NCBI GenBank assembly: GCA_028281445.1
Contig: JANQJW010000103.1
Location: forward strand, 6,488 to 70,487
Reading direction: 5' to 3'
From: Planctomycetota bacterium
GTDB taxonomy: Bacteria > Planctomycetota > PLA2 > JAEUHO01
Length of the DNA stretch: 64,000 nucleotides
Position numbers and translations under genes: made by a program
The notes under the pieces: model-generated
What the model was told of the DNA's origin: nothing
The model's input: the letters and a program-made list of their open reading frames with translations, nothing else
Databases searched by the model: none
In this document: positions 1-64,000 of the stretch, one piece after another
How positions within the stretch are numbered: the first letter of the stretch is position 1
How the letters are laid out: each line of letters opens with the position of its first letter

Positions 1-252
1 GCGTGTAGTGCGCCGAGATCACCAGCACCGCGGTCGGCTTGGCCTGCGACGTCGCCCATGCGCTCCACTCGGCGCAGCGCCCCTTGTGCAGTGCGCTCAT
101 CGGGGAGCCGTGACTCACGTAGCCGACGGGCATCGTCGCCTTGGTCTTGCTCGGCGCCTCGGCATGTGCACGCGGCTGCGGGAGGGCCGCGAGGGCCGCG
201 GCCGCCGCCCCACCGGCCAGCACGCGGCGGCGCGTCAGGTGCTACTTCTTCA
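1..252 (-). CDS. Partial (3' end outside the window) class III extradiol dioxygenase of the LigB/DODA (YgiD-like) family with a twin-arginine signal peptide. The frame starting at ATG 252 has an in-frame TAG at 241-243, and CTG at 238-240 is an alternative start.
   Basis: Minus-strand translation from 252 leftwards reads MKK*HLTRRRVLAGGAAAAALAALPQPRAHAEAPSKTKATMPVGYVSHGSPMSALHKG...TAVLVISAHYT. The RRR motif plus hydrophobic stretch plus AHA is a Tat signal. GYVSHGSPM and ISAH(W/Y) are hallmark motifs of YgiD/DODA dioxygenases. GC3 is high. The ORF runs off the window edge, so it is absent from the ORF track. Confidence 0.4.
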
Positions 253-438
253 TGATTGCGGCAGCCTATCACGCTGTGCGCCGCGGCCGCCCCATCTGGT
301 CGTCGTGCCACCAGGTTGCCGGTCGCGCAGTCCTGCGTACCCGGCTCGGTGTGATCGGCTCGCAGCGACGCTCGATTCGATGATGCTCTCCGGACTGGCC
401 CTTTCGGGGGCGCGTGTTCGGATCCATACTCTGACCGC

Positions 439-1653
439 ATGATGGCAACGATCGTCGGCGCGGGCATCTGGGAGGCGGTCTCGGCGCTCGTAGCTGTGCT
501 CGGCGCATTGTTCGCGGGGTACAAGTACTTCGCGCACCGCGAACGCATGTCGGCCGTTCGCACCGCATTTCGGGAAGTCGTTGACTCCCTTGGCGCCGAC
601 GACGACGTCCATCGTCGCGCGGGCGCCATCATGCTGCGTCGCTTCTTCGATGCAAAGACGGAGCAGGGAGGAAGCGGGACCCCGTACGCGGGGGAAGCCT
701 TGAACGTGCTCGCAGCCACGCTACGCAACATCGAGACGGGCAGCTTGCAGAAGCTACTGGCTGACGGACTGGCGTATGCCCCGACACTGCGTTCGGCCGA
801 CTTGCAGAAGACCAATCTCCAAGGTGCCTATCTCGGACGCCGTGGCGACCACTGTGTAGACCTGTCCGGAGCAGACTTCTATAGGGCAGATCTCACAGGG
901 GCCTCGCTGAAAGAAGCGACCGCACAGCGGGCTGTCTTCTACCAGGCGCGTCTGGCCAAGACGGTCATGCGTGGCGCTGATCTCACTGGAGCAAACTTCT
1001 ACGAGGCAGACCTCCTGGGGGCCAACTTCACGGGCGCGAAACTCGAAGGCGCAAGCTTCTCGCGGGCGCGGAACATCCCTGAATCGATCCGCTCCCACCT
1101 GGATGAACGCGGCACGTACGGCGTTTCCGCAAGTGAGCGAGCTCCAGAGCCTGCAGAACCGCCTGCCGTGTTCCTCAGTCGGCCCGGCGCCGCCAGCATG
1201 GATGTCCGCACGTTGGTTCGTGCGCTGAAAGATCGTCTGAAGAGTGAAGGATTCCATGTGCGCGAGATCGAACCCGTCGACTACGCAACCACCGGCGCCG
1301 TTGCCGAGGTGCGCCGGGTAATGGCGGACTGCGCCGGAATCGTCGTCGTCGCGGTGCCGGATCTCGCGATCCGTGATGCCCAGTGGCGCACGGCTACTCC
1401 TCAAGCACGCGACATCCAGGATGTCGGCCTCTGCTCCCCCTGGACGAGCCTCGAGTTAGGAGTCGGAACGGGACTGGGGCTGCCTGTCCTTCTGGCCGTC
1501 GCTGCAGGCGTGAGTACCGAGATCTTCGACTACAGCACGCACGAACCGGAGTTCTACCAGATCCCCCTCACTGAAGATCATCGTTCGCGGGCCTTCCGCG
1601 AGTGCTTCGACGATTGGTGCGGCTCCGTGCGCGAGAAGCACCGGGAGGCTTGA
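439..1653 (+). CDS. membrane-anchored pentapeptide-repeat protein with a C-terminal TIR-like (flavodoxin-fold) domain
   Basis: The 404 aa ORF has an N-terminal TM helix (GAGIWEAVSALVAVLGALFAGY). A central run of A(D/N)LxG pentapeptide repeats follows (ADLQKTNLQGAYL...ADLTGASL...ADLTGANFYEADLLGANFTGAKLEGASF). The C-terminal ~150 aa begin VFLSRPGAASMDVRTLVRALKDRLKSEGFHV...IVVVAVPDLAIRDAQW...SPWTSLELGVGTG, which matches the TIR/DUF1863 betaA-alphaA-betaB pattern. Confidence 0.7.
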   Translation: MMATIVGAGIWEAVSALVAVLGALFAGYKYFAHRERMSAVRTAFREVVDSLGADDDVHRRAGAIMLRRFFDAKTEQGGSGTPYAGEALNVLAATLRNIETGSLQKLLADGLAYAPTLRSADLQKTNLQGAYLGRRGDHCVDLSGADFYRADLTGASLKEATAQRAVFYQARLAKTVMRGADLTGANFYEADLLGANFTGAKLEGASFSRARNIPESIRSHLDERGTYGVSASERAPEPAEPPAVFLSRPGAASMDVRTLVRALKDRLKSEGFHVREIEPVDYATTGAVAEVRRVMADCAGIVVVAVPDLAIRDAQWRTATPQARDIQDVGLCSPWTSLELGVGTGLGLPVLLAVAAGVSTEIFDYSTHEPEFYQIPLTEDHRSRAFRECFDDWCGSVREKHREA

Positions 1654-1706
1654 CCGCGACTCGCGATGAAACGCCTGGCGCTGCTTGTTGCCGCTGCGAC
1701 GGTGAA

Positions 1707-4685
1707 TCAGCCGCAGCCCTTGCCATCCGAGGAGGCGCCCTTCTTCGGCTCGCTCACCTTGACCTCGTCGGTGACCAGCTCGAGCTTCCAGTCCTCGATC
1801 GCCGTGCCGTCCGTCTTGAGGTGCGACGTCAAGTAATAGAGCCGGCGGCGAGCCTCGCCCGTGGGACCCGCCGGTACGTTCGTGAAACGATCCTTGAGGT
1901 AGTACGGCGCCCAGGCCTGCGAGTAGAGCGTTGCGCGAATGCGCAGCTTCTTGCAGTCATAGCAGTCCGGCAGCATGATGCGGTACTTGACCACATCCGT
2001 ACCGCTGCCGTCCGCGTACTGGGGATCGCCGTCGGTGTCGTGACCGGGCCACGTCGCCTTGAGGAAGGCGGCGGGCAGCTTGTACCCTTCGGGCCCGTCG
2101 CGAGACCATCCCGCCGGCAGCAGGCGATTGTCTTTCACGTGGTGCGCGCGGTGGATGAAGCTCGTCGTGAAGCGGTGCTTGGTGTCGTGCGCAAGCTCCT
2201 CGTAGATCTGGACCTGCCCCTCGTTGGTGATGACCTGGTGGTGCTTCTGGTAGTGCTGCGACGGCTTGCCGTCCTTCACGTAGTCGTTGAAGAACTCCGA
2301 AGGCAGGATGCGGCCGTCGCCGTCCACGATCACGCCGACGCCGTTCGTACGCCCCGAGCCCCAGATGACGCGCTCGGGACCGTTGCTGTCGTCGATGACG
2401 AGAAGCTCGATCCACACCCGGCGGAAGCCGACGCCGCTCGGAAGGCGGTGGCCCGTGAGGTTGGTCACCTTGACGTCGACGTCTAGGGTCCGGCCTTCGA
2501 CCTTGGGCGGTGAGACCTCGATGCGTGCGGTGTTCTCGCGCGCGTTCTGCACGTAGTTCTCGATCGCGAACGGAATGCCGCTCACGCCGGTCTCGAAGTC
2601 GTAGCGACGCACGCCCAGCACGTCGTGGAACTGGTTGAAGACCTCCGCCAGGAACACGTTCAAGCCCTGAAACGTGTGCCGGCGATAGCCCTTCTCCTTG
2701 ATCGTGACCGTCATGTCCTTCAGCGCGATGCGGTGATCCGCCTCGGGGTAGTCCTGATCCTCGATAGTCGCGATCTTGGTGCGGATCGGGTGGATCTTCA
2801 CGCTGCCGTCGGGCGAGCGGTAGTGATCCGGCATGTGGCAGTCCTGGCAACTGCGCGCGTCCTTGCCGGGGGTCCACTCGTCCTGGAACTTGCTGTTGAC
2901 CCACTCCAGGTACGTCGCCTGCTCGATGCGGTGCAAAAAGCCCTTGAAGTGCGGGTTCTTCACGGACGCGAGGAGCTGGTCGATCTCCTCCTTCGGCATC
3001 GGCTCGTGGAAGATGTCCTTGGGCAGGTTATCGAGCGGCGCGTCCACCACCGGCAGGTTGATGATGTGGCAGCTCGCGCACAGGCGCGACTTGGAGATGA
3101 AGGGGCTGTACTTGGGCTTCATCGCCAACGCCTGCTCCATGGGCTTGGCGACGATGTGCTCGTCCTCGAACGGCCCGTAGAGCTCGTTCGCGGGCCCGAG
3201 CGTGAACTGGCCCGTGATCTCGTTGGCCAGGAACGTGTTGAAGTCCTTGTTCTTCTCGACCATGCGATGGCAGATCGCGCAGCTGATGCCGTCGCGCGCA
3301 AGCGCCCCGTACTTGAAGTGCGGGTCCTTCTCGTCGGTGATGTGGTACCACTCGTGCTGGAAGTTGGCCTTCGGGCTCCAGTACTCTTCGCCGACCCCTT
3401 GGTCGTGGTCGTGCTGGCGCTTGCCCATGGCGCCGTGGCAGCGCAGGCACGTGTTGACAAGCTGATCGCTGTAGAACTTGCCCTTCTCCGTGCCGAGATC
3501 GCGCGTGAGCTGATCCACCTCGCTCTCGAGCTGCGCGTGGAAGACGGGGTCGCGACCGGCAAGGCCCATGGGCGACCAACGCCACTCGCCGTACGGCGAG
3601 ACGTTCAATCCCCCACGCTTCGTCTCCAGGAACATGATCGGGCCGAACGCGTACTTACTGTTCATCCCGCTGTGGCACATCATGCACTGGTCGGATGTCA
3701 CATGCTTCTGCACGTTCTTCGGGTCGACCGTCACATGGTCGTTGGCTTCCGACGCCAGCTTCTGCACCGCCTCGTAGCAGACCTTGTTCATCTGGTTGAA
3801 GGTGTAGAGGAACTCCGGATTCGGCGCCGACGGACCGGGTTCGCCGGGCGCCGTCAGCTCCGGCATCGCCGGCTTGTGCTTGAACCCGAACGGCTGTAGC
3901 TGCGGTGCAACGTCGCGCCAGGTGTCGTCCACGAAGAAGGCGATCGGGTCGCCGGGAAGCCCCTTGATGTTGCGCATGGCGGCGAACGTGCCGCCCTCTT
4001 CGGCGACCGCGTGGCAACGGACACACGCCATGCCGAAGCCCGCCTCCGGGTAGTGGAGGCTGGTCGGCGTGTCGTAGTGCTGGTCCTTCCACACGCTGGC
4101 CCAGTACCAGCCGTCCGGCGCACCGCCGCTCTCCTTGATCATCACGGTCCAGCCGGGCGATGACGGCGTGAAGAGCGTGGCAGCCAGTGCGTCGTCCGAC
4201 TGGCCGACGTAGCGCGCTGCCGGCGGCGCGAACATCTCTTTCACCATCATGGCGCCGTCGGGCACCTTGCCCTCGCGCGGCTTCTTTCGCCGCGCGTTGC
4301 CCTCGGGCCAGAAGCCCGGGTCGCCCGTCAGCCAGTACATCATCTTCGGCGAGTACCAGATGCGTACGGCGGGGTGGGTTCCGTAGTACTGCCCGCGGAT
4401 GTAGGGCCCGGTGTCGCGCACGCCCTTGTCGACCGCCCACGAGAGCTCCTTGTCGTACGCCCGGCTGAGGATCCACGGGAAGAGCAGCTTCTCGTACTCG
4501 AGCCGCGTCTTCGTGCTCGGTAGCGGGAGCGGATGTTCCCGCGCACCATACCCCGGAACGGACTCGGCCTGAATCGGTGCGGGCGGATGCTCGCGCGCCG
4601 TCACCGCCTGCTTGTCGTCTTCGAGAACGAACCCCAGCATCAGCCACGCCAGCACGGCGCACAGAACGATCAAGGGCCTCGGCAT
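1707..4685 (-). CDS. multiheme c-type cytochrome with six CxxCH motifs, Sec signal peptide and a long heme-free C-terminal region
   Basis: The track ORF 1707..4919 is trimmed to the internal Met MPRPLIVLCAVLAWLMLGFVL (signal peptide; CAT at 4683-4685). The six heme motifs are CVRCH, CMMCH, CLRCH, CAICH, CASCH and CQDCH. The overlapping ORFs 1957..2904, 2625..3899 and 3655..5013 are shadow frames. Confidence 0.85.
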   Translation of the reverse strand: MPRPLIVLCAVLAWLMLGFVLEDDKQAVTAREHPPAPIQAESVPGYGAREHPLPLPSTKTRLEYEKLLFPWILSRAYDKELSWAVDKGVRDTGPYIRGQYYGTHPAVRIWYSPKMMYWLTGDPGFWPEGNARRKKPREGKVPDGAMMVKEMFAPPAARYVGQSDDALAATLFTPSSPGWTVMIKESGGAPDGWYWASVWKDQHYDTPTSLHYPEAGFGMACVRCHAVAEEGGTFAAMRNIKGLPGDPIAFFVDDTWRDVAPQLQPFGFKHKPAMPELTAPGEPGPSAPNPEFLYTFNQMNKVCYEAVQKLASEANDHVTVDPKNVQKHVTSDQCMMCHSGMNSKYAFGPIMFLETKRGGLNVSPYGEWRWSPMGLAGRDPVFHAQLESEVDQLTRDLGTEKGKFYSDQLVNTCLRCHGAMGKRQHDHDQGVGEEYWSPKANFQHEWYHITDEKDPHFKYGALARDGISCAICHRMVEKNKDFNTFLANEITGQFTLGPANELYGPFEDEHIVAKPMEQALAMKPKYSPFISKSRLCASCHIINLPVVDAPLDNLPKDIFHEPMPKEEIDQLLASVKNPHFKGFLHRIEQATYLEWVNSKFQDEWTPGKDARSCQDCHMPDHYRSPDGSVKIHPIRTKIATIEDQDYPEADHRIALKDMTVTIKEKGYRRHTFQGLNVFLAEVFNQFHDVLGVRRYDFETGVSGIPFAIENYVQNARENTARIEVSPPKVEGRTLDVDVKVTNLTGHRLPSGVGFRRVWIELLVIDDSNGPERVIWGSGRTNGVGVIVDGDGRILPSEFFNDYVKDGKPSQHYQKHHQVITNEGQVQIYEELAHDTKHRFTTSFIHRAHHVKDNRLLPAGWSRDGPEGYKLPAAFLKATWPGHDTDGDPQYADGSGTDVVKYRIMLPDCYDCKKLRIRATLYSQAWAPYYLKDRFTNVPAGPTGEARRRLYYLTSHLKTDGTAIEDWKLELVTDEVKVSEPKKGASSDGKGCG

Positions 4686-5160
4686 CGCTCGTCTCCAGGA
4701 CACTGGCGGCCCATGGAATACCACACGCCGGCCGCACGGCCGCGAGTGAACTTGTCGCTTCCCAGGGCGCGCGCTGCGGCGCCCGCCTGTGCTGCATCCA
4801 GTACTTTCCCGTGTCGCGACTGCAACAGCATGACGTCGCAAATCGTCCATCGCCCCTGACGGGTGAGTACGTCGCCGGCACGCTGAGCCACACGAACAGG
4901 ATCTGCACACGCACCACACCGGACGTCACCTTCGTTCGCGCACGCGGCGGGAACCGATTCGCCAGCGACGATGGCACCATCTTCAGTCGCGGACGATGGC
5001 GCTGGACCCGCACGACGGGTCCCGGGCTCGCCCGGTCCTTCCGCTACAGGGGCCGCATCGACTACTTCAAGAAGGGCGAAGGCCGGATCGACTCGGTGGT
5101 GATCGAAGCAGGCTTCAAGTACGACGAGGAAGGCCGGCTGATCTACAGCTACCCCTGAGC

Positions 5161-5724
5161 TCAGGACGCAAGCGCCTTGCGCAGCCACGCGCGCGCGAGG
5201 TACCAGTCGCCCTCGGCCGTGCGCACGCTCACGCCCAGAACCTCCGCGACCTCCGGCATGCTCAAGCCGCCGAAAAAGCGAAGCTCCACGACTCGGGTCT
5301 TGCGCGCGTCCTGCTCCGCGAGCTGCGTGAGCGCTTCGTCGAGCGCAACCAGGTCCAGCTCTCGCTGCTGTAGTTGGTCCAGGGCGATGTCCAACGTCAC
5401 ACGCTCCCAGTCGCTGCCACGCTTCTCCGCGTTCTTGCGGCGCGCGTGATCGACCAGGATCTGCCGCATCGTGCGAGCCGCGATTCCGAAAAAGTGCGTG
5501 CGGTCCTCGGGCGCCGCGCGGTCGAGGTTGCCGAGCTTCAACCATGCCTCGTGAATGAGGGCCGTCGCCTGCAGGGTGTGTCCCGGTCGCTCGCGTGAGA
5601 GCTGCCCGCGCGCGATGCCCCGTAACTGCTCGTAGACGACCGGGAGCAGCTCGTCGCGCGCGTCCTCGTCGCCCGCGCGCACGCGCGCCAGGATCTGCGT
5701 GACGTCGGAAGGAACAGGCGGCAT
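5161..5724 (-). CDS. ECF-type RNA polymerase sigma factor of the kinase-associated class (Sig-70_X6-like)
   Basis: The track ORF 5161..6102 is trimmed to MPPVPSDVTQILARVRAGDEDARDELLPVVYEQLRGIA (CAT at 5722-5724). Sigma region 2 (ALIHEAWLKL) and region 4 (VVELRFFGGLSMPEVAEVLGVSVRTAEGDWYLARAWL) are present. A paralog lies at 55932..56516. Confidence 0.85.
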   Translation of the reverse strand: MPPVPSDVTQILARVRAGDEDARDELLPVVYEQLRGIARGQLSRERPGHTLQATALIHEAWLKLGNLDRAAPEDRTHFFGIAARTMRQILVDHARRKNAEKRGSDWERVTLDIALDQLQQRELDLVALDEALTQLAEQDARKTRVVELRFFGGLSMPEVAEVLGVSVRTAEGDWYLARAWLRKALAS

Positions 5725-5801
5725 CGAGCGCTCCAAGCGGAAGAGCGCCGGGTGTAGCGCACGATGCTGGGCAACGCAAACGCGCTTTCCGCGCGCGGCA
5801 C

Positions 5802-8800
5802 CTACTCGCCTTTCGCTCCGCCGGCCTCGCGGAGGACCGGATCGTGCACCAGCGCAAGAGCGCGCGTCTCGGGCGACATCAGCTCGCAGTAGCGATCGAC
5901 GAGCGCCGCGAACTGATCCCGCGCCTCGGGCGAAGCACGCGCCCGGACGAGGGTGCATGCGGCGTAGAGCTCGTCCCGCGTCGGCATGCGCTCGCGGAAG
6001 CGCTGGAACACGTCCCAAGCCTCGTCCCACCGTTCGGCCTCGCCGCACCGCGCGAGCCCGCAGAGCGCGGCGACCTGCGCGGCGTACTCGTCGGTCTCGC
6101 AAGCCAGCGCGTACGCCCTCTCGAAGTGCTCGCGCGCTGTCTCGTTCTCGCGGGCCCCCAGCGCCAACTCACCTCGCGCCACGCGGATCGGGCAGACCAA
6201 CGACGGCGAGTGCTCCGCATCGGCTTCTGCTTCGCGGAAGTGTGGTCGAGCCGCGTCGAGCTGGCCGCGTGCCTCGGCGATGCGGGCCCGCTGCATCTGC
6301 ACCGCGGCGCGCAGCGCCCCCCCTACCGAATCGCCTCCCGACGCTTCGTCCAGGTACACCGCGGCCCGATCAAAGTCGCCGCGACGCCGGAAGAGGCGCG
6401 CGAGCAAGACGCCGACACTGGCCATGTACTCGCCATCGGTGTTTTCCTTCGCAAGCAGGTAGCCCTGCTCGAGCAGCGCCAGCCCGTCGTCCCAGGCGCC
6501 CGCCTCGGCATGGACCTCCCCCAAGCGGATCAAGCCGCGCATCTCCAGCAGCCGATCGCTGATCTGGCGCGCCAGGTCCAGGCCGCGTGCGAGGTACTCC
6601 TCCGCGCGGTCGTCCTCCCCGATCAGGCGGTACATCTGTCCCAGGGCGAGGATCGACATGCAGCGACCGCGGTCGTCGCTTTGCTCCGCGCAGATCTCGA
6701 TGTGACGACGGAACACGTCCTCGGCTTCCTCGAACCGGCGCAGGTGGGCCAGGAGGCCGCCTATGTTCCCCAGCGCACTGGAGATGCCGTACGGATCCTG
6801 GATTTCCGTTACGCGGCGCTCGTACTTGCGGAACTGCTTCAGCGCCAACGGCCAGTTGCCCTGGCGCGAATACACCATGCCGATGTTGCCGACGCCACTG
6901 GCCTCGCCCCGCGCGTAGCCCGCTTCCTTCGCCGCGACGATGACGCGTTCGAAGCCCTCGATGGCCTCGTCGAGCCGGCCGAGATACATCTGGTGCCAGC
7001 CCCACGCCGTCCAGGCGCGGCCGCGCGCCATGGGTTCGCCCGTCGCTTCGGCGACCGCGATGGCTTCCTCGACGACCCTCTCGATCTCCGCGCGCCGACC
7101 TTGCGGCTCCAAGCAGTCGCGCAAGTGCGACAGCACCTCGACGCGGCGCACGCCGGTGACTTCGTCGTGGTCGGCAAGCAGGCGCCGGAACAAGTTCGTT
7201 CCCACATCCCAGAGATTGCGCTGCCAGATCTGCTCGTACGCGCCGTCGAGGTGATCGAGCGCCGCCGCGTGCCGCGTGCCCAGGGTCAGGTGCTGGCAGA
7301 GCTCCAGTGCGTCGTGCCCCGCAGGCGCGCGATCGCCCAGCCGCGCAAGCAGCACGTCGCCGATCGCCGCGTGATACGCCTCGCGCAGCGGCTCCGACAG
7401 CTGCTCGTAGAGCGTCTCTTGCACCTGATGGTGGTCGAAGACGAACGTCGGACCCGACGCGCGCACCAACCGCTTGACCCGCTCGATCCGTCCCAGTGCC
7501 CGTAGCACGGGAATGAGCTTCTGATCCAAGGCTTGTGCGATCAGCTTGGGCTCGAAGGTGGCGCCCAGGCACGCCGCGACGTCGAGGATCTCGCGCTCTT
7601 CTTCGGACAGGTCGTCGAGGCGCGCGCGAATGACCTCGCGTACCGACGCGGGCACTTCGATCTCGAGAATCGCGCCCGAGGTCGTCCAACTGCCGTCGGC
7701 CGTCGGGACGACCTGGCGCGCTTCCTTGAGCGCACGCACGATCTCGAAGACGAAGAACGGATTGCCGTCGGACTTCTCGGCAATGCGGAAGCCAAGCTGC
7801 TCGGCGAGGCGTCGTGAACCGAACGCGTCGATCAGGAGCTCGGTCAGCTCCTTGGGGCCGAGGCGAGAGAGCTCCAGGACCGTCGAGTGATCGAGCCGTT
7901 CGAGGGCGGAGCGCCATGCCGTGGACACCCCGGGCCGCATCGTCCCCACCAGCAACAACGGCAGGTCTACCGCGGCAGCGGCGAGCGCGGCGAACAGATC
8001 CAGCCCCTCCTGGGAAGCCAGGTGCAGGTCGTCGAGCACGAGAATGGTCGGGTGGTTGGTGCTGATGGACGCGACCGCCGCAACCAACGCAGCCTGCAGG
8101 CCGCCGCCATGGAGCGGCTCGGCATCGGCAGGCGGCGCATCGCCGCGCAGGAACGCGGCAAGCGCCGGCACGAGGGCCGGGGTGTCTGCAAGGATCCGCT
8201 CGAGACGCACCTCGAGGTCTGCGCGCCCGAGGAAGTCGGCCAGTGCAGCGCGTAACGCGTTGGCACCTTGCGACGCGGTACCGATCGGGTGGCTGCCGAA
8301 AAGCAGCTGCGCATCGGGGTGCGCGACACGCAGCTGCGTGGCCGCCTCGTCGATCAGGCGCGTCTTGCCGATCCCCGCCTCCCCTTCGACGAGCAGGACC
8401 TGCCCGCGCCCTTGAGCGGCCGCCTCGAACGCAGACGCAATGCGCGCGAGCTCCCCGTCGCGGCCGTATACCGCCGTGTCGCGTGGAATCCGGATGCGGC
8501 GAAGCGGCCTGCGGGTACGGCGCTCCACGTCGCGCGCACGCTCCCGCCACCAGTCGCTCGCCTCGCCTTCGTCGAGCAGCTCGATCAACGCGGCCGCCGA
8601 GGGAATGCGCTCGTCGCGCGAGGTCTCCAGCAGCGTGTGCACGAGCTCTTCGAAGAACGCCGAGCACTGCGGGTTGACCTCACCGAGCCGGCGGAAGTTG
8701 CCCGCGACCTGCGCGCGCACCGACGACGCGACGTCGCCGGAGGGGACGGGGTGCTGCCCCGTTGCCAGCTCGTAGAGCACGAGCCCGAGGGCATAGAGGT

Positions 8801-9536
8801 CTGCGCGGGCATCGGGTGTCAGCCCCTTCCCGTCGATCTGCTCGGGCGCGCAGTACCGGATCGTCCCGATGAACTGGCCGGTCTGGGACAGACGGGCAAG
8901 GTCGTCCACCGGAAACGCCACGCCGAAGTCCATAACCTTCACCACGTGATCCGGCGTGATGAGCACGTTCTCGGGCTTCAGATCGCGGTGCACGATGCCC
9001 TGCTCACCGATCGCATGCAGGCCGCCCGCCACCTCATGCGCGATGTGGCGGCACAGGTCCTCCGGGACGCGGCCGAGCTCCTGCAGCAGCCGGTCCAGCG
9101 TCTGCCCTTCCACGTACTCCATGACCAACGCGCCGTCATCGGTCACGCCTAGTGTGCGAACCACGTTGTCGTGGATGACGCGGCGGCCAAGCGTCGCCTC
9201 GCGGGTGAACCGTTCGCGGAAGTCGTCGCGCCCGGCCAGATGCGGGTGCAGCACCTTCAGCGCGACCGACCCCTCGGGTCCTTCCGCGAGGTACACGGAT
9301 CCCATGCCCCCGACGCCGAGCAAGGAAGCGATTCGGTACACACCGAGCTGCGAGCCGGGGGGCAGGTCCACCTGGGTGCCGAGGCTCGCATCCGGGCGCT
9401 CGTGCTGGGCGAGCAGCTCCTCGACCTCGTCCCGCACTTCCGGGTCGCCCGCTAGCAAGACCTCCCGTTCGGAGCGCGGTGCCGTGCGCGCCCTCTCGAA
9501 GAGGTCGCAGATCCGCTGCCATCGATCGTCGCTCAC
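5802..9536 (-). CDS. STAND-type Ser/Thr protein kinase with an N-terminal Hanks kinase domain, a central AAA/P-loop NTPase and C-terminal TPR repeats
   Basis: Kinase motifs are GVGGMGSVYLA, VALK, HRDLKPENVL, DFG and APE. A Walker A LLVEGEAGIGKTRL follows, then about 600 aa of TPR-like repeats. The preferred start is GTG at 9534-9536, 8 nt after an AGAGAGG Shine-Dalgarno, giving MSDDRWQRICDLFERA. The track ORF start at 9629 is an alternative. The stop is TAG at 5802-5804. Confidence 0.85.
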   Translation of the reverse strand: MSDDRWQRICDLFERARTAPRSEREVLLAGDPEVRDEVEELLAQHERPDASLGTQVDLPPGSQLGVYRIASLLGVGGMGSVYLAEGPEGSVALKVLHPHLAGRDDFRERFTREATLGRRVIHDNVVRTLGVTDDGALVMEYVEGQTLDRLLQELGRVPEDLCRHIAHEVAGGLHAIGEQGIVHRDLKPENVLITPDHVVKVMDFGVAFPVDDLARLSQTGQFIGTIRYCAPEQIDGKGLTPDARADLYALGLVLYELATGQHPVPSGDVASSVRAQVAGNFRRLGEVNPQCSAFFEELVHTLLETSRDERIPSAAALIELLDEGEASDWWRERARDVERRTRRPLRRIRIPRDTAVYGRDGELARIASAFEAAAQGRGQVLLVEGEAGIGKTRLIDEAATQLRVAHPDAQLLFGSHPIGTASQGANALRAALADFLGRADLEVRLERILADTPALVPALAAFLRGDAPPADAEPLHGGGLQAALVAAVASISTNHPTILVLDDLHLASQEGLDLFAALAAAAVDLPLLLVGTMRPGVSTAWRSALERLDHSTVLELSRLGPKELTELLIDAFGSRRLAEQLGFRIAEKSDGNPFFVFEIVRALKEARQVVPTADGSWTTSGAILEIEVPASVREVIRARLDDLSEEEREILDVAACLGATFEPKLIAQALDQKLIPVLRALGRIERVKRLVRASGPTFVFDHHQVQETLYEQLSEPLREAYHAAIGDVLLARLGDRAPAGHDALELCQHLTLGTRHAAALDHLDGAYEQIWQRNLWDVGTNLFRRLLADHDEVTGVRRVEVLSHLRDCLEPQGRRAEIERVVEEAIAVAEATGEPMARGRAWTAWGWHQMYLGRLDEAIEGFERVIVAAKEAGYARGEASGVGNIGMVYSRQGNWPLALKQFRKYERRVTEIQDPYGISSALGNIGGLLAHLRRFEEAEDVFRRHIEICAEQSDDRGRCMSILALGQMYRLIGEDDRAEEYLARGLDLARQISDRLLEMRGLIRLGEVHAEAGAWDDGLALLEQGYLLAKENTDGEYMASVGVLLARLFRRRGDFDRAAVYLDEASGGDSVGGALRAAVQMQRARIAEARGQLDAARPHFREAEADAEHSPSLVCPIRVARGELALGARENETAREHFERAYALACETDEYAAQVAALCGLARCGEAERWDEAWDVFQRFRERMPTRDELYAACTLVRARASPEARDQFAALVDRYCELMSPETRALALVHDPVLREAGGAKGE

Positions 9537-9692
9537 GCGCGAGACCTCTCTTGCGACAGCCGGTTCACTTGCATCGGCGGCAGGATACGCGAGGCCGGGG
9601 CCGCGAGTATTTGCGACTCGCGTGGGCACCGCCGATACTTGCGGCGAATCAGAAGCACTGCTCGATCGCCGCCAGCACTGGCGGTTTCTGCC

Positions 9693-10145
9693 ATGACGGA
9701 GTCCTCATTCGATTGGCGCGCCGGCGACCTCAAGGCGCGCTGGAAAGCGGTACTGCAGCGCCTCCACGCGGTCCGCACGTATCCCCACCGCTTCGCCGAT
9801 CCGTATCGGTGGGAAGTCGTCAGCGTGGGCGACGACGGCGCCGACCTGATTCTCCACGCCTACTTCCGCAACGGCGAGCGCTATTGCTGCTGCGACCCCG
9901 TGTGCAACTTCGACCTCGGACGGATCGCCGCCCCGCTCCTCGGCCTGGAGCACTGCTCTCAGCTACGGCGCGCAATGGCAGAGGAGTGCATAGACCATCT
10001 GAATCGCGTCCTCGTCCTCGAGCTTCGCGTCACCGTCGAGGGGGGCTCCGTGTTCCACTCGGGAGAGCCTGACGCCGAAGGCAAGCGTACGACCGCGGCT
10101 TTCAGCTATCGGGTCGGCCCGTTCGAGGAGCCAGAGGGTGCGTAG
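9693..10145 (+). CDS. hypothetical protein (CCCDPVCNF Cys cluster)
   Basis: The track ORF 9639 begins at TTG. The first ATG is at 9693 (MTESSFDWRAGDLKARW...). It is divergent from the kinase and has high GC3. No recognisable domain. Confidence 0.5.
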   Translation: MTESSFDWRAGDLKARWKAVLQRLHAVRTYPHRFADPYRWEVVSVGDDGADLILHAYFRNGERYCCCDPVCNFDLGRIAAPLLGLEHCSQLRRAMAEECIDHLNRVLVLELRVTVEGGSVFHSGEPDAEGKRTTAAFSYRVGPFEEPEGA

Positions 10146-10157
10146 GAAGGCGCGCGC

Positions 10158-10922
10158 CTATCGCGAGAGCGCCGTGAAGCTGCAGTCGTCGGGGAAGGTC
10201 CCGCCCCCAAGGCATGACCACACGGCGACGAAGTTCTTGTCCGGCGTCATCACCACGATGAGAGCACCCGCCTCCAGGGGCGGCCCCGGATCGGCGAAAT
10301 CGCCGAGGTAGTGCCCCTTGTTGGCATCGGCGATGGCCAGCGGCACGGCGTTGGTCGACGACGTGCCCGAGGTGAAGTTGCCGGCCGCGTCCACCATGAC
10401 GGAGATGGTCTCGGGGTCGATCGGGTTGAAGCTTCCGCCCATCTCGCACGCGGTTCCGGTCCACGTTGCACCGCGCAACTGGGCGTCGGTGTAGGGCGGA
10501 TCGAAGTTGGTTGCGTTGCGTTGCCAGGCACCGAACGAGAGGAAGTCTCCGACCCAGAGCAGGTGGTTCTTGTCCGCGCTCATGATCAGCATGGCCGTGA
10601 ACCCTGCGGACGTGCCCGTCCCCGTGAACTTGTAGATGCCCCTCGCGGCCGAGGTGAGTGAGAGCGTTCCCTGTCGATTCGACGCGCCGGTCCCCACCGC
10701 ATTGCCCGCGGCGTCCACATCGATCCCCGTCGGTCCTGCGGCCTGGGCAAAGGCGCCTCCGACTGTTGCCGTGCCCGTCGGGCCGAGCCAACTGCCCACG
10801 ATGTCCGAGAACGAGAAGTTCTCGTTTCCGTTGTTGTTGTGGCCGTCCCCGCCGCCGCCGCAGGCAGTCAGTACAAAGCAGGCCACGCACAGAAGCAGTG
10901 CTGTCGGACGTCGAGTCGGCAT
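10158..10922 (-). CDS. lipoprotein, hypothetical. It is a paralog of 60887..61645.
   Basis: The ORF is trimmed to MPTRRPTALLLCVACFVLTACGGG (lipobox LTAC; CAT at 10920-10922). The C-terminal MTPDKNFVAVWSCLGGGTFPDDCSF resembles MSPDKQCVGGTLCADGGSFPDACS of 60887..61645. Confidence 0.65.
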   Translation of the reverse strand: MPTRRPTALLLCVACFVLTACGGGGDGHNNNGNENFSFSDIVGSWLGPTGTATVGGAFAQAAGPTGIDVDAAGNAVGTGASNRQGTLSLTSAARGIYKFTGTGTSAGFTAMLIMSADKNHLLWVGDFLSFGAWQRNATNFDPPYTDAQLRGATWTGTACEMGGSFNPIDPETISVMVDAAGNFTSGTSSTNAVPLAIADANKGHYLGDFADPGPPLEAGALIVVMTPDKNFVAVWSCLGGGTFPDDCSFTALSR

Positions 10923-11022
10923 GGGGTGGGCTCCACGAGAGAGAATCGAAGGCCGCACAGGATTGCCCAGGCGTCTCCGCGGCGTCAACACCCGCGACCG
11001 CGAAGTCCGCTAGGCTTTCGCG

Positions 11023-11895
11023 ATGAGCTCCGCGCCGTGGACCGCCGACCATGATCTCGACGCCGACGGCGCCAAGGCCCGCCTCGTGGAGGCGTTCCCG
11101 GAGCTCCAGCCGCGCGACGTCCGCTACTTCGCCGAGGGCTACGACTTCCGGATGTTCGAAGTCGACGGCACCTGGCTGTTCCGATTCCCCAAGCGACAGC
11201 AGGAGATCGAACGACTCGCCCGCGAAGTCGCCCTGATGGACGTGCTCAACGATCGGCTACCCGTATTGGTCCCGCACTTCGCGTGGCGCGCTCCGGGCCT
11301 CGCCGGGTATCGCAGACTCGACGGCCTGCCGATGGTCGGTCAGCCGACCACGGCCGCGTTCGGCGCGACGCTCGCCGAGTTCGTGTCCGCGCTGCAGGCC
11401 GTCGACGTCGAGGGCCTAGCCCTCCCCGGAGAGTTCGACCACGGCGGGACGGAGAAGCTCCTCGCGGACGTGCGTGCGGGGCTCGACGCGGCGGAGCCAG
11501 AGATGGACAAGGCCTTGCACGCCCGCTGCGCGGCGCTGCTCGACATGGACGCACCGGCAGCCTTCAGCGGTTCGGCGCAGCTCGTGCACAACGACATCTA
11601 CCCCGCCCACCTGCTCCTTGGTGCAGATGGCGGGATCGCCGCCGTGCTGGACTGGGGCGACGCGACGATGGGTGATCCCGTCGCCGACCTCGTCGTGGCC
11701 TACTTCTGGGGTGGTCCGAGGTTGTTCGACGTCGCGCTCGGACGCTACGCAGGCGACGTCGATGCGGACTCCCGGGAACGCGCCCACTTCGGCGGCATCT
11801 GCATGGCGATCGGCCACATCACGTACGGCGCACGCACCGGCGAGACGGACTTCCTGCGGACCGGGTGCGAGGCGCTGAACCGGATGGATCTCTAA
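11023..11895 (+). CDS. APH-fold phosphotransferase (aminoglycoside/choline kinase family)
   Basis: Motifs LVHNDIYPAHLL (HxDxxxxN catalytic loop) and VLDWGDATMGDP (DWG/DxG metal site) are present. Confidence 0.8.
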   Translation: MSSAPWTADHDLDADGAKARLVEAFPELQPRDVRYFAEGYDFRMFEVDGTWLFRFPKRQQEIERLAREVALMDVLNDRLPVLVPHFAWRAPGLAGYRRLDGLPMVGQPTTAAFGATLAEFVSALQAVDVEGLALPGEFDHGGTEKLLADVRAGLDAAEPEMDKALHARCAALLDMDAPAAFSGSAQLVHNDIYPAHLLLGADGGIAAVLDWGDATMGDPVADLVVAYFWGGPRLFDVALGRYAGDVDADSRERAHFGGICMAIGHITYGARTGETDFLRTGCEALNRMDL

Positions 11896-14789
11896 CCGGG
11901 CAAGCCCCACAGCACCCACGCCGCCCAGTAGTACGGGTGCGCCCACTTCTTCTGCGATCTGACGTGCGCTTGGGCCTTGCGCAACGCAGCGGCCGGAGCG
12001 ATGCCCTCGCCGTCTTTCGGGTTCCAGAGCTCGTAGAACTTGATCATCAGCGCCTGGGTCGCCTCGTCATCAACCTTCCAAAGGGAACAGAGAACGCGCG
12101 GCGTGCCGGCGTACATGAAGCTACGCGCGATGCCCATGATGCCCTCGGCGCGCATGAGGCTGCCTCGGGAGGTCTCGCACGCCGACAGCACGGCCAGATC
12201 CGCCGCGAGCTCCATCGTCGCGAGATCGCGTCCGTCCAGGAAGGGATCGACATCCTCCTGCTCGGTCAACGCAAGAGACGAGAAGAGCGGCCGCTGTGCA
12301 TCGATCAATCCGTGGCAGGCAAAGTGCACGGCGCGCCAGCGCTCCCGCGTCGCCAGCTTCTCCACGAAGCCGGGTACGGTCGCCGCCGCGCCGAGGAGCA
12401 CGACGTCACCAACAGCCTTCGCCTCGGCGCGTGTGGCAGGGAGCGGAAGCAGCGTGCGGCCGCGCAGGAAGACACGCTTGGAACTCTCGTGCATCGCGGC
12501 GTAGTCGGGATCGCCGACCGCCAGCACGCCCTTCCCCTCCGTCCATGCCTCCTCGACGAGATGCACATGCGTGGATCCCGACGGTGTCAAGGCGACCGGA
12601 AGGTCGAACAGAACACCGAAGGGCACGTACGCCAGGAAGTCCTCGGGCGCGACGATCACCTGCGTCACGGCATCCCCTAGTGCGAGGGGGTTCACGAGCG
12701 CTGCCCGCAGACGCGCGAGGGCCGGCGTGGCCTGCTGCTTCGGGTCGTCCAGCCTGAGTGCCTCGTAGGCCTCGCGTACGGCCGTGTAGGCACTGCACCG
12801 CACGAGACGCGCGCTGTCCGCCGTGATCACGCATGCGATCACCGGATCGCCGGCGCCGTACACGACGAGGGCTTGTCCCGGTTCCAGCAGATCCTGGATC
12901 TCCTCGGGCGTCGCCGCTCGTGGATACACGAGCTGTGCCTTGCGCTTGCGCAGTCGTTGGATTCGACCCAGTGCGGCCTGCACGCGCTCGCGTGCCGCGT
13001 CGAGTTGTTCCCCGAGGGTCCTGACCTCTGCGAGCGGCTTGCGCGCGACGACGGCCTGCTCGTACGCCGCACGGGCCGCGCGCTCCGCTGCTTCTGCCTC
13101 GGCCTTGCTCTTCAGATGCTCCGAGGGAACGACGCCCTCGAGGCGAAGCGCATCGCTGCCCCGCAGGCGCTCCATCAACGAACCCGCGCGCCCGCTCTCC
13201 AAGAAGAGAAGCGTCTTCGCCACATCGCCAAGCTGGAAGGCCGCGGCGGTGCCCACGGCGAAGAGACTCATGTGCTCGCCACGCATTCGCGCCGAGCTGG
13301 TGTCGTCCAACCCACCAAGCTGGTGCTCGATCTGCGCCAAGCCCGCTTCCGCCGCGCGGAGGGCGTCCGCGTACCGCTTGCCCTCGAGGTAACAAACCGC
13401 CAGTTCCGTCTGGATCTCCGACGCCGCCCGTGCAAGCCGCATGCGCTGCGCCTCACGGAGCGCTTGCTCGAGGTACTCGATGCCCTTCGCCGTCCGCCCC
13501 GTGCGCTTGTGAGCGAGCCCGAGGGCCTCGAGGATCCGGACGACCTCGGCACGATCCATCACCTCCTTCGAGACGCCCAGAGCGCGCTCGTAGTGTTCGA
13601 TGGCCTCCTCGAAGTTCTTCTTCTGCTGCTCGACGTGTCCGAGCATCGTCAGCGCGTTCCCAACGCCGCGCCGATCGTGGATCTTCTCGCGCAGAGCCAG
13701 CGTCTCTTCGAGCAGTGTCGAGGCGCGGTCCAGATCCGCGCTCTGTCCTCGCAAGATCTCTGCGCTCGCCATGTTCCCTAGTCCGACCGAGAGAGACTGG
13801 AGGTTGTTGGTCTTGCGCGCCAACTCCACGGCCTTCTCCAGATACCGGAGTGCGGTCTCCTGATCGCCCACGGCGCTCCACGCGTTGGACAGGCTGAGGA
13901 GTGCTCCGGGATAGTTGCGGGGTACGTCGGTCTTGACCACTTCGGCCGCCTCTTCGAGCACGTGCAGCGCGTCGGCATAGCGCCCGAGCTCAAGGAAGAC
14001 GGCTCCGAGATTCAGCTGCGTCCGGGCAGCGCCACCGCGGTCTCCCTGGCCGCGCTTGAGTTGCACGGACTTGCGCCAGTACGTCACGGCGCGGTCGTAC
14101 ATGGCGCGTTGGAAGTAGACGTAGCCGAGGTTCGTCAGGTACCGCGCCTGTGCGGCGGGCTCCTGGATCCTCTCGGCGATCTTGAGTGCGTTTCGCAGCA
14201 GCTTCGTCGCGCCGCGCAAGTCGCCCCCCATGATCGCGCTGCGCGCTTCGTCGGACTGCGCCCGCGCAGCGCCGCCGATCCACCCCAGTGCCTCGGCGGC
14301 CTTCGCTGCGCGTGCCTGGATCTTGGCACTCGCGGCGGGTCCGTCGACGTAGAGGTGCGCGTGTCCGCGGTGGAGCTCGACCAGGATCCGGGACACGGTG
14401 TCCAGCTCATCGCCCAGCGCGTCGGCGATGGGCAGCACGGCCTGGGGTTCACGCCGGCGAATCGCTGCCGTTGCATCGGCCAGCGCCTTGGCGAGCTTGG
14501 GATCGGGCCCTACCTCTTGGCGTGCGGTCAGATAGGCCACGAGACCCTCTGCACCTGGCCGCTTCACCGCCTCCGCGTAGGCGAGGGCCGCCTCCGTCTT
14601 CCCTTTCTGGAAGATCGTGTCGGCGAGAATCCACGCGTCATGCGGCTCGGCCGCGATGCGAGCCATCCGCTCCGCGTCTTTCGCCTCGAAGGCCTCGAGG
14701 ATGCGCTGGATGGGCGTAGGAGGCTCTTCGGCGAACGCCAGCGCGGGCACGAGCACCAGAGCCAGGCAGGCAAGGCGGGTCGCGGACAT
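11892..14789 (-). CDS. secreted TPR-repeat protein with a C-terminal CHAT (caspase-like) protease domain
   Basis: Signal peptide MSATRLACLALVLVPALAFA. About 600 aa of TPR-like repeats follow. The C-terminal CHAT has the His motif RAVHFACHGLID and the Cys motif LAVLSACETSRGS, then VLCSLWKVDDEAT...HPYYWAAWVLWGLPG. Confidence 0.85.
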   Translation of the reverse strand: MSATRLACLALVLVPALAFAEEPPTPIQRILEAFEAKDAERMARIAAEPHDAWILADTIFQKGKTEAALAYAEAVKRPGAEGLVAYLTARQEVGPDPKLAKALADATAAIRRREPQAVLPIADALGDELDTVSRILVELHRGHAHLYVDGPAASAKIQARAAKAAEALGWIGGAARAQSDEARSAIMGGDLRGATKLLRNALKIAERIQEPAAQARYLTNLGYVYFQRAMYDRAVTYWRKSVQLKRGQGDRGGAARTQLNLGAVFLELGRYADALHVLEEAAEVVKTDVPRNYPGALLSLSNAWSAVGDQETALRYLEKAVELARKTNNLQSLSVGLGNMASAEILRGQSADLDRASTLLEETLALREKIHDRRGVGNALTMLGHVEQQKKNFEEAIEHYERALGVSKEVMDRAEVVRILEALGLAHKRTGRTAKGIEYLEQALREAQRMRLARAASEIQTELAVCYLEGKRYADALRAAEAGLAQIEHQLGGLDDTSSARMRGEHMSLFAVGTAAAFQLGDVAKTLLFLESGRAGSLMERLRGSDALRLEGVVPSEHLKSKAEAEAAERAARAAYEQAVVARKPLAEVRTLGEQLDAARERVQAALGRIQRLRKRKAQLVYPRAATPEEIQDLLEPGQALVVYGAGDPVIACVITADSARLVRCSAYTAVREAYEALRLDDPKQQATPALARLRAALVNPLALGDAVTQVIVAPEDFLAYVPFGVLFDLPVALTPSGSTHVHLVEEAWTEGKGVLAVGDPDYAAMHESSKRVFLRGRTLLPLPATRAEAKAVGDVVLLGAAATVPGFVEKLATRERWRAVHFACHGLIDAQRPLFSSLALTEQEDVDPFLDGRDLATMELAADLAVLSACETSRGSLMRAEGIMGIARSFMYAGTPRVLCSLWKVDDEATQALMIKFYELWNPKDGEGIAPAAALRKAQAHVRSQKKWAHPYYWAAWVLWGLPG

Positions 14790-14914
14790 GGGCGAAGCCT
14801 CCGGGTGCGCGAATGGTAGCCGCCCAATTGCGAAGCGCTAGTAGGCCGGAACTCTCGCCGCAGGATCGCGTCCAAGAACAGGGCGAACGCCCTCGTGGGA
14901 GGCCATCGGTGCGC

Positions 14915-16021
14915 ATGCGGATTCGTTTCAGCGTTTTCCTGACCCTCGTGTTCGCCACTCCTCTTCTCGCAATTGCGGGAGACATCCACCCCGACGATCG
15001 CGCGCTCATCGAGATCCTGGTCAGGGCGAAGGCCGCGACGAACGAGTCGGCACTTGCGAAGGCTGCGGGCACGAGCGCGCGCGACACGCGGATCGTGGGT
15101 CCGGACGCGCGCTGGATGCGCTTCGCCCGCGGCGGCGATGAGGTGACCATCTGGATCGACGCGATCGTGCATCGATCCACGGTCGCAGCCATCCGCTTGC
15201 GGAGTCTCGGCGGCAGCGATACGTGGAAGCAGGCAGCCGCCAAGGCGCTTGGAAACATGGCCAGCGTCAAGAAGGACGGCCTGGATCACCGCCTGGAACA
15301 CACGCAACCGTTGGATCGGTACCGCAAGGCTACGCACGCGATGTTCAAGACGCCGCCGGCGACGCCTTGGGGCGGGTTCACGGACGACGTGCGCACGCTC
15401 ATGGATCCGCTGGGTGACCTCGACTACGGCACGAGCTGCTACGAAGCCGGCGAGGCGCCGCCCGGTCGCCCCGCGGCCGATCGACTTCGACTCCAAGGCA
15501 ACTGGAGTGCTTTCGCCGCGATCCTCAAGGGGCTCAACCCGGAGGGCAGGCTCTATGCGGCGCAAGCGCTGTTGCTGCTGGCCGCCGAGGGGGTGCCCGT
15601 GTCGAAAGACGCCCGGGACGCCATCGACGTCGTGCGCCGGATGAAGGTCCAGGTGAGCACGTGCAATGGAAGTCTGGTCCAGGACCGCACACCGCACGAG
15701 GTCATGGGCGAGCCCGGCTTCCTCGTAGAGCGCGCGTGCACCATCCTCGAGCAGGTACGCGTCGACGGCGCGCGCGTCGAGAACCGGTTCATCATCGTGT
15801 ATTGGGACGGCACGTATGCCGTTCGTCATCGCCTGCTGACCCCGATGCCCCCGGACTCTCCGCGGATGCTGCGAGGACGACTCACACGCAGGGTCTTCGA
15901 CGAGATGGTCGCCTTCCTCCGCACGGCGAGGACGAAGCTACAGTTCGTAGTCGACGCAGATGGCACGCCGCTGCCGGCGGCCATCGCCGCGGTGGCCCGC
16001 GAGGTTCCCAGGACACGCTGA
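14915..16021 (+). CDS. secreted hypothetical protein
   Basis: The ORF is trimmed to MRIRFSVFLTLVFATPLLAIAG (signal peptide; ATG at 14915). No recognisable domain. Confidence 0.6.
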   Translation: MRIRFSVFLTLVFATPLLAIAGDIHPDDRALIEILVRAKAATNESALAKAAGTSARDTRIVGPDARWMRFARGGDEVTIWIDAIVHRSTVAAIRLRSLGGSDTWKQAAAKALGNMASVKKDGLDHRLEHTQPLDRYRKATHAMFKTPPATPWGGFTDDVRTLMDPLGDLDYGTSCYEAGEAPPGRPAADRLRLQGNWSAFAAILKGLNPEGRLYAAQALLLLAAEGVPVSKDARDAIDVVRRMKVQVSTCNGSLVQDRTPHEVMGEPGFLVERACTILEQVRVDGARVENRFIIVYWDGTYAVRHRLLTPMPPDSPRMLRGRLTRRVFDEMVAFLRTARTKLQFVVDADGTPLPAAIAAVAREVPRTR

Positions 16022-16030
16022 GCAAATGCG

Positions 16031-17167
16031 CTAGCGCGGCGCCCGCACAGGCTTCCAGCGTCGGTCGTCGAGGAGCTCCAATTCTTCCTCGATGAGTTCC
16101 TCACCGGCCATGGCCACGCCGTTCGAGAACCCGAAGAGGCCACGGCGCCTACCGACCGGGACAGGCTCGAAAGCGGGCACTTGATCCGTGGGCAACACGT
16201 CACGCAACGAGGAAATGTCCATGGGGCCGCGACGCAGAGCGACCGCGTGATGCGTACCTCGCGCCGCCTCGCCGATCCAACGCTGCATGGGAACGTCGCG
16301 CAGCTTGTACGAGATCCCGTCGAACATGTATGCATACACATTGGCGCCGAGCGCCTCGTCCATCGTCGCGACGATAGCCGACCAGTGTGTGCCGGGCGTC
16401 GCTCGCATGACCATGAAGAGCGCGTCGGCTGCCTCGGCCCTGCGCTCTGCCAGCGCCCGGGCGAGGGCACCAGGGGGATCGGGGGTAGAGGCAGGCTCGA
16501 CGCGCACGTCGAGGTCGATGCCGGCCACGAGACGCCCCCCACACACGCCCCGGTCACTCGGCAGGAAGACCGCGATCGTCCCGCGTTGCCCGTCCTGCCC
16601 CTGCACGGCGACGAACAACCTGACCAGACGCACCTTCATGTCCACGAAAGCTCGCAGCACGCGGTCCACCAACGCATACGGCACGCGCCGGTCGATCTGC
16701 AACAGCACGTCATCGCGCCGTACGAAAGGACGAAACGCCTTGTCCTCGGCCGCGGGAACGGGATCGCGAGGCGGCAGGTCCGCGAGTGTTCGCTTCGGGT
16801 CCGAGGAGGCGGCGGTCTTTTTCTCGGTGACTCCCTCGTCGGTGCCTTCCTCCTGGATGACCTCCTCCTCAGTGACACCGCTGGTCGAATCGCTCCAACC
16901 TGGCATCGGCCCCAGTCGCTCCCGTAGGGCAGACGCGAGGTTCTCGAGCGGGCAGGTCCCGTCCTCCAGGTGGATACGGCCCAGCGAGTCGACGGCAAGG
17001 GTCAGGCGGCCTGCCCGCGGAGGTGTGGCGCCAAAGCGAGCCGCCACGGGAAGTTCGATCGACGGATCGATGAGGGCATTTGCCTCCGTGTCGCCGTCCC
17101 CACAGCCAAGGGGAAGGCACGCGAGCAAGGCGCAGACCAGCGCCGCGACGCGATGACGAACGTGCAT
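16031..17167 (-). CDS. lipoprotein, hypothetical
   Basis: MHVRHRVAALVCALLACLPLGCGDG lipobox. An acidic low-complexity linker (EEEVIQEEGTDEGVTEKK) is present. High GC3. Confidence 0.65.
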   Translation of the reverse strand: MHVRHRVAALVCALLACLPLGCGDGDTEANALIDPSIELPVAARFGATPPRAGRLTLAVDSLGRIHLEDGTCPLENLASALRERLGPMPGWSDSTSGVTEEEVIQEEGTDEGVTEKKTAASSDPKRTLADLPPRDPVPAAEDKAFRPFVRRDDVLLQIDRRVPYALVDRVLRAFVDMKVRLVRLFVAVQGQDGQRGTIAVFLPSDRGVCGGRLVAGIDLDVRVEPASTPDPPGALARALAERRAEAADALFMVMRATPGTHWSAIVATMDEALGANVYAYMFDGISYKLRDVPMQRWIGEAARGTHHAVALRRGPMDISSLRDVLPTDQVPAFEPVPVGRRRGLFGFSNGVAMAGEELIEEELELLDDRRWKPVRAPR

Positions 17168-17219
17168 GAGGAACCCCTCGGCGGGGAACGGGTCGGCTCC
17201 GAGTCTACCGCACGCGGAG

Positions 17220-18266
17220 CTACCTGGCCCGCGGGAGCTTCAGCGTCGAGCCGGACGCAAACACCTGTGCCTCTGCCGCGAACTGCCCCATACCGACGAC
17301 TTCCAGGTCGTACGCCGTCGCGGCCGCGACGAAGGGGAGCGACACCCAGCCTTCACGATCCGTCTTCACCGTCGGAGATCGCCAGATGCGCGTGTAGTAG
17401 TTGGGTTCCGGATGACGCCAGTCCAGCGTGACGCGGCACTCGGCCAGCGGCTTGCCGCCGGGCGAGAGGAGTCGCACCCGCATCGTCGACGGTTCAGGGA
17501 CCGTGATCCGGCCGAGCTCGCCGACCGGCTTGTCCTTGCCCATCTTCGAAGAAGGAACATCCAGTCGCACCGGTGGACGATCGGGCGCCGAAGCTACAAC
17601 CAGGTAGCTCGCCGCCTTCACGGTCGTAACCTCGAACCGGCCCTGGTCGTCCGCATCGTGTCCACTGCGGATCGCCGTGAAGGCGTCCTCCTGGTACCGA
17701 TCCTGCCGACCCCAACGTCCCAGCTCCGGCCAACGAGCGGGCACGTCGCCGTACCCGTGCGACGAGCCGCCCGGCGTGAAGGCAAAGACGTCGACGCGCG
17801 CCCCGGGCACCCCCTTGCCTTGCGCGTCGACAACATGCCCGCGGACCACACCGGTGAATGACAGCACGACGTCCTTCATCACATGCTGCGTGTTGCCTTC
17901 GCTCCCTTCCTTCCGATCCAGGACGACGGCACGAGTGGGATAGCCGGGCGCCGAAGCCGCGACACCGCGGAGCCGCAGGGTACGTCCTCGCGCTGCGCCG
18001 AGCCGATAGCGACCGTCGGCGTCCGTCGTTGCGAAGAGCATCGGCTGCCGCCCGCGCACCTTCGCGGCGACGGTGGCGCCGGCGATCGGCTTGCCCTTCT
18101 CGTCAACGACGCGACCTCGAATCCCCGGGGATTCGGAAGCCTCCTCGGCGCATGACGGCGGGGCGCACAGCAGCAGGATCAGGATGCATAGGACGGACAG
18201 GTTTCGATGTGCGGTTGTGTGGCTCCTGTTGGCCGGAGTCCAGGCCGTGCTGCGCCGGCTGCTCAT
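17220..18266 (-). CDS. secreted protein with carboxypeptidase regulatory-like (CarbopepD_reg) beta-sandwich repeats
   Basis: A signal peptide is followed by repeated IRGRVVDEKGKPIAGATVAA...TDADGRYRL and VRGHVVDAQGKGVPGARVDV...DDQGRFEV units typical of CarbopepD_reg domains. Confidence 0.65.
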   Translation of the reverse strand: MSSRRSTAWTPANRSHTTAHRNLSVLCILILLLCAPPSCAEEASESPGIRGRVVDEKGKPIAGATVAAKVRGRQPMLFATTDADGRYRLGAARGRTLRLRGVAASAPGYPTRAVVLDRKEGSEGNTQHVMKDVVLSFTGVVRGHVVDAQGKGVPGARVDVFAFTPGGSSHGYGDVPARWPELGRWGRQDRYQEDAFTAIRSGHDADDQGRFEVTTVKAASYLVVASAPDRPPVRLDVPSSKMGKDKPVGELGRITVPEPSTMRVRLLSPGGKPLAECRVTLDWRHPEPNYYTRIWRSPTVKTDREGWVSLPFVAAATAYDLEVVGMGQFAAEAQVFASGSTLKLPRAR

Positions 18267-18399
18267 GGTGCTTACTCCCTGCCACCGAGGGCGTTGTGCA
18301 TCCTAGTGTGACTCCATGCGGTCAGAGAGCCCCGCCCACCGGGCTCCCCATTCGCAGAACACCTGAACCGGAACCCGGGTTTGCTCCGTTACCCCTGTC

Positions 18400-21300
18400 G
18401 TGACCCAACCCGAGTCCGTCCCGCTGGAGTCGTTGCTCGCCCACACGGGCTGGGTGCGCGGGCTCGCACTCCGCGTGGCCCGCAACCGGGCCGACGCAGA
18501 CGATCTCGAGCAGGAGACCTGGCTACGGATCCTCAGGGCACCGCCCAGGCGCAGCGCAGGACTCCGCGCCTGGATCAAGGTGGTCCTCTCGAACGCATTC
18601 CGCGACACGCGCCGGTCTGAGAGCCGACGCACGTACCGCGAGGAGGCCGTTGCGAGACCCAACAGCGCTCGCTCCACCGAGGTCCTGGTTGCGGAAGCGG
18701 AACTGCACCACCGGGTCGCGAGCGAGGTGCTGCGCCTCCCGGAGCCCTACCGCTCCGTTCTCCTCCGTCGCTACTACCAGGGCCTGCCGCCTCGTTCGAT
18801 TGCCGAACGGACCGGCCTGCCGGTAGAGACGGTCCACACCCAGCTCAAGCGCGCGCGGAAGCGACTGCGCAGCGCGCTGCAGGAGCGGTCCGGTCGGGAG
18901 CAGCTCGGGACACTGGGGCTCGCGCCGGCGGCGAACGGCTGGATCTCGAAGGGAGCGATACTCGTGAGCGCGAGCACCAAGAAGTGGGCCGCCCTGTCCG
19001 GCGCAGTCCTGCTCCTGATCGGCGGCGTCGTTGCCGTGAACTCCCTGTCGTCCTCCGATGCGCCGCGCCCGCAGGAGACGCCCGGCGCGCTGCAGACATC
19101 GGCTCCCACCCTCGAGTCGAAGCCTGTTCGAAAGCGGGCTCCGGGCCCGTCGACAGAACGCGTGCCGGAGGCGCGCGTGGGGCGTCTTCACGTCCGGGTC
19201 ACCAAGGGTGAGGGCCAACCCGTAGCGGGCGCGGCCGTCAACGTGTATCCGGGCGGCTTGCGGCAGCGCATCCGTTGGCTCGATCTCGACCGCACGTACG
19301 ACGACCCGATGCCCGCGCACTCGGCCACCACCGATGTCCGCGGGGAAGCACGCTTCGACGCGCTGCGCGTCGGCGGGTGGGTCGTCGTGGCGACGAGTCC
19401 GGGCTTCGCGCCCAGCGGGGTGAGCCTGCCTCGATTCTCGGCGGACGGCGAGCTAACGATCGACCTTCGACTCGAACCGGGCGGACGCGTCGCAGGGCGC
19501 GTCTTCGATGCGGAGGGCCGCACGGTAGCCGACGCGCTCGTCATCGCCTCGCGCACTAGCCTCGGACGGTTCGGGGCGGTCGAAGTGCGCGCACGGTCGA
19601 CCAGGGAAGGCGAGTACGCCTTCGAAGACCTACCGCCCGGTGTGCTCTCGCTCGAGGTGCGCGCCCCACGTCACGCGGTCCACCGCGTAGGCTCCATCGT
19701 GGCTCCGATGGCGCGAGGCTTCGACATCCACCTTCCGCGCACGGGGCGCGTCGTAGGCCGTCTCCTCGGACCGAGCGGAGCGCCTGTGCCCGACGCGCAG
19801 GTCGAGCTCCACATGTGGGCGCGCGGCTTCGCCGAGACGAGCACGGATCACGAGGGACGCTTCGAGCTCTTCACCGAGAAGCCGATCCGCTCGGCGTTCC
19901 TGACGGCCCGCGTCCGAGGCTTCCTGCTCGATCCAGGGCAGCCCTACTACCACCTCGCTTCGGCCTACATCGGAAGCTGTCTCGACATTCCCCCACCCGC
20001 AGTCGGCGAGACGCGGCACGTGGAAATGCGATTGATCAAGGGCGCGAGGCTGCAGGGACGCGTGCTCGGACCGAACGGCCCGCTTGCCGGGGCCCGCGTA
20101 CGCGTCGTGACCATCGGAACCGAGGCGGCTGTGGGCGCCTTCGGGACCGAGACGAACGCCGAGGGGCACTACGTGCTCGAAGGTCTTCCCGCAGGCTTGC
20201 TTCTCGTGCGCGCCGAGCATGAGTCCTACACCATTCCCGGCCTTCCGCGCGACGGCGTACGCCTGCACGCGGTTCGATCCGGCGCGACGGATCCGCTCTC
20301 AGTGACACTGGGGGCGGGGGCGACGGGTCGCCTCGACATCACACTGGAGAAGGGCGCCGTCATCACGGGTCGGGTGGTGACAAGCGACGGCAAGCCGGTG
20401 GCCGGCGCATCCGTCTGGGCCGGTCAGCCAGTGGAGACTCGGGAAGTGGCCAACGCCCGTTCCGCGGCCGACGGTACGTTCACCCTGGACCCCGTCGACC
20501 TTACGCGAAAGGGCTGGGTAAGCGTCAGGCATCCCCACTTCCTTCCGCATTGCGTCGCAGTGAAAGCCTCCGACGAGAACCGCGCAGAGGTGACGCTCGA
20601 GCTGCATGCGTTCCGAGTCGCAAGAGGTCGTGTCACCTCCGAGAGCGGCGACGTGCCGGAGGGGACCGTCGTGCGGCTTGTCAGCTACGGAGCTTCGAAT
20701 CGCCAGGAGCTCTTTGGGAAGTTCGTCCACGCGCCCAAGCACGACGTGGGAGGCGACGGCTCGTTCGAGTTGCGCGTGCCCGTGCTCGAGGGTGCACTTG
20801 GCGGCCTCTGGATCCGCGCGGGCGCGCCCGGATACGCCGACGCGACTCTCGGTCCGCTCAAGGTGAAGCCCAACGAACCCATCTCTGACATCCGGATCGC
20901 CCTGGCGAGGGGTCATGACGTCGAGCTCGTCGTGACGGAACAGGGTGGCGCGCCCATTCCGGGCGCTTCCGTCGTGCTAGTGAGCTATGACGACGAGAAC
21001 AACCTCTACGAGCCGCGCGCGTATCGAGATCCCACGGACGCACACGGCTCGACCACATTGCGTGTGCTGCCGGACGGGCGGTTCTTCGCCGACGTGAGCG
21101 CCCGTGGTTTCGCACCGGCCCAGGTCGAGTGGGTCCTCCCGGGGCCCACGCGAATCGCGGTGCCCCTCGTTCGCGCCGCTCGCATCGAGGGCCGCGTTCG
21201 CGCGGAGACGGGCGCCTCACCAGCGGGTGCGCGCCTGGAGCTCTCGCCGCTTGAGGTCACACCGCGGCGCGGCCCCGGCATCCGGCCGTCGCCGACACCG

Positions 21301-21978
21301 GGGGAGGCCTTCGTCCAAGCCGACGGGCGCTTCGTCGTCGACGGGCTCGCGGCCGGCCGTTACCGAGTCGTGGTCTCACCGCCCGCGGGCTCAACCGGAC
21401 TGGGTGTCGTCACCCTCGAGTCGGTCGAAACCGGGACCCATGACCTGTCCATCACGCTCCCGGCGGCCGGGATCATCGTCGGCCGCGTGCGGGACCCGGC
21501 GGGCTATCCCGCCAAGGACGTCGTGGTCCGCGCGCTCGCCGAAGAAACGAAGTCGGGCTCCTGGAAGACGACGACGAAGCCCGACGGGACCTTCGAGATC
21601 GGCGGCCTGCGTAGCGAGCGGTTCGTCGTGCGCGTCGAGACGCCCCGCTGGGGCAAGCTGGGCGCGTTCGCGTGGATGCAACAGTCCGGCGTCGAGCCGG
21701 GTGGGTCCGAGTTGAACTTCATCCTCGTACGCGGCGCAACCATCGAAGGTCGCGTGGTTGACGGGACCGGGAAGGGGGTCCCCGGCCTTCCCATCGGAAG
21801 CCACGCGAAGTGGGTCATCACGGGGGAGAGCGGCGCCTTCGTGCTCCGCGGACTGCGGAAAGGCAAGCATCGCATTCGCGTGCAGTCCTGGGCGAACAGC
21901 ACCGGATTCCAGCGCCTGCTGGGCGCTGACGCGATCGAGGCCGGCGCACGAGGCGTCGAGCTGCGCGCAGCGCGCTAG
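18400..21978 (+). CDS. ECF sigma factor fused through a single TM helix to a ~950 aa extracytoplasmic array of about ten CarbopepD_reg-like repeats
   Basis: GTG start at 18400. Sigma regions 2 and 4 are DLEQETWLRILRA and LRLPEPYRSVLLRRYYQGLPPRSIAERTGLPVETVHTQLKRARKRL. The TM helix is WAALSGAVLLLIGGVVAVNSL. It is one uninterrupted 1192-codon frame. The stop TAG at 21976-21978 lies inside the IS target duplication and is therefore native. Confidence 0.8.
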   Translation: MTQPESVPLESLLAHTGWVRGLALRVARNRADADDLEQETWLRILRAPPRRSAGLRAWIKVVLSNAFRDTRRSESRRTYREEAVARPNSARSTEVLVAEAELHHRVASEVLRLPEPYRSVLLRRYYQGLPPRSIAERTGLPVETVHTQLKRARKRLRSALQERSGREQLGTLGLAPAANGWISKGAILVSASTKKWAALSGAVLLLIGGVVAVNSLSSSDAPRPQETPGALQTSAPTLESKPVRKRAPGPSTERVPEARVGRLHVRVTKGEGQPVAGAAVNVYPGGLRQRIRWLDLDRTYDDPMPAHSATTDVRGEARFDALRVGGWVVVATSPGFAPSGVSLPRFSADGELTIDLRLEPGGRVAGRVFDAEGRTVADALVIASRTSLGRFGAVEVRARSTREGEYAFEDLPPGVLSLEVRAPRHAVHRVGSIVAPMARGFDIHLPRTGRVVGRLLGPSGAPVPDAQVELHMWARGFAETSTDHEGRFELFTEKPIRSAFLTARVRGFLLDPGQPYYHLASAYIGSCLDIPPPAVGETRHVEMRLIKGARLQGRVLGPNGPLAGARVRVVTIGTEAAVGAFGTETNAEGHYVLEGLPAGLLLVRAEHESYTIPGLPRDGVRLHAVRSGATDPLSVTLGAGATGRLDITLEKGAVITGRVVTSDGKPVAGASVWAGQPVETREVANARSAADGTFTLDPVDLTRKGWVSVRHPHFLPHCVAVKASDENRAEVTLELHAFRVARGRVTSESGDVPEGTVVRLVSYGASNRQELFGKFVHAPKHDVGGDGSFELRVPVLEGALGGLWIRAGAPGYADATLGPLKVKPNEPISDIRIALARGHDVELVVTEQGGAPIPGASVVLVSYDDENNLYEPRAYRDPTDAHGSTTLRVLPDGRFFADVSARGFAPAQVEWVLPGPTRIAVPLVRAARIEGRVRAETGASPAGARLELSPLEVTPRRGPGIRPSPTPGEAFVQADGRFVVDGLAAGRYRVVVSPPAGSTGLGVVTLESVETGTHDLSITLPAAGIIVGRVRDPAGYPAKDVVVRALAEETKSGSWKTTTKPDGTFEIGGLRSERFVVRVETPRWGKLGAFAWMQQSGVEPGGSELNFILVRGATIEGRVVDGTGKGVPGLPIGSHAKWVITGESGAFVLRGLRKGKHRIRVQSWANSTGFQRLLGADAIEAGARGVELRAAR

Positions 21979-21979
21979 C
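21974..21979. repeat. left target-site duplication GCTAGC of the IS481-family element
   Basis: It is identical to the hexamer at 23016-23021, sits immediately outside the inverted repeats and contains CTAG. Confidence 0.6.
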
Positions 21980-23015
21980 TCTCAGTACCGAGCACGTTGT
22001 CGACACCCGGCCGGTAGGCGTTCAAACGGGGGCTTCCCGCCGATGCCTGCGTGGGGTCGTTCGCGATTGTAGTGCTCGAGCCAAGGCCCGAGGGCCTTGG
22101 CTCGGGCTCGGTCGCTGCGGTACGGCCGTGCGTAGGCCCACTCGCGCATCAGGCTCTGGATGAAGCGCTCGGCCTTGCCGTTCGTCTGCGGCCGGCACGG
22201 CCGTGTCTTGAGATGGCGAGCTCCGAGCGCCGCACAGGCGTCCCGGAAGGCGTAGCTGCAGTACGCCGAGCCGTTGTCGGTCATCACACGCTCGACGTCC
22301 ACGCCGTGTCTCTTCAGCCAGGCCGTCGCCCGTTCCAAGAAGGCCGTCGCCGACTCCTTGCGCTCGTCGGACAGGATCTCTACGTAGGCCGCCCGGCTGT
22401 GATCGTCCACGCAAACGTGCAGGAAGTCCCAGCCCGCTCCCTGGCTGCGGCGCCGGAGCTTGCCGGTGACTCGCTTGCCCGGGCAGCGGAACCGGCCCAA
22501 CTTCTTCACGTCCAGGTGGATCAGCTCACCCGGTCGATCGCGCTCGTAGCGCACGATCGGCTCCACGGGATCCAGGTACTTGAGCTTGCCCAGGCCCAGC
22601 CGGCGCAGAACGCCGCCAACCGTGGAGATCGCCATGCCGAGTCGCTTCGCGATTGCCCACGCGGTGAGGCGCTTTCGGCGCAGTTGCTCGATGCGTCGCT
22701 GAAGCCACCGCTTCGTTCGGTTCCAGACACGACCTGGGGCCGAGCTGCGATCCTCAAGGCCGGCATGGCCCTCTTCCTCGTAGCGCCAGAGCCATTTGTA
22801 GGCCGTAGCACGGCTGATGCCCATCGCGCAGGCCGCGTCCGAGACGCGCCAGTCCTCCTTCAAAACCCTCTGCACAAGTAGCTGGCGGGTCTTCGGTGTC
22901 GTTCGAGCGTTAGCATGCAGCTTCATCCTGGGATCCTCCCGGTGACGTGGGTTTGGTTTCGCAACCTCCACGTTCCGGGATTCCCGGGATGTCTACAACC
23001 TGCTCAGCAATGACA
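21980..23015. mobile_element. IS481-family insertion sequence (IS3 superfamily), about 1036 bp, with a single transposase, imperfect ~30 bp terminal inverted repeats and a 6 bp GCTAGC target duplication
   Basis: The left end TCTCAGTACCGAGCACGTTGTCGACACCCGG (21980-22010) matches the reverse complement of the right end CCGGGATGTCTACAACCTGCTCAGCAATGACA (22984-23015) at about 23 of 31 positions. It is flanked by GCTAGC at 21974-21979 and 23016-23021, consistent with the NCTAGN target preference of IS481. Confidence 0.8.
21982..22926 (-). CDS. IS481-family DDE transposase (rve integrase core)
   Basis: The ORF is trimmed to MKLHANARTTPKTRQLLVQRV (HTH). The DDE region is HLDVKKL...MTDNGSAY...TNGKAERF. 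This is the classic IS481 transposase architecture. Confidence 0.9.
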   Translation of the reverse strand: MKLHANARTTPKTRQLLVQRVLKEDWRVSDAACAMGISRATAYKWLWRYEEEGHAGLEDRSSAPGRVWNRTKRWLQRRIEQLRRKRLTAWAIAKRLGMAISTVGGVLRRLGLGKLKYLDPVEPIVRYERDRPGELIHLDVKKLGRFRCPGKRVTGKLRRRSQGAGWDFLHVCVDDHSRAAYVEILSDERKESATAFLERATAWLKRHGVDVERVMTDNGSAYCSYAFRDACAALGARHLKTRPCRPQTNGKAERFIQSLMREWAYARPYRSDRARAKALGPWLEHYNRERPHAGIGGKPPFERLPAGCRQRARY

Positions 23016-23021
23016 GCTAGC
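23016..23021. repeat. right target-site duplication GCTAGC of the IS481-family element
   Basis: See the left copy. It overlaps the TAG stop (plus-strand cta at 23021-23023) of the convergent methyltransferase gene. Confidence 0.6.
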
Positions 23022-23683
23022 TACCGGCCTCGCCGTGCCAGCACGTACACCCGCTCGGTCGGGTACTCCGTCTCGTACGCCGGCCGTGAGGTCGCCTCGA
23101 GAATGTCGAACCCTGCCCCCTCCACGAGCGACCGCATCTCATCGAGCTCGTAGAGCGTCACCGCCATGGGCACGGGCTCGTCGAACAGCGCGTCCTGCTG
23201 GAACGTCCCGGCACCACGATGGACGGACACGAGGAGCGGTGAACCAGGCGCCAGCGCACGAGCGAACTCCGCGAGGGCGTGCGGGGCGTCTTCTCGAACG
23301 ACGTTGATGAGCGAGTAGAGCGCGACGCAGCCCCCCCACGATCCTGTGGGCACCTCGAGCTCGAGCATGTCGCCGACCTGGAACGTGGCTTCCGGAACGA
23401 GAGAGCGCCCGAGCGCCACCATCTCGTCGCAGAGATCGACGCCGCACACCTCGAGCCCCATGCCGCAGAGGTGCCTGGCCACGTGACCGGGGCCACAGCC
23501 CACGTCCGCGACGAGAGCCCCCGGCGCAACCAGCCCGGCGAAGCGCTCGAGTAACGCGCGGTCGAAGGGCTTGTCGTCCAGCTCATGGAAGAGTCGCTCG
23601 ACGTACTGGTCCGCAACGCGCCCCCACCCGCGCGCTAGCGACCGCATCGCCTCTCGATTGAGCTCCGGTTCCGGCTGGGACAT
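23021..23683 (-). CDS. class I SAM-dependent methyltransferase
   Basis: The track ORF 23021..24199 is trimmed to MSQPEPELNREAMR (CAT at 23681-23683). The SAM motif I is LVADVGCGPGHVARHL, followed by motif II/III context GVDLCDEMV. Confidence 0.8.
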   Translation of the reverse strand: MSQPEPELNREAMRSLARGWGRVADQYVERLFHELDDKPFDRALLERFAGLVAPGALVADVGCGPGHVARHLCGMGLEVCGVDLCDEMVALGRSLVPEATFQVGDMLELEVPTGSWGGCVALYSLINVVREDAPHALAEFARALAPGSPLLVSVHRGAGTFQQDALFDEPVPMAVTLYELDEMRSLVEGAGFDILEATSRPAYETEYPTERVYVLARRGR

Positions 23684-23773
23684 GGCGTCAGGGTACTGGG
23701 GCGTTCGTTCGAGATGCCTACTCTGAAACCCAGGCAGGACGGCGGCCATCATCCCGGTGTCTGGAGGAGAACC

Positions 23774-24541
23774 ATGCCCATTCGATTCCATGCCATTGCA
23801 GCCGCGTTGGTCCTCTTGCTCGCCGCATGCGGCGGGGAGAAGGCACCCGACACCAAGAACCCGGACGGGCCCACCACGCCCAGCGAGCCGGGTCCCCTCG
23901 CCAAGGCGTTGGACGCCAAGAAGGCCGCAGGCATGAAGATGATGCCTGACGAGGTGAAGGCCGTGATCGAGAAGAGCGGTAAGGAGATCGCCGCGCTCGA
24001 CCTGGAGTCCCAGGCGTTGAACGTCGGCGCGCGAGCACCGGACTTCACGCTCTCCGACGGCAACGGCGAGTCCTACGAGCTCAAGAGCCTGCTCGAAGAG
24101 GGCCCGGTTGTCCTGACCTTCTACCGCGGCAAGTGGTGACCCTACTGCGACATCGCCCTCAAGGCGTACCGGCAGGTCCTGCCGGATATCAAGAAGCACG
24201 GCGCGACGCTCGTCGCCATCTCCCCCATGACGGCCGACAGCACGCGTGAGATGCAGACCGTGCTGGAGAACGCCTATCCGATCCTGAGCGATCCCGCGAA
24301 CAAGGTGGCGCGCACCTACAAGCTCGTGTTCGCGCTGCCCGCAGACCTGCGTCCGGTCTACGCGAAGTTCGGCATCGATCTCCCCGCGGACAACGGCGAC
24401 GACACCTTCGAGCTGCCCGTGCCCGCCACGTACGTCATCAGCCAGGACGGAACGATCCGGTGGGCCGACATCGACATCGACTACACGTCTCGCGCGGAGC
24501 CGCGCGACATCCTCGCAGCACTCGCCGCGCTATCGCCGTAG
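23774..24541 (+). CDS. candidate selenoprotein: a thioredoxin-fold redoxin/Prx-like lipoprotein with TGA at 24137-24139 read as selenocysteine in a W-U-P-Y-C motif
   Basis: Track ORFs 23714..24139 and 24227..24541 are in the same frame and separated only by the TGA. Translation continues through it as ...GPVVLTFYRGKW[TGA]PYCDIALKAYRQVLPDIKKHGATLVAISPMTAD.... The likely start is ATG 23774 (MPIRFHAIAAALVLLLAACGG, lipobox) with a GGAGGAGA Shine-Dalgarno. The joined 255 aa protein matches the AhpC/TSA-redoxin fold (ARAPDFTL.D..G....L, FYRGKWCxxC, ILSD). Confidence 0.55.
24169..24185 (+). promoter_or_regulatory. candidate SECIS-like stem-loop downstream of the in-frame TGA
   Basis: CCGGCAG-GTC-CTGCCGG forms a perfect 7 bp stem with a 3 nt G/U-containing loop. 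It starts 30 nt after the TGA and the apical loop lies about 40 nt after it, slightly beyond the canonical bSECIS window. Confidence 0.3.
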
Positions 24542-24549
24542 GGCAACCG

Positions 24550-25299
24550 TCAACTGCGCAAGACGTAGAAGGCGTAGCCGTAGTAGTCGGAGTAACACTC
24601 GAAGAGGGCGATCTCGGCGGCGGTCTCCTCTGCGACCCGGAGCGCCTCCGCGTCGCCCGCATGCCGGGCGCGGAACGCATCCAGCCGCTCCCGGAGAGGA
24701 CCGTAGTACTCGCGGGTCCAGCTCGCGTCCGGTAGCGGGAACGTGCCGACTACCACCCACCCACTCGCCTCGGCGGCCGCGATGTTGGCCTCCACACTGC
24801 GCATGCCCGGATAGCCCTGCGCCCAGAAGTCGGCCAGCTCGCGGGGCGGATCCGGACGGAACCAGGACGCCTCGGACACCACGAGGTAGCCCCCAGGCGT
24901 CAGCAGCGGCCGCCACGCCGCAAGTCCGGCATCGAAACCCATGATGTAGACCGCGCCTTCGCTCCACAGCAGGTCGAACGACCCGCCCTCGAACGGCAGC
25001 GACCGCATGTCCGCGGCGTGCGGCGTCACACGGGACGCGAGCCCGCGCGCGGCAGCGCGCTCCTCGAGGGCAGCCAGCACGCCGGGGACCAGGTCCGTGG
25101 CCGTGATCCTGCCATCCGTGTTCGCGGCGAGCGTCAAGGTCTGGGCGCCGGTGCCGCACCCGATGTCGAGGATGCGTGGCTGCGGCGGCAGCTCCGTCAG
25201 TCGTAGCGCCCTGAGCGTCGACTCGTCGTCACCGGGACCGAGTCGAGCGAGTCCCGCGTGCAGCTCGACGAGCAGCTCGATGGTCCGGTCTCCCTCCAC
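24550..25299 (-). CDS. class I SAM-dependent methyltransferase
   Basis: The SAM motif is ILDIGCGTGAQTLTLA. The start is placed at GTG 25297-25299 (VEGDRTIELLVE). The upstream 70 codons of the track ORF are R/S-rich low-complexity sequence typical of an out-of-frame shadow. Confidence 0.75.
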   Translation of the reverse strand: MEGDRTIELLVELHAGLARLGPGDDESTLRALRLTELPPQPRILDIGCGTGAQTLTLAANTDGRITATDLVPGVLAALEERAAARGLASRVTPHAADMRSLPFEGGSFDLLWSEGAVYIMGFDAGLAAWRPLLTPGGYLVVSEASWFRPDPPRELADFWAQGYPGMRSVEANIAAAEASGWVVVGTFPLPDASWTREYYGPLRERLDAFRARHAGDAEALRVAEETAAEIALFECYSDYYGYAFYVLRS

Positions 25300-25306
25300 G
25301 CAGGCG

Positions 25307-25624
25307 CTACTGCCGCAAGACCGCCATGTCCCCCACGCGGATGGTGCCGCTGGTCGACTGTCCATACGGCGTACCCACGGACTGCGACTCCCGGGCCTCG
25401 TGGATGATGATCTCGCCGACGACCTTGCCATCCCTCGTGATCGGAAGCGCCTGCCCGGAGCGCACGCCGTCCTTGGTTCCGAGCGAGACCACGACGGCGC
25501 CGCTCCCACCCGCTGCGGCCAACACGCGTCCGTACTTGGGTTTCGGCTTGTCGTTGCCGCCCGACAGGCCGCTGCAAGCGGTCAGGACGATGGCAGCCAT
25601 CAGGAGCGTGATCGTGTGTCGCAT
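25307..25624 (-). CDS. small lipoprotein
   Basis: MRHTITLLMAAIVLTACSGLSGGND lipobox. 105 aa. High GC3. Confidence 0.6.
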   Translation of the reverse strand: MRHTITLLMAAIVLTACSGLSGGNDKPKPKYGRVLAAAGGSGAVVVSLGTKDGVRSGQALPITRDGKVVGEIIIHEARESQSVGTPYGQSTSGTIRVGDMAVLRQ

Positions 25625-25655
25625 GCGCGCAGCATAGCCTCCCGCGACGCCAGTC

Positions 25656-28019
25656 CTACACCGGCGTCAGCGGCCAGAAGATCGGCAGCACGAGCATCAC
25701 GACCGCGAACACCACGAGAAACAGACCGAAGCCCACACGCGTGTAGTCCGTGAAGCGATAGCCCCCCATGCCCATGACAAGCAGGTTCACGGGATGACCG
25801 ACCGGGCTCATGAAAGCGCACGAGCTCGCGAGGGCCACGCACATCGCCGCGCTCTGGGGATGCACGCCCAGCGCCGCCACGTCGCTCAACACGATCCGCG
25901 ACATCAACACCGCCACGGCCGCCGTCGGCATCACCTGGGCCGCAAGCGCGCTCACGAGGAAGATGCCCGCCAGCACGGCGCGCGGCCCGAGCGGCGCGAT
26001 CAGCTGCAGCACGTTGTCTGCGATCATCGCGGCCGCGCCCGACTTCTCCATTGCGAGGCCGAGCGTCAACATGCCCGCCACCAGCACGATGGCCTTCCAC
26101 TCGATGTGTTCGTAGACCTCCTGCGGCTTCAGACAACGGAGGACGACCATCGCCGCCGCGCCGCAGAGAGCCGCGAGGAAGATCGGTACGAGCCCGAACG
26201 CCACGGCCGCAAGTACCGACGCCATGATGAGTCCTGCGATCGGTCCCTTCTCCACGCGATACGGCTCCGCGGCGGCTCCCGTGACGACGATGAAGTCCTC
26301 TTCCTGCGCCAACAGCCTGAACTTCTCGCGTGGTCCGTAGACGAGGATCGCGTCGCCGAGAGCCAGCTCGAAGTCGCGCAGGTTCGAACGGTAGGCCCGG
26401 CCCCCGCGCCAGACGGCGATCACCGTCACGCCGTAGCTCTGGCGAAAGTGCACTTCGCGTACCGTGCGGCCGGCCAGCTCGCTGCGCGGCGCGAGGATGA
26501 TCTCGCCGATGCCGACGTCCGTCGTCTCGAGCGCGTCTACGCCGGGCGCGGGCTCCGTATCGATCTCCAGCGCCTGGAGTGCGTGCAGGTACTGCAGCTC
26601 CTCGTCGCGGCCTTCGATCTCGAGCACGTCTCCCTCTTGAAGGACGGTGGAGGGCTCGGGCAGCACGATGTGCTGCTCGCCTCGTTCCAACCCGACGACC
26701 GTGAGCGCGCACGCGTCGCGCAGGTTCGACGCCGCCAGCGAGTTGCCGGCAAGGCCTGAGCCCGCGGGCACTCGTACGCGCATCAACCGGCGCGTAAGTT
26801 CGTATGTGGAGGCGGCCGTCCTGGCGTCGAGCAGGTTGACGCCGGTCAGGCCGTCGAACGCCCTCAGCACGCCGAAGTTCTCGCGTGGGCCCATCGCGAG
26901 CAGCCGGTCGCCCGACGCCAAGCGCAACGTATCGAGCCGCGTGAGGCGCGCATCGCGCCGGCGCCCGTGCGCGATGGCCAGCACGCGCAGTCCCGTCACG
27001 TCGCGGAACCCGTAATCGAAAAGTGTCGTCCCCTCGAACTCGCCCTCTCCGAGGACGATCTCGACGAACCCGATCTCGTCTGACTCGAGTCGGCCCAACG
27101 ACGGGACGCCAGGGAGAACCTCGAGCGTGCCCCACCCGCGCACCTCGTCGAAACGCTCCCTGCGGCCTTCGACCACCAGACGGTCGCCCCCGCGCAGCAC
27201 CGAGTCGGGTCCCGGCGCGAGATGGGGATCGTCGCCTCGCTTGATCGCCAGCACGCTGAAACCGAGCGCGGGATGGAGCCGGCTCTCCGCCAGCGTGGCG
27301 TTGGCGAGCGCCGAGTCTTCCGGGATGTGCACGGTGAACAGGCGCTGCCCCAGATCGTAGGGTTCGTGGATGCTGTCGTCCGCGGCTGCGTCCTCGCGCC
27401 CGACGTCTCGGTCCGGCAACAAGCGGCGTCCGATGAAGACCATGTACACCGTGCCCGCGGCCAAGGCACAGAGGCCGATCGGCGTGAAGTCGAACATGGT
27501 GAACGGCTCGTTGCCCGTGTCTCGCAGCGCGCCCGACACGAGGATGTTGGGCGCCGTTCCGATCAACGTCGTCATGCCGCCGAGCAGCGAGCCGAAGGCG
27601 AGCGGCATCAGAAGCTTCGACGGCGACAGCTTGAGGCGCCTGGCCATGGCGACCACGACAGGCAGCATCAGCGCCGTCACCGCGATGTCGTTCATGATGC
27701 CGGAGAGCAGGCCGACCGTGAGCATGAGCACCGCGGTCAGGCGCGCCTCGCCGCGTCCCGCGACCTGGAGCACCCGGCGGCCGAGCGTGTTGGCGACACC
27801 GGTGCGCTGCAGCCCGCCGCTGAGTACGAGCACGGCGGCCATCGTGACCACGGCCTCGTTCGAGAAGCCGCTGAGCGCCTCGTCGTGGGAGACGATGCCC
27901 GTCAGCGCCAGCGTGATCAGGACCAGAAGCGCTACGACGTCCACGCGCAGCCACTCGGTCACGAACAGAAGAACAGCCCCGCCGAGCGTGCCGAAGACGA
28001 CCCAAACCTCCCAGGACAT
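25656..28019 (-). CDS. SLC13/DASS-family anion permease with four central TrkA-C regulatory domains
   Basis: Multiple TM helices lie at both ends. The central ~400 aa contain repeated RLESDEIGFVEIVL...GTTLFD / GDRLLAMG units typical of TrkA-C. The terminal transporter halves resemble CitT/SLC13 permeases. Confidence 0.85.
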   Translation of the reverse strand: MSWEVWVVFGTLGGAVLLFVTEWLRVDVVALLVLITLALTGIVSHDEALSGFSNEAVVTMAAVLVLSGGLQRTGVANTLGRRVLQVAGRGEARLTAVLMLTVGLLSGIMNDIAVTALMLPVVVAMARRLKLSPSKLLMPLAFGSLLGGMTTLIGTAPNILVSGALRDTGNEPFTMFDFTPIGLCALAAGTVYMVFIGRRLLPDRDVGREDAAADDSIHEPYDLGQRLFTVHIPEDSALANATLAESRLHPALGFSVLAIKRGDDPHLAPGPDSVLRGGDRLVVEGRRERFDEVRGWGTLEVLPGVPSLGRLESDEIGFVEIVLGEGEFEGTTLFDYGFRDVTGLRVLAIAHGRRRDARLTRLDTLRLASGDRLLAMGPRENFGVLRAFDGLTGVNLLDARTAASTYELTRRLMRVRVPAGSGLAGNSLAASNLRDACALTVVGLERGEQHIVLPEPSTVLQEGDVLEIEGRDEELQYLHALQALEIDTEPAPGVDALETTDVGIGEIILAPRSELAGRTVREVHFRQSYGVTVIAVWRGGRAYRSNLRDFELALGDAILVYGPREKFRLLAQEEDFIVVTGAAAEPYRVEKGPIAGLIMASVLAAVAFGLVPIFLAALCGAAAMVVLRCLKPQEVYEHIEWKAIVLVAGMLTLGLAMEKSGAAAMIADNVLQLIAPLGPRAVLAGIFLVSALAAQVMPTAAVAVLMSRIVLSDVAALGVHPQSAAMCVALASSCAFMSPVGHPVNLLVMGMGGYRFTDYTRVGFGLFLVVFAVVMLVLPIFWPLTPV

Positions 28020-28094
28020 CCGCGGGATGGTACCGCCAGTGTCTACAGGAGCGACAGGGAGGGAGCCCTGGACTCAGTCCCGGATCCCACTCCG

Positions 28095-28999
28095 ATGCGC
28101 CACTTCGTCATCACATGCCTGACGCTTCTTCTCGCCGCGTGCGGCTCCGGCGGCAGGGGCGGCGGCGGGGGCCCCCCGCCCCGCGCGTTAGCGGATTTTC
28201 ACCCACCGTGCAGCCCTATGACCTCACGACGGGCATGCAGCTCCCGCGCTTCACGAACGCGGCGTTGACGATGAACACCGACCCGCTGCACCCCGGCAAG
28301 GTCGTGGTCTTCTTCGACTCCGCGACGTCGCTCGACGCCGACTCCTTCTACGTCGGCCGCAGACCCGCACTTGGTGTGGATCCGGATGCGCTTGTCCTCT
28401 GGCAGAAAGCGCCCGGCATCGGGCTCCTGCCGGTACCGTTCGACGCCCTGTTCCTGAGCGACCGCATCGTCCTCACCCCCACCGGGGGCTACGCACCGAC
28501 GCTCCCTACGGGGCAGTACACCGTACGCGTCGGATCCATCGGCCAGTCGCTTGCCGGCCTCTCCGTCGCGCCAGCCCCGGTGTTCCACACGTTCTTCGTG
28601 AGCAGCGATCCGATCGAGCCCTACGTTCGCGCCACAGACCCCGGAGACGGAGCGGCGGGCGTGGCGGGTGACGCCACGATCATCGTGCGCTTCACGGAGG
28701 GGATCGACGCCTCGACGCTGGACGCGGTCTCCATCCATGTGGAGCACCTCGGCGCGCTGGCCGTCACGACACTGCCGGCCGCCACCGGCTATCCACAGAT
28801 GCAGACGGATGCGGACGGTGCCACGCTGCCCAGCAACGGGCACGTGGTTCACTGGCGCGCACGTGATCCGCTCCCGACATCCGGAGCCATCCGTGTGACC
28901 GTCGGCAACGGCGCCGCCCTCGGAGGTACCGATCTCCTGGACCTGAACGGCAACGCCATGTCCTTGCCCTACGCCTTCACGTTCCGCGCCGGTCCCTAG
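28095..28999 (+). pseudogene. lipoprotein with a bacterial Ig-like (Big_5/SbsA-type) domain carrying an apparent single-base deletion frameshift in a G5C6 homopolymer (28167-28177). It is either a true pseudogene or a homopolymer sequencing error.
   Basis: A perfect lipoprotein signal MRHFVITCLTLLLAACGSGG (ATG 28095, frame of track ORF 27222..28268) terminates after about 55 codons. The 294 aa ORF 28115..28999 in the neighbouring frame lacks a signal but carries the mature domain (DATIIVRFTEGIDASTLDAVSIHVEH). One added base in the G/C run joins the two. Confidence 0.5.
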
Positions 29000-29055
29000 T
29001 GGCATGTCTACAAAGCTCGCGCCTCCGGAGCCCTGAAGGCAGCCGGAGACTCCCA

Positions 29056-30189
29056 ATGCGCACCCTATTCGTCCTGATCGCACTGTGTCCGCTTCTCCTG
29101 GGTTGCGGATCGTCCGACGGATCGGGCACCGGGGGCCTGTTCGGTCCCGGCACCGATCCGGCACTGTTCACGGGTGACTTCACGTTCGTCGCCTACGCCG
29201 GGCGGTCGCGCGACTCGGATTCGACGTACGTCGACTGGGGCCTGCTCAACTCGGATGCATCGTTCGTCAGCGGCCTGAAGACGCGCAACGAGTGGGATAG
29301 CGCGATGCCCACAGCGGACAGCCAGATCACCCCCGGATTGACCGTGGGTCCGTTCGCGTTCCTCACCGGAGTCTCCCGCCGCGTGATCATCGAGGCTGAG
29401 CTGTGCCTGGACGGCGCCCTTGCCATGAACGACAACGTGGCCGTCTTCTCCGCCCAGCGCCAAGGCGACGACCCGGCCATTGCCGCCGCTGTGCGGCCGG
29501 GAACGGGCTTCGACGACGGCTCGCTCCGCGGGACGTATCACCTCGTGGGCATCACGCACAACCATGCGCCCCAGGGGCGCACCGTACTGGCCGGCACGGT
29601 CGTGTTCGACGGCAGCGGAAACGCGACGGTCAACTTCACGCCCAAGACGGACGGCGTGGTCGGCACGCCGCTCGCCTCGCCGGCGACGTATGCGCTCACG
29701 GGTGATGGCTCTCTGACCTTGACGATCGCTGCGGCGCAGATGCACGGAGCGCTCACGCCGGACCGACAGGTTGCCATCCTCGGCGGAAACGCCACCGCGG
29801 CGGTCACGGAACGGCAGTTCCTCGTGCTCGTGCAAGCCAGCACGGCGGCGGCGATCGGGCTGTTCAACGGCACCTACTGCCGCGTGTCTCTCTCCTCCGT
29901 GCTCCCAAGCACCGGCAGCGGCTGGACGGGCCTGCGCGAGGTGAGCATCGCTGACGGCCTGGGCAAGGTCGACCGCACGCAACGCTTGATCAACGGCGAT
30001 GGGTTGCTCATCCGTTTCGCCGACATCCTGCGTGCGTCCTACACGGTCGCCCCCGATGGTGCGTTCGACGGCGGCGTGAGTGGCGGGGTGGGCGGCATCA
30101 CCCCGGACGGGGACGTCGCCGCCGTGGTCTCGCTCGGAGCGAGCCTCACGCCGCGGCTGGACCTGCTCGTTCGGACCGCCGGGCCCTAG
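29056..30189 (+). CDS. lipoprotein, hypothetical
   Basis: The ORF is trimmed to MRTLFVLIALCPLLLGCGSSDGSG (lipobox; ATG 29056-29058). It is Gly/Thr-rich and predicted secreted. Confidence 0.65.
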   Translation: MRTLFVLIALCPLLLGCGSSDGSGTGGLFGPGTDPALFTGDFTFVAYAGRSRDSDSTYVDWGLLNSDASFVSGLKTRNEWDSAMPTADSQITPGLTVGPFAFLTGVSRRVIIEAELCLDGALAMNDNVAVFSAQRQGDDPAIAAAVRPGTGFDDGSLRGTYHLVGITHNHAPQGRTVLAGTVVFDGSGNATVNFTPKTDGVVGTPLASPATYALTGDGSLTLTIAAAQMHGALTPDRQVAILGGNATAAVTERQFLVLVQASTAAAIGLFNGTYCRVSLSSVLPSTGSGWTGLREVSIADGLGKVDRTQRLINGDGLLIRFADILRASYTVAPDGAFDGGVSGGVGGITPDGDVAAVVSLGASLTPRLDLLVRTAGP

Positions 30190-30190
30190 C

Positions 30191-31864
30191 TCACGCCGCA
30201 AGTCGAAGCAGCGCGCGTCGTAGCGGCTTGTGTGCGTTGAACAGCCGGACGAACTCCGATTCACGCCGGCCGCCCTTCGCGCGGATGACCTTGGCCAACG
30301 CACGCTTGTTCGCGGTGCTCCAGCGCCCAAGCCCCTTCATCGCCATTACAACGACACCCCACCGGCGCCACGCCGTGCGCTCGTCTCTCGTCCATCCCTT
30401 GAAGGAACGCACGCCGAGCAGCGCGGCGGCCTCCTTCGCGCACACGCGCTCGCCCTTCTCACGCTCCGCACCGAAGCGCTGGGCGAGGTAGCGCGCGACA
30501 CCCATGCAGACGCCGCCGAGATCGAGGAGTCCCATGACATCGTCGCGTTGGCCCTCCGCGAAGTAGCAGACGACATCCTGCGCAAGCTGTTCGAGCGTTG
30601 CGATGTCGGTGCGGTGGCGCGGGTTCTTCTTCATCGCCGCGCGCTCCTTGCGCTCCAGGCGCTTGATGTCCGGGTCCACGGGCACGAAACCGAGCTTGCG
30701 ATAGAACCACCACGCGCCTGACTCCAAGCCCTCCTGGTTGCCGTAGCCGCCGAGCTGGTACGGATCGACCGTGAAGGCGTCGCTGCCCAGCACGTGGCGC
30801 ACGGTCGCCACAACACGGCCGAACACGTGCCCCGCCTCGCCGCCACGGTAGGTGTCGAACACGTTGTAGGCGATCTCGGAGCTTCCGTAGAGGCCCGAGG
30901 CCAGCACATAGCCGATCGGCACGCCGTTCTTGAGCGTCAGGAAGCCGTACACCGCTTCGAGCAGGATGCGGCGCTCGGGCTTGTAGCCGATCGCGGCGAA
31001 CTGGAGCCCGTCCTCCCAGTCATAGAGCACGACGTCGCGTTCGTCACCGTGCATGAAGACGTCGAGATCGCGGCTGCGCGTCACCATGGCTTCGCGTGCC
31101 ATGGCCACGAGTACGCGACCTTCTCGTGGACTCAGGCGCCGTACGCGCAGCGGGTCCACGGCGAGGGTGTTCTTCAAGTCCGGACGCTTCGTATCGAGCG
31201 ACTTTGTCTGGAACGTCACCTTCGAGGGTGCGTAGCGTGCGTGCGTGCGCGACGGCGTACCTTCACCCGGCTCGAGCACCATCGGGATCGCGTGCGTGTC
31301 GTAGAACGCTTCGCGAACGTAGGGTGCTGCGTCCAAGGCATGGAAGCGCTTGGCGAGGAACTCGGCATCCGTCTCTTCGGGTCCCTTCAGGACGTCGATC
31401 CACTTGCGCAGTGACTGATCGATCTCCTCGAGGACCGGATCCTCTGCGTAGGTCACGAGCAGCCAGAGATGCCCGAGGACGGCGTCCTTCTTCTCGAACT
31501 CGGGCCAGTCGAGCGTCAGCGCACCCGGATGACGGCGTGCGAGCCACTCCGCGGTCCAGAGATAGAAGGAGTAATAGAGGCGGGTGCCCGCGATGCCCGA
31601 GTCCTCGAGGTCGCGGCGGAAGCGCTTGAGGTCGCCGCGGTCCTGGAAACCGGCCAACATCGCCTCGACGCGGGCGAGCACGTCCGTGTCGTCGGGATAG
31701 GCACGCAGGAAACACAAGGCCTCGTGCAGTCGGAGCACCGCGTCGGGGTCGTCGAAACGACGGCGCGCCAGCACTTCGAGGCACGCTTGCTTCGACGCAC
31801 TCGCGTCCGGTTCGTACCGGCGCAGGGTCTCCTCGAGCGCTTCGAGCGCGGCGTAGGCGTCCAT
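30191..31864 (-). CDS. hypothetical 557 aa protein with a C-terminal GNAT-like acyltransferase fold
   Basis: The ORF is trimmed to MDAYAALEALEETLRRYEPD (CAT 31862-31864). The C-terminal region PIGYVLASGLYGSSEIAYNVFDTYRGGEAGHVFGRVV...GAWWFYRKLGF resembles the GNAT acyl-CoA binding beta4-alpha3 region. Confidence 0.65.
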   Translation of the reverse strand: MDAYAALEALEETLRRYEPDASASKQACLEVLARRRFDDPDAVLRLHEALCFLRAYPDDTDVLARVEAMLAGFQDRGDLKRFRRDLEDSGIAGTRLYYSFYLWTAEWLARRHPGALTLDWPEFEKKDAVLGHLWLLVTYAEDPVLEEIDQSLRKWIDVLKGPEETDAEFLAKRFHALDAAPYVREAFYDTHAIPMVLEPGEGTPSRTHARYAPSKVTFQTKSLDTKRPDLKNTLAVDPLRVRRLSPREGRVLVAMAREAMVTRSRDLDVFMHGDERDVVLYDWEDGLQFAAIGYKPERRILLEAVYGFLTLKNGVPIGYVLASGLYGSSEIAYNVFDTYRGGEAGHVFGRVVATVRHVLGSDAFTVDPYQLGGYGNQEGLESGAWWFYRKLGFVPVDPDIKRLERKERAAMKKNPRHRTDIATLEQLAQDVVCYFAEGQRDDVMGLLDLGGVCMGVARYLAQRFGAEREKGERVCAKEAAALLGVRSFKGWTRDERTAWRRWGVVVMAMKGLGRWSTANKRALAKVIRAKGGRRESEFVRLFNAHKPLRRALLRLAA

Positions 31865-31971
31865 CCGTCCTCCCGAGCGAGAGCATAGCCATCCCAACGC
31901 GCCCCCGCGGACGCGAAAGCGGGGTGCGTCCAATCCCCCACCGCCGAGACGCGAAATGTCGAGGAAGCGAC

Positions 31972-32373
31972 GTTGTCGATCAGGCCGTGGCACGCGAGGT
32001 GAACAGCCGCCCAGGACGGTCGACTGCGCAGTGCCTCCGTGAGCTTCGTCTCCGTGCTCTTGTCCCCGAGCAATCGCACGTCGGCTGCGAGAGCGGCCGC
32101 GGCACCACGATCTGGGGCGAAGGCATGCTCGGGCTCACGCAGGCCTTCATGGTTGCCGGCGGATCGGCTGTGCTGTGCTCGCTGTGGAAGGTGGACGACG
32201 AAGCGACGAGCGCGCTCATGAGGAAGTTCTACGCGCTGTGGCGGCCGAAGGCCGGCAAGGGAGTCGAGGCCGCCGTCGCATTGCGTGAAGCGCAGGCGTG
32301 GACGCGTGCCCAGCCCGACTGGGAGCCCCCCTACTACTGGGCTGCTTGGGCTCTCTGGGGACTGTCCAGCTGA
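31972..32373. pseudogene. CHAT-domain remnant in two opposed pieces. A His-motif segment lies on the minus strand (about 32082 to 31972) and a Cys-motif-to-C-terminus segment on the plus strand (about 32038 to 32373).
   Basis: The plus ORF 31924..32373 encodes ...HVGCESGRG...LCSLWKVDDEATSALMRKFYALWRPK...PPYYWAAWALWGLSS, very similar to the C-terminus of the CHAT protein at 11892..14789. The minus frame over 32082-31972 encodes DVRLLGDKSTETKLTEALRSRPSWAAVHLACHGLIDN, matching DVVLLG...KLATRERWRAVHFACHGLID of the same paralog. The plus-strand DNA at about 31975-32010 is similar, in the same orientation, to 12300-12340 of the intact minus-strand gene. Confidence 0.45.
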
Positions 32374-32453
32374 GGCCCGTGCATAAGCGCGGGCAACAAT
32401 CACATCACGGGTACTGGCGCAACGTGCGCCGAGAGTACGCCTAGCTTCTCTAC

Positions 32454-33014
32454 GTGAGCACCATGGCCATCCGACTCGCGAAACCCGACGATGCCGCGGC
32501 CATCGCGGCGGTGTATGCGCCGATCGTCCGCGACACCGTGATCAGTTTCGAGCTCGATCCACCGGATGGCGCCGAGATCGAGCGACGCCTACGAGAACAC
32601 GAGGGCGTCTTGCCCTGGCTCGTCGGCGAAACGGACGGTGCCCTTGCCGGCTACGTGTACGCCGGCCCCCACCGCGGTCGCTGGGCCTATCAGTGGGCCG
32701 TTGAAGTTTCGGTCTTCGTGCATGCGGACCACCGCCGCCGCGGCGTGGGCTCGCGTCTCTATGCGGCACTGTTCGACCTGCTCATCCGGCAGGGCTACGC
32801 CCGCGCGTTCGCCGGGATCACGATGCCCAACGACGCAAGCGTGGCGCTGCACCGCGCGATGGGCTTCGGGGCCGTCGGCACGTACAAGCGCGTCGGCTAC
32901 AAGTTCGGAGCCTGGCACGACACGAGCTGGTGGCAACGGCCGCTGCGCGACTGGGGTGATGCGGAGCCCACGCCGCCGGTGCCGCTGCGCGAGCTCGATG
33001 TGTCCGAGTTCTAG
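32454..33014 (+). CDS. GNAT family N-acetyltransferase (phosphinothricin/YncA-like)
   Basis: AIRLAKPDDAAAIAAVYAPIV...HRRRGVGSRLYAALFDLLIRQGYARAFAGI...NDASVALHRAMGFGAVGT is the typical PAT/YncA GNAT pattern. Confidence 0.85.
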   Translation: MSTMAIRLAKPDDAAAIAAVYAPIVRDTVISFELDPPDGAEIERRLREHEGVLPWLVGETDGALAGYVYAGPHRGRWAYQWAVEVSVFVHADHRRRGVGSRLYAALFDLLIRQGYARAFAGITMPNDASVALHRAMGFGAVGTYKRVGYKFGAWHDTSWWQRPLRDWGDAEPTPPVPLRELDVSEF

Positions 33015-33815
33015 AAGCTGCCGTCCGGGTCGTAGCGACCCAGCCAGCCGTTGCTCGTCGCGATGCTGAACAGCGACGTCTGCGTCGGGAGGCCGACGTT
33101 CCACGTGCCCTGATCCCGGTACGTACCGCAGGCGCCGAGCGTTCCGTCTGCGTGCGCCGCGGCGCCGAACCCGAAGTCGTCCATCCCGCCGCCGCCGCTC
33201 CGCACCCACCACAGCTCGCCGTTCTGGCCGAAGCGAGCGGCAGCCGAGTCGACCGCGCCGTTTCCGAGGACGACGGTCTGGTCGCCCTCCCCGAGGTTGA
33301 AGACCGAGAGTCCGTTGAAGTGGCCGACCGCGCCGCAGGTTCCGTCGGAGTACACGCACACGTCGCGCCAGGAGTCCGTCATGTCGTCGCCGCCGGCCTG
33401 TCGCACCCACAGAATGCCCCCGACACAAGAGCCGTCTGCGAAGGTCGCGACATCGTTGGCGCTGTCCCCCGACGGTGCCGCCCGCGCGCGTGGCCCACAT
33501 GATGGTCCCATCCGAGGCGTACCGGGCGGCGAACATGTCCGTCTGCGGCACGCCGTTGGCGGTGATCGTGATCGGCTGCGGGTCGCCCGATCCGAACGTC
33601 GCCATCATCGTGAACTCGCCGACGACGACGGTAGACCCGTCCCCGAAGGCATCCACGCCATAGGCGGACGTGCGGCCCGTACCGATCAGCGGTTCGAGGA
33701 AGCCGACGTCCGGCGGCTCGCCCGGCGCCGGGGGCTCCGCACTCCCGGAATTGCCGCACGCCGACATGCTGAGCGCAACGCCGCGCATCAATGCGCATAG
33801 GGCTTGGTTGTTCAT
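33011..33815 (-). pseudogene. SBBP-type beta-propeller repeat lipoprotein with an apparent single-base deletion frameshift in a G5 run (plus-strand C5 at 33465-33469). It is either a pseudogene or a homopolymer error.
   Basis: The N-terminal part (track ORF 32589..33815: MNNQALCALMRGVALSMSACGNSG...ARYASDGTIMWATRAGGTVGG) and the C-terminal part (ORF 33011..33511: ...DSANDVATFADGSCVGGILWVRQAGGDD...ELWWVRSGGGGMDDFGFGAAAHADGTLGACG...) are adjacent frames carrying the same repeat unit. One extra G restores ...TVGGDSANDVATF.... Confidence 0.5.
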
Positions 33816-33915
33816 CCGAGACGCTCCTCCCTCAGGAACGCCCAGTCTACGACCGGGGCACGGTCGGCGTCGCAGCGCTTGGCACAGCCTGCGCGTTCGG
33901 ACGTTCTGCGTCGGA

Positions 33916-36150
33916 CTAGCCGAACTTGTCGTGATGGAGATAGTCGTCGAGGGCGTTTTCGAGCTTCTTCACGACATCTGATGTCAGTACCGCATCCAGC
34001 GACTTGTTGGGATCGTCGGAGCTCAGGGCTTCCCAGATCTTCTTGAAGAGCGTCTTGTACTGCTTCTCCTCCCGGAGCATGTGCATCAGCAACCAGGCCT
34101 GGGAGTAGCTGTAGTGCGGCGTGGCGTAGAACTCTGCGTAGCCCTTCGCCATGAACTCCTTGAGCGGCACGAAGCCCTTGGCCTTGAGCATGCGCAGCGC
34201 GTTGCCATTGGCATCGCCCACGTGGAGCTTGTAGCCGCGGTAGCCGCTGTACTCGTAGTAGACCGCCAGCCCTTCGTTGAACCACGCCGGCATGTAGGGC
34301 AGGCGCTGGTCCAGGTACTGGTGCAGGCCCTCGTGGCGCACCGTCCCCATCATCTCCTTGCGCTGGGGCAGATTCCAGATCACGAGCTGCTTGAGTACCG
34401 TGCTGTAGACGCCCGCCGCCATCTTCGCGCCGCTTCCACCGAGGAACGCCAGGTCGCTCATGTACGACAGGAATCCGTCGCGGCCACTGAAGAGGTAGAC
34501 GCGGAACCGACGCTCCGGCTTGCCCTTGTCGCGCTCGATCGTCCGCTCGTACAGGCGATACATGCGCTCGAGCTCCTTGGTCGTCGCGACGCATGTCTTC
34601 TTGTCGATATCGGAGAGGACGTGATAGTGCTTCGACTTGTGCTCGTAGGTGCGCCGCCACTCAGGCCCGTTGGACGCCTTGAGCAGCGCGCGATGGAGCA
34701 TCTTCATCTCGGGCGTGTTCAACCCGTTGGTGGAGCCCCACCGGGCAACACTCTTCGCCTCTTCCAGCTTGCCGGCGCGCATCAGGTTCGCGCAGATCGA
34801 GCCGAAGAACGCGTCATCCAGCGAGCGCGTCGCGGTGACGCGCGCCATGGCCGCCTTGGCGGCTTCCTTGTCGCCCTTGAGGTGCTGCGCGATCGACTCC
34901 ACCAGGTACGGGGCCAGGAACTCCGGCTCCGCGCGCGTCGCCCGCTGCGCATGCGCGATCGCCTCGTGGAGCTGGTGCTGGTTCAAGTGCGAGATGGCGC
35001 GCAGATAGCCCTTGGAGGCCGCCGGGAGGATCTTCCCTGCGAACGAGTCGATTCGCTGCCGCGCTTCGACGTTCTGCCCTGTCATGAGCAGCAGATAGAC
35101 GGCGGCGTGCATCATCCGCTGCGAGGCCTGCATCGACGGCGGGTACTCGCGAAGCTCAAGCTTCCCGCCGGTCGTCTTTGCGGTCTCGCCCTTCGCGCCT
35201 GTCGCGCCTGGAGTCCCGGACTCGAGCAGCCAAGCGGGCAGGTGGTCCTCCGGTTTGAAGCCTGCGGTGAACTTCTCGCGCTTCCCCTGCTGGATCTTGT
35301 CGATCTGCCCTTGGATCCAGGACGGCTCGATCTTGCCGCTCAGCTCGATCTTGTCGAAGTTCGAGAACGAGAGGCCGAACTGGCCGAAGAGCGTCTTGGG
35401 CTTCTTGTACGGACCGAGCTTGTCCTTGTTGATCCGGACCTCGATCTTGTCCGTGCGGACGTTCAGCTCGACCTTGAACTTGCCGTGGGACGGCTCCCAC
35501 TCGGGCCCGTACAGCTCGTTCTTGTCGTCGCCGTCATAGAAGAGGACGCGGCGCGGCACGTAGTAGCGTGCGTCGCTGGTGTACTTGGTCTGACTCCCGA
35601 GCACGAAGGTCCATAGCTGCGTGCGGCCGGTGTCGGGGTGTTCCTCGTTGCCGAAGATCAGTGCCGGGCTCGTCTCGTGGGACGGGGGGTAGTGCTTGCC
35701 CGTGATCACGATCTTGATGGGGCCGACCGCGCCCGCCTTGTGGACGTAGAACTGGTCCGTCTTGCGCCAGTCCTGCATGGTCTGCGGCGTGTAATAGATC
35801 TTGATCGAGCCGCTCGAGGCCCGGTAGCGCACGAGCTTCCCGCTGACCAGGGTCTTGGGCTTGGGCGGCGGACACGCGGCACCGAAGGCCAGTCGCCTGG
35901 CGAGTGTCTGGATCTCGATCCGGCGCGAGACGACATAGGGCTTCTGCTTGTGGAGTTCCAGGGCACTCTCGAGCTTCCGGATCCCGCTCTTGCACTGCCC
36001 CTTCTTGCAGGACGTGCGTACGTCCTCGAGGGCCTTAAGGAACTCCGGCTCGGTGATCGGGACGGGCGGGTCTTCGGCGTGCACCGAGACGCCGCCTAGA
36101 AGCACGAAGACGAGGCCTAGAACCCAGAACTTCGCGTGGACTACACGCAT
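33916..36150 (-). CDS. secreted DUF1570-like protein with an HExxH motif (putative zinc metallopeptidase-like)
   Basis: The ORF is trimmed to MRVVHAKFWVLGLVFVLLGGVSVHA (signal; CAT 36148-36150). HEGLHQYL and the EGLAVYYE context are typical of DUF1570. The gene is Lys-rich and has visibly lower GC than its neighbours. Confidence 0.7.
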   Translation of the reverse strand: MRVVHAKFWVLGLVFVLLGGVSVHAEDPPVPITEPEFLKALEDVRTSCKKGQCKSGIRKLESALELHKQKPYVVSRRIEIQTLARRLAFGAACPPPKPKTLVSGKLVRYRASSGSIKIYYTPQTMQDWRKTDQFYVHKAGAVGPIKIVITGKHYPPSHETSPALIFGNEEHPDTGRTQLWTFVLGSQTKYTSDARYYVPRRVLFYDGDDKNELYGPEWEPSHGKFKVELNVRTDKIEVRINKDKLGPYKKPKTLFGQFGLSFSNFDKIELSGKIEPSWIQGQIDKIQQGKREKFTAGFKPEDHLPAWLLESGTPGATGAKGETAKTTGGKLELREYPPSMQASQRMMHAAVYLLLMTGQNVEARQRIDSFAGKILPAASKGYLRAISHLNQHQLHEAIAHAQRATRAEPEFLAPYLVESIAQHLKGDKEAAKAAMARVTATRSLDDAFFGSICANLMRAGKLEEAKSVARWGSTNGLNTPEMKMLHRALLKASNGPEWRRTYEHKSKHYHVLSDIDKKTCVATTKELERMYRLYERTIERDKGKPERRFRVYLFSGRDGFLSYMSDLAFLGGSGAKMAAGVYSTVLKQLVIWNLPQRKEMMGTVRHEGLHQYLDQRLPYMPAWFNEGLAVYYEYSGYRGYKLHVGDANGNALRMLKAKGFVPLKEFMAKGYAEFYATPHYSYSQAWLLMHMLREEKQYKTLFKKIWEALSSDDPNKSLDAVLTSDVVKKLENALDDYLHHDKFG

Positions 36151-36293
36151 CACCACCTCGCATGTGACACCCACGAGCATGCTAGCACAGTGCACTGGGT
36201 GCTCCGGACGCCGCGAGATCCGGCGTGCATCCGATCTTGTCGGCGCGGCATCTCGTAGGGTAGGAGCGCAGGTTCGCGCTCCACGGAGCCTGG

Positions 36294-37433
36294 ATGTCCA
36301 AGCCCCTCCCCCATGCCGACCTCGTACAACACGCAGCCTTCCTGCGCCGGCTCGGTCGTCAGCTCCTGCTTGATCGCGAGGCGTCCGCCGATGCGGAGCA
36401 GGACGCGATGGTCGTCGGGCTGGAGCGAGGTCCTCGTGATCCGCGCGCCGCGCGCGGGTGGCTGGCGCAGGTGTTTCGAAACGCAGCGCGTCAGCGATAT
36501 CGCGGACGCACGCGCCGGTCGGCGCGCGAGCACGCGGTCGCCGTACCCGAGGCGCTGGAATCGACGGCAGACGCCGTGGTGCGGCGCGAGGTCATCCGGC
36601 GGGTGGCCCATGCCGTGCTCGCGCTGCCGGAGCCCTACCGCGAAGTCGTCGTGTTGCGCTACTACGAGAACCTGCCGCCGCGCCGCATCGCAGAACGACT
36701 CGATGCCCCCGTCGCGACGGTGAAGAGCCGTCTCGGTCGTGCGCTCGGTCGGCTACGGGAGCGTCTCGACGCTACGGATCGCCAGGGCGCTGCCTCGTGG
36801 CGTACCGGCCTGGCTCCGCTCGCTGGACTCGAGGAGAGTGCGGGCCAGGTCGGCGCGGCTCTCGCGACCGGAGGCGCCATCGTGAAGACGAAGACCCTGA
36901 TCGCAACCACGCTGCTCCTGGTTGCAGGCGGCGGCTACGCCGCGTACTCGCTCGTGGCCGACGAAGGGGAGGTCGCCACGGTCACTGAGTCCGGTGCGCT
37001 CCCCGCGGCGCCGACCGACCGTGCCGACAGTCCGGGGTCCCCGAGTGTTCCGGCCCGTCAGAGCAGCGCGCCTCCACGGCCGCCGCCCCCTGCCGCGCCG
37101 AGGGGATCGGGAACGCCCGGGCCCGTTGCCGGTGCGGCGTCTCCGGCGCATGGCGGCTCGTCGCCGAGCAACGCAGCGATCCTCGACGAGACGCTGGTGT
37201 CGCTGACGATCCGCGACCAGACCGTCACCGACGTCATCAAGACGCTGAGCATCCAGACGGGGAACAACCTGCTGATCTCTCCTCTCGCACGCGAAGCGGG
37301 CGATGCGAGAATCGCCGAGTTGAAGGTAGAGGGCGCGACCCTCCGTACAGCGCTCGACCTCATCCAGACCCTGACCGGTCTCTTCTGGACCCAGTTGGAA
37401 TCGGGCACGGTGGTCTTCCATGCCGACAAGTAG
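36294..37433 (+). CDS. ECF sigma factor fused via a TM helix to a Pro-rich linker and a C-terminal STN (secretin/TonB N-terminal) domain
   Basis: Sigma region 4 (LALPEPYREVVVLRYYENLPPRRIAERLDAPVATVKSRLGRALGRLRERL) is paralogous to the 18400 gene. The TM helix is TKTLIATTLLLVAGGGYAAYSL. The C-terminal LVSLTIRDQTVTDVIKTLSIQTGNNLLISPLAREAGDARIAELKVEGATLRTALDLIQTLTGLFWTQLESGTVVF matches the STN domain pattern of FecR-type regulators and secretins. Confidence 0.75.
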   Translation: MSKPLPHADLVQHAAFLRRLGRQLLLDREASADAEQDAMVVGLERGPRDPRAARGWLAQVFRNAARQRYRGRTRRSAREHAVAVPEALESTADAVVRREVIRRVAHAVLALPEPYREVVVLRYYENLPPRRIAERLDAPVATVKSRLGRALGRLRERLDATDRQGAASWRTGLAPLAGLEESAGQVGAALATGGAIVKTKTLIATTLLLVAGGGYAAYSLVADEGEVATVTESGALPAAPTDRADSPGSPSVPARQSSAPPRPPPPAAPRGSGTPGPVAGAASPAHGGSSPSNAAILDETLVSLTIRDQTVTDVIKTLSIQTGNNLLISPLAREAGDARIAELKVEGATLRTALDLIQTLTGLFWTQLESGTVVFHADK

Positions 37434-37471
37434 GTGACCGGTTTTCGCCTATCCTCCGCGCCGGAGGATCC

Positions 37472-38524
37472 ATGCGCATCGCCCTGGCAGCCCTGTTCGC
37501 GAGCACCTTGCTGGCCGCGTTCCCCGACGCGGCCTGCGCCAAGGATGCTCGCGCGCAAATCCCCGTGCGGCACGCGTACGCACCAGGCACGCGTCTCGTT
37601 CGCGACTGGTGCTGCGGACGGCCTCGGTTCGAGCGCTGCTCGCAGTGCTGGAAGCGCTGGGAGGTGACGCTCGAGCTGGGGCGCTCGCGCTTCCCCCAGC
37701 CGCGCGGGCTGGTCGGCGTGCCCGCGAACAACCCGAACCAGCTCGACTGGGGCGGCCTGCGCTACTGGCGCCCGGGCGCAACGCGCGTCGGCTTGCGCTA
37801 CCGGCTCAACGAACGCGACACGCTGTACCTGCGCGCGGCGGTCAACGGCTACGCGCGAGACCGTGAGACCGTCACAGGCGTCGTCGGGTTCACGAACACG
37901 CCCGGCGGCCCGGTCATGGTCACCCCGTCCAACACGGCGACGGTGAAGCTCGAAGCAGCATCGCAGACCTACGAGCTCGGTTGGTGGCGCACGGTCAACG
38001 CTTGCTGCCCGTGGCGTGTCGAGGCCGGCGCGGCGCTGCGCGTCTTCCACTGGCACGAGCCGTTGGTCGCCACCGGGGCCATGCCGTTCCCCGCCATCGG
38101 CGGCATCCCGGAAGTCCGGTCCCTCGGCCACAACCTGTTCTTCGGCCTGCAGCCCGGCGTCCACGCCGAGCGTATCCTGTCACGGCGCTGGTCCGTGTTC
38201 ACGAAGGGCAAGGCATTCTTCGGCGGCATGGTCCAGGAGCTCGAAGTCCGGGACATGAATCTCTTGAGCCCAGGCGTACACACCGCGAACCAGGACCGGT
38301 TCACCTTCGCCTGGGGCGCCGAGTTCGAGCTCGGCTTCAAGTTCTGGCTCACGTACCGCTGGTCATTCAGCGCCAGCTACAACCTGCTGTTCGTAGACGG
38401 CGTGGTTCGCGGGTTCGACGCACTGGACTTCTCGCAGGCTGCCACCGGCCAGGTCCAGTCGCAGTTCAAGGAGAGCAACCTCCTGCTCCACTTCCTCTAC
38501 GTCGGCGCCGGCTACAAGTTCTAG
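37472..38524 (+). CDS. outer-membrane beta-barrel protein
   Basis: Signal peptide MRIALAALFASTLLAAFPDAACA. Amphipathic beta strands alternate through the body. The C-terminus ends LHFLYVGAGYKF, the aromatic-X-aromatic OMP signature. Confidence 0.65.
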   Translation: MRIALAALFASTLLAAFPDAACAKDARAQIPVRHAYAPGTRLVRDWCCGRPRFERCSQCWKRWEVTLELGRSRFPQPRGLVGVPANNPNQLDWGGLRYWRPGATRVGLRYRLNERDTLYLRAAVNGYARDRETVTGVVGFTNTPGGPVMVTPSNTATVKLEAASQTYELGWWRTVNACCPWRVEAGAALRVFHWHEPLVATGAMPFPAIGGIPEVRSLGHNLFFGLQPGVHAERILSRRWSVFTKGKAFFGGMVQELEVRDMNLLSPGVHTANQDRFTFAWGAEFELGFKFWLTYRWSFSASYNLLFVDGVVRGFDALDFSQAATGQVQSQFKESNLLLHFLYVGAGYKF

Positions 38525-38631
38525 GGCTCGCCCGAGGATCCTCTCGCTGCGGCTCGTGGCGCTCGTGCCCGATGGGCACCGCCGCCGAATGGTCTCCTCG
38601 GGCTCGCGGCCACGCTCTTGTCGGAGCCTAG

Positions 38632-39375
38632 TCAACCCTCACGCGCGCCGTAGATCGAGACGTGGCTCTTGCTCTCGGATGTGAACGGCGTGCGGTCCCA
38701 CCACGCGTAGCGCTCGCGCAGCTCGAGACCCGCGATCCGTGCCATGAGATCGTGCTCCGGCGGGTACGAGTAGCGCATGAAGTGCGGCGACATCTGTGCG
38801 CCCGTCTCCCCCATCACGATTCGCTGGAAGTCGACGGTCTGCGCCACGCGGTCCTGCACGGCGATCTCGAACTTGATCGCGTCCTTCTCCGCCCAGCGCG
38901 CCTTCACTCGCTGCCCATCCACGTACTCGCTGAAGTCCGGCACGACCACCTCGATCAGGAACACGCCCTTCGGACTCAAGTGCCGCGCCGCGTTCTCGAA
39001 GCAGCGGACCTGTGCGTCCTGCGTCGTCAGGTTCCAGATGGTGTTGAACACCAGGTAGACGAGGTCGAACTGCCCCTCGGCGCGTGCGTCGGCCATGTCG
39101 CCGATCGTGACGGGAATCGCCTCGCCGCCCGGCTTCTCGCGCATCTTCGCGACCATGTGCTCCGACGCCTCGATGCCGTGGACCTCGAGACCCGTAGCGG
39201 CCAGGGGCAGCGCGACGCGTCCCGTGCCGATGGCGAACTCGAGCACGCGGCCTCCGGCGGCAAGCGCTGCCAGGAACGCAACCGAGTCACGGGTCTCGCG
39301 CTCCATGCCTTCGCAATAGGCGTCGTAGTCGTCGGCCTTCAGCTCACCGAACGTCTCGGGGTTGTAGTCCTTCAT
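38632..39375 (-). CDS. class I SAM-dependent methyltransferase
   Basis: The track ORF 38632..40230 is trimmed to MKDYNPETFGEL (CAT 39373-39375). The SAM motif is VLEFAIGTGRVALPLA. The start ATG overlaps the stop of the upstream ankyrin gene (ATGA). Confidence 0.8.
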   Translation of the reverse strand: MKDYNPETFGELKADDYDAYCEGMERETRDSVAFLAALAAGGRVLEFAIGTGRVALPLAATGLEVHGIEASEHMVAKMREKPGGEAIPVTIGDMADARAEGQFDLVYLVFNTIWNLTTQDAQVRCFENAARHLSPKGVFLIEVVVPDFSEYVDGQRVKARWAEKDAIKFEIAVQDRVAQTVDFQRIVMGETGAQMSPHFMRYSYPPEHDLMARIAGLELRERYAWWDRTPFTSESKSHVSIYGAREG

Positions 39376-40361
39376 GCCTGGCCCTCGCGCAACAGCGCAG
39401 CCACCTGCGGCGCTTTCATGTACTCGGCCCATCCCAAGGGCGTTCCTTCGTGGGTCTCGTCCTGGATGGACGGATCGGCCCCGCGCTCCAGCAACAGCTT
39501 CGCGACCTCGATCCGGTCCATCCACGCCGCACAGTGCAGCGGCGTCACGCCATGCTGCGCGCCGAACATCGCCGGACGATTGACCTCGGCACCGCGATCG
39601 AGCAGCCAGCGGCTGATCTCCAGCCTTCCCTGACTTGCTACCCAGTGCAACGCCGTTCCACCGTACACATCGGCGTTCACATCCGCACCGCGTGCCTGCA
39701 GCATGGGCAGCACCGCATCGCGGCCATTGCGCGCGGCGTAGCAGAGGGCCTCGTCCAGGATTTCCTGGCGGTCGTCGCTCGCTTGCCACGACGGGAAACC
39801 GGCGTGCGGGCGGTAGTAGGCGCGAGCAGCTCCAGCGCGCTCGTCGAGTGGCCCGTCTTCGGGCACGAGTTCCTCGATCCAATCGGTGCGCCCCAGTCCA
39901 GCCGCTACCCGCAGGTTCCGCGGCGTCACGTCGTGCTTGGCCAAGGCGTCCGCTGCCTCGGCGTGTCCCCAGAACAACGCCTGAAGAAGCGGCGTCCCTC
40001 CTTCGGCGTAGACCTCCGCCTTCGGATCCGCGCCGCGTTGGAGCAACAACTCGGTCAGGGGTACATGGTTCTCGTAGAGCGCCGTATGGAGCGGCGTCCA
40101 GTTCTCCTGGCTCCTGCCGTTCGGGTCGGCGCCCGCGTCGAGCAGATAGCGCACCACCTCGAAGCGCTTGCCGTCCGCATCGTCCGCGATGATCGGCGGA
40201 CGGCTGTAGTCCTGGATCAACAACGCCCACGTCGCACGGTCGAAGATCGAGTGATCCTCGTCGTCACGCTGCTCGAGCAGCGACGGATCCTGTCCAACCA
40301 ACGCCTGCAGGCGTGCCAGGTCGGCGTCGTTGGCAGCATCAACCGCATCGGCGAATCCCAT
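39372..40361 (-). CDS. ankyrin-repeat protein
   Basis: Repeated G(T)TPLH..A......v..LL..GAD units (NGRSQENWTPLHTALYENHVPLTELLLQRGADP; GGTALHWVASQGRLEISRWLLDRGAEVN; GVTPLHCAAWMDRIEVAKLLLERGADPS). It is translationally coupled to the downstream methyltransferase. Confidence 0.85.
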   Translation of the reverse strand: MGFADAVDAANDADLARLQALVGQDPSLLEQRDDEDHSIFDRATWALLIQDYSRPPIIADDADGKRFEVVRYLLDAGADPNGRSQENWTPLHTALYENHVPLTELLLQRGADPKAEVYAEGGTPLLQALFWGHAEAADALAKHDVTPRNLRVAAGLGRTDWIEELVPEDGPLDERAGAARAYYRPHAGFPSWQASDDRQEILDEALCYAARNGRDAVLPMLQARGADVNADVYGGTALHWVASQGRLEISRWLLDRGAEVNRPAMFGAQHGVTPLHCAAWMDRIEVAKLLLERGADPSIQDETHEGTPLGWAEYMKAPQVAALLREGQA

Positions 40362-40396
40362 CGCCGGAGAGTACCCGGCCCGGCTCTGCGCCGCAC

Positions 40397-42925
40397 CTAC
40401 GGTGTCGTGATGATCGTGAACGTCAGCGCGCCCGTGTCGGGCGCGCGATCTGCGACTTCGTCGTTCAGGAACCGGAGCCGCAGCTGCGAGGCGTCCGGCG
40501 CGCGTGCATAGATCTGGGCCAGCGGAATCGCGAGCTCGACCTCGACTGCATTCGTTGCCGGCGCGACGGAGAGGGCGCCCAGATGGCCGTTGTTAAAGAC
40601 GCCCAGCGCCTGCTCGTAGAGATCCGTGCCGAAGACGAGCAGCTCGCTGCCCTCACTCGCGCCGCCGGAGTAGCCGGTTGCGGGATCGTTGTCGACGTCG
40701 ACGAAGATCATCGTGCGCGAAAAGGGGAACGCGGGCGAGCCGTCCAGGTTGAACGCGTTGTCAGAGGTGTAGCGGATGTAGAGGTTCTGCGCGTCGTTGG
40801 CGATCCAGATCCTGCGCCAGTCCGCGCCCGAGGAGTCCGGCACGTCCGCGGGGTCCTCATGGGCCAGCGGAACGCCCAGCCAGTCGGCGAAGGCTCCGTC
40901 GATCGTGATCGTCGCCTGCCCGGTCGGCGCACCGCTGAGGCTCACGGCGTTCTGCTCCTCATTGCCCTTGCTGTCGAAGGCACGGATGCAGAAGTGGTAC
41001 GTCGTGCCATTGGTCAGGCCGTCGAGAGTGAACTCGTTCGCGTAGCCGGACGGGCCGAAGGCACTGGCGTAGTTCGAGGCCGGATTCGCCGTGAGCACGA
41101 CTCGCGTCGCGCTCGAGAGCGTCGGGTCGCCCTGGAAGTCGAGCGGTTGCGTGGCGTAGTAGAGAGCGTAGCCGACACGATGGAGGTCGAGCGCCACATC
41201 CCACCGCACGGTCATGCGCCCCGGTCCCGGAAGGAGCTCCTGGATGCCCACGCGGGGGGTCGGGGCACCCGGCGGCTGCGGGAACGGCCACGCGTTGTCA
41301 TTCCACGTGCTCGTCCATGTCGGGGGCGTGGTGTCGCTCAGATCCGTGTGCATGCGCACGAAGTCATTGGGGAACGCAACGCCGCCATCCGTCAGGTAGT
41401 GACGGAACCCGGCCAGGTCCTGGGTTTCCTGGATGTCGGTGAGCAGCGACGCGAGACCCGTGTCGGAGTGCCCCACGAGGGTCAACACGTCCATCTCCGT
41501 CGCCGGCCCCTCGGCGTAGCCGAGCGAGAGCACCTTGAACCCGTCGGGCCGGTTGGCCTCGGCCATGAGCTTGGGCGCGGTGTTGTACTTGTTGTCCGGG
41601 AAGAAGAGCGGATCGAACTCCTCGAACTCGTTGGAGTTGAGTCGGTAGCTCTCGAGCAGGACGAAGTCCACGGACGCGCGTGTCGTCACGGCGTAGTGCG
41701 GATGGCGCGGGTCGAGCAGGAACAACCCGCGGTTCTGCAGGATGAGCGAGTCGGGATACGTCGTCCGCAGCCGCGCGATGAAGTCCCGGAATCCGCCGGC
41801 CGTCCACTCGAACTCGCTCTGGTTCACGCTCTGCGCGTCCGTGAAGTGATTCGGCGCGCAGGTGTCGATGGTGTCGAGGAAGAGGCCATCGCACGCATAG
41901 CCGCGTCCGGTCGTGGACGTGAGCAGCTCCCCCATGCCCGGCATGCCGTCGATGCCGTCGAAGGTCATCTGGTCGAGCACGTCGAACCAGGCCGGATCCC
42001 CCGCATTCACGAAGCAGCCGCCGAAGATGCCGTTGCGGTCCGGCGAGCCGTCACCGATGTCGTTGGGATCCCGGTCGACGGAGTTGTCGTCCAGGTACCA
42101 CGATGCGAACCCGGTGCCGCCGTTGGACGCGCTGCCAAGCGGGTTCAGGCCGGTGATCGGCTGGCCGTCCGCATTCGGACCGCGGGGATCGACGCGCGGC
42201 CCCGAGGCGTCACCGACGAAGCGCGGATCGGCGAGCAGCGCGTTGTCGTCCATGCCGATCGTACGCAGGTCTTCGCCGACGGAGATGTAGGCCAGGACGA
42301 TCACGTCGTCGGCGGGATCGTCGGGGTCTACACCGTCCTGGATGTCGCGCACCGTGGCGACGGGAACACCACCCGTGAACGGGTGCAGGATGACCAGCTG
42401 GTATGTCTCGGCGAGGCGCGTGGTGTCGTCGTCGAACGCGCCGTAGTGGATGAAGTAGTGATCGACCCGCTGCGCGGCCGCTTGCAGGTTGTCGATGGCC
42501 GGCACCGGGATCTCCATGGACGTACCCGAACCGCCTGCATGCGTCGGCGTCGCGCGCAGGCGCGCGTTGGGGAACGACCGGAAGCCGATATCGGCGACCG
42601 AGTCCCACATGACAGCGTGCGTGCGGCCGTTCGGATCCGCGCTGAAGCCGCCGGGGCGTTCGGGTGCCGTTGCGGGACGCCAGGTGAGACCGCCATCGAC
42701 GCTGACCTCGAGTTGGAGATCGAGCGTGGCGGGTTCGCTTGTCGTCAGGGTGACGGAGAGAGAGACGACGCCCTCGGGATCAGCGGGCAGCGAGAGACCC
42801 GTCACAGCAGCCTGGAGCGGCGGCGGCGGGGTGCCCGCGACCTCGCTACCGGCTCCGCCACAGGCGCCTACAAACAGGACCGCCAAGGCCAGGAAGGCTC
42901 GAGGGGGGCGGGCCGACCAGCGCAT
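40397..42925 (-). CDS. large lipoprotein. It is a putative TIM-barrel polysaccharide hydrolase (GH114/TM1410-like, uncertain) with a C-terminal fibronectin-III-like domain.
   Basis: Lipobox LFVGACGG. The central region reads YFIHYGAFDDDTTRLAETYQLVILHPF...VIVLAYISVGEDL. A C-terminal Fn3-like stretch is present (GTTYHFCIRAFDSKGNEE). The hydrolase family assignment is tentative. Confidence 0.55.
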   Translation of the reverse strand: MRWSARPPRAFLALAVLFVGACGGAGSEVAGTPPPPLQAAVTGLSLPADPEGVVSLSVTLTTSEPATLDLQLEVSVDGGLTWRPATAPERPGGFSADPNGRTHAVMWDSVADIGFRSFPNARLRATPTHAGGSGTSMEIPVPAIDNLQAAAQRVDHYFIHYGAFDDDTTRLAETYQLVILHPFTGGVPVATVRDIQDGVDPDDPADDVIVLAYISVGEDLRTIGMDDNALLADPRFVGDASGPRVDPRGPNADGQPITGLNPLGSASNGGTGFASWYLDDNSVDRDPNDIGDGSPDRNGIFGGCFVNAGDPAWFDVLDQMTFDGIDGMPGMGELLTSTTGRGYACDGLFLDTIDTCAPNHFTDAQSVNQSEFEWTAGGFRDFIARLRTTYPDSLILQNRGLFLLDPRHPHYAVTTRASVDFVLLESYRLNSNEFEEFDPLFFPDNKYNTAPKLMAEANRPDGFKVLSLGYAEGPATEMDVLTLVGHSDTGLASLLTDIQETQDLAGFRHYLTDGGVAFPNDFVRMHTDLSDTTPPTWTSTWNDNAWPFPQPPGAPTPRVGIQELLPGPGRMTVRWDVALDLHRVGYALYYATQPLDFQGDPTLSSATRVVLTANPASNYASAFGPSGYANEFTLDGLTNGTTYHFCIRAFDSKGNEEQNAVSLSGAPTGQATITIDGAFADWLGVPLAHEDPADVPDSSGADWRRIWIANDAQNLYIRYTSDNAFNLDGSPAFPFSRTMIFVDVDNDPATGYSGGASEGSELLVFGTDLYEQALGVFNNGHLGALSVAPATNAVEVELAIPLAQIYARAPDASQLRLRFLNDEVADRAPDTGALTFTIITTP

Positions 42926-42981
42926 CGTTCGGGGTCTATCGACGTCATGTTGGCGCCGGGTTTAGACGTACGCTCTGAACT

Positions 42982-43332
42982 ATGAGCAACCGCCGCGTCT
43001 ATTCCACCGACCACGGGCGCATGTGCCCCGCCTGCAATCGTCTGGTGACGGCGTGCCGCTGCAAGAAGGCCGCCGCCGGCGGTGCACCTGCGGACGGCAT
43101 CGTGCGGGTGTCGCGCTCGACGAAGGGCCGCAAGGGCAAGGGCGTGACGATCATCACGGGCGTTCCTCTGCAGGGAGACGCGCTCAAGAAGTTCGCCAAG
43201 CAGCTCAAGGCCCGGTGCGGCGCCGGCGGTGCCGTCAAGGACGGGACGATCGAGATCCAGGGCGACCACCGCGACGCGCTCGTGCCGACGCTGGAAGCCG
43301 AGGGCTGGACCGTCAAACGCGCGGGAGGCTAG
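42982..43332 (+). CDS. yciH: translation initiation factor SUI1-family protein YciH, with an N-terminal Cys4 (zinc-ribbon-like) insertion
   Basis: It is near-colinear with E. coli YciH: RVYSTDHGR....DGIVRVSRSTKGRKGKGVTIITGV...LKKFAKQLKARCGAGGAVKDGTIEIQGDHRDALVPTLEAEGWTVKRAGG. The extra CPACNRLVTACRC lies between the conserved blocks. Confidence 0.85.
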   Translation: MSNRRVYSTDHGRMCPACNRLVTACRCKKAAAGGAPADGIVRVSRSTKGRKGKGVTIITGVPLQGDALKKFAKQLKARCGAGGAVKDGTIEIQGDHRDALVPTLEAEGWTVKRAGG

Positions 43333-43340
43333 CGCTGGGC

Positions 43341-43985
43341 ATGACACTCCTCCTCGTCGGCCTCGGCGTGTTCGGGCTCATCTTCCTCCTCATCGAGAGG
43401 GAGCGGAGGCGGGTGCCGTCCTCCCCTTCCGACGCGCTGACCAAGCGCCTGACCTACCTCGCCGAGCGCGGGTTCCCGCTAGCCAAGGGCCACACGATCG
43501 AGAGCTTCAAGCGGGAGATGGGTAACGACTTTGTCGAGCGGGACTGGGGCCCGACGCTAGCTGCGCTAGGCAACGAGTCGATGGAAGGACCGGGAGGCCC
43601 CTTCTGCGAGCCCCTCTGGTACTTCGACACGGAGTGCATCGAAGACCATGGGGACTACGCGCGCATCGTCGAACGGATGGCCGAGATGGCGCAGGGTTCG
43701 CTGCCCCTGAAGGATGTCTACGACTACGTGGATGTCGAAGCGGGGCAGGCCTCCTTCGGCTTCACCCTCCATGGGGAGAAGCACAACGTCTTTTGCGAGG
43801 TCGACAACGATTGGGTCGACACGAAGATCTTCGCGGTCTTCGTGGATCTACTGGCGAAGACCGACCCGTCCAAGGTCTACGTCTACTACGACTTGAGAGG
43901 CCAGGACTGCGTGCTGGGCTGCGTGACGCACAAGCAGCTCAAGCAGCTCCGCAAGAGTGGCCACGCCTTCGAGCCACTCTCGTAA
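43341..43985 (+). CDS. membrane-anchored hypothetical protein
   Basis: The track ORF 43023..43985 is trimmed to MTLLLVGLGVFGLIFLLIERERRR (N-terminal TM helix; ATG 43341), 9 nt after the yciH stop. No recognisable domain. Confidence 0.55.
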   Translation: MTLLLVGLGVFGLIFLLIERERRRVPSSPSDALTKRLTYLAERGFPLAKGHTIESFKREMGNDFVERDWGPTLAALGNESMEGPGGPFCEPLWYFDTECIEDHGDYARIVERMAEMAQGSLPLKDVYDYVDVEAGQASFGFTLHGEKHNVFCEVDNDWVDTKIFAVFVDLLAKTDPSKVYVYYDLRGQDCVLGCVTHKQLKQLRKSGHAFEPLS

Positions 43986-44197
43986 TCTGGCCAGGGTGAC
44001 GGGACTTGCACCCGCTTCCTCCGGCTCGACAAGCCGGGATCTCGTCTCCTTCGACCTCACCCCGAGGTGCGCGCTCATGTATGGACGTCACGGAACCGCG
44101 CGCAGGCTCCATGGCGCAAAAAGGTCATTGCGGGTGGACGCGAACCACCGCCGCCCCGGCTCCGAGACGGTACGCTGGATGCTCGCCCTGAGATGGT

Positions 44198-44273
44198 TGG
44201 TTGCGGGGGAGGGAGTTGCACCCCCGACCTCTCGCGTATCAGACGAACGCTCTTCTCGCTGAGCTACCCCGCA
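44198..44273 (-). tRNA. tRNA-Ile(GAU)-like gene with atypical D and T loops (possible tRNA pseudogene or tRNA-like element)
   Basis: The reverse complement of 44197-44273 folds as a cloverleaf: a 7 bp acceptor stem (UGCGGGG/CCCCGCA) plus ACCA; a D arm GCUC-AGCGAGAA-GAGC; an anticodon arm UUCGU-CUGAUAC-GCGAG (U33, anticodon GAU, A37, two G-U pairs); and a T arm GGGGG-UGCAACU-CCCUC. It is colinear with canonical tRNA-Ile(GAU). However the D loop lacks the G18G19 doublet and the T loop is UGCAACU instead of TTCRANY. Confidence 0.4.
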
Positions 44274-44504
44274 AGGGAATCGATGCGCAGGAGAACCGGT
44301 CGCACACCCCAAGCAGGGCGCAACGGGACCGGTCCCGCATCGAAGCGGAGGGTGTCAGAGAGCGGCGAAGTTCCAATCACGCGGGGTTCGACGAACGCCC
44401 CCGGAGGCTTGTTCCCCGGCCTCTCGCGTTTTTTCAAAATCTCGCTGCGGGGTTCCCGGGCCGGCTGCGCATGACCTCCTGAACACCCACAGGAGGAACA
44501 CAAG

Positions 44505-45308
44505 ATGTCCCGCTTCGCTCGCCCCACTCTGACCCTTCTCGCCTGCGTCCTCTCCCTCAGCCTCGCCGCTTGCGGCGGCGGTGGTGGTTCCGACGGTGAC
44601 GCCGGTGGCGAGACGGTCATCCTGCCCGGTCAGGATGCCCGCACCTTGATCCAGTTCGGCTATCGCCCGGGCACCGGCGTCTACGACTACGGCTATCGCT
44701 CGATCGCGCAGCTCGCAATCAGCGGTGCACCCGCTGACGCAGACATGAGCCGCTTCGCCATGAGCCACAACGGGCGCGACTACCTGCTCTACGCGTTCAA
44801 CGCCGCCAGCGACCGGCTCTACCTCTTCCTCTTCGACGGCCGGCGCTACACGTACGCGGCCGACATCTTCCTCCGCAACGTCCCCGCAGACGCGAGCGTA
44901 GCCAGCGTGGCCGCAACCTACTCGCCGGGCACCGGATACAGCGTCTACCTGCGAAGCGCCATGGATCCGACGACGATCTACCAGTTCCAGTCGAACAACT
45001 TCACCGGCCCCTACACGCTGGGCGGCGGGCTGGCCTTCCCCTCGCTTGCAACGACCGGTGCACCGGCCGACGCAGACTTCGACCGCTGGACGATCTTCTA
45101 CGACGGCGCGACGTACCGGCAGGCCATCTTCCAGAGAGGCTCGGTCGACACGCTCTACCAGTTCGGCTGGAACGGGAGCAGCTACGAGTACGGACACGCC
45201 TCGCGCCCCACGGCCCAGATCGTGAACGCGCCGGCCGAGACCTACCAGGGCAACGCGAAGATCCTGCACGACGGCACGGACTTCCGCCTCTACCAGCTCG
45301 CGCCGTAG
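44505..45308 (+). CDS. lipoprotein with three internal ~70 aa repeats
   Basis: A Shine-Dalgarno AGGAGGAA precedes MSRFARPTLTLLACVLSLSLAACGGGGG (lipobox). The repeat units are ...GAPADAD(M/F)(S/D)R(F/W)...Y.... Confidence 0.65.
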   Translation: MSRFARPTLTLLACVLSLSLAACGGGGGSDGDAGGETVILPGQDARTLIQFGYRPGTGVYDYGYRSIAQLAISGAPADADMSRFAMSHNGRDYLLYAFNAASDRLYLFLFDGRRYTYAADIFLRNVPADASVASVAATYSPGTGYSVYLRSAMDPTTIYQFQSNNFTGPYTLGGGLAFPSLATTGAPADADFDRWTIFYDGATYRQAIFQRGSVDTLYQFGWNGSSYEYGHASRPTAQIVNAPAETYQGNAKILHDGTDFRLYQLAP

Positions 45309-45382
45309 CTCTTCACCACGAGCTCCGAGACCCCTCGCATCCCGCCGGCTCGCCGGCGGGATGCTCTTCGTTTCGGAGAGCC

Positions 45383-46528
45383 CTAGCGGCGCTTTCGTGC
45401 GTGGAGCCACCGCCAGAGGCGCTCGAACCAGCAGCGTACGTACTTCACGTCGTCAGCACCGCGAACCGGGACGCCTTCCAGCGTGAGCGCGGTGAGCTCG
45501 ACGGATGTCGTCGAAGACGAAAGCACGCCGGCACGCACGAGGTCGCGATTGCGAAAGTACATCATCAGGTCGGCGACGCCGTCGCGGTTGACGTCCTTGA
45601 GACGCGCACGCTTCGGCGGAACGCCGTCACTGCCTTCGGCGTCCGCGAGACGCAGCGTCGCCACGTCGACGGAGGACGCATCCAGTCGTTCCGTGCTCAG
45701 CAAGGCCACCGGCAAGGCGCCTCTGCGACGCAGCGTGAAGAGCGCCGGTCCCTTGCAACGGGGTCGCACGTCGACACGCGCCTCGATCTCGACCGGCTCG
45801 ACAGGCTCCTCACCCGAGTCGACGACGATGTCGTCAACCGCGGCCCGGTCGCCTAGGAGACGGAACTCGGTGAGAGCGGTCTGGCCGCCGAACGTCGCGG
45901 TATGCACCGACGTCCCGTCGATGAGGAGCTCGAAGCTGCCTGCAGCCAGGTTCACGCGCACCTCGAGCGCCATCACCGCGCCGTCTCCCGGCGTGTAGGT
46001 CGCCACCGTCGCAGAGGTCTGCGCAGTGAGTCTCACGACAACGTTGCCATTCGACTGGAAGTGCACGACGTTGGCGACCGGCGTGCTGAGGATGAGGCGT
46101 AGGTCGTTGTCGACGACCACATCCATCGCAAGGCGGTAGTCGGGGCAGGGCGGCAGGTCGGAGAGCGCGAACGCGACATCGCCCCGCGGGCCGGGGAAGG
46201 CCATGGGCTGCGCAGTGAGGCCGCCGTACGCGCTCACGACCGTGACGGGACTGCGTCGGATCGCCGTCGGCGTAGCGCGCGGTGCGGGTGCGTTCCCGAG
46301 CGTGGGCGCGCTGTCCAACGTGTGCGTGGGAGAGTCGAAGTCGACGTCGTAGAGCACGATGAACGTGCCGTCGGCTGTGGCCTGGCCGCCGAGGCCGAGA
46401 ACGAGGAAGGTGGCAACAAGCCCGGCGAGGGCACTGCGGGTTGTGGAGTGGATGGTGCGGACTCCGGTGTGCCACCGCACCCACACGTACCCTAGCGTAG
46501 GCCCTCCGCACTGCTCGCGGATGTTCAT
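45383..46528 (-). CDS. secreted hypothetical protein with a C-terminal DxNxDG calcium-binding-like motif
   Basis: The signal peptide ALAGLVATFLVLGLGGQATA follows MNIREQ (ATG ending 46528). GTG starts at 46483 or 46477 are alternatives. The track ORF start at 46663 is less likely. The C-terminal motif is LKDVNRDGVADLMMYF. Confidence 0.55.
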   Translation of the reverse strand: MNIREQCGGPTLGYVWVRWHTGVRTIHSTTRSALAGLVATFLVLGLGGQATADGTFIVLYDVDFDSPTHTLDSAPTLGNAPAPRATPTAIRRSPVTVVSAYGGLTAQPMAFPGPRGDVAFALSDLPPCPDYRLAMDVVVDNDLRLILSTPVANVVHFQSNGNVVVRLTAQTSATVATYTPGDGAVMALEVRVNLAAGSFELLIDGTSVHTATFGGQTALTEFRLLGDRAAVDDIVVDSGEEPVEPVEIEARVDVRPRCKGPALFTLRRRGALPVALLSTERLDASSVDVATLRLADAEGSDGVPPKRARLKDVNRDGVADLMMYFRNRDLVRAGVLSSSTTSVELTALTLEGVPVRGADDVKYVRCWFERLWRWLHARKRR

Positions 46529-46846
46529 GCATTGTTGCCGCGCCAGTGGTCGGCTAGGGCGTGTTTGAAAACACCTCGTGACGAGCCCGGTGAGACCGAT
46601 GCGAGCCGGAGCCACGACGAGCGGTTCTGGCCGCATTCGAACGTCGGAGCATGGCTCCCTCAACCAGGCCTGGCATGGAGCGCAAATGCGTCCAACGAAC
46701 CTGTGGTGTGCTCATGCACGTAGAGGACCAGGTTCCGAGTCGAGGCCCCTTCGCTGACGGTGCCCGCAGGGCACGAGAAGAGCGAGCCGGCGAGCGCTTC
46801 GAGAGTCAGCGCAGCGAGAGGATCGCCGGGCGCAGTAGATGGCTTT

Positions 46847-49800
46847 TCAATCACGCCCTAAGACGATTCGCTCCTTCGACGCAGGCGATACTCGTCCTTC
46901 CGGGGTCAGGATGCCCTTGAAGTTGAGCGGATCGGCGGCCGCGACCTCGACCGCGGGCTTGTCCTCCCGGTTGCGGATCTCGCGGAGCAGCGGGACGGCC
47001 TCCGGCAAGGCGTACTGCTCGCCGTCGAACCCCGCCACGAAGCGCCCGCCGCGAACCTCCCCGCGAAGCTCCATGTGGCGGAAGACGCGCAGCAGCCGCC
47101 GCCACGGAACCGGCATGCGCTCGCGCATGATCGTCCGGCGGAAGACGACGCCCGTGCGTGCGAGCAGGCGGTGCGCAACGAAGGCATCGAGCTCTTCCGT
47201 GCCGGGCGTCTCGGCGGCGTCGTCGCGGAGCAGCGCCCAGCGGCCCTGAGGCCCGACGGCGTGCTTGCGCTTGTGCGCGGCGGCCAGGAGCTGGCGGACC
47301 GGCGCGTAGCTGTCGCATGTGACGAGGCCGCGCGCGATGAGCTCGGTCAGCGCCATCTCGAGCTGGGTCGGGAGCAAGCGCGCTGCGCGCTGGAGATCCT
47401 GCTGGAACTGCGGCCCCCGCTCCTTGAGTGCGTCGAGCGCCTGCGCGGCCGACCCCGTCACGCCGGCTTCGTCCGCGGGGCCCGCCAGGGCCTGCCACAT
47501 CGCGAGATCCTCGCGCGGCACGAACGCGATCGGCGCCTGCTTGAGCGCCGCTGCGCCCCCACCCCAGAAACGGCCCCAGACGAATTGCCCGGAGAGCGCG
47601 ACCTGGTCCAGGTGGTCGACGCGGTACTTGTTCACGCGCGCAGGCAGGACATCGCGTTCCCATGCGCGGCACGGAATCTCGTAGCCGGCGAGCTTGCGCA
47701 GGACCGTCTCGACGCCCTGCGGTCCTTCGACGCGATGCTCCGCGTCGAGATGCTGCCAGGTCGCGAGGAAGCGCAGGAAGTCATTGGCGTGCACGGGCGC
47801 GATCGCCTCTCGCAGGCGGTCGATCGTGTAGCGGTGGATGCGGGCGAGCAGGCGCCGGTTGCACCACATGTCCTTGCCGTCGAGGCGGACACGAATTAGC
47901 TCCCCACGCCGCTCGAGCTCGAAGCAGGCGGGGTCGCCGAGCTCGACAGGCCCCAGTGCCTCCATGCGCCCTCGCAGGACCTCGACCGGATCGCGCGTGG
48001 CCTCGACGGCGAACCAGCGCTCGCCCTCACGCACCACACGCTTGGCGGCGTGCAGCTCGTCGATCCAGTCGCGCCAGTCGTCGGCTTCCTCTTGGGTGAC
48101 GTAGCCGATCCAGAGCAGGGCTTCGTGGACTTCATCGGCATCGCGCGGCTCGGGCCACGCTTCGCCCTTGACGCGCGCGACGGCGCCAGCATCCAGGGCC
48201 CCGAGCTCGTCAGCGGTCTTGGGGTCAAGCAGGTGGCGCGTCGCAACGGCGTGCGTGCGGCGCTCCTCCAGCGGCGCGTCGTCCAGGAACGCGTACGGCA
48301 TCGCGTTGAGCACGTTGCGCGCGAACGCGGAGGGTTCGGGGGTATCGACCGCGACGCGCTCGATCTCGCCGGCGCGCAGGCGCCGCAGCAGGTCGAGGAA
48401 CCCGTCCAGATCCATGATCTCGTGCAGACAGTCGTGCATCGTCTGGGCGACGATCGGATGCTCCCTCGGGATCTCGAGATCGGGGCCGGCCAGGGTCTCC
48501 GGACACGCCAGCACGTCGGGGAAGGACTTCACGAGCAGATCGTCAGCCCGCATGCGGGCCAACGCGATCGGCAGCCGCTTGCCGCCCTGCATGCGCGGCA
48601 GCATGAGCGAGCGGCTCGCGTTCCAGCGCCAGCGGGTCTTGAAGTACGGCGTGGGCAACAGGGCCTGTTCGAGCACATGCTTGGCCGTGTTGGGATGCAA
48701 GTAGTCGAAGACGTCCTCGAGCTTGAAGGAGTGCTGCGGCCCGAGCGAGAGGACGATCGCGTCCTCGGTGGCCGCCGCCTGCAGCTCGAAGCCGAAGCCG
48801 CGGCAGAAGCGCTTGCGCAAGGCGAGGCCGAACGCACGGTTGATGCGGCTGCCGAACGGCGAGTGCAGCACGAGCTGCATGCCGCCGCTCTCATCGAAGA
48901 AGCGCTCGAGGACGAGACGGTCCTGCGACGGCACGCAGCCGAGTGCCTCGACGCCCGCGGCGACGAATGCCTCGACCTGGTCGCGCGCGCCGTCGGGAAC
49001 GCCCGGTGCGTCGTCGAGGCGGTCGCCGGACGCGTCCTCGCGTACCGCCACGATCTCGCGCGAAAGCTCGGGCGTGCGCGCGGGCGCTTCGCCGAACCAG
49101 AACGGAAGGCTCGGCGGCGTGCCATGCGCATCGGCGACATGAACAGTTCCGGCGCGCACGCGCAGCACGCGCCAGGATGCGTTGCCGAGCTGGAAGACGT
49201 CGCCGGCGCTGGACTCGATGGCGAAGTCCTCGTCGAGACTTCCGACGTACGTGCCTTCGGGCTCGAGGACCACGCGGTACTCGCCGCGGTCGGGAATCGC
49301 ACCGCCGGCACTCATCGCGATCAGGGGGGCCCGGCGCGTACCGCGTACGCGGCCGTTGACGCCGTCGCGGTGCAGCAGGGACAGGCGTCCGCTCGCGTGA
49401 AGGGCGACGACGCGATCAAAGTCCTCGCGTTCGAGCGCGCGATACGGCCACGCGCGCTTCAGGACGGCGTAGAGGTCGTCTTCCTGCCAGTTCTCGGCCA
49501 CACAAGCCGCGACGATTTGCTGGGCGAGGATGTCGAGCGGCGCACCCGGCATCGGCGTGCGATCGAGGTCGCCCCGCACGGTCGCGCGGAGCAGGGCCGT
49601 CGTGGAGATGAGCTCGTCCGACGTCAGCGGGAACACGCGCCCCTTGGGCAATCCGCCGAGGAAGTGCCCCGCGCGGCCGACGCGCTGGAGGAACGTCGCG
49701 ATGGAGGACGTCGCCCCCACCTGGATGACGAGGTCGACGTCACCGATGTCGATGCCGAGCTCCAGCGATGCGGTCGCGACCAGCGCCTTGAGCGATCCCG

Positions 49801-50728
49801 CCTTGAGTCGCTGCTCGGCATCGAGCCGGCGCTCCTTCGACAGGCTCCCGTGATGGCTCGTGACGGCATCTTCTCCGAGCTTGTCGGTCAGGCGAGCCGA
49901 GATGCGCTCCGCCAGCTTGCGGGTGTTGGTGAAGACGAGCGTGGTCTTGTGCTCTTCGATGAGTTCGACCATGCGCTCGTAGATCTCATCCCAGACCTCG
50001 TGCGAGCACACGGTGCCGAGCTCCGACGGCGGGATCTCCATGGCGAGATCGAGCTCGCGCCGGTGGCCGACGTCGATCTCCGTGCACTCGCGATCCGTGC
50101 CGCACAGGAACCGGGCGACGTCGGACAAGGGCTTCTGGGTGGCGGAGAGACCGATGCGCTGCACGGGTCCCGCGAGAGCTTCGAGCCGCTCGAGCGAGAG
50201 CGCGAGGTGCGAGTCGCGCTTGCTGCCGAGCACGGCGTGAATCTCATCCACGATCACGGTCTTGACGGTGCCGAGCATGCCGCGGCCCGACTTGCTCGTG
50301 AGCAGGATGTACAGCGACTCGGGCGTCGTGACGAGCACGTGCGGCGGCTTCTTCGCCATGGCCGCGCGCTGGGAAGCGGGCGTATCCCCTGAGCGCACGA
50401 ACACGCGGACGTCGGGCAGGGCCGGGTCGCGCGCGCGCAGCTCATCCAGCGGCCCTTGCAGGTTCTTCTGGATGTCGTTGCCCAGCGCCTTCAGGGGGGA
50501 GACGTAGAGCACCTGCGTCTCGTCGGGCAGCGCCGCGCCCTGACGGAAGAGCCCATCGAGCGCCGTGAGGAACGCCGCGAGCGTCTTGCCTGTACCGGTG
50601 GGCGCCGCGATGAGCGTGTGCTCGCCGCGCCGGATCGCGGGCCAGCCCTCTCGCTGGGGCGCGGTCGGCTCCGCGAACGTGTCGCGGAACCAACTCGCCA
50701 GCGTCGGATGGAACGGCGTGAGGGGCAT
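46847..50728 (-). CDS. lhr: Lhr-like ATP-dependent DEAD/DEAH-box helicase
   Basis: The 1293 aa ORF has Walker A AAPTGTGKTLAAFL, DEIH, the helicase C domain and an Lhr-type C-terminal extension. N-terminal colinearity (PFHP.L..WF...F..PT..Q..) is typical of Lhr. Confidence 0.9.
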   Translation of the reverse strand: MPLTPFHPTLASWFRDTFAEPTAPQREGWPAIRRGEHTLIAAPTGTGKTLAAFLTALDGLFRQGAALPDETQVLYVSPLKALGNDIQKNLQGPLDELRARDPALPDVRVFVRSGDTPASQRAAMAKKPPHVLVTTPESLYILLTSKSGRGMLGTVKTVIVDEIHAVLGSKRDSHLALSLERLEALAGPVQRIGLSATQKPLSDVARFLCGTDRECTEIDVGHRRELDLAMEIPPSELGTVCSHEVWDEIYERMVELIEEHKTTLVFTNTRKLAERISARLTDKLGEDAVTSHHGSLSKERRLDAEQRLKAGSLKALVATASLELGIDIGDVDLVIQVGATSSIATFLQRVGRAGHFLGGLPKGRVFPLTSDELISTTALLRATVRGDLDRTPMPGAPLDILAQQIVAACVAENWQEDDLYAVLKRAWPYRALEREDFDRVVALHASGRLSLLHRDGVNGRVRGTRRAPLIAMSAGGAIPDRGEYRVVLEPEGTYVGSLDEDFAIESSAGDVFQLGNASWRVLRVRAGTVHVADAHGTPPSLPFWFGEAPARTPELSREIVAVREDASGDRLDDAPGVPDGARDQVEAFVAAGVEALGCVPSQDRLVLERFFDESGGMQLVLHSPFGSRINRAFGLALRKRFCRGFGFELQAAATEDAIVLSLGPQHSFKLEDVFDYLHPNTAKHVLEQALLPTPYFKTRWRWNASRSLMLPRMQGGKRLPIALARMRADDLLVKSFPDVLACPETLAGPDLEIPREHPIVAQTMHDCLHEIMDLDGFLDLLRRLRAGEIERVAVDTPEPSAFARNVLNAMPYAFLDDAPLEERRTHAVATRHLLDPKTADELGALDAGAVARVKGEAWPEPRDADEVHEALLWIGYVTQEEADDWRDWIDELHAAKRVVREGERWFAVEATRDPVEVLRGRMEALGPVELGDPACFELERRGELIRVRLDGKDMWCNRRLLARIHRYTIDRLREAIAPVHANDFLRFLATWQHLDAEHRVEGPQGVETVLRKLAGYEIPCRAWERDVLPARVNKYRVDHLDQVALSGQFVWGRFWGGGAAALKQAPIAFVPREDLAMWQALAGPADEAGVTGSAAQALDALKERGPQFQQDLQRAARLLPTQLEMALTELIARGLVTCDSYAPVRQLLAAAHKRKHAVGPQGRWALLRDDAAETPGTEELDAFVAHRLLARTGVVFRRTIMRERMPVPWRRLLRVFRHMELRGEVRGGRFVAGFDGEQYALPEAVPLLREIRNREDKPAVEVAAADPLNFKGILTPEGRVSPASKERIVLGRD

Positions 50729-50750
50729 GGCTAGAGGGTAGCCCGGGTGG

Positions 50751-52121
50751 TCAGGCCGCGGGGGCGCGGCGCATGACGACCGCGCAGAGCGCGAGCAGCA
50801 GGATCAAGGACACTGGTATGTGCCAGCCGCGAAGTCGCTCGCTCGCACTGTGTTGGGGATCGTGTTCGGCGAGGAGACGGTGCAGGCCGAGGTGCTCGAG
50901 CACGTCAAAGCGGCTGACTCCGCCCAAGTCGAACCACCCGATCTTCGCCCTCGATCGCAAATGGGCTTCGAAGCGGCCCAGGTTGACGGCTTGCGGCACG
51001 CCGACGTGAGCCATCAGGTCGAGGGCGTCGAGCGCGGCCTCCTCGTCAAGGCTGTTCCTGCCGTCGTCATAGACCGAGAAGCCGCCCCCTGTCATGTACC
51101 AACGGCCATCTACGTGCCAGCTTCGCTCGAGCATGGCGTAGAGCTCCTCGCGTGCCGCTATGACGCGGTCCGCCGCGCCTGCTTGCGCGAGGATCTGAGC
51201 TATCTCCCGTGCGTCGCCCAGATTTCCGATGCCCCTCTCCTGCGGCCAAGACGAGCCTACACGAGCGAGAAGGTGCTCGCGTTGCACATCGTCCAGCGTC
51301 TGTGATCCAAGCATCGCCCAGACCTCGATCGGCTGCCCTAGGGTCCAGATCAACGGGCCATCGTTCGTCAGCTTGCGCTCGCGCTCCCTCTCGGACAACT
51401 CCTCGCTGAGTCGTGCCCACTCGCGGGGTCCGACAAGCCGCGCGTCGATAGCACCCTTCATGGTCGTGGGGTGCACGTCGACGCCTTCCGCAATGGCCTC
51501 CCGAATCGTGTTTCGCGGCACAGCAAGATCCAAGTCGTGGCCGCGCGACTGAAGCCAACCGGCGACGCGTCCGAAGTGTTCCCAACGGATCAGCTCGTCT
51601 ACGGGCTCTTCGAAGCCCTCGGCGTACGCAACGAGTGCGCTGGGCGAGCGGAACTCACTCCGCCAAACCGCGATGAGGCTGGCCACGAACAGCACGCCGA
51701 ACATCACGTAGAAGCTGTACCGATTCGTGGTTCGGTCCGGGTTCAGCCACAGCGCCAGGCCGATGGACGCCGGTGCGAACCACGCGAGGGCGAACGGCAG
51801 ATACAGCGGCTCGCGGAGGTACGCGCCGTACCCCACCATTATGGGGACGAAGATGCCGGCACAAACGAGGCTCCAGGCAGCCTTGGAGTCCTTCGGCCGT
51901 CGTACGGCGGCGAGCCCCATCAGGGCACAGCTGCACAACACAATGACCAGTCGTTCGCCGGCGAACACTATGGCGAGCACGGCGAATGCCAACAGGTGTC
52001 CCCACGCGAGCCACCATGTCGACCCCGGCGTGCGCGCACTCGCCATCTTGACGTGCCACCACACAGCGGCGACGAAACACGCCACGGGCAGCAACAGCAG
52101 GCCTACGTCCATCCACTCCAC
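50751..52121 (-). CDS. polytopic membrane protein, hypothetical
   Basis: About 6 N-terminal TM helices are followed by a soluble region and a C-terminal TM helix (VSLILLLALCAVVM). No recognisable domain. Confidence 0.6.
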   Translation of the reverse strand: MEWMDVGLLLLPVACFVAAVWWHVKMASARTPGSTWWLAWGHLLAFAVLAIVFAGERLVIVLCSCALMGLAAVRRPKDSKAAWSLVCAGIFVPIMVGYGAYLREPLYLPFALAWFAPASIGLALWLNPDRTTNRYSFYVMFGVLFVASLIAVWRSEFRSPSALVAYAEGFEEPVDELIRWEHFGRVAGWLQSRGHDLDLAVPRNTIREAIAEGVDVHPTTMKGAIDARLVGPREWARLSEELSERERERKLTNDGPLIWTLGQPIEVWAMLGSQTLDDVQREHLLARVGSSWPQERGIGNLGDAREIAQILAQAGAADRVIAAREELYAMLERSWHVDGRWYMTGGGFSVYDDGRNSLDEEAALDALDLMAHVGVPQAVNLGRFEAHLRSRAKIGWFDLGGVSRFDVLEHLGLHRLLAEHDPQHSASERLRGWHIPVSLILLLALCAVVMRRAPAA

Positions 52122-52150
52122 GCACGCAGTCTAGCGCGCGCGCCGGCGGA

Positions 52151-52663
52151 TCAGCCCTCGCAGCCGCCCATGTCGGCATCGGCGGCCGCGGGGCGCTCGC
52201 CGGTCTCGGCGTACGGCTTCATGCAGCCCTCGATGAGCAGGCGCCACCCGGCATCGAGCGACTGGCGTGTTTCCTCGCTCACGTTCCCGTGCAGCGCGTG
52301 GCGGAAGCGAACCGTCGTCTTCTCGGGACCGTCTTCGGTCAGGTTCCACGTCATCATGCCACGGTTGGGGCCGCCCCACTCCGCGCCCGTGTCCCCGACC
52401 GTGATGAGCATCTCCGGTGCGCGGATGCCGGTGATCGTCCCCCAGATGAGGCCCTGGCCCTCGCCGTAATCCTCGAACATCCAGCCACCGAGCTTCGCCG
52501 TGCAGCGAAAGGTCGCGCCGGGGCCGCCCAGGAAGAAGTCCTTGTGCCACCAGGAGCCGATGTCCTCGGTCAGCGCCTTCCACACGGTCTCGCGCGGTGC
52601 GTCGACGGCGATCTCCAGCTGAACGTCGGCAATCGTGGCGGGGTTTGCAACAGCAGCGGTCAT
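52151..52663 (-). CDS. SRPBCC-superfamily protein (AHSA1/activator of Hsp90 ATPase-like)
   Basis: The track ORF 52151..52984 is trimmed to MTAAVANPATIADVQLEIAVDAPRETVWKALTEDIGSWW. Its start overlaps the ArsR stop (ATGA). This is a classic ArsR-AHSA1 pair. Confidence 0.75.
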   Translation of the reverse strand: MTAAVANPATIADVQLEIAVDAPRETVWKALTEDIGSWWHKDFFLGGPGATFRCTAKLGGWMFEDYGEGQGLIWGTITGIRAPEMLITVGDTGAEWGGPNRGMMTWNLTEDGPEKTTVRFRHALHGNVSEETRQSLDAGWRLLIEGCMKPYAETGERPAAADADMGGCEG

Positions 52664-53025
52664 GTCCTTCTCCTTGTCTTGCGCGGCGTCGTCTTCTTCT
52701 CCGCCACGCGCTTGAGTCTGAGCAACTGGTCCGCCGGCTCTTCTTCGAACGGACGGATCCAGCGCCGGTAGATCTGGCGAATGGGTACAGGGTTGAGGTG
52801 ATTCCAGCGCTCGCGGCCCTTGCGCTCCACGAGGACCAGACGGGCCTCTTCGAGGATGCGCAGGTGCTTCATGACGCCGAAGCGGGTCATCTCGAAGCGG
52901 CTGCTCAGCTCCCCCGTCGTGCGCGGCCCCCGTCGCAGCACGTCGAGCAACGTCCGCCGGGTGGGGTCGGCCAGGGCCTTCCACACGGCGTCCTCGCTCT
53001 CGGGCAGCGGGCGGGCAGCACTCAT
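52660..53025 (-). CDS. ArsR/SmtB-family transcriptional regulator
   Basis: The ORF is trimmed to MSAARPLPESEDAVWKALADPTRRTLLDVLRRGPRTTGELSSRFEMTRFGVMKHLRILEEARLV (wHTH; CAT 53023-53025). Confidence 0.8.
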   Translation of the reverse strand: MSAARPLPESEDAVWKALADPTRRTLLDVLRRGPRTTGELSSRFEMTRFGVMKHLRILEEARLVLVERKGRERWNHLNPVPIRQIYRRWIRPFEEEPADQLLRLKRVAEKKTTPRKTRRRT

Positions 53026-53094
53026 AGGTGACCTTTTAGTCACATATTGCTGGAAGGGCAAGGAGAATCCGAGGGACCGGGTACCTTCGGGCCC

Positions 53095-53244
53095 ATGGCG
53101 CACGAGGACACGCAGGCCTGCTCCGCTCAAGCGACCTGCAACTGGTGCAACGCCCCGCTCGAGTCCGTCGAGGTCCACGGACACGTGCAGTGCGCGGCCT
53201 GCGGCATCAACATCGACCCCTGCTGCGGCGGCGAACAGGCGTGA
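53095..53244 (+). CDS. possible small Cys-rich zinc-ribbon-like protein (49 aa)
   Basis: MAHEDTQACSAQATCNWCNAPLESVEVHGHVQCAACGINIDPCCGGEQA has CxxC...CxxC. Its stop overlaps the GTG start of the racemase gene. No clear Shine-Dalgarno. Could be a chance ORF. Confidence 0.3.
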   Translation: MAHEDTQACSAQATCNWCNAPLESVEVHGHVQCAACGINIDPCCGGEQA

Positions 53245-53933
53245 AGCTGATCGGGATCCTGGGGGGCATCAGCCCGTTCTCGACGTCGTACTACTACGAG
53301 GTCCTGAACGACCTCACCCGAGCCCGCCTAGGCGGGCGCCACTCCGCGCGCTGCCTGATTCACGCGGTCGACTTCGCCGGCGTCGAGGCGATGCACGTGG
53401 CCCGCGACTGGCCGGGGGTCACGAAGGAGCTGCTGGTCGCCGCCCGCTCGCTCGAGGCCGGCGGCGCCGACTGCTTGATCCTGGCCTGCAATACGATGCA
53501 CAACGTCGCGGATGCCGTCGCCGACGCGGTGTCCATCCCCTTCCTGCACATCGGGGATGCCGTAGCAGACGCGGTCCAGACGGCGGGCCTGGGACGCGTC
53601 GGACTTCTGGGAACGCGCTTCACCATGGAGGCGCCGTTCGTACGCGAGCGCATCGAGGTGCGCGGCATCGAGGTCGCGACGCCCGACAAGCCGGGCCGCG
53701 ACGATGTCCATCGCATCATCTACGACGAGCTCTGCGCGGGGATCATCCGCGACGAGTCGCGCGAGCGCTTCCTGCGCGAAGTGGACACCCTTCGGGCGCA
53801 GCAGGGAATCGAGGGCATCGTGCTCGGCTGCACCGAGATCGGGCTGCTGCTCGACTCGGAAGCCCTGCCCCTGCCCGGGTTCGACACCTCCCGAAGTCAC
53901 GCGGAGGCGGCGATTCGCTTCGCGCTCGACTGA
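53241..53933 (+). CDS. Asp/Glu/hydantoin racemase family protein (aspartate racemase-like)
   Basis: GTG start 53241 (VKLIGILGGISPFSTSYYYEVL). Conserved ...ADCLILACNTMH... and ...GIVLGCTEIGLL... cysteine pairs are present. The track ORF 53145 includes about 32 spurious upstream codons. Confidence 0.8.
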   Translation: MKLIGILGGISPFSTSYYYEVLNDLTRARLGGRHSARCLIHAVDFAGVEAMHVARDWPGVTKELLVAARSLEAGGADCLILACNTMHNVADAVADAVSIPFLHIGDAVADAVQTAGLGRVGLLGTRFTMEAPFVRERIEVRGIEVATPDKPGRDDVHRIIYDELCAGIIRDESRERFLREVDTLRAQQGIEGIVLGCTEIGLLLDSEALPLPGFDTSRSHAEAAIRFALD

Positions 53934-54028
53934 CGGTCCACGTTCTTCGGTTTTCCCCTGCGGGGTCCCCGCGGGAACCGTGTTCTCCATCCAAACGGCC
54001 CGAAATCCGGGCCCCAGGGAGAACGACG

Positions 54029-55918
54029 ATGACCCAGCTCCGTGTCCTCATGATGCTTGCCGCGCTCGCGCTGGCCGCCGGTTGCGGCGGCGGTGGCGAG
54101 GGCTTGTTCCAAACCCAGCCCGGCGAGGTCGAGGCGCCCGACGCGCCAAAGATCCTCGAGACGAACCCCGCACGCGACGAGCGCGTCAATGCGTTCGACC
54201 GCACGATCCTCGTGTCGTACGACCGCGCGCTGGACCCCGCTTCGATCCGGGTCAACGCAGTTCGCGTGGTCTCCCCCATCGGCGAGGTCCTCGGCCAGCT
54301 CACGCACGACGCCGAGAAGTTCGTCCTGCGATACGAGCTCGCGAGCGAGATGTTCCGCGACACGCCCTACGAGATCGTCGTGGCCGCAGGCCTCGAAGCG
54401 TTCGGCGGCGGCGGACCGACGATCGAGCAGCGCATCCCCTTCGAGACGCTGCCCGCCGTCAATCAGCCGGCCTCGATCATCGAGGACTCGGGCAACAGCC
54501 TGCCCCTGGCGCTCGAGATCACCGAGAGCGGCTTCGGCCTGTTCCTGCGCAAGGAAGACGGCCCCGCCAACAGCGAGGAGCTCAAGGCCTTCGTGTTCGA
54601 TCCCGACAGCGGATTCGAGCTGCTGCAGACCGCCGACGCCGGCGACGACCTGCACGTCGATATCGAGCGCGGTGTGCGCGTCGCGGCAGGCCGCAACGCG
54701 GTGATGACCTGGCAGGTGACGAAGCAGGCCGGTACCCAGATCTTCGCGCGACGGTTCAACCCGGACCTGTTCACCTGGACGGACGCGGAGCCCCTGCAGG
54801 TCTTCAACCAAGGCCCCCCGTCGGTTCCGCAGGCCGCCGTCTCGCCCAACGGCGACGCCATCGCGGTCTGGACCCAGGAGGAGGGCACGTTCAACAAGCC
54901 CTTCGCGCGCATGCGCCTCTTCGACGTGCGCAACGGCCGCTGGGGTGGTGATTTCCCCGTGGGTGCCGGCAACGTGCCCAACCCGAGCGTCGGCGTCGGC
55001 ATGGGCAACAGCGGCGACACGACGATCGTGTACGTGGAGGACGAAGAGAACGACAACGAGCTGCCCGAGATCCTGGCCCGCAGGCGTACGCCGGAGACTG
55101 GGTTCCAGGTCGTCGAGGTGGTCCGCGTCGCCGACGCCGAAGAGTTCGAGATCGACGCGGTCGTCTACGCCTCGAACGGCATCGTCCACGCCGTCTGGCG
55201 CGAGATCGTGAGCGCGGTGCGCAGCACCACGCTCTATCACGCCCGCTTCGTCCCCGCCTCGCTCGGCGGCCCGGCGTGGAGCGAAGCGCAGCCGGTCGAG
55301 ACGGTGCTCGGCAACATCGGCAGCGTGCGTGCAGCCGCCGCGGACGACGGCTCGCTGGCCATCGCCTGGGTCGTGAAGCCCGACGCGGAGACGTCGCACG
55401 TCCGCATGGCGCATGTCGCGGCGGGCGGCAAGGTCGGCCTGCCGCAGGACGGCCAGGCGAACGAAGCGCAGGTCGAGGGCAACATCCGGATGGACGCGCA
55501 GCGCGACGGCACCGTGGCGCTGGCGTGGCTCGGCAAGCGGGACGGCGCCGTCGCCGACCAGTACCGCACGGCACTCTACTCGCCGAGCAGCGGTCAATGG
55601 ACGCGCGGCGCGGTCGGTCCGCAGCGCACGATCGGAAGCCCCCGCATCGACGTGGCGCTGCGTCCGGACGGCACGGCCGAGGTGCGGTGGGTCGAACCCA
55701 ACAACAACGACCGCGCCTCGGGCAACGACGTCATCCAGGCGATCCGGCTGGTGCACGGCGCACCGGCCGTCAACTTCCGGCCGGTCCCGCTCGCAGCGAG
55801 CGGCAAGTCGGACGTGCTGATCGATCTCGACGCGCTTGGCCGCGGCATCCTGGCCTGGCTCCACCACGTACCGGAGAACGCGTTCGAGCGTCACTCGGCG
55901 CGCACGAACCTACGGTAG
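54029..55918 (+). CDS. lipoprotein with an N-terminal Big_5/SbsA-type Ig-like domain and a C-terminal repeat (beta-propeller-like) region
   Basis: The track ORF 52820..55918 is trimmed to MTQLRVLMMLAALALAAGCGGGGEG (lipobox; ATG 54029). The Ig-like N-domain is PKILETNPARDERVNAFDRTILVSYDRALDPASIRVNAVRVV. The long antisense ORF 53897..55894 is a shadow. Confidence 0.65.
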   Translation: MTQLRVLMMLAALALAAGCGGGGEGLFQTQPGEVEAPDAPKILETNPARDERVNAFDRTILVSYDRALDPASIRVNAVRVVSPIGEVLGQLTHDAEKFVLRYELASEMFRDTPYEIVVAAGLEAFGGGGPTIEQRIPFETLPAVNQPASIIEDSGNSLPLALEITESGFGLFLRKEDGPANSEELKAFVFDPDSGFELLQTADAGDDLHVDIERGVRVAAGRNAVMTWQVTKQAGTQIFARRFNPDLFTWTDAEPLQVFNQGPPSVPQAAVSPNGDAIAVWTQEEGTFNKPFARMRLFDVRNGRWGGDFPVGAGNVPNPSVGVGMGNSGDTTIVYVEDEENDNELPEILARRRTPETGFQVVEVVRVADAEEFEIDAVVYASNGIVHAVWREIVSAVRSTTLYHARFVPASLGGPAWSEAQPVETVLGNIGSVRAAAADDGSLAIAWVVKPDAETSHVRMAHVAAGGKVGLPQDGQANEAQVEGNIRMDAQRDGTVALAWLGKRDGAVADQYRTALYSPSSGQWTRGAVGPQRTIGSPRIDVALRPDGTAEVRWVEPNNNDRASGNDVIQAIRLVHGAPAVNFRPVPLAASGKSDVLIDLDALGRGILAWLHHVPENAFERHSARTNLR

Positions 55919-55931
55919 CGGGTTCGTTCCC

Positions 55932-56516
55932 TCAGGGACCCGCTTCGCCGTCGGCGAGGCGGGTCCCGATCCATGTTTTGGCCTCGCGCCAGTCCTGCTC
56001 GACGGTGCGCAGGGACACGCCCACGACCTCGGCGACCTTCTCGTTGGACAGGCCCCCGAACAGGCGCAGCTCGGCGACCTTTGCCTGTCGCGGGTCTCGC
56101 TCCTCGAGCTGCTTGATGGCTTCATGCATGGCAAGGATGTCGAGGGACGGGGCCATGCTCGCGCCGCTGGGCTGCGTCATGGCAAGCGACTCGCGCTTGC
56201 GTCCCCCGCCGCGTTTCGCGGCCTTGCGATCGCGTGCGTGATTCACCAGCACCTGGCGCATCGCGCGCGCGGCGATCGCGAGGAAGTGCGTCGTGTCCTG
56301 ACCGAGCTCGACGCCCGGCTTGTTCATGCGCATCCATGCCTCATGAACGAGCACCGTCGGCTGCAGCGTGTGGGCGGCCATCTGATCGCGGAACACCTTG
56401 TGCGCGATCGCCCGAAGCTCGTCGTAGGCATGGTCAAAGATCTGTGCGGCAGCCGCGTCGTCGCCGCCGCGCGCTGCGGCCAGCAAGGCATCGAGGTCCG
56501 GGCCGTCCGCGCTCAT
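55932..56516 (-). CDS. ECF-type RNA polymerase sigma factor (paralog of 5161..5724)
   Basis: The region 2 motif VLVHEAWMRM and region 4 VAELRLFGGLSNEKVAEVVGVSLRTVEQDWREAKTWI are nearly colinear with the 5161..5724 protein. Confidence 0.85.
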   Translation of the reverse strand: MSADGPDLDALLAAARGGDDAAAAQIFDHAYDELRAIAHKVFRDQMAAHTLQPTVLVHEAWMRMNKPGVELGQDTTHFLAIAARAMRQVLVNHARDRKAAKRGGGRKRESLAMTQPSGASMAPSLDILAMHEAIKQLEERDPRQAKVAELRLFGGLSNEKVAEVVGVSLRTVEQDWREAKTWIGTRLADGEAGP

Positions 56517-56539
56517 GACCCCAGTCTACGGCGCGATGC

Positions 56540-57211
56540 TCAGGTGACGTCGAGCCAGCGGCAACCCTTCACCGTCGCGCGGAAGTAGGTGAAGCGCCCA
56601 TCCGGCAGCACCCACGAGACCTCGGCCCGCCGCGGCATGCGTACGCCGTCGAAGTCGACGTAGTCCGCGAAGAACCCCTCCCACGGAACGGCCTCGCCCT
56701 CTTCGCGCTCCCGCGTCGTCGAGTAGGCGCTCACCACGTCGCCACCCGCGTCGAGGCGGAGATCGACGTAGGTCTGCGGCTCGCCGAACCACACGCAGGT
56801 TGCTCCGCCCTCGCCCTCGCCGAAGCGCAGCTCGCGATTGCGGAGGATCGCCATCGGGTTCCACGGGAGCTCGGCCAGGTAGCGCTGGGCCTCGCCACGG
56901 TCGAAGGACGGACCGCTGCCGTGGGCGACCGGCAGAACGCCCCAGACCTTGGCGGTGAGGCGCCCCTGCCCCGCTTCGAAGGCGTCCTCGACGACCACCG
57001 TCACGAGTGGGGCCATCTTCATGCGCGCGTGCCAGCAGAACTGCACCTTGTGGACGGAGGACCACTGCTCGGCGGTGAACGGGACCCAGGGCTTGTCCGG
57101 GCCCAGCCGGAACTCCCCCTCCTGCTCGATCATGAAGCGGTACGTGGCCCCGGGCGGTTCGGGGACGCTGCGCTCGGCGAAGGCTCGGAGACGGTCGGCA
57201 GCACCGGTCAT
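56540..57211 (-). CDS. hypothetical protein (223 aa), immediately upstream of and co-oriented with the ECF sigma gene
   Basis: The track ORF 56540..59095 is trimmed to MTGAADRLRAFAERSVPEPPGATYRFMIEQEG (CAT 57209-57211). High GC3. The upstream 630 codons of the track ORF are antisense to 57338..59065. Confidence 0.6.
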   Translation of the reverse strand: MTGAADRLRAFAERSVPEPPGATYRFMIEQEGEFRLGPDKPWVPFTAEQWSSVHKVQFCWHARMKMAPLVTVVVEDAFEAGQGRLTAKVWGVLPVAHGSGPSFDRGEAQRYLAELPWNPMAILRNRELRFGEGEGGATCVWFGEPQTYVDLRLDAGGDVVSAYSTTREREEGEAVPWEGFFADYVDFDGVRMPRRAEVSWVLPDGRFTYFRATVKGCRWLDVT

Positions 57212-57337
57212 GGCCCGGCATCTATACACGTCCGGCCGCGGCGTTACCACCGAGCCACGCGAATCGGAGTCTCGAAACGCACTACACGAGCCGGCGAGGG
57301 TTCCGCGGTGCGGAACAGGCGTTGCGCATCGTCCGGC

Positions 57338-59065
57338 ATGCTGGTTCGGGCGGGCCTCCTCATCCTCCTTGCGTGCGCGGCGGTGTTGCCGCGCGACGTG
57401 CCCATGCAGTGTGACCTCCTCGATACGGATGCCGCCCCGGAACCGGCGCCGTCCGTCGAGGGCCCCACGCTGGCTGTGCGCAAGCACCGCGCTGCGCAGC
57501 GCACGGCAGAGGACGAAACCAAGCCTGGTGACAAAGTCGCGCGGGCAGTCGACGGCACGGTCGAGGACAAGACGCCGCCGCCGCCGCCTCTGTGGGTGTA
57601 CGGGAGCGTGCGCGACGAAGCCGGGCGTCCGGTCGCTGAAGCGGCCGTGACCGTCCTCTTCTTCAGGCGCCGCATGACGCGGGAGCGGCGGCTGTGGGAC
57701 CGCAAGGCGACGACCGATGCACACGGTGCCTTTCGTGTGAACAGCCCACCCGACGCGAATATTGCGCGGTGCCTGGTCCGCAATCAGGACTGGTGGGTCG
57801 CGCCTCCGGTCGTGGAGGCACGTCGCGGAAGCACCGTGCTCGTGCACGAGCTGGGCAGCAGCCGGATGGCCTACGACGAGGACGGCAGGCCCGCGGTCGG
57901 CGAGATCGTGAGCGACCGCTGGCCCGAGCTGAACCTGCGTGTACAGAGCGCGGTCACGCTGCGCGGCTGGGCGTATCACGGCCGCAGCACGTGGAGCGGG
58001 ACGGTCGAAGCCCATTGGCGCCACGGCCTGCTGGGAACCCGCAAGACGAAGGCCAAGGTCGGTGTCACCGGCCGCTTCAAGCTGCGCGTCCCACGCGACG
58101 CATGCGAACTGCGCGTCGGCGTGCCGGCCGTCTGCACCCGCTACCTTCGCTTTCCGTGCGGACACAAGCGCGGGCGGCCGGCTCCGCGCCCGGGCATCTG
58201 GGTGCACGACGTAGATCCGCACAGCCGCATCGAGCTGCACGTGCCCCTCGCCCACAGCGTGGAGGGAGGCGTCCAGCTCCGCAACGGCACGCCCATCGAG
58301 ATCGAAGATCCGCGCCTTCCGCCGCCGCCGCCTCCCCCGCCGGGCTCTGGCCCACCGCGGAGAAGACCGATTCTCACGGTCTGGCGCATGGCCGACGATG
58401 GCGTCGAAACGAGAACGGCCATCACGACCCGAGCGAACGGGCGGTTCACCATCGACGGACTTGCGGCAGGCCGCTACCTCCTTCGCGTCGAGGGCGACGG
58501 CGTCGTAGGACGCACGGTCATCGACGTGCCGCAGCAACGGGTGACGATCACGTGCGCGCCGCCGTTCGCTCTCAGCGGCCGCGTCGACGGCGAGCACACC
58601 GATGGGTTCTTCGTCTCGTGGTTCGAGCCGGGCATGCCGCAGCGCTCCAGCCAGTGCACGGCGAAAGTCGGAACGGACGGCCGCTTCACCTTGAAGCACA
58701 TGCACGGCGGCGGCGTAGGGACGCTGCACGCCTGGCGCCCGGGAGACACGCGCTACGGCGTCCTCGAGCACGTCGACTTCTCCATGGGGCCCGTGCGCCT
58801 GCGGTTGAGAGAAGGCCGGTCGATCACGGGCCGGATCGAGGGCCTCGGCCCGTGGGCGAGGGACGTGATCGTCATCGCGCGCGCGGGGCCCATCGGCGCG
58901 TTCGACCACGTGGACAGCGACGGTGGCTTCGCGCTTGTCGGCCTTCCGGAAGGGCGCTTCGACCTCGAAGTCGAAGCACGCACGGGCGCGCGCGAGACCC
59001 GCGTCGTGGCCAGCCGCCGTGGCGTCGACGCGGGCGACCGGATCGTGCTGCACGTCGAACCGTGA
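57338..59065 (+). CDS. secreted protein with CarbopepD_reg-like beta-sandwich repeats
   Basis: The track ORF 56921..59065 is trimmed to MLVRAGLLILLACAAVLP (signal/anchor; ATG 57338). Repeats include VYGSVRDEAGRPVAEAAVTV...TDAHGAFRV, ...ANGRFTIDGLAAGRYLLRVEGD... and ...GTDGRFTL.... A P-rich linker PPPPPPPPGSGPP is present. Confidence 0.65.
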   Translation: MLVRAGLLILLACAAVLPRDVPMQCDLLDTDAAPEPAPSVEGPTLAVRKHRAAQRTAEDETKPGDKVARAVDGTVEDKTPPPPPLWVYGSVRDEAGRPVAEAAVTVLFFRRRMTRERRLWDRKATTDAHGAFRVNSPPDANIARCLVRNQDWWVAPPVVEARRGSTVLVHELGSSRMAYDEDGRPAVGEIVSDRWPELNLRVQSAVTLRGWAYHGRSTWSGTVEAHWRHGLLGTRKTKAKVGVTGRFKLRVPRDACELRVGVPAVCTRYLRFPCGHKRGRPAPRPGIWVHDVDPHSRIELHVPLAHSVEGGVQLRNGTPIEIEDPRLPPPPPPPPGSGPPRRRPILTVWRMADDGVETRTAITTRANGRFTIDGLAAGRYLLRVEGDGVVGRTVIDVPQQRVTITCAPPFALSGRVDGEHTDGFFVSWFEPGMPQRSSQCTAKVGTDGRFTLKHMHGGGVGTLHAWRPGDTRYGVLEHVDFSMGPVRLRLREGRSITGRIEGLGPWARDVIVIARAGPIGAFDHVDSDGGFALVGLPEGRFDLEVEARTGARETRVVASRRGVDAGDRIVLHVEP

Positions 59066-59078
59066 GTATGCTCGCGCC

Positions 59079-59543
59079 ATGAGCGATCGACCCAACGACT
59101 ATGTGTACGGCGGCACGCGTGCCCTCGTCGAACTCCACGATCGGCACCTGCGGGGCTTCGTGGCTGCCTGGAAGGACGCCGCGGCCCAAGGGGTCGCGCT
59201 GCCGTCCACGGACGACCCCACCTGCGCATCGTTGGATGCGCTGCTGCATCACGTGCTGCGTGCGGCGCGCGGCTACATGGTGTGGATGTGCGGGCACCTC
59301 GGGTTCGACGACCCCCGCATTCGGGAGGTCCCCGACGACGTCACGGCCTCGCTGGACGAGTACGTGGAGCACCTGCTCGAGCGCTGGGACGGGCCGCTGG
59401 TGGCGCTGGACGAGAAAACGGCCGATCGCGCGGTGTTCGACTCGTCGTGGGGTGTGCCCTACTGCATCGACGCCATGCTCGAGCACGCCGTCATGCATCC
59501 GATCCGCCACACCTACCAGCTCGCGCGAGCGGCTGCCCGCTAG
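59079..59543 (+). CDS. DinB/YfiT-like metal-dependent four-helix-bundle protein
   Basis: MSDRPNDYVYGGTRALVELHDRHLRGF...LLHHVLRAARGYMVWM...MLEHAVMHPIRHTYQL has the conserved His triad spacing of DinB_2. Confidence 0.55.
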   Translation: MSDRPNDYVYGGTRALVELHDRHLRGFVAAWKDAAAQGVALPSTDDPTCASLDALLHHVLRAARGYMVWMCGHLGFDDPRIREVPDDVTASLDEYVEHLLERWDGPLVALDEKTADRAVFDSSWGVPYCIDAMLEHAVMHPIRHTYQLARAAAR

Positions 59544-59995
59544 TCGATGTCGCCGAGAAGCGTCTTCCCCGCGTTGTTGATGCAGGCGAAGTGCACGGTC
59601 TTGGTGCCGAACTTCACCTTCCAGACCAGCCACTCGCCCTCGCTCTTCTTCTCGGCGTGGAACTTCTCGAAGACCGGCCCCCCCATGTCGGCGTAGCCCG
59701 CGACTTCCTTGCAGACGCGATCGACGTAGCGCTTTTCGTCCTCGTTCGCGTAGTTGGAGGAGTCCGTCCAGCGGCGCTTCTTGTCTTCCCGGCCCCGGTA
59801 GGCAATCAGGCCCGCTGCCGCCTTGTTGTCGCCCGCCTTCGCCAGCCTGAGGAGCCTGGTGACGACGGCCTTGGCGACGTCCTCCTTGCTGCCGGTCATC
59901 GCGGTCACATCCGTGCCGCCCCCGCTCGGATCGTCTTCGCCGCCCCCGCACGCTGCGACGGCGAACACCAGGAACAAGCAGGCCAGGCTACGCAT
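59540..59995 (-). CDS. small lipoprotein, hypothetical
   Basis: The ORF is trimmed to MRSLACLFLVFAVAACGGGEDD (lipobox; CAT 59993-59995). It is Lys-rich and convergent with the DinB-like gene, with overlapping stop regions. Confidence 0.6.
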   Translation of the reverse strand: MRSLACLFLVFAVAACGGGEDDPSGGGTDVTAMTGSKEDVAKAVVTRLLRLAKAGDNKAAAGLIAYRGREDKKRRWTDSSNYANEDEKRYVDRVCKEVAGYADMGGPVFEKFHAEKKSEGEWLVWKVKFGTKTVHFACINNAGKTLLGDID

Positions 59996-60152
59996 CAGGC
60001 ACGTCCTCAGGGGACGGAGTGTACTGGATCCAGGCCCGAGAAGTGGGCCTCCCGGGGGATGGCGAAGAGGGTGTTGAGCCCTCTGGAAGACCCCGTTCCG
60101 GGCGGCTGGGCAAGCGGTACACTTGGGCTGATCTCCAACGAGGAATCCACTC

Positions 60153-60872
60153 ATGAACAACCCCTTCCAGCAGAGCTACCCCGCGCACGAAGGCGGTGCC
60201 TTCGGCGTGGCCGAGGCTTCGCGCGCGACCTTCCTCCAGCGCACCTACGCCCACCTCTTCGGCGCCATCGTCGCGCTCGTCCTGATCGAGGTCGTGCTCT
60301 TCAAGACCGGCGTGGCCTGGGATCTTGCGGGCTTCCTCTTCCGCGGCGGCCTGATGAGCGGGCTGCTCTGGTTCGGTGGCTTCATGTTCGCCTCGTTCAT
60401 CGCCACACGCTTCGCGTACCAGACGGAGTCCAAGGGCAAGCAGTACTTCGGGCTCGCGCTCTATACGGTCGCAATCGCGATCCTCTTCAGCCCCGTGCTC
60501 GTCATCGCCAACGAGTATGCCCCGGGTGTCATCGAGACTTCGGCGGTGGTCACGCTGGCGGGCTTCAGCGCGTTGACGGCCATCGTGTTCATCACGCGCA
60601 AGGACTTCTCGTTCATGCGCGGCGTGCTCATGTGGGCCACGTTCGCAGCCGTCGGCTTCATCGTCATGGGGCTCATCTTCGGCTTCGACGGCGGGGTCGT
60701 CTTTCCGGCGCTCATGATCGCGCTCTTCGGCGGCTGGATCCTGCACGACACGTCGGAGATCCTGCTCAAGTACCCCGAAGACCGCTACGTCGGCGCGGCG
60801 CTCACGCTCTTCGCCTCGATCGCGATGATGTTCTACTACGTCGTGATCCTGTTCCTGCGCATGCGCGAGTAG
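60153..60872 (+). CDS. Bax inhibitor-1/YccA-family membrane protein
   Basis: MNNPFQQSYP...FLQRTYAHLFGAIVAL... There are seven predicted TM helices. The C-terminal YYVVILFLRMRE is characteristic of the BI-1 family. Confidence 0.85.
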   Translation: MNNPFQQSYPAHEGGAFGVAEASRATFLQRTYAHLFGAIVALVLIEVVLFKTGVAWDLAGFLFRGGLMSGLLWFGGFMFASFIATRFAYQTESKGKQYFGLALYTVAIAILFSPVLVIANEYAPGVIETSAVVTLAGFSALTAIVFITRKDFSFMRGVLMWATFAAVGFIVMGLIFGFDGGVVFPALMIALFGGWILHDTSEILLKYPEDRYVGAALTLFASIAMMFYYVVILFLRMRE

Positions 60873-60886
60873 TCTCTCTCGCCACG

Positions 60887-61645
60887 CTACGGAACCCGCT
60901 CCCAGATCACGATCGAGCAGGCGTCGGGGAAGCTCCCGCCGTCCGCGCACAGCGTGCCCCCGACGCACTGCTTGTCGGGGCTCATGAACAGGAGCATGTC
61001 CCCCAGCTCCACCGTGGGCACGTTGTAGCGCGCCTCGTAGCGCCCGAAGACGGCTTGCGTCACGACGAGCGTCGAGCCGGCCGCCTGCTGGTAGGCCACG
61101 CTGTTGTTCACCCCGTTGAAGCCGAACGCCGGCAGCACAGACATGCCGGACGCCGCCGTACCCATCACGTCGCCGGCGTCGTTGAGGAAGAGCGACGTGC
61201 CGGCCCAGTCGTCGTTGATGTCGGCGCGCAGGTAAGACGCCGGCAGGTTGGGTGACGTGGAATCGAGCACGCACAGGAGGCGCGTGTTGTCGAGGTAGAG
61301 CAGGTGCTGCTCGGTCGGGCTCAGCAACAGGAAGCCCGCACCTCCGTTCGAAAGGGCAAAGCGGAAGACGCGCGCCGTGCCCGTGGTCTGGATCGTCCCG
61401 ACGGCGTCGACCTGCTCCCCCTCGAACACGATCCGTGTGATCTGCCCCATCGCGTCGATCCTGATGCAGATCGCCCCGATGGTGGGCCCGTCGACGTCTG
61501 CGCCGGGGCCGCACCACAGCCCTTCGAGCGCGGGTACGGCCTCGGCGGGCGGCAGCTGCGGCCCCTCGTCCCCACCGCCGCCGGTGTTGCCGGCTACGCC
61601 GCAGGCGGGCAGGAGCAGGGCCAGAACGAGGGCAATCCGTCGCAT
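60887..61645 (-). CDS. lipoprotein, hypothetical (paralog of 10158..10922)
   Basis: MRRIALVLALLLPACGVAGN lipobox. The C-terminal Cys-rich block MSPDKQCVGGTLCADGGSFPDACSIVIW is shared with 10158..10922. Confidence 0.65.
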   Translation of the reverse strand: MRRIALVLALLLPACGVAGNTGGGGDEGPQLPPAEAVPALEGLWCGPGADVDGPTIGAICIRIDAMGQITRIVFEGEQVDAVGTIQTTGTARVFRFALSNGGAGFLLLSPTEQHLLYLDNTRLLCVLDSTSPNLPASYLRADINDDWAGTSLFLNDAGDVMGTAASGMSVLPAFGFNGVNNSVAYQQAAGSTLVVTQAVFGRYEARYNVPTVELGDMLLFMSPDKQCVGGTLCADGGSFPDACSIVIWERVP

Positions 61646-61689
61646 GGCGACACATTACGCGGCTTTGACGGATGGGCTAGGCTGAGGCC

Positions 61690-62541
61690 GTGACGCGCTT
61701 CTCCCTTCGTGACCGGATCCGGACACTCGATCCCGAGCGGGATCATCAACGCATCGTGTATCTCTCCACGTGCTACGAGTTCCCCTTCGACACGACCCGG
61801 TCCCTGGAGTTCGCCCTATTCCGCTCCTACTGCGTACCGAGCATCTCGGGCTTGCTCGATCGAACCGGCGAGTTCGGCAAGCGTCCGCAACTGCGCTACG
61901 ACGACACGGACCTGATCGTGAGCGAGCTCATGGAACACGGCTACGACAGCGACCGCGGCACGCGTGCATTGCGGCGTCTCAATCGGCTCCATGGTCTCTA
62001 CGACATCGCGAACGACGACTTCCTCTACGTGCTGTCCACGTTCGTGTACGAGCCCATCCGCTGGAACGCGCGCTTTGGCTGGCGCCTGATGACCGTCCAG
62101 GAACGCGAGGCGCAGTACTGGTTCTGGCGCGCCGTGGGCGAGCGCATGAACATCCGGGACATCCCGCCTTCGTACCAGGCGTTCGAGACGTTCAACCGCG
62201 CCTACGAACGCGAGAACTATACGCAGTGCGCCACCAACCGGAAGATCGGCGACGCAACGGTCGAGCTGTTCGCGAGCTGGTTCCCAGGCGTGGTCGCGCC
62301 GCTCGTGCGCAAGAGCATCTACGCCCTGCTCGACGACCCCGTGATCGAGGCGTTCGACTTCCCGCGGCCGTCGAAGTTCATGCGTGCCCTCGTGCCCGCG
62401 TGCGTGCGCCTTCGCGGCGTCGTTGTGCGCGGCCTCCCGCCGCGCCGCCGCCCGCGCCTTCGCACCGAGACGCGCCGCAAGAGCCGCCCCGGAGGCTACG
62501 TGATCGAGGAGCTGGGACCGCCCGGCGTGGCACCCGCATGA
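61690..62541 (+). CDS. MpaB/DUF2236-family oxygenase-like protein
   Basis: RIVYLSTCYEFPFDTTRSLEFALFRSYCVPSISGLLDRTGEF...ALRRLNRLHGLYDIANDDFLYVLSTFV matches the DUF2236 (MpaB/rubber oxygenase catalytic domain) pattern. Confidence 0.7.
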   Translation: MTRFSLRDRIRTLDPERDHQRIVYLSTCYEFPFDTTRSLEFALFRSYCVPSISGLLDRTGEFGKRPQLRYDDTDLIVSELMEHGYDSDRGTRALRRLNRLHGLYDIANDDFLYVLSTFVYEPIRWNARFGWRLMTVQEREAQYWFWRAVGERMNIRDIPPSYQAFETFNRAYERENYTQCATNRKIGDATVELFASWFPGVVAPLVRKSIYALLDDPVIEAFDFPRPSKFMRALVPACVRLRGVVVRGLPPRRRPRLRTETRRKSRPGGYVIEELGPPGVAPA

Positions 62542-62966
62542 GTTTCGAGTGCATCATCGAGCGTGCGTTCGTCGGGCCGGCCGAGCGCATCTTTGAAGCG
62601 TGGACCGATCCCGATCTATTCGCGAAATGGGTCTGGGCCGGCATCGGAACGGAGCCGCGCGCCGAGATCGACCTGCGAATCGGCGGGTTGTTTCGCGCAA
62701 GCACCAAGGTGAAGGAAGAGCGTTGGGCCTTTCGCGGTACGTGGACGGCCATCGAGCCGCCCCACCGCCTCGCAGGCGTGCTCGTCTGGGAAGCCGACGT
62801 CGGCTACCCGCCGGGTGACGAGCCGCTCGAGATCACGCTGGTACCGACAGAAGACGGCTGCCGCATGCGCTTCGTTCACCGCGGGATTCCCGACGAGAAG
62901 TCGGTCGAGGGACACCGCGCCGGTTGGAGCAAGGCCTTCGACGACCTCGCCGGCGTGCTCGCGTAG
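62538..62966 (+). CDS. SRPBCC-superfamily protein (AHSA1-like), translationally coupled to the MpaB-family gene
   Basis: The ATG at 62538 overlaps the upstream stop (ATGA). MSFECIIERAFVGPAERIFEAWTDPDLFAKWVWAG.... Confidence 0.75.
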   Translation: MSFECIIERAFVGPAERIFEAWTDPDLFAKWVWAGIGTEPRAEIDLRIGGLFRASTKVKEERWAFRGTWTAIEPPHRLAGVLVWEADVGYPPGDEPLEITLVPTEDGCRMRFVHRGIPDEKSVEGHRAGWSKAFDDLAGVLA

Positions 62967-62970
62967 CCCC

Positions 62971-63993
62971 CTAGCGTACGCGCCGCGGCGTCTGGTCCGG
63001 ATCGGCGCGGAACGCGGATAGCGTCGCCTTCGCCTGGGCAGCCACCTTGGCGTCCTCGTGGTCGAGCAACGCCCGCACGGCGTCCTCGACGAGTGCGGCC
63101 TTGGCGCCGTGCGAGGCCAGGATGCGAAGCAGCAGTACGGTCGTCTCCGCGCGTACGGTCGTGAGCGACTCGGCAAGCGTGCGGAACGTCACGGGGCCCG
63201 CGCCGAGCAACGCGTTCCAGTACGTCCCGTGATGCTGATTCCGATTCGTCTGATCGAGGCCGGCGATGACCACCTTCGCGAAGCGCGCGTCGTCGGTAAC
63301 GAACGATGGGAGGATCTCGATCGCCCACAGCCCAAGCCGACCCTTGGCGCGTGCGACCTCGAGCATGACGGGTACGAGATCGGCGCCGCGATCCCGGCCC
63401 AGCGCGCGTGCCGCATGCAGCGCGCGAAACCCCACGGTGGGCCGCGGGTGGAGCATCAGCGCGGGCAGGTGCTCGAGCAAGGCCGCATCGTGCGCCCGAA
63501 GTGTCGCGAGCGCGATCGCCGCGGTGGCAGCGAGCACCGGGTTGCTGCCGCCGAATGCCTCCTCGAGTCTCGGCACCACCTTCTCGCGCGCTGTCGGCTC
63601 GGAGCCCGCGATCACGACGAGAGACTGCGCGGCCGCCGGCCCGAGCGAATCGAGCGAGTCTTCGCCCATCACGCGTAGCATCGCGTCGATGTGGGGCAGC
63701 GCGTGCGATCGCAGGTGTGCGAGCTGGCTGAGGGCGCAGCCCCGGTTGTGGTCTTCACCGAGCATCGCCACCGCGGTCGAAGCGAGGATCTCGGCTTCGT
63801 CCGCCCGGAGCCTGGAGGGCTGACTGTGCCCCCCCTTGCGGATGACTACGCGCGCCGCCGCTGTTCGGACGGGTGCGTTCTCGTGCCGCAACAACTCGCG
63901 AAGCTCGTTCGCATCGATCGGGATCATGCTGCTGTGGTCCGCGAGGACCTCGATCGCGAAGCGCCGCGCATTGGCACTGTCGCTGCGAAGCAT
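62971..63993 (-). CDS. HEAT/PBS-lyase-type repeat protein. The N-terminus may lie beyond the window.
   Basis: Repeated ...A(V)RxxAARALGxxxxxxAVPxLLxxL... units (ENAPVRTAAARVVIRKG; RALHAARALGRDRGADLVPVM; VRALLDHEDAKVAAQAK). The first in-window Met is at 63993, only 7 nt from the window end. Confidence 0.65.
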   Translation of the reverse strand: MLRSDSANARRFAIEVLADHSSMIPIDANELRELLRHENAPVRTAAARVVIRKGGHSQPSRLRADEAEILASTAVAMLGEDHNRGCALSQLAHLRSHALPHIDAMLRVMGEDSLDSLGPAAAQSLVVIAGSEPTAREKVVPRLEEAFGGSNPVLAATAAIALATLRAHDAALLEHLPALMLHPRPTVGFRALHAARALGRDRGADLVPVMLEVARAKGRLGLWAIEILPSFVTDDARFAKVVIAGLDQTNRNQHHGTYWNALLGAGPVTFRTLAESLTTVRAETTVLLLRILASHGAKAALVEDAVRALLDHEDAKVAAQAKATLSAFRADPDQTPRRVR

Positions 63994-64000
63994 CGCGTAG

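Follow-up and report, generated by a model that had tools for sequence, protein, structure and literature searches.

A membrane-anchored pentapeptide-repeat protein with a C-terminal domain of predicted TIR/NDT-like fold from a previously uncatalogued family

Results

Gene and module organization

The window analysed here, a 64,000-nt stretch of a Planctomycetota contig, contains an ATG-initiated open reading frame of 404 amino acids on the forward strand (Table 1). The gene is a lone transcription unit, with a divergent gene upstream and a convergent multiheme cytochrome gene (1707..4919, reverse strand) downstream. The protein starts with a membrane anchor and a helical module, continues with about 19 pentapeptide repeats and ends in an alpha/beta domain of about 165 residues. 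We aligned 111 homologues, each of about 400 residues, which span 92-99% of its length with identities of 43-70% and share many invariant columns in all three modules; because these homologues are near full-length and carry such columns, the reading frame is a real gene, far above chance. The first-pass annotation had described a transmembrane helix, a pentapeptide solenoid and a TIR/DUF1863-type C-terminal region fused in one protein. The fusion is retained across the aligned homologues, and the motif strings quoted from it occur in the translation (VFLS, residues 244-247; IVVVAVPD, 301-308; SPWTSLELG, 333-341). Literature searches on the same architecture returned nothing relevant.

Table 1. 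Features of the gene and its product
Feature	Residues	Nucleotides	Strand	Basis
Complete gene	1-404	439..1653	+	404 codons plus stop; single transcription unit
N-terminal hydrophobic helix, predicted signal-anchor (N-out, C-in)	1-28	439..522	+	Kyte-Doolittle, conservation
Stalk helix and three-helix module capping the solenoid	29-113	523..777	+	model, conservation
About 19 pentapeptide repeats, about 5 coils of a predicted right-handed quadrilateral beta-helix	118-212	790..1074	+	PF00805, model, Foldseek
Solenoid end and lower-confidence linker	213-240	1075..1158	+	pLDDT
C-terminal flavodoxin-like alpha/beta domain (predicted), TIR/NDT-like, without a Pfam model	241-404	1159..1650	+	model, searches
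First strand and loop, VFLSRPG	244-250	1168..1188	+	conservation
Beta-hairpin between third strand and Glu-bearing helix	309-331	1363..1431	+	DSSP, conservation
Signature motif W335-x3-E339-x-G-x-(A/G)-x5-P349, SPWTSLELGVGTGLGLP	333-349	1435..1485	+	translation, conservation

Membrane anchor, helical module and pentapeptide solenoid

The hydrophobic segment proposed earlier as a transmembrane helix is borne out by a best 19-residue Kyte-Doolittle score of about 1.9 and by a comparable N-terminal segment in 108 of the 111 homologues. A K/R-rich stretch (K29/H33/R34/R36) comes after it and fits the predicted N-out/C-in orientation, and the predicted model shows residues 2-51, anchor included, as one continuous helix. 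A single-pass inner-membrane protein with most of its mass in the cytoplasm is the best explanation of this predicted topology. The helical module that follows contains the invariant residues R67, R68 and F69 and Q104, K105, L107, D109 and L111; the module could be assigned to no family.

The central repeats match PF00805 with 78.8 bits (cutoff 20.2; E=2e-22) over residues ~115-217, and the five-residue units can be read in register from 118 to 212, in agreement with the solenoid described at first pass. The AF2 model has a five-residue strand periodicity over residues 121-211 at a pLDDT of ~97, and Foldseek matches the solenoid to NP275/276, HetL, Rfr23, MfpA, AlbG and QnrB1. The module is thus a bona fide PF00805 solenoid, with a predicted right-handed quadrilateral beta-helix fold. 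Beyond it, the pLDDT drops to ~75 around residues 231-240 of the linker. The N-terminal half of the protein is better conserved than the putative enzyme domain, as judged from the identities in alignments A1 and A2.

Predicted fold of the C-terminal domain

High-confidence AlphaFold models (pLDDT 92.6 and 91.6) predict that the C-terminal domain adopts a flavodoxin-like beta-alpha-beta fold, in which five parallel strands alternate with helices. Its best structural matches include TIR domains and NDT-like N-glycosidases, so the flavodoxin/TIR-like fold anticipated for this region stands. This type of fold is common to TIR and non-TIR families.

Foldseek scores are modest overall (E ~1e-4, TMq ~0.5). 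Among N-glycosidases, the domain matches BcmB (4jen; E=6.9e-4, TMt 0.66-0.70) and DNPH1 (TMt 0.59-0.69, rmsd 3.8-5.6 Å), and viral NDTs are the top BFVD matches (best E=5.2e-5). The TIR matches comprise EcThsB2, SARM1, IL-1RAcPb and TIR-STING (E 5e-4 to 5e-3, TMq 0.45-0.57), together with viral TIR proteins. ArsH (E=3.8e-4) ranks first among the PDB fold matches. FMN reductases and flavodoxins (among them ArsH and SsuE) make up about 20 of the first 50, and FMN-type flavodoxin-like proteins are as numerous in the PDB matches as NDT and TIR proteins; TM-scores normalised to these larger FMN-type targets are low (0.33-0.46).

Two local features stand out in the models and alignments. The loop after the first strand reads FLSRPGAAS, of which only F-x-S-x-P (F245, S247 and P249) is conserved in both fused and stand-alone forms of the domain. 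It lacks the T/S-x-T-G-x-T and G-S-x-R-x-x-S sequences that we take to be the phosphate loops of FMN binders, and presumably also differs from the glycine-rich loop of SLOG domains. Ahead of the Glu-bearing helix lies a beta-hairpin with DSSP strands at 309-316 and 324-331, whose residues W316, R317 and T320 are conserved within the fused subfamily.

A conserved glutamate in a signature motif

The Trp, Glu and Pro of the signature motif are invariant in family alignment A3, and the motif is present in 117 of 123 stand-alone members. E339 (codon 1453-1455) is the sole charged residue conserved across both the fused and stand-alone subfamilies, and the predicted models place it at the N-terminal end of the helix that comes after strand three. 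A check for a catalytic Glu had been proposed at first pass, and E339 answers to it by predicted topology. A PDB sequence search with the family consensus ranks BcmB first, and the alignment pairs the Glu, Gly and Ala of the two (phmmer, IEaGmAaalG with IEiGwAsamG; non-significant, E=0.32). From this topology and this one alignment, E339 putatively occupies the position of the catalytic Glu in NDT and TIR enzymes.

Sequence-family searches with the C-terminal domain

Searches with single sequences, with profiles of 54 and 40 sequences, and with 177 members scanned individually (54 fused and 123 stand-alone) found no Pfam, NCBIfam, PADLOC or PDB sequence match at threshold. The TIR, TIR_2 and ThsB_TIR models gave no match at E<=10 for the window domain or for any of the fused and stand-alone members; nor did the SLOG, STALD and LOG models for the 177 members and five consensus sequences. 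The flavodoxin and FMN_red models remained untouched in every scan, consensus sequences included, and PADLOC-DB v2 assigned neither the window protein nor the stand-alone L021 copy to any family.

In a scan of 24,736 Pfam models, the family consensus reached just two enzyme folds, both below threshold. TIR_2 gives its best score only with the engineered consensus from which the hairpin had been excised in silico, a step that improved the match (E=0.0037; 18.2 bits, cutoff 28); the alignment runs over positions 7-113 of the 122-position model. Nuc_deoxyrib_tr (PF05014) is touched by consensus sequences over the Glu-motif segment only, with 12.1-12.3 bits (cutoff 28.8; E~0.2), and by one of the 123 stand-alone members (E=0.12). 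In hhalign comparisons with individual TIR_2 and ThsB-like sequences, probabilities stayed below 1%. A 41-sequence ThsB_TIR (DUF1863) alignment was collinear with the domain (probability 1.2-1.4%, score 17.5); its score lies at null level, since block-shuffling gave 19.1 +/- 2.6 and 100 of 200 shuffles reached or exceeded the real score. We therefore dropped it as evidence.

The earlier interpretation is partly supported. Its predicted fold, putative Glu position and fusion survive, and its assignment to TIR or DUF1863 is not supported: no TIR, TIR_2 or ThsB_TIR model reaches threshold, and the profile-profile score for DUF1863/ThsB_TIR is no better than the shuffled null. The domain is a member of a large, previously uncatalogued family that has neither a Pfam model nor a PADLOC entry.

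Stand-alone copies adjoin TIR genes

The domain family comprises 1,205 clusters at 50% identity and spans bacteria and at least one archaeon. Free-standing copies of the domain exist as well, frequently in defence islands, and in four instances a copy adjoins a canonical TIR gene or is fused with one. ThsB-type TIR genes lie beside stand-alone copies at loci L021 and L023, both of which also carry the membrane protein 8xMP, and L021 has a short pAgo in addition; in Halorubrum (L057), such a copy sits beside two TIR genes. In P0228, the domain is fused to a TIR_2 domain scoring 97.5 bits, and since both coexist in one protein they are clearly distinct families. Other stand-alone copies are accompanied by Mrr/HNH genes (L027) or lie in a STAND/RT island (L028). 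Searching the literature for 8xMP and DUF7701 yielded nothing relevant. Because stand-alone copies repeatedly adjoin TIR immune genes, the defence reading gains indirect backing and the family may be an overlooked participant in bacterial immunity; for the fused form, such a role is plausible but unproven.

Loci of the fused form

In genome and metagenome collections, single-protein scans recovered three independent full-length loci, and we examined the neighbourhoods of relatives at six independent loci. The multiheme cytochrome is a neighbour at none of the six. The adjacency noted at first pass is real; as the genes are convergent and relatives lack the cytochrome as a neighbour, it is incidental, and we rejected a functional link. 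Neighbourhood conservation, suggested as a check, proved absent: the six loci share no conserved operon partner and none has a TIR partner near the fused form, the window gene likewise lacking a ThsB partner. The surroundings are of a housekeeping kind (Nuo, LptFG, MutL, MsrA, hopene cyclase); MsrA recurs at two loci (L001 and L006), too few to build on, and a defence gene lies nearby at only one of the six.

The protein shares 63-67% identity with homologues in Actinomycetota (L005) and in a gammaproteobacterial MAG (P0007), and such identity across phyla suggests horizontal spread. The C-terminal domain was found neither by tblastn in 50,697 phage records nor in three viral-contig scans, the lone viral match covering the pentapeptide part only; nothing therefore ties the domain directly to phage.

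Discussion

Immunity in bacteria, plants and animals relies on nucleotide-cleaving domains of the TIR and NDT types as central effectors and signal generators, and new divergent families continue to be discovered. Our leading reading, held tentatively and at a little less than even likelihood, is that the protein is a regulated nucleotide N-glycosidase effector, a membrane-held sensor-effector that probably serves conflict or stress signalling. The C-terminal domain would cut a nucleotide between base and ribose by means of E339; its substrate might be NAD+, which TIR enzymes cleave, or a nucleoside monophosphate, the kind of substrate used by BcmB and DNPH1. The solenoid and helical module would form a membrane-held binding or oligomerisation scaffold that gates this activity. 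An N-glycosidase and a gating scaffold, if both are correctly inferred, would together make the protein a self-contained sensor-effector, for which conflict or stress signalling seems likelier than core metabolism. In its favour we counted the full-length conservation, the high-confidence fold with its NDT and TIR matches, the conserved E339, the sub-threshold TIR_2 and Nuc_deoxyrib_tr matches, the BcmB sequence match, the TIR-adjacent stand-alone copies and the cross-phylum identities. Against it we counted the missing family-threshold match, the null-level ThsB_TIR comparison, the modest Foldseek scores with many FMN-type matches, the housekeeping loci without a conserved partner and with a defence gene at one of six, the absence from phage, and an N-terminal half better conserved than the enzyme domain, which is unusual in a phage sensor.

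Two other accounts of the domain, each unlikely in our estimate, accept a nucleotide-related role. The domain might be a non-catalytic nucleotide-binding sensor with a logic like that of ThsA SLOG/STALD, binding a TIR-derived or other nucleotide signal while the solenoid and anchor provide the output. TIR enzymes are signal generators in Thoeris-type systems, the domain repeatedly adjoins or is fused with canonical TIR genes, and 8xMP at L021 and L023 could be the effector; yet no SLOG, STALD or LOG model matches even at a permissive E-value, the first strand presumably departs from the SLOG glycine-rich loop, the fused family has no TIR partner nearby, and an invariant Glu at the putative catalytic position would be predicted equally by an enzyme. 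Of similarly low probability is a constitutively active, housekeeping NDT-like nucleotide hydrolase or transferase at the membrane, sanitising or salvaging nucleotides like DNPH1 or BcmB/MilB, with the solenoid as a spacer and no role in conflict. That BcmB and DNPH1 are the best structural and sequence neighbours, that the whole protein is strongly conserved and that the fused-form loci are housekeeping in character all fit; a conserved operon with nucleotide metabolism genes is missing, however, the cross-phylum identities argue for a horizontally transferred accessory gene, the stand-alone paralogues are concentrated in defence and mobile islands, and an elaborate conserved solenoid with its cap is hard to explain as a spacer.

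An FMN-binding flavodoxin-like redox module, partnering the multiheme cytochrome or other redox proteins, is very unlikely. ArsH heads the PDB fold matches and FMN-type proteins abound below it, with the cytochrome adjoining here and MsrA near two relatives, but no flavodoxin or FMN-reductase model is touched, the strand-1 loop lacks what we take to be the FMN phosphate-loop motifs, target-normalised TM-scores are low, no relative examined has the cytochrome as a neighbour, and stand-alone copies keep company with TIR rather than redox genes. Scarcely tenable is an ordinary TIR or ThsB (DUF1863) member that current models score poorly: the VF(I/L)S first strand and W-x3-E resemble TIR motifs by reading, and the hairpin-excised consensus does approach TIR_2, but this membership is largely refuted by 177 natural sequences that never match a TIR model through the C-terminal domain, by the ThsB_TIR comparison and by the bona fide TIR_2 beside the domain in P0228.

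A bolder extension of the sensor-effector reading, which we consider rather improbable, would make the domain a new large TIR/NDT-fold enzyme family working with canonical TIR proteins in an undescribed four-gene defence cassette (a small ThsB-type TIR, the octameric membrane protein 8xMP, DUF7701 and the domain). The window form would then be a captured single-gene, membrane-anchored immune sensor-effector, whose DNA-mimicking pentapeptide solenoid would bait an invader's DNA-binding protein and thereby switch on cleavage of NAD+ or NMP. An active N-glycosidase would mean a new branch of the TIR/NDT enzyme assemblage, and would also bring in a further candidate defence cassette and a novel means of linking such an effector with a membrane-held pentapeptide solenoid; a metabolic hydrolase would instead give a function to widespread 'pentapeptide repeat-containing' hypothetical proteins.

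Comparison with known systems

Known pentapeptide-repeat proteins are mostly soluble solenoids, and some are DNA mimics acting on gyrase. The protein described here shares the PF00805 solenoid with MfpA, Qnr, AlbG, HetL and Rfr; unlike them, it is membrane-anchored and has a conserved helical cap and a C-terminal enzyme-like domain. With NDT-like enzymes (BcmB/MilB and DNPH1; Pfam clan Nribosyltransf), the domain shares the predicted fold and strand order and has its best target-normalised TM-scores (0.65-0.70), and a putatively equivalent Glu lies at the helix N-terminus after strand 3, in E-x-G-x-A followed by a (K/L)-P strand, a motif over which BcmB aligns residue by residue, though without significance. 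It differs from them by the 23-residue hairpin ahead of the Glu helix, by a score of 12 bits against the cutoff of 28.8 and by W335, which presumably stands in place of the G-T of the NDT D-x-G-T-x-x-E motif. It is also joined to a membrane anchor and pentapeptide solenoid, a fusion that, to our knowledge, has not been described for NDT-like enzymes.

Like TIR NADases of the TIR_2, ThsB and SARM1 types, the domain has a predicted flavodoxin-like fold, with VF(I/L)S in the first strand and a conserved Glu predicted to follow the third; it is likewise fused in modular fashion to repeats of a sensor or scaffold kind and has stand-alone copies in defence islands. By contrast, the domain falls below the threshold of every TIR model, lacks ThsB_TIR profile similarity and a PADLOC match, and accompanies canonical TIR domains instead of replacing them. 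As in Thoeris (ThsB plus ThsA), the stand-alone paralogues combine a small ThsB-type TIR gene, a membrane protein and a nucleotide-fold domain near other defence genes; here, however, none of the partners (8xMP, DUF7701 and the domain) is a ThsA of the SIR2-SLOG or Macro-TM kind, the cluster goes unrecognised by PADLOC, and the window gene stands without ThsB. The domain also resembles DUF4062/Swarozyc, a divergent TIR-like family described in 2026 (bioRxiv 10.64898/2026.05.01.722283), in that it would likewise represent a divergent family recognisable mainly by structure.

Architecture of the anchored pentapeptide-repeat protein

Searched against about 5.8 billion proteins, the translated ORF has 1,440 matches. 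The best 120 of these are all ~400 aa long and cover 92-99% of the query at 43-70% identity, and invariant columns run throughout every part of the protein in an alignment of 111 of them; the ORF is a real gene. Flanked by a divergent ORF upstream and a convergent gene downstream, it is its own transcription unit. Identity to homologues from Actinomycetota and Gammaproteobacteria is 63-67%, a cross-phylum level that favours an accessory, horizontally moving gene.

The first-pass annotation had described a membrane-anchored pentapeptide-repeat protein with a TIR-like C-terminal domain, and as a whole that observation is confirmed: the motif strings it quoted occur in the translated protein, and the coverage of the best 120 matches places the same domain fusion in the homologues. 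The proposed membrane helix corresponds to a hydrophobic segment (residues 1-28; top 19-residue Kyte-Doolittle score ~1.9) with a similar counterpart in 108 of the 111 homologues. No basic residue precedes this segment and K29, H33, R34 and R36 follow it, a charge pattern that fits an N-out/C-in signal anchor, so that by the positive-inside rule the remainder of the protein would be cytoplasmic. The central repeats, recognized by PF00805 and readable as ~19 five-residue units from residue 118 to 212, form a beta-solenoid of strict five-residue periodicity in the full-length AlphaFold2 model (111-sequence input alignment; mean pLDDT 92.6, pTM 0.78).

Features of the protein, the window and the loci of relatives (L, retrieved locus; P, relative protein; structural elements from the AlphaFold2 model)
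Feature	Location	Strand	Remarks
Target gene	window:439..1653	+	404 residues
Anchor and stalk	residues 2-51		one long helix
Three more helices	residues 56-113		invariant R67, R68, F69, Q104, K105, L107, D109, L111
Pentapeptide repeats	residues ~115-217		PF00805, E=2e-22
C-terminal domain, strands	residues 243-247, 273-275, 300-305, 350-354, 372-376		alpha/beta
C-terminal domain, helices	residues 254-269, 287-296, 334-345, 384-403		alternate with strands
Inserted beta-hairpin	residues 309-316 and 324-331		between third strand and next helix
Divergent partial ORF	window:2-244	-	upstream; runs off left edge; dioxygenase-like
Multiheme c-type cytochrome	window:1707-4919	-	1,070 aa; downstream, convergent
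Putative ECF-type sigma factor	window:5161-~5760	-	follows kinase
Ser/Thr kinase	window:5802-9629	-	1,275 aa; ATPase-like, TPR-rich C-terminal part
tRNA-Ile(GAT)	window:44198-44273
Fused-form locus	L001		Nuo operon, MsrAB, DUF2284
Fused-form locus (Rivibacter)	L002		LptFG, CbiX, LysR regulator, aminotransferase
Fused-form locus (gammaproteobacterial MAG)	L003/L004		hopene cyclase, DUF924, photolyase
Fused-form locus (Ilumatobacteraceae)	L005		amidohydrolase
Fused-form locus (Pyrinomonadaceae)	L006, same as L031		BshC, MutL, MsrA
P0228, domain + TIR_2	L020:236-1282		TIR_2 part, 97.5 bits
P0184			pentapeptide + domain + RyR domain (PF02026, E=8.5e-17)
P0190			tandem domain duplication
P0181			pentapeptide + domain + weak DUF4878-like tail
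ThsB-type TIR, 8xMP, DUF7701, domain cluster	L021:1131-2842; L023:343-2038; also L022, L024
Locus with stand-alone domain, Halorubrum lacusprofundi pHLAC01 (L057)	NC_012030.1 37287-39580		domain protein WP_012660041.1

Fold and family of the C-terminal domain

Modelled by itself, the C-terminal domain gives the same result (pLDDT 91.6, pTM 0.87), and the predicted flavodoxin-like fold, as first proposed, is solid. Foldseek matches in the PDB are modest (best E=3.8e-4, TMq ~0.5) and comprise mixed flavodoxin-like proteins: of the top 50, ~20 are FMN reductases or flavodoxins such as ArsH and SsuE, 10 are NDT-like N-glycosidases (BcmB, DNPH1) and 6 are TIR domains (EcThsB2, SARM1, IL-1RAcPb, TIR-STING). 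The highest target-normalised TM-scores (0.59-0.69) belong to the NDT-like N-glycosidases, and BcmB is the sole non-pentapeptide match of the full-length search (TMt 0.67-0.70). Among predicted viral structures, the named matches are mostly nucleoside 2-deoxyribosyltransferases (best E=5.2e-5, rmsd 4.0 Å), with several TIR proteins also matched. The share of FMN proteins among the fold matches would suit an FMN-binding redox domain; no FMN family occurs among the Pfam matches of the domain consensus sequences, and by fold alone a place next to the NDT and TIR families, not the FMN binders, is probable.

As a single sequence the domain has no match in Pfam, NCBIfam or PADLOC or among PDB sequences. 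Neither do profiles built from 54 and from 40 domain sequences, and 177 members (54 fused, 123 stand-alone) scanned one by one at E<=10 yield no match through the domain that reaches a family threshold. When 1.84 billion representatives are searched with a domain profile, 1,205 clusters (50% identity) come up at E<=0.001, 816 of them at E<=1e-10, with architectures that include the pentapeptide fusion, the domain alone (~160-190 aa), tandem duplication and other fusions. Judged by sequence, this is a large family for which the searched copies of Pfam, NCBIfam and PADLOC have no curated model or entry.

The family HMM consensus gives weak signals to TIR_2 (E=0.13) and, within its Glu-motif segment, to Nuc_deoxyrib_tr (E=0.23). 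Once the hairpin is cut out in silico, TIR_2 reaches E=0.0037 (18.2 bits, cutoff 28; model positions 7-113 of 122). Against 177,635 PDB sequences, the top match of the hairpin-excised consensus is BcmB at a non-significant E=0.32, with IEaGmAaalG opposite IEiGwAsamG; the fold search had found BcmB independently beforehand. In combination, the findings suggest that the domain forms a divergent family within the TIR/NDT assemblage and carries a hairpin insertion. Pfam clans CL0173 and CL0498 are handled as a single similarity network in a 2026 preprint (10.64898/2026.05.01.722283).

The suggested DUF1863-type membership is not upheld. Compared by hhalign with an alignment of 41 sequences from a PF08937 family, the domain aligns collinearly with motifs kept, yet with a probability of 1.2%, and the score of 17.5 is at the block-shuffled null level (19.1 +/- 2.6; 100 of 200 shuffles at or above the real score). 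The alignment therefore carries no evidential weight. The TIR-like interpretation stands in part, supported by the flavodoxin-like fold and the TIR fold matches but not by any TIR family match at threshold. As to the rival reading of an ordinary TIR, the fusion with a bona fide TIR_2 in P0228 and the TIR genes neighbouring other copies show a domain distinct from canonical TIR.

A conserved, putatively catalytic Glu, which the TIR reading had anticipated, lies at the N-terminal end of the helix that follows strand three in the model (E339), a place we take to be equivalent to that of the nucleophile E104 in DNPH1 and of the catalytic Glu in TIR NADases. E339 is the only charged residue among the positions conserved across both fused and stand-alone groups (F245, S247, P249, P334, W335, E339, P349, G361, F363 and W393), and the Gly closing the third strand is also universal. 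The motif W-x3-E-x-(G)-x-(A/L)-x5-P is present in 117 of the 123 stand-alone members.

Genomic contexts of the fused and stand-alone forms

Six independent loci of the fused form, that of the window included, share no conserved neighbours. The cytochrome pointed out in the first-pass annotation is indeed adjacent in the window, in convergent orientation, but is not a conserved neighbour. It has weak, sub-threshold Pfam/NCBIfam matches (Cytochrome_CBB3, P460, NrfH and QrcA fragments) and appears to be a large, poorly catalogued cytochrome. Near the fused-form loci, PADLOC flags a single defence gene, which encodes a type IV restriction enzyme (Mrr) and lies 2.5 kb away in L001. MsrAB (L001:5994-7157) or MsrA (L006:7330-7998) lies within 1-2 genes of the fused homologue in two of the six loci, which may be coincidence.

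The divergent ORF looks like an extradiol dioxygenase of the YgiD/LigB type (PDB 2pw6, E=0.0067). It contains a twin-arginine-like TRRRVLAGGAAAAALAAL stretch directly preceded by an in-frame stop, and no ATG, GTG or TTG start would take in RRR. Elsewhere in the window, the PADLOC models PD-T4-6 and mad6 match the Ser/Thr kinase, but solely over the kinase domain (E=9e-69), and Rfam places a second tRNA (43991-44064, minus strand, 39.9 bits; absent from ARAGORN output) beside tRNA-Ile(GAT).

The stand-alone form occurs in L021/L022 and, independently, in L023/L024 with a small ThsB-type TIR (PF08937; ~128 aa, a family of 2,406 matches), 8xMP (PF24838, an octameric membrane protein by family name) and DUF7701. 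Directly next to the L021 cluster stands a short pAgo (PADLOC pAgo_I, E=4.8e-157), accompanied by two unannotated partner genes. PADLOC does not recognise the cluster as a system; it has the look of an as yet undescribed defence cassette, and we regard it as the most valuable by-product of the analysis. On the archaeal megaplasmid pHLAC01, a copy with 47.5% identity to a Cytobacillus protein directly follows a same-strand TIR gene and precedes an adenylate/guanylate cyclase-domain gene, in an island whose other genes include a second TIR gene, QueC, a PfkB kinase, ATPases, PIN and an ISH3 transposase. Counting P0228, there are thus four independent instances of the domain in association with TIR genes.

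In Cytobacillus (L027), the domain has Mrr and HNH genes around it and a WYL regulator close by. In Terrisporobacter (L028), it belongs to an island that adjoins smpB and includes an IS21 element and genes for a reverse transcriptase and for a STAND-like NTPase-TPR protein of 1,237 aa. Uninformative or odd contexts are those in Echinicola (L030), on a Bacillus thuringiensis megaplasmid (L058) and in L025:1328-2489, where the copy P0194 is inserted between ureA and ureB, which encode the gamma and beta subunits of urease, downstream of ureD. No domain copies were found in phage records or viral contigs.

Putative activity and relation to known systems

Beyond the fold, the Glu, the conservation and the contexts, which the analysis shows, we infer chemistry, substrate, gating and biological role. 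In the best-supported reading, the C-terminal domain would be an N-glycosidase acting through E339, its substrate would be NAD+ or a nucleoside monophosphate, and the solenoid and cap module would gate the activity at the membrane's inner face. With lower probability, the domain could instead be a non-catalytic nucleotide sensor, or the protein a housekeeping NDT-like hydrolase. A defence role, which had been raised for the fused form, is counted against by the housekeeping gene surroundings, by an N-terminal half more conserved than the enzyme-like domain and by the lack of any phage link found.

Pentapeptide solenoids are protein-binding rods, DNA mimics among them. The combination of anchor, cap, pentapeptide solenoid and TIR/NDT-like domain is not described in the literature searched; every one of its modules belongs to a known kind, and pentapeptide repeats are listed among the repeat scaffolds fused to conflict-system effectors (PMC7159879, PMC8195603, PMC10853773).

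What the first reader, a model, noticed from the sequence alone, without database searches (positions are those of the whole stretch)
18400..21978. ECF sigma factor fused via one TM helix to a ~950 aa array of carboxypeptidase-regulatory-like repeats
This is a single uninterrupted 1192-codon frame with complete sigma regions 2 and 4, one TM helix, and about ten CarbopepD_reg-like beta-sandwich repeats outside the membrane. The anti-sigma/sensor role appears to be built into the sigma factor itself. ECF sigma factors with C-terminal regulatory extensions are known. An extension this large and made of these repeats is unusual and suggests release by regulated proteolysis.
Basis: partly seen in the sequence, partly recalled or inferred. 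Interest (0 to 1): 0.55.

Follow-up and report, generated by a model that had tools for sequence, protein, structure and literature searches.

The report
Membrane-anchored sigma factor with β-sandwich array

Summary
Window 18400-21978 (+) is one unbroken 1192-codon ORF. It has ECF σ2/σ4 domains (aa 9-169), a flexible 30-aa tether, one TM helix (aa 198-216, N-in), a Pro/Ser-rich linker and ten diverged CarboxypepD_reg β-sandwich units (aa 261-1192).

It is not a frameshift, an assembly join or an IS truncation. Codon-position GC stays in frame across the junction. A 61%-identical, 1197-aa orthologue is collinear. The downstream IS481 sits in a duplicated GCTAGC that contains the native TAG stop.

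The architecture is common. The best 150 cluster representatives (clusters at 50% identity) matching a σ-tether-TM profile all score E≤2e-73, and 48 of 50 sampled carry CarboxypepD_reg arrays. Named relatives are almost all Planctomycetota MAGs.

No anti-σ domain lies between σ4 and the membrane, and no anti-σ or protease gene recurs nearby. An ECF-type promoter (TGAACC-N17-CGTTA, 8 nt before the GTG) is conserved in the orthologue, and GAACC is enriched upstream of relatives.

Best reading: a self-contained transmembrane σ factor, autoregulated and probably released by regulated proteolysis. The release step is inferred, not shown. It is a new variant of a known kind; interest is moderate.

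The parts
18364..18391 (+). Putative ECF-type, autoregulated promoter: -35 TGAACC (18364-18369), 17-nt spacer, -10 CGTTA (18387-18391). It ends 8 nt before the GTG start, so the mRNA would be leaderless or have a very short leader.
   Evidence: The sequence and geometry recur in the 61%-identical orthologue L001, while the intergenic DNA upstream of the motif has diverged. GAACC lies within 150 nt upstream in 20 of 26 family loci against about 20% expected. It is the only TGAACC-N15-19-CGTT in the window (35 of 100 shuffles give at least one match, so the single match alone is weak evidence).
18400..21978 (+). Complete gene for a 1192-aa single-pass transmembrane ECF sigma factor.
18424..18654 (+). 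Sigma region 2 (aa 9-85), cytoplasmic.
   Evidence: Pfam Sigma70_r2 5e-11; AF2 pLDDT >90; PDB and Foldseek matches to ECF sigma factors.
18676..18906 (+). Sigma region 4 (aa 93-169), cytoplasmic.
   Evidence: Pfam Sigma70_r4_2 6e-13; AF2 pLDDT >90.
18907..18990 (+). Cytoplasmic tether (aa 170-197). It has no anti-sigma domain and holds a degenerate copy of the family's post-sigma4 motif.
   Evidence: No Pfam hit; pLDDT <50 for aa 175-193. The family motif RLD.EHGGDR.AW..ALLPLA is seen; this protein lacks the invariant Trp.
18991..19047 (+). Single transmembrane helix (aa 198-216, ALSGAVLLLIGGVVAVNSL), oriented N-in/C-out.
   Evidence: Kyte-Doolittle peak 2.07, with KK on the N-terminal side. 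A TM at the same place in about 72 of 84 sigma-bearing relatives. Family net charge is +0.9 before and -0.3 after the TM.
19048..19179 (+). Pro/Ser/Thr/Ala-rich extracytoplasmic juxtamembrane linker (aa 217-260).
   Evidence: Read from the sequence; low pLDDT. Not conserved in the family alignments.
19180..21975 (+). Ten diverged CarboxypepD_reg (transthyretin-like beta-sandwich) units, aa 261-1192, extracytoplasmic.
   Evidence: Pfam PF13620 2e-79 with 9 stretches. Ten units by self-built HMM. Alignment of the ten units shows the GRV..-G-P..GA.V...-DG.F signature at 16-33% identity. No DNA tandem repeat.
21980..23015 (-). IS481-family insertion sequence (transposase ORF 21982-22971) flanked by a GCTAGC duplication (21974-21979 and 23016-23021). 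Not part of the sigma gene, but it abuts the stop codon.
   Evidence: Pfam rve, rve_3 and LZ_Tnp_IS481. 35-nt inverted repeats, 80% complementary, each ending in GCTAGC. Sequence read.
17220..18266 (-). Divergently oriented gene for a 348-aa protein with an N-terminal hydrophobic segment (candidate signal peptide) and a CarboxypepD_reg domain. Possible functional partner or target; the link is unproven.
   Evidence: Pfam PF13620 1e-23; N-terminal hydrophobic segment read. No ECF-type promoter found on its strand.

Best explanation
Shown: the gene encodes one polypeptide in which a complete ECF sigma factor (sigma2-sigma4) sits in the cytoplasm. A flexible tether of about 30 residues links it to a single membrane helix. 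A proline-rich linker then leads to a rod of ten transthyretin-like (CarboxypepD_reg) beta-sandwich domains on the periplasmic side. It is an intact member of a large Planctomycetota family with this exact layout. It has no anti-sigma domain, and no conserved partner gene was found. An ECF-type promoter (TGAACC-N17-CGTTA) is conserved directly upstream.

Inferred: the protein is a self-contained transmembrane signalling device. While anchored, the sigma domain is kept from productive use by RNA polymerase. A signal acting on the beta-sandwich array or on the exposed juxtamembrane linker (binding, unfolding or proteolytic trimming) triggers cleavage outside the membrane, followed by intramembrane cleavage in the Gly/Ser/Asn-containing helix. 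That frees a sigma fragment of about 20 kDa, which transcribes its regulon and its own gene (positive feedback).
For: Architecture and integrity.

Family: 84 of 120 full-length hits carry the sigma domain, and about 72 of those have one TM 19-55 aa after sigma4. The best 150 representatives at 50% identity match a sigma-tether-TM profile at E<=2e-73, and 48 of 50 sampled carry CarboxypepD_reg. Of 20 genome loci, 18 are titled as Planctomycetota or a lineage within it.

No partner: neighbourhoods differ between loci. Among 72 neighbours from 15 loci there is no anti-sigma family and no recurrent protease.

Functional sigma: the promoter is conserved with the orthologue, and GAACC is enriched upstream across the family. 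This matches the AAC/CGT hallmark of ECF promoters (PMC8103513).

Release by proteolysis: by analogy with IutY, a sigma/anti-sigma fusion freed by Prc and RseP, and with the model proposed for ECF48/52/53 (PMC8999054). The TM helix holds GG, S and N, and 50 of 77 family TM helices have at least 2 Gly. The juxtamembrane linker is disordered and Pro-rich. A Peptidase_M50 gene and an Rce1-like gene lie near two relatives, which is anecdotal.
Against: Nothing here shows cleavage. No site-1 or site-2 protease gene is among the window ORFs I scanned, and none recurs near relatives. Gly-rich TM helices are not specific to S2P substrates.

Unlike IutY and ECF52, there is no anti-sigma domain, so it is unclear why the tethered form would be inactive at all.

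The promoter's 17-nt spacer (18 nt between AAC and CGT) is at the long end for ECF promoters. The single window match is not significant by itself. The motif was chosen after seeing the data, and some loci are near-duplicates.

No second copy of the promoter was found in the window, so no regulon member is identified.
Confidence: 0.5

Rival explanations
1. The sigma factor works while still anchored in the membrane, like ToxR or CadC. The beta-sandwich array changes conformation or oligomeric state, and the tethered sigma recruits RNA polymerase to membrane-proximal DNA. No proteolysis is needed.
For: No anti-sigma domain and no recurrent protease gene. The tether between sigma4 and the TM is flexible. 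In Tuwongella immobilis, several ECF sigma factors were recovered from detergent-soluble fractions and not the soluble fraction (PMC8567305). The model of relative P0009 superimposes best on holoenzyme-bound M. tuberculosis SigE (rmsd 5.8 A) and poorly on anti-sigma-bound ECFs (rmsd 16-21 A). That comparison is weak, because pTM is only 0.53.
Against: A tether of about 30 residues would have to let sigma dock onto RNA polymerase at the membrane. No membrane-active sigma factor has been demonstrated in the papers I could read. The fractionation data concern other proteins.
Confidence: 0.22
2. The conserved helix after sigma4 (RLD.EHGGDR.AW..ALLPLA) is a minimal anti-sigma element acting in cis. 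The family is switched by displacing this helix. The window protein has lost the invariant Trp, so it is a deregulated or decaying copy.
For: The motif is nearly invariant in the family (W172, D162, G167, P178). In canonical member P0009 it is modelled as a confident helix (aa 169-180, pLDDT 90-94). In the window protein it is degenerate and has low confidence. Paralogue 36294-37433 keeps the motif with a different outer domain.
Against: I could not see coordinates or PAE, so where the helix docks is unknown. It may simply extend sigma4. The orthologue P0002 is also divergent here yet conserved in length and overall sequence. That argues for a functional subfamily, not decay.
Confidence: 0.15
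3. The long ORF is an artefact: a frameshift, an assembly join, a lost stop between a sigma gene and a downstream gene, or truncation or extension by the adjacent IS481.
For: A GTG lies at aa 189 just before the TM helix and could once have started a separate gene. An IS element abuts the stop codon.
Against: The frame-specific GC3 signal is continuous. The 61%-identical orthologue is collinear and 1197 aa long. Dozens of independent clusters share the layout. The TAG stop lies in the duplicated GCTAGC target, so it predates the insertion.
Confidence: 0.02

Closest known systems
Planctomycetal ECF sigma factors with large C-terminal extensions: group ECF57 in the 2021 classification (PMC7826278, PMC8999054), and, from my memory of Jogler et al. 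2012, 'ECF01-Gob' of Gemmata with WD40 extensions
   Same: Same phylum. Sigma2-sigma4 is followed by a hydrophobic helix and then a long repeat-domain extension. Genomes carry several paralogues (ECF57 averages 5.3 copies per planctomycetal genome). There is no cognate anti-sigma gene. Gemmata and related sigma-WD40 proteins are weak sigma-domain hits of the query (P0098, P0118-P0120).
   Different: The extension is a CarboxypepD_reg beta-sandwich array, not a WD40 propeller. The two conserved cysteines reported for ECF57 are absent: 0 Cys in this sigma domain, and 41 of 50 family representatives also have none. The sigma-WD40 proteins have an extra N-terminal segment of about 40 aa and several Cys. 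The sigma clade here is tightly coupled to its extension type (48/50). Pinto et al. describe variable, 'fortuitous' extensions for other planctomycetal clusters (PMC7671368).
IutY of Pseudomonas putida (ECF243), a sigma/anti-sigma fusion released by Prc and RseP
   Same: One polypeptide with an N-terminal ECF sigma, a single TM helix and an extracytoplasmic C-terminal part. It gives a tested precedent for freeing a fused sigma by regulated intramembrane proteolysis (PMC8999054).
   Different: IutY carries a FecR-type anti-sigma domain and works with an outer-membrane receptor. This protein has no anti-sigma domain, no conserved receptor gene and an unrelated outer domain.
Actinobacterial ECF48/ECF52/ECF53 (for example SCO4117)
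   Same: ECF sigma factors with a fused C-terminal extension containing one or two TM helices and an extracytoplasmic domain. A proteolytic activation model has been proposed for them (PMC8999054; PMC5826349).
   Different: Those have a zinc-finger (ZAS-like) anti-sigma segment and extensions of up to about 400 residues. SCO4117 carries a carbohydrate-binding domain. Here there is no zinc finger, and about 975 residues lie outside the membrane.
Canonical ECF sigma with a single-pass anti-sigma factor (RpoE-RseA, SigW-RsiW)
   Same: Same sigma fold. Same logic of a single-pass membrane protein coupling an outside signal to sigma availability. An autoregulated AAC...CGT promoter.
   Different: Those are two proteins; this is one. 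In them sequestration is by an anti-sigma domain wrapped between sigma2 and sigma4, and that domain is missing here.

Membership tests
ECF (group 4) sigma-70 factors | Sigma2 and sigma4 domains only, with no region 1 or region 3 | tested here: met
   Pfam Sigma70_r2 and Sigma70_r4_2, with no r3 or r1 hit. TIGR02937 2e-20. PDB profile hits to SigE/SigL/SigW covering positions 6-163. Foldseek probability 1.0 to ECF sigma structures.
ECF (group 4) sigma-70 factors | Autoregulated promoter with an AAC -35 and a CGT -10 | tested here: inconclusive
   TGAACC-N17-CGTTA lies 8 nt before the start and is conserved in orthologue L001. GAACC is enriched upstream in 20 of 26 loci. There are no transcript data, and the motif was chosen post hoc.
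ECF57 (planctomycetal, WD40-type extension) | WD40-like repeats in the C-terminal extension | tested here: not met
   No WD40 hit; the extension is CarboxypepD_reg.
ECF57 (planctomycetal, WD40-type extension) | Two conserved cysteines linking sigma2 and sigma4 (PMC8999054) | tested here: not met
   No Cys in aa 1-170. 41 of 50 family representatives have none in the first 165 aa, whereas the sigma-WD40 proteins have 3-5 Cys in their first 230 aa.
ECF57 (planctomycetal, WD40-type extension) | Assignment by the ECF classification HMMs (ECF Hub) | not testable with these tools
   The group HMM library is not available, and the supplementary tables are not held.
Sigma/anti-sigma fusion proteins (IutY type; ECF48/52/53 type) | A recognisable anti-sigma domain (FecR, zf-HC2/ZAS, RskA) between sigma4 and the TM helix | tested here: not met
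   Only about 30 residues, with no Pfam or NCBIfam anti-sigma hit. pLDDT <50.
Sigma/anti-sigma fusion proteins (IutY type; ECF48/52/53 type) | Single-pass topology with sigma inside and the sensor outside | tested here: met
   One TM at aa 198-216 with positive residues on the sigma side. This rests on hydropathy only; no dedicated topology predictor was available.
Sigma/anti-sigma fusion proteins (IutY type; ECF48/52/53 type) | Activation by site-1 plus site-2 proteolysis | not testable with these tools
   This needs protein-level experiments. No protease gene is among the window ORFs I scanned, and none recurs in the neighbourhoods examined.
CarboxypepD_reg (PF13620) repeat proteins | Repeated transthyretin-like beta-sandwich units matching PF13620 above the gathering score | tested here: met
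   262 bits against a cut-off of 32.3, with 9 stretches. Ten units by self-built HMM and alignment. The fold itself was not modelled.
IS481 family insertion sequence (adjacent element) | DDE transposase with an IS481 leucine zipper, terminal inverted repeats, and a duplication of a CTAG-containing target | tested here: met
   rve, rve_3 and LZ_Tnp_IS481. 35-nt inverted repeats and GCTAGC at both ends. The CTAG target preference is from my own knowledge of IS481.

The most novel reading that the evidence does not exclude
These proteins form a very large, unstudied class of one-polypeptide transmembrane sigma factors. They would signal across the membrane without any anti-sigma domain. The mechanism would be either action while tethered, or a conserved 12-residue helix after sigma4 serving as a built-in minimal inhibitor controlled by the ten-domain periplasmic rod (for example as a ruler or mechanosensor of the enlarged planctomycetal periplasm). 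That would be a sigma-factor signalling mode distinct from anti-sigma sequestration.
Probability: 0.2. Interest if true: 0.65.

Novelty: new variant of a known kind. Interest (0 to 1): 0.4.

Why it matters
[quoted passage not shown] This family is widespread in Planctomycetota. The sigma domain is joined directly to a membrane helix and to a long beta-sandwich array, with no anti-sigma domain and no conserved partner gene. It is therefore a compact, possibly portable, one-gene sensor and regulator.

The conserved promoter gives a ready reporter for testing how such a protein is switched on. For genome annotation, these proteins are currently labelled only 'sigma-70 family RNA polymerase sigma factor', which hides their membrane topology.

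This particular gene is one ordinary member of that family. The general idea of planctomycetal ECFs with large, membrane-spanning extensions is already in the literature.

Tried and rejected
- **Frameshift, assembly join or lost stop.** Rejected on the GC3 frame profile, the collinear orthologue and the family-wide architecture.
- **IS481 truncation of the 3' end.** Rejected. The TAG lies in the duplicated GCTAGC, and the orthologue has the same length.
- **Recent tandem duplication or repeat collapse.** Rejected. There is no DNA tandem repeat, and the units are only 16-33% identical.
- **Hidden anti-sigma domain in the tether.** No family hit, and the tether is modelled as disordered.
- **Conserved partner genes.** Five annotated contigs and 72 neighbours from 15 further loci gave no recurrent anti-sigma factor or protease. 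Only scattered CarboxypepD_reg proteins and sigma paralogues recurred. The single M50 and Rce1-like neighbours are treated as coincidence.
- **Regulon search in the window.** The promoter motif occurs only upstream of the gene itself, and no ECF-type promoter faces the divergent gene.
- **Searches that failed.**
  - The sigma-only homologue search returned just 3 short proteins and was uninformative.
  - The exact-sequence contig look-up for the window protein found nothing.
  - The source genome is not among the species representatives scanned, so the organism is known only as a likely Planctomycetota MAG.
  - Jogler 2012 and Wiegand 2020 and the supplements of the ECF classification papers are not held, so the ECF group number could not be assigned.
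Full report

Yes. Window 18400-21978 (+) is a single ORF of 1192 codons with a GTG start and no internal stop.

Pfam finds Sigma70_r2 (aa 14-77, 5e-11), Sigma70_r4_2 (aa 110-156, 6e-13) and CarboxypepD_reg (2e-79, nine stretches). NCBIfam's ECF superfamily model TIGR02937 scores 2e-20 over aa 15-160.

A profile of the N-terminal region matches solved ECF sigma factors: M. tuberculosis SigE at 7e-25, then SigL, SigW, SigH, AlgU and RpoE. An AlphaFold2 model of aa 1-260 has pLDDT >90 across sigma2 (aa 9-85) and sigma4 (aa 93-169). It matches ECF sigma structures with Foldseek probability 1.0.

A hydropathy scan finds one transmembrane segment, aa 198-216, preceded by Lys-Lys.

An HMM grown from the protein's own repeats finds ten units, starting near aa 261, 362, 449, 549, 653, 740, 840, 927, 1024 and 1113. 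Aligned, they show the usual GRV.D..G.P..GA.V...TD..G.F signature at 16-33% pairwise identity. There is no tandem repeat at the DNA level, so the array is old and diverged and is not an assembly product.

**2. Is the fusion genuine?**

GC at the third codon position stays at 0.77-0.90 in the ORF's frame in every 180-nt window from 18400 to 19600.

A protein 61% identical over 100% of the length (P0002, 1197 aa, from a different metagenome) aligns collinearly through sigma4, the tether, the TM helix, the outer linker and the first repeat.

The gene ends four bases from an IS481-family transposase gene on the other strand. The element (21980-23015) has 35-nt terminal inverted repeats and is flanked by GCTAGC on both sides (21974-21979 and 23016-23021). 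The sigma gene's TAG (21976-21978) lies inside the left copy. The right copy supplies the C of the CTA that is the stop of the convergent methyltransferase gene (23021-24199, minus strand).

Before the insertion the two stop codons abutted as TAGCTA. The target duplication preserved both ORFs. The stop is therefore native and the protein is not truncated, which agrees with the orthologue's length.

**3. How common is it?**

Of 120 full-length hits, 84 contain the sigma domain. About 72 of those have one hydrophobic helix 19-55 residues after sigma4, and their precomputed Pfam lists pair sigma r2/r4 with PF13620.

I then searched 1.84 billion cluster representatives (clusters at 50% identity) with a profile of sigma + tether + TM. 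That gave 12,084 hits at E<=1e-30. The best 150 all scored E<=2e-73, all matched through the TM helix, and most were 700-1500 aa long.

Of 50 representatives sampled from those 150, 49 have sigma domains and 48 have CarboxypepD_reg arrays. This sigma clade and this extension type are therefore tightly coupled.

Twenty loci were recovered from species-representative genomes. Eighteen are titled as Planctomycetota or a lineage within it, one is an unclassified 'uncultured bacterium', and one is binned as Myxococcales. Source-given names in the protein search are mostly Planctomycetota too. The window's own genome is not among the representatives. At about 68% GC, and given its relatives, it is most likely an uncultured planctomycete.

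Paralogues occur within single genomes:
- three within 12 kb in L005;
- two on one 637-kb contig (L012 and L015).

**4. Anatomy between sigma4 and the membrane**

Only about 30 residues separate sigma4 from the TM helix. They match no anti-sigma family and are modelled as disordered (pLDDT <50 for aa 175-193).

The family nevertheless has a strongly conserved segment right after sigma4, RLD.EHGGDR.AW..ALLPLA, with an invariant Trp. In a canonical member (P0009) AlphaFold2 models it as a confident extra helix (aa 169-180, pLDDT 90-94). A disordered stretch and the TM helix follow.

In the window protein, and partly in its orthologue, the motif is degenerate (LQERSGREQLGTLGLAPAA, no Trp). I could not inspect coordinates, so where this helix docks is unknown.

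Across the family, net charge is +0.9 in the 12 residues before the TM helix and -0.3 after it. That fits a sigma-inside, array-outside topology.

**5. Context**

Neighbourhoods are not conserved. Five annotated contigs and 72 called neighbours from 15 further loci show no zf-HC2, RskA or FecR anti-sigma factor and no recurrent protease. The only repeated families are other CarboxypepD_reg proteins (5 of 72) and sigma paralogues.

In the window, the divergent upstream gene (17220-18266, minus) encodes a CarboxypepD_reg protein with an N-terminal hydrophobic segment that looks like a signal peptide. It is followed on the same strand by 16031-17167, whose product starts with a lipoprotein-like sequence and has no family match. 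In the orthologue's locus, three CarboxypepD_reg proteins lie within 10 kb.

A Peptidase_M50 gene lies 1.4 kb from one relative, and an Rce1-like gene lies next to another. I treat these as anecdotes. None of the window ORFs I scanned is a site-1 or site-2 protease candidate.

**6. Promoter**

The 36 bases before the GTG read TGAACCGGAACCCGGGTTTGCTCCGTTACCCCTGTC. The orthologue has TGAACCGGAACCCGCATCAGCTCCGTTAGCCCCCGT before its GTG. The spacing is identical, while the intergenic DNA upstream of the motif has diverged.

This fits the ECF hallmark of an AAC -35 and a CGT -10 (PMC8103513). The spacer is 17 nt, and the -10 ends 8 nt before the start codon, which implies a leaderless or very short-leader mRNA.

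Across 26 family loci, GAACC occurs within 150 nt upstream of the gene in 20, against about 20% expected from the loci's own composition (binomial 9e-10). The common forms are TGAACC-N16/17-GTGTTC and TGAACC-N16/17-CGTT.

Caveats:
- the motif was chosen after inspecting the data;
- some loci are near-duplicates;
- the single match in the window is not significant by itself.

No second copy exists in the window, and none faces the divergent gene.

**7. Mechanism**

Shown:
- a complete ECF sigma factor is covalently tethered to a single-pass membrane helix with a large extracytoplasmic beta-sandwich array;
- the layout is conserved in a large family;
- there is no anti-sigma domain and no conserved partner;
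- an ECF-type promoter is conserved upstream.

Inferred: the protein is a self-contained transmembrane regulator with positive autoregulation.

I consider release by regulated proteolysis the most likely switch (about 0.5). The precedent is IutY, a fused sigma/anti-sigma protein freed by Prc and RseP, and the same model has been proposed for ECF48/52/53 (PMC8999054). The disordered Pro-rich outer linker and the Gly/Ser/Asn-containing helix are compatible with it. Nothing here demonstrates cleavage.

The main rival (about 0.2) is activity while tethered, without proteolysis. A further possibility (about 0.15) is that the conserved post-sigma4 helix is a minimal inhibitor acting in cis, lost or altered in this copy.

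**8. Comparison with what is known**

ECF sigma factors with C-terminal extensions are the second most common regulatory type, found in 19 groups (PMC7826278). Planctomycetes are known for many ECFs with large and diverse extensions (PMC7671368). ECF57, with WD40-like extensions, averages 5.3 copies per planctomycetal genome.

This protein works like that kind, but it fails two features reported for ECF57: WD40 repeats and the two conserved cysteines. It also lacks the anti-sigma segment that defines the IutY and ECF48/52/53 fusions.

I could not assign an ECF group number because the group HMMs and supplements are not available. No paper in the searchable library links an ECF sigma factor to CarboxypepD_reg repeats. 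Jogler 2012 and Wiegand 2020, the papers most likely to mention it, are not held.

**9. Verdict**

The gene is an ordinary, intact member of a large but uncharacterised Planctomycetota family.

It is a new variant of a known kind: an ECF sigma factor with a membrane-spanning C-terminal extension. Interest is moderate. What makes it worth following up is the absence of any anti-sigma domain, the conserved extra helix and the ready-made promoter reporter.

Noticed in passing
window 21974-23023: An IS481-family element (21980-23015) inserted into the palindrome GCTAGC. There the stop codons of two convergent genes abutted as TAGCTA: the sigma gene's TAG and the CTA that is the methyltransferase's stop on the other strand. 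The 6-bp target duplication left both ORFs with intact stops.
   Followed up: yes
window 36294-37433 (+), with 33916-36195 (-) and 37472-38524 (+): A 379-aa paralogue of the same sigma clade: 40% identity over 174 aa, and it keeps the post-sigma4 motif (ASWRTGLAPLAG). It has a weakly hydrophobic helix, a Pro-rich linker and a different C-terminal domain of about 90 aa with no Pfam hit (it looks STN/secretin-N-like to my eye). A DUF1570 protein gene lies divergently upstream, and a BBP7 putative porin gene follows it.
   Followed up: partly
window 18387-18402 and L001 6267-6283: The putative -10 element ends only 8 nt before the GTG start, in both the window gene and its orthologue. Several relatives also have the motif within about 10-15 nt of the start, which suggests leaderless GTG- or ATG-initiated mRNAs in these planctomycetes.
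   Followed up: partly
proteins P0009 and P0124-P0264 (alignments A2, A4); window aa 160-178 = nt 18877-18933: A nearly invariant motif after sigma4 (RLD.EHGGDR.AW..ALLPLA) forms a confidently modelled extra helix in canonical family members. It is degenerate in the window protein and in its closest orthologue.
   Followed up: partly
window 55932-56516 (-) and 56540-59095: A third ECF-type sigma gene (Sigma70_ECF, PF07638, 3e-48). Next to it two long ORFs overlap on opposite strands and both have strong domain hits: DUF6544/DUF6920 on the minus strand and CarboxypepD_reg on the plus strand. The true gene boundaries there are unresolved.
   Followed up: no
window 5802-9629 (-) and 11892-14789 (-): Two large signalling-type proteins lie upstream: a Ser/Thr kinase-AAA_16-TPR protein (1275 aa) and a TPR-CHAT protein (965 aa).
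   Followed up: no
window 16031-18266 (-): A divergent two-gene unit. The first product (348 aa) has an N-terminal hydrophobic segment (candidate signal peptide) and a CarboxypepD_reg domain. The second (378 aa) starts with a lipoprotein-like sequence (LPLGC) and has no family match. No ECF-type promoter was found on their strand.
   Followed up: partly
L005 1-11540; L002 12499-13539: One metagenomic contig carries three sigma-CarboxypepD_reg paralogues within 12 kb, with an Rce1-like intramembrane protease gene divergent from one of them. Another relative has a Peptidase_M50 gene 1.4 kb downstream. Neither association recurs in the other loci.
   Followed up: partly
proteins P0007, P0023, P0036, P0037: A few family members also carry PDZ domains (PF17820, PF00595, PF13180) in the extracytoplasmic part.
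   Followed up: no
window 39372-40361 (-), 46847-50728 (-), 25656-28019 (-): Other genes in the window include an ankyrin-repeat protein, an Lhr-type large helicase and a CitMHS/TrkA_C transporter. None has an evident link to the sigma gene.
   Followed up: no

Follow-up and report, generated by a model that had tools for sequence, protein, structure and literature searches.

A predicted selenocysteine codon in the redox centre of a peroxiredoxin-like lipoprotein from a Planctomycetota bacterium

The window, by which is meant the whole stretch of 64,000 nucleotides that was analysed, carries on its plus strand two open reading frames (23714..24139 and 24227..24541) that share a common frame and have only one stop codon between them, the TGA at 24137-24139. 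Translation therefore agrees with the preliminary description of this DNA, in which the two frames were said to be parted by that TGA alone. When they are joined from the likely start codon, the ATG at 23774, the product is 255 amino acids long and begins with MPIRFHAIAAALVLLLAA-C19-G. Its lipobox, L-A-A-C19, passes the test [LVI][ASTVI][GAS]C when read on the sequence, and LLAACG or LAGCG is found at the same place in all the orthologs discussed below. In public annotation the gene is cut short: the gene call P0241 is a 121-residue fragment, 100% identical to the N-terminal part of the window protein, and the earlier suspicion that gene callers miss this gene has thus proved right. The features of the locus, all on the plus strand, are these:

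23763-23769 (+), Shine-Dalgarno-like sequence GGAGGAG, 4 nt 5′ of the ATG at 23774 (read directly)
23774-24541 (+), predicted selenoprotein coding sequence, 255 codons including UGA122, stop codon TAG at 24539-24541 (translation, Pfam span and homolog alignment)
23774-23830 (+), lipoprotein signal peptide MPIRFHAIAAALVLLLAA-C19 with lipobox LAAC, Cys19 codon at 23828-23830 (read directly)
24122-24193 (+), zone of synonymous-site conservation, codons -5 to +18 relative to the predicted selenocysteine (codon identity among orthologs)
24137-24139 (+), UGA, predicted selenocysteine (Sec), residue 122, the first of U-P-Y-C (TGA in orthologs; column of an invariant Cys)
24146-24148 (+), TGC for Cys125, the putative resolving partner in the UxxC redox centre (invariant in two alignments)
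24154-24166 (+), hairpin hp1, CGCC-CUCAA-GGCG, with no loop G in the window (stem kept in 7/7 orthologs, with one C.A mismatch)
24169-24185 (+), hairpin hp2, CCGGCAG-GUC-CUGCCGG, the best SECIS candidate (identical in 5/7 orthologs)

The TGA at 24137-24139 is the only one in the 64 kb with coding-like GC3 in its own frame both before and after it. Elsewhere TGA is an ordinary terminator, ending 10 of the 25 confidently identified genes of the window, so that the genetic code is standard and a reassignment of TGA can be ruled out.

The gene is flanked on both sides by genes for SAM-dependent methyltransferases (Methyltransf_25/11) at 23021-23680 (-) and 24550-25509 (-), and an IS481-family transposase (rve, rve_3, LZ_Tnp_IS481) is encoded at 21982-22971 (-), 0.8 kb upstream. 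Further upstream, at 18400-21978 (+), in a protein of 1192 amino acids, an N-terminus with ECF-type sigma-70 region 2/region 4 is joined to seven CarboxypepD_reg repeats, and a related CarboxypepD_reg protein is encoded just before it at 17220-18266 (-). The window further encodes Ser/Thr kinases with TPR, CHAT, PF07638 ECF sigma factors, DUF1570 and BBP7, and the named matches of the Lhr helicase (P0121) are from Planctomycetes and Thermoanaerobaculia, at about 65% identity. Taken together, these genes and matches point to a bacterium of Planctomycetota- or Myxococcota-like kind. A pair of tRNA genes lies at 43991-44064 (-) and 44201-44273 (-), 136 nt apart. One is tRNA-Ile(GAU), while the second, with the anticodon loop UUGUCGA (Asp, GUC), was found by Rfam only (39.9 bits) and missed by ARAGORN. 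Both are unusual in that their T-loops, UGCAAC and UGCAAG, have a G in place of U55, which is universal in tRNA, and in that their D-loops do not have the usual GG.

The joined product is a coherent protein. The Pfam domain AhpC-TSA (PF00578) matches residues 84-230, across the TGA, with 100.1 bits for a cut-off of 26 (E = 1.1e-28), and Redoxin (PF08534) likewise matches; together with the lipobox, this upholds the earlier view of a lipoprotein of about 255 residues. With Cys put in place of the TGA for the homolog search and the alignments, more than 4800 homologs were found, most of them about 215 residues long and named “peroxiredoxin-like family protein” or “AhpC/TSA family protein.” The motif F-Y-R-G-x-W-C-P-Y-C is invariant in the homolog alignments, and the TGA stands in the column of its first Cys, where the preliminary description had placed it in the WCxxC motif of a redoxin fold. 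The residues 3′ of the TGA include P123, Y124, C125, L129 and A148, all intact and among those invariant in the family.

By sequence, the closest solved structures are ResA, BCP and AhpE, the top match being 4nmu (E = 2.6e-8). For P0001, the closest Cys homolog, AlphaFold produced a model (pLDDT 87.6) in which a helical hairpin at the N-terminus precedes a BCP/AhpE/ResA-like fold; in a Foldseek comparison with solved structures the model gave E-values of about 1e-11 and target-normalised TM-scores of 0.85-0.89, the best matches being BCP/PrxQ and AhpE (PDB 5epf, 3hjp, 1xvw). The CxxC motif lies at the N-terminus of a helix that starts at residue 123 of the model, and it is from this model, as a stand-in for the window protein, that the place of UxxC at a helix N-terminus was read.

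The narrower families fit less well. The NCBIfam models of true peroxiredoxins stay below their cut-offs (BCP 32.9 vs 140, PrxQ 22.5 vs 260, PrxU 17.3 vs 270), the selenoprotein redoxin models are not reached either (SelL-related NF040769, 33.3 vs 120; WAxxUGC NF041054, 23.2 vs 300), and the ResA model gives 43 bits against a cut-off of 170. Since all these curated models are under their cut-offs, the window protein is placed among the Prx-like CxxC redoxins outside the narrower families. In true peroxiredoxins the peroxidatic Cys corresponds to the second Cys of the motif, and the known Sec-peroxiredoxins carry TxxU; from the motif and from what is known of the family, we take the predicted Sec of the window to stand at the Thr position of TxxU. 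A peroxiredoxin proper (Prx, BCP, PrxQ or PrxU) was accordingly rejected, the curated models being far under their cut-offs and the predicted Sec lying three residues before the peroxidatic-equivalent position, where the pattern of that family (TxxU or PxxxTxxC) would have it.

Does the TGA persist in other genomes? An ortholog search with only the N-terminal 121 residues as query returned, besides P0241, six further proteins of 116-127 amino acids, all of them lipoproteins and each ending in ...FYRGKW. At the equivalent codon, TGA is found in L133, L127/L128, L134, L135, L136 and L137, and an in-frame second AhpC-TSA fragment follows. ENA, JGI and Logan assemblies supplied the contigs (one from ENA is TARA-named), which have a GC content of 66-69%. 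Where they are long enough, the read-through products measure 250-258 amino acids, and their identity to the window protein is 77% for L133, 67% for L127, 62% for L135, 60% for L134, 58% for L136 and 56% for L137. The orthologs lie in different genomic contexts, because no flanking gene is common to the window and the ortholog contigs; against L127 and L136 it is only the gene itself that is shared. With no conserved neighbours in the ortholog contigs, the gene may belong to a variable region. The L127 contig has two SAM-dependent methyltransferases and an aquaporin 3-4 kb downstream of the gene, for which tblastx against the window region showed no similarity.

Selection acts on both sides of the codon. 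In seven ortholog pairs with dS of 0.5-1.3, dN/dS (Nei-Gojobori) is 0.21-0.45 3′ of the TGA and 0.28-0.73 5′ of it; being as low as or lower than upstream, the downstream values indicate that the C-terminal half is translated and selected. The preliminary description had envisaged that relatives might have TGC or TGT at this codon, or be truncated there. TGA was found instead in six orthologs, and the downstream domain continues in frame under purifying selection.

The codons around the TGA are subject to a further constraint. Among the orthologs, the identity of codons for the same amino acid is 0.94-0.99 in 24122-24193 versus about 0.5-0.6 elsewhere in the gene, and even the better-conserved segments of the protein (amino acid identity 0.85) have a synonymous-codon identity of about 0.6. 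This jump around the TGA points to an overlapping RNA element at the very place where a bacterial SECIS must be. Of the two hairpins found there, hp2 corresponds exactly to the one described earlier from the letters alone (7 bp and 3 nt at 24169-24185, 30 nt downstream): it has a 7-bp stem and the loop GUC, its stem starting 30 nt and its loop 36 nt after the UGA, and its energy is -12.3 kcal/mol. The published model of the bacterial SECIS sets the loop at 3-9 nt, the stem at 4-16 bp and the distance from UGA to loop at 16-37 nt; a G must stand among the first two loop nucleotides, usually with G or U right after it, and the energy may not be higher than -7.5 kcal/mol (PMC13188914). On all these criteria hp2 passes, its 36-nt spacing being at the far edge of the range. 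Only 1.8% of window positions have, within SECIS range, a perfect hairpin with 7 bp or more and a G in its loop. In L136 and L137 hp2 has a single A.C mismatch, at the sole variable position of the stem. As for hp1, its loop lies at the distance of the SECIS loop in other family members.

The fold itself is less clear. Over the seven orthologs RNAalifold found 0 covarying pairs, the region being nearly invariant, and it prefers an extended stem in which GACC at the UGA pairs with GGUC 35 nt downstream and UGC with GCA, hp1 being apical. In each sequence this extended stem is less stable than the two-hairpin fold by 3-4 kcal/mol. Folding z-scores are an unremarkable -0.2 to -1.4 for stretches of 54-81 nt and reach -2.8 for the 41-nt two-hairpin core only, and an Rfam search of 24050-24300 gave no match even at E = 10. 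A putative RNA element within 24122-24193 is thus much better supported than its exact fold, for which the two models compete. That hp2 is the SelB-binding element is more likely than not.

A second question is that of the closest Cys form. P0001, also a lipoprotein, is encoded at 60-821 (+) of L138 and has TGC at the Sec position, and it keeps both downstream hairpins, the first of which is stronger (CGCCGC-CCUU-GCGGCG). Because P0001 has both, the hairpins alone do not discriminate Sec from Cys. They could be either a remnant SECIS left by a Sec-to-Cys conversion or a structure that existed before, and they could be partly a by-product of the Q-V-L-P codons. A “remnant SECIS” has been described for Sec-to-Cys convertants (PMC1794560), and the hairpins of P0001 fit this description.

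Selenocysteine is predicted in a much wider branch of the family. In a scan of genome contigs, two Desulfobacula MAGs (L001/L002) had FYRGSW-TGA-PYC, at 44% identity, with a hairpin of GGUC-type loop shortly downstream. A degenerate DNA pattern for F-Y-R-G-x-W-TGA-P-Y-C matched at least 120 metagenome loci; at all 120 of the matches listed (L005-L124) the read-through shows homology to the window protein, with 38-46% identity over some 210 residues, well beyond the TGA, in about 45 of these listed matches. Viral contigs scanned with the TGA pattern gave no match. Among the matches listed, the SECIS of the main Sec branch is uniform, with a stem of 7-9 bp from 11-14 nt after the UGA and a GGN loop at about +20, and the loops assigned to the other Sec members lie mostly 16-25 nt after the UGA. 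Among these same matches the stems vary with pairing kept, as in GCAGAGCU/GGCUCUGC, GUAGAGCU/AGCUCUAC and CUGGAGCU/AGCUCUGG. The main-branch SECIS, typically an 8-bp stem from 12 nt, overlaps N-x-E-L-x-A-L-Q codons. The window clade does not have the hairpin with a loop at +20 that is typical of the other Sec members, and its SECIS candidate has its loop at 36 nt instead.

In a crude neighbour-joining tree, drawn without bootstraps, the Sec-lipoprotein clade and P0001 fall inside the Cys forms, away from the main Sec cluster. This grouping and the different position of the SECIS suggest that an independent Cys/Sec exchange took place in the lipoprotein clade; three Cys-to-Sec events have been inferred for the family (PMC1794560). 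A more detailed scenario is put forward only tentatively, and we think it somewhat doubtful: the clade would have gained Sec independently or moved its SECIS, using a non-standard element made of tandem hairpins (loop at 36 nt) or of the extended stem, and P0001 would be a recent revertant.

The family to which the gene is assigned is well known. The Prx-like thiol:disulfide oxidoreductases (PF00578, UxxC) have been catalogued as a bacterial selenoprotein family since 2006 (PMC1794560), the GOS data contained 225 members of “Prx-like 1” with Sec and 2740 with Cys (PMC2398784), and in a review of 2026 the family still stands as “predicted with high confidence” (PMC13188914). Every testable feature of this family is found in the predicted window protein, which shares with its selenoproteins the AhpC-TSA domain, Sec as the first residue of UxxC, abundant Cys homologs and an intragenic SECIS downstream. 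By its AhpC/TSA domain and its U122-P-Y-C125 motif, the gene is therefore a predicted member, and the family named in the preliminary description is the right one. The window clade differs from the other members in its lipoprotein signal peptide and its N-terminal helical extension. Compared with the Cys proteins named “peroxiredoxin-like family protein” in cyanobacteria, Planctomycetota and Acidimicrobiia, the window protein has 43-56% identity over about 210 residues (55% for the best match of the homolog search), with an invariant FYRGxWCPYC motif and equal length and architecture, whereas they have Cys at the position of the TGA and mostly no signal peptide. The review gives cd02970 for the “peroxiredoxin-like family” and lists there a Sec variant of UxxS type (PMC13188914); the window has UxxC. 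Within the family, lipoprotein targeting, the long spacing from UGA to loop and, probably, an independent origin would be particular to the window clade.

Other systems offer partial parallels. Proteins of ResA/TlpA type (PDB 4nmu, 1st9, 2f9s) have the same fold, are membrane-tethered and extracytoplasmic, as is predicted here, and their WCKPC aligns with WUPYC. ResA differs in its low identity (about 20%), in having a membrane anchor rather than a lipobox and Cys rather than Sec, and in having no N-terminal helical hairpin. At the RNA level, hp2 resembles the SECIS elements of E. coli fdhF and of Moorella in its GC-rich stem, its small G-U loop (CAG-GUC-CUG in the window) and its location within the coding sequence 3′ of the UGA. 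The fdhF SECIS has the loop GGUC, and the minimal E. coli SECIS has about 11 nt between the UGA and the base of the stem. In the window, by contrast, there are 30 nt to the stem base, a bulged U is absent, and a further small hairpin is interposed.

From these comparisons, residue 122 is very likely selenocysteine, in a lipid-anchored, exported thiol-disulfide oxidoreductase of thioredoxin/peroxiredoxin fold. SelB-GTP with Sec-tRNA(Sec) would bind an mRNA element 3′ of the UGA, most likely the hairpin at 24169-24185 and possibly together with that at 24154-24166, and Sec would be inserted at position 122. The prolipoprotein is predicted to be exported, acylated at Cys19 and active outside the cytoplasm. 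There, Sec122 would be the attacking nucleophile and would form a selenenylsulfide with Cys125, disulfides and possibly peroxides being reduced in the CxxC manner of ResA/TlpA-type proteins, after which a membrane electron shuttle would re-reduce the protein.

Three other explanations of the TGA have to be weighed against selenocysteine. An ordinary Cys redoxin lipoprotein could have suffered a nonsense change from TGC to TGA, by mutation in a pseudogene or by sequencing error, the hairpin then being a coincidence. A single transversion would be enough, from what is the main Cys codon of the window (118 TGC vs 23 TGT); among full-length homologs the nearest has Cys and similar nucleotides downstream; the IS481 transposase is near; and neither selA, selB and selD nor tRNA-Sec (Rfam included for the latter) was found within the 64-kb window. 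All this would leave unexplained why the TGA is kept in six orthologs at dS of 0.5-1.3, from different samples and genomic contexts, why the downstream codons are under purifying selection (dN/dS < 1) with the family-invariant residues intact, and why synonymous sites are constrained right after the TGA. Nor could the contigs stem from one clonal population, which is excluded by their protein divergence of 23-44%. We consider a broken gene or a sequencing error highly improbable. A still smaller chance is given to the idea of two genes, one for a truncated lipoprotein of 121 residues and another for a separately initiated C-terminal piece of 104 residues. Gene callers do make precisely this split (P0241), and there is an ATG at 24227; the 87 nt from TGA to ATG nevertheless encode in-frame residues that are invariant in the family, the start of the second fragment varies among the orthologs (117, 107 and 108 amino acids), and the cut would run through the active site of what is one thioredoxin-fold domain.

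The TGA could also be read without Sec, with low efficiency, by a near-cognate Trp or Cys tRNA or through some other recoding signal in a lineage that has no Sec pathway; we infer that the conserved UGA-C context and the downstream structure could favour such leaky termination. Yet the site is precisely the redox Cys at which exchange of Sec and Cys is documented in the family (PMC1794560; PMC2398784), the G-U loop of the hairpin is that of SelB-binding elements, and Trp as the nucleophile of a CxxC motif would be inactive. An indirect hint that Sec is used in the lineage comes moreover from the L136 contig, on which a second redoxin gene carries TGA as the U codon of a G-U-xx-C motif. Read-through of this kind is thus very improbable, if slightly less so than a broken gene, and the selenocysteine reading is retained. 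The second gene of L136, at 8406-9014 (+), encodes a PF13911 (AhpC-TSA_2) protein called as fragments of 46 and 155 amino acids. Its in-frame TGA (8544-8546) lies in the motif LRHLG-U-VFC-RE and is directly followed by the hairpin GAGCUCG-UCUC-CGAGCUC; from these features it is a probable second selenoprotein gene. Genes for DoxX, SDR and cytochrome c surround it, and the Prx-like gene is 2 kb away.

The predicted selenoprotein makes the source organism a likely selenium user. Through it a known UxxC family gains a lipoprotein clade, and no new question is opened. The gene of the window and at least six orthologs are split in two in public annotation, and joining the parts restores a predicted exported selenoenzyme. 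For the search for such genes, the locus is a clean natural case in which synonymous-site constraint marks a SECIS displaced from the family norm, and it helps to tune predictors at long spacing; the SECIS set of L005-L124, with its compensatory stem variants, lends itself well to building a covariance model for the family's SECIS. If the tentative scenario of a non-standard element is true, P0001 would be a recent Sec-to-Cys revertant still carrying that element, and the SelB of a high-GC marine lineage would tolerate a much longer spacing between UGA and loop than the E. coli paradigm.
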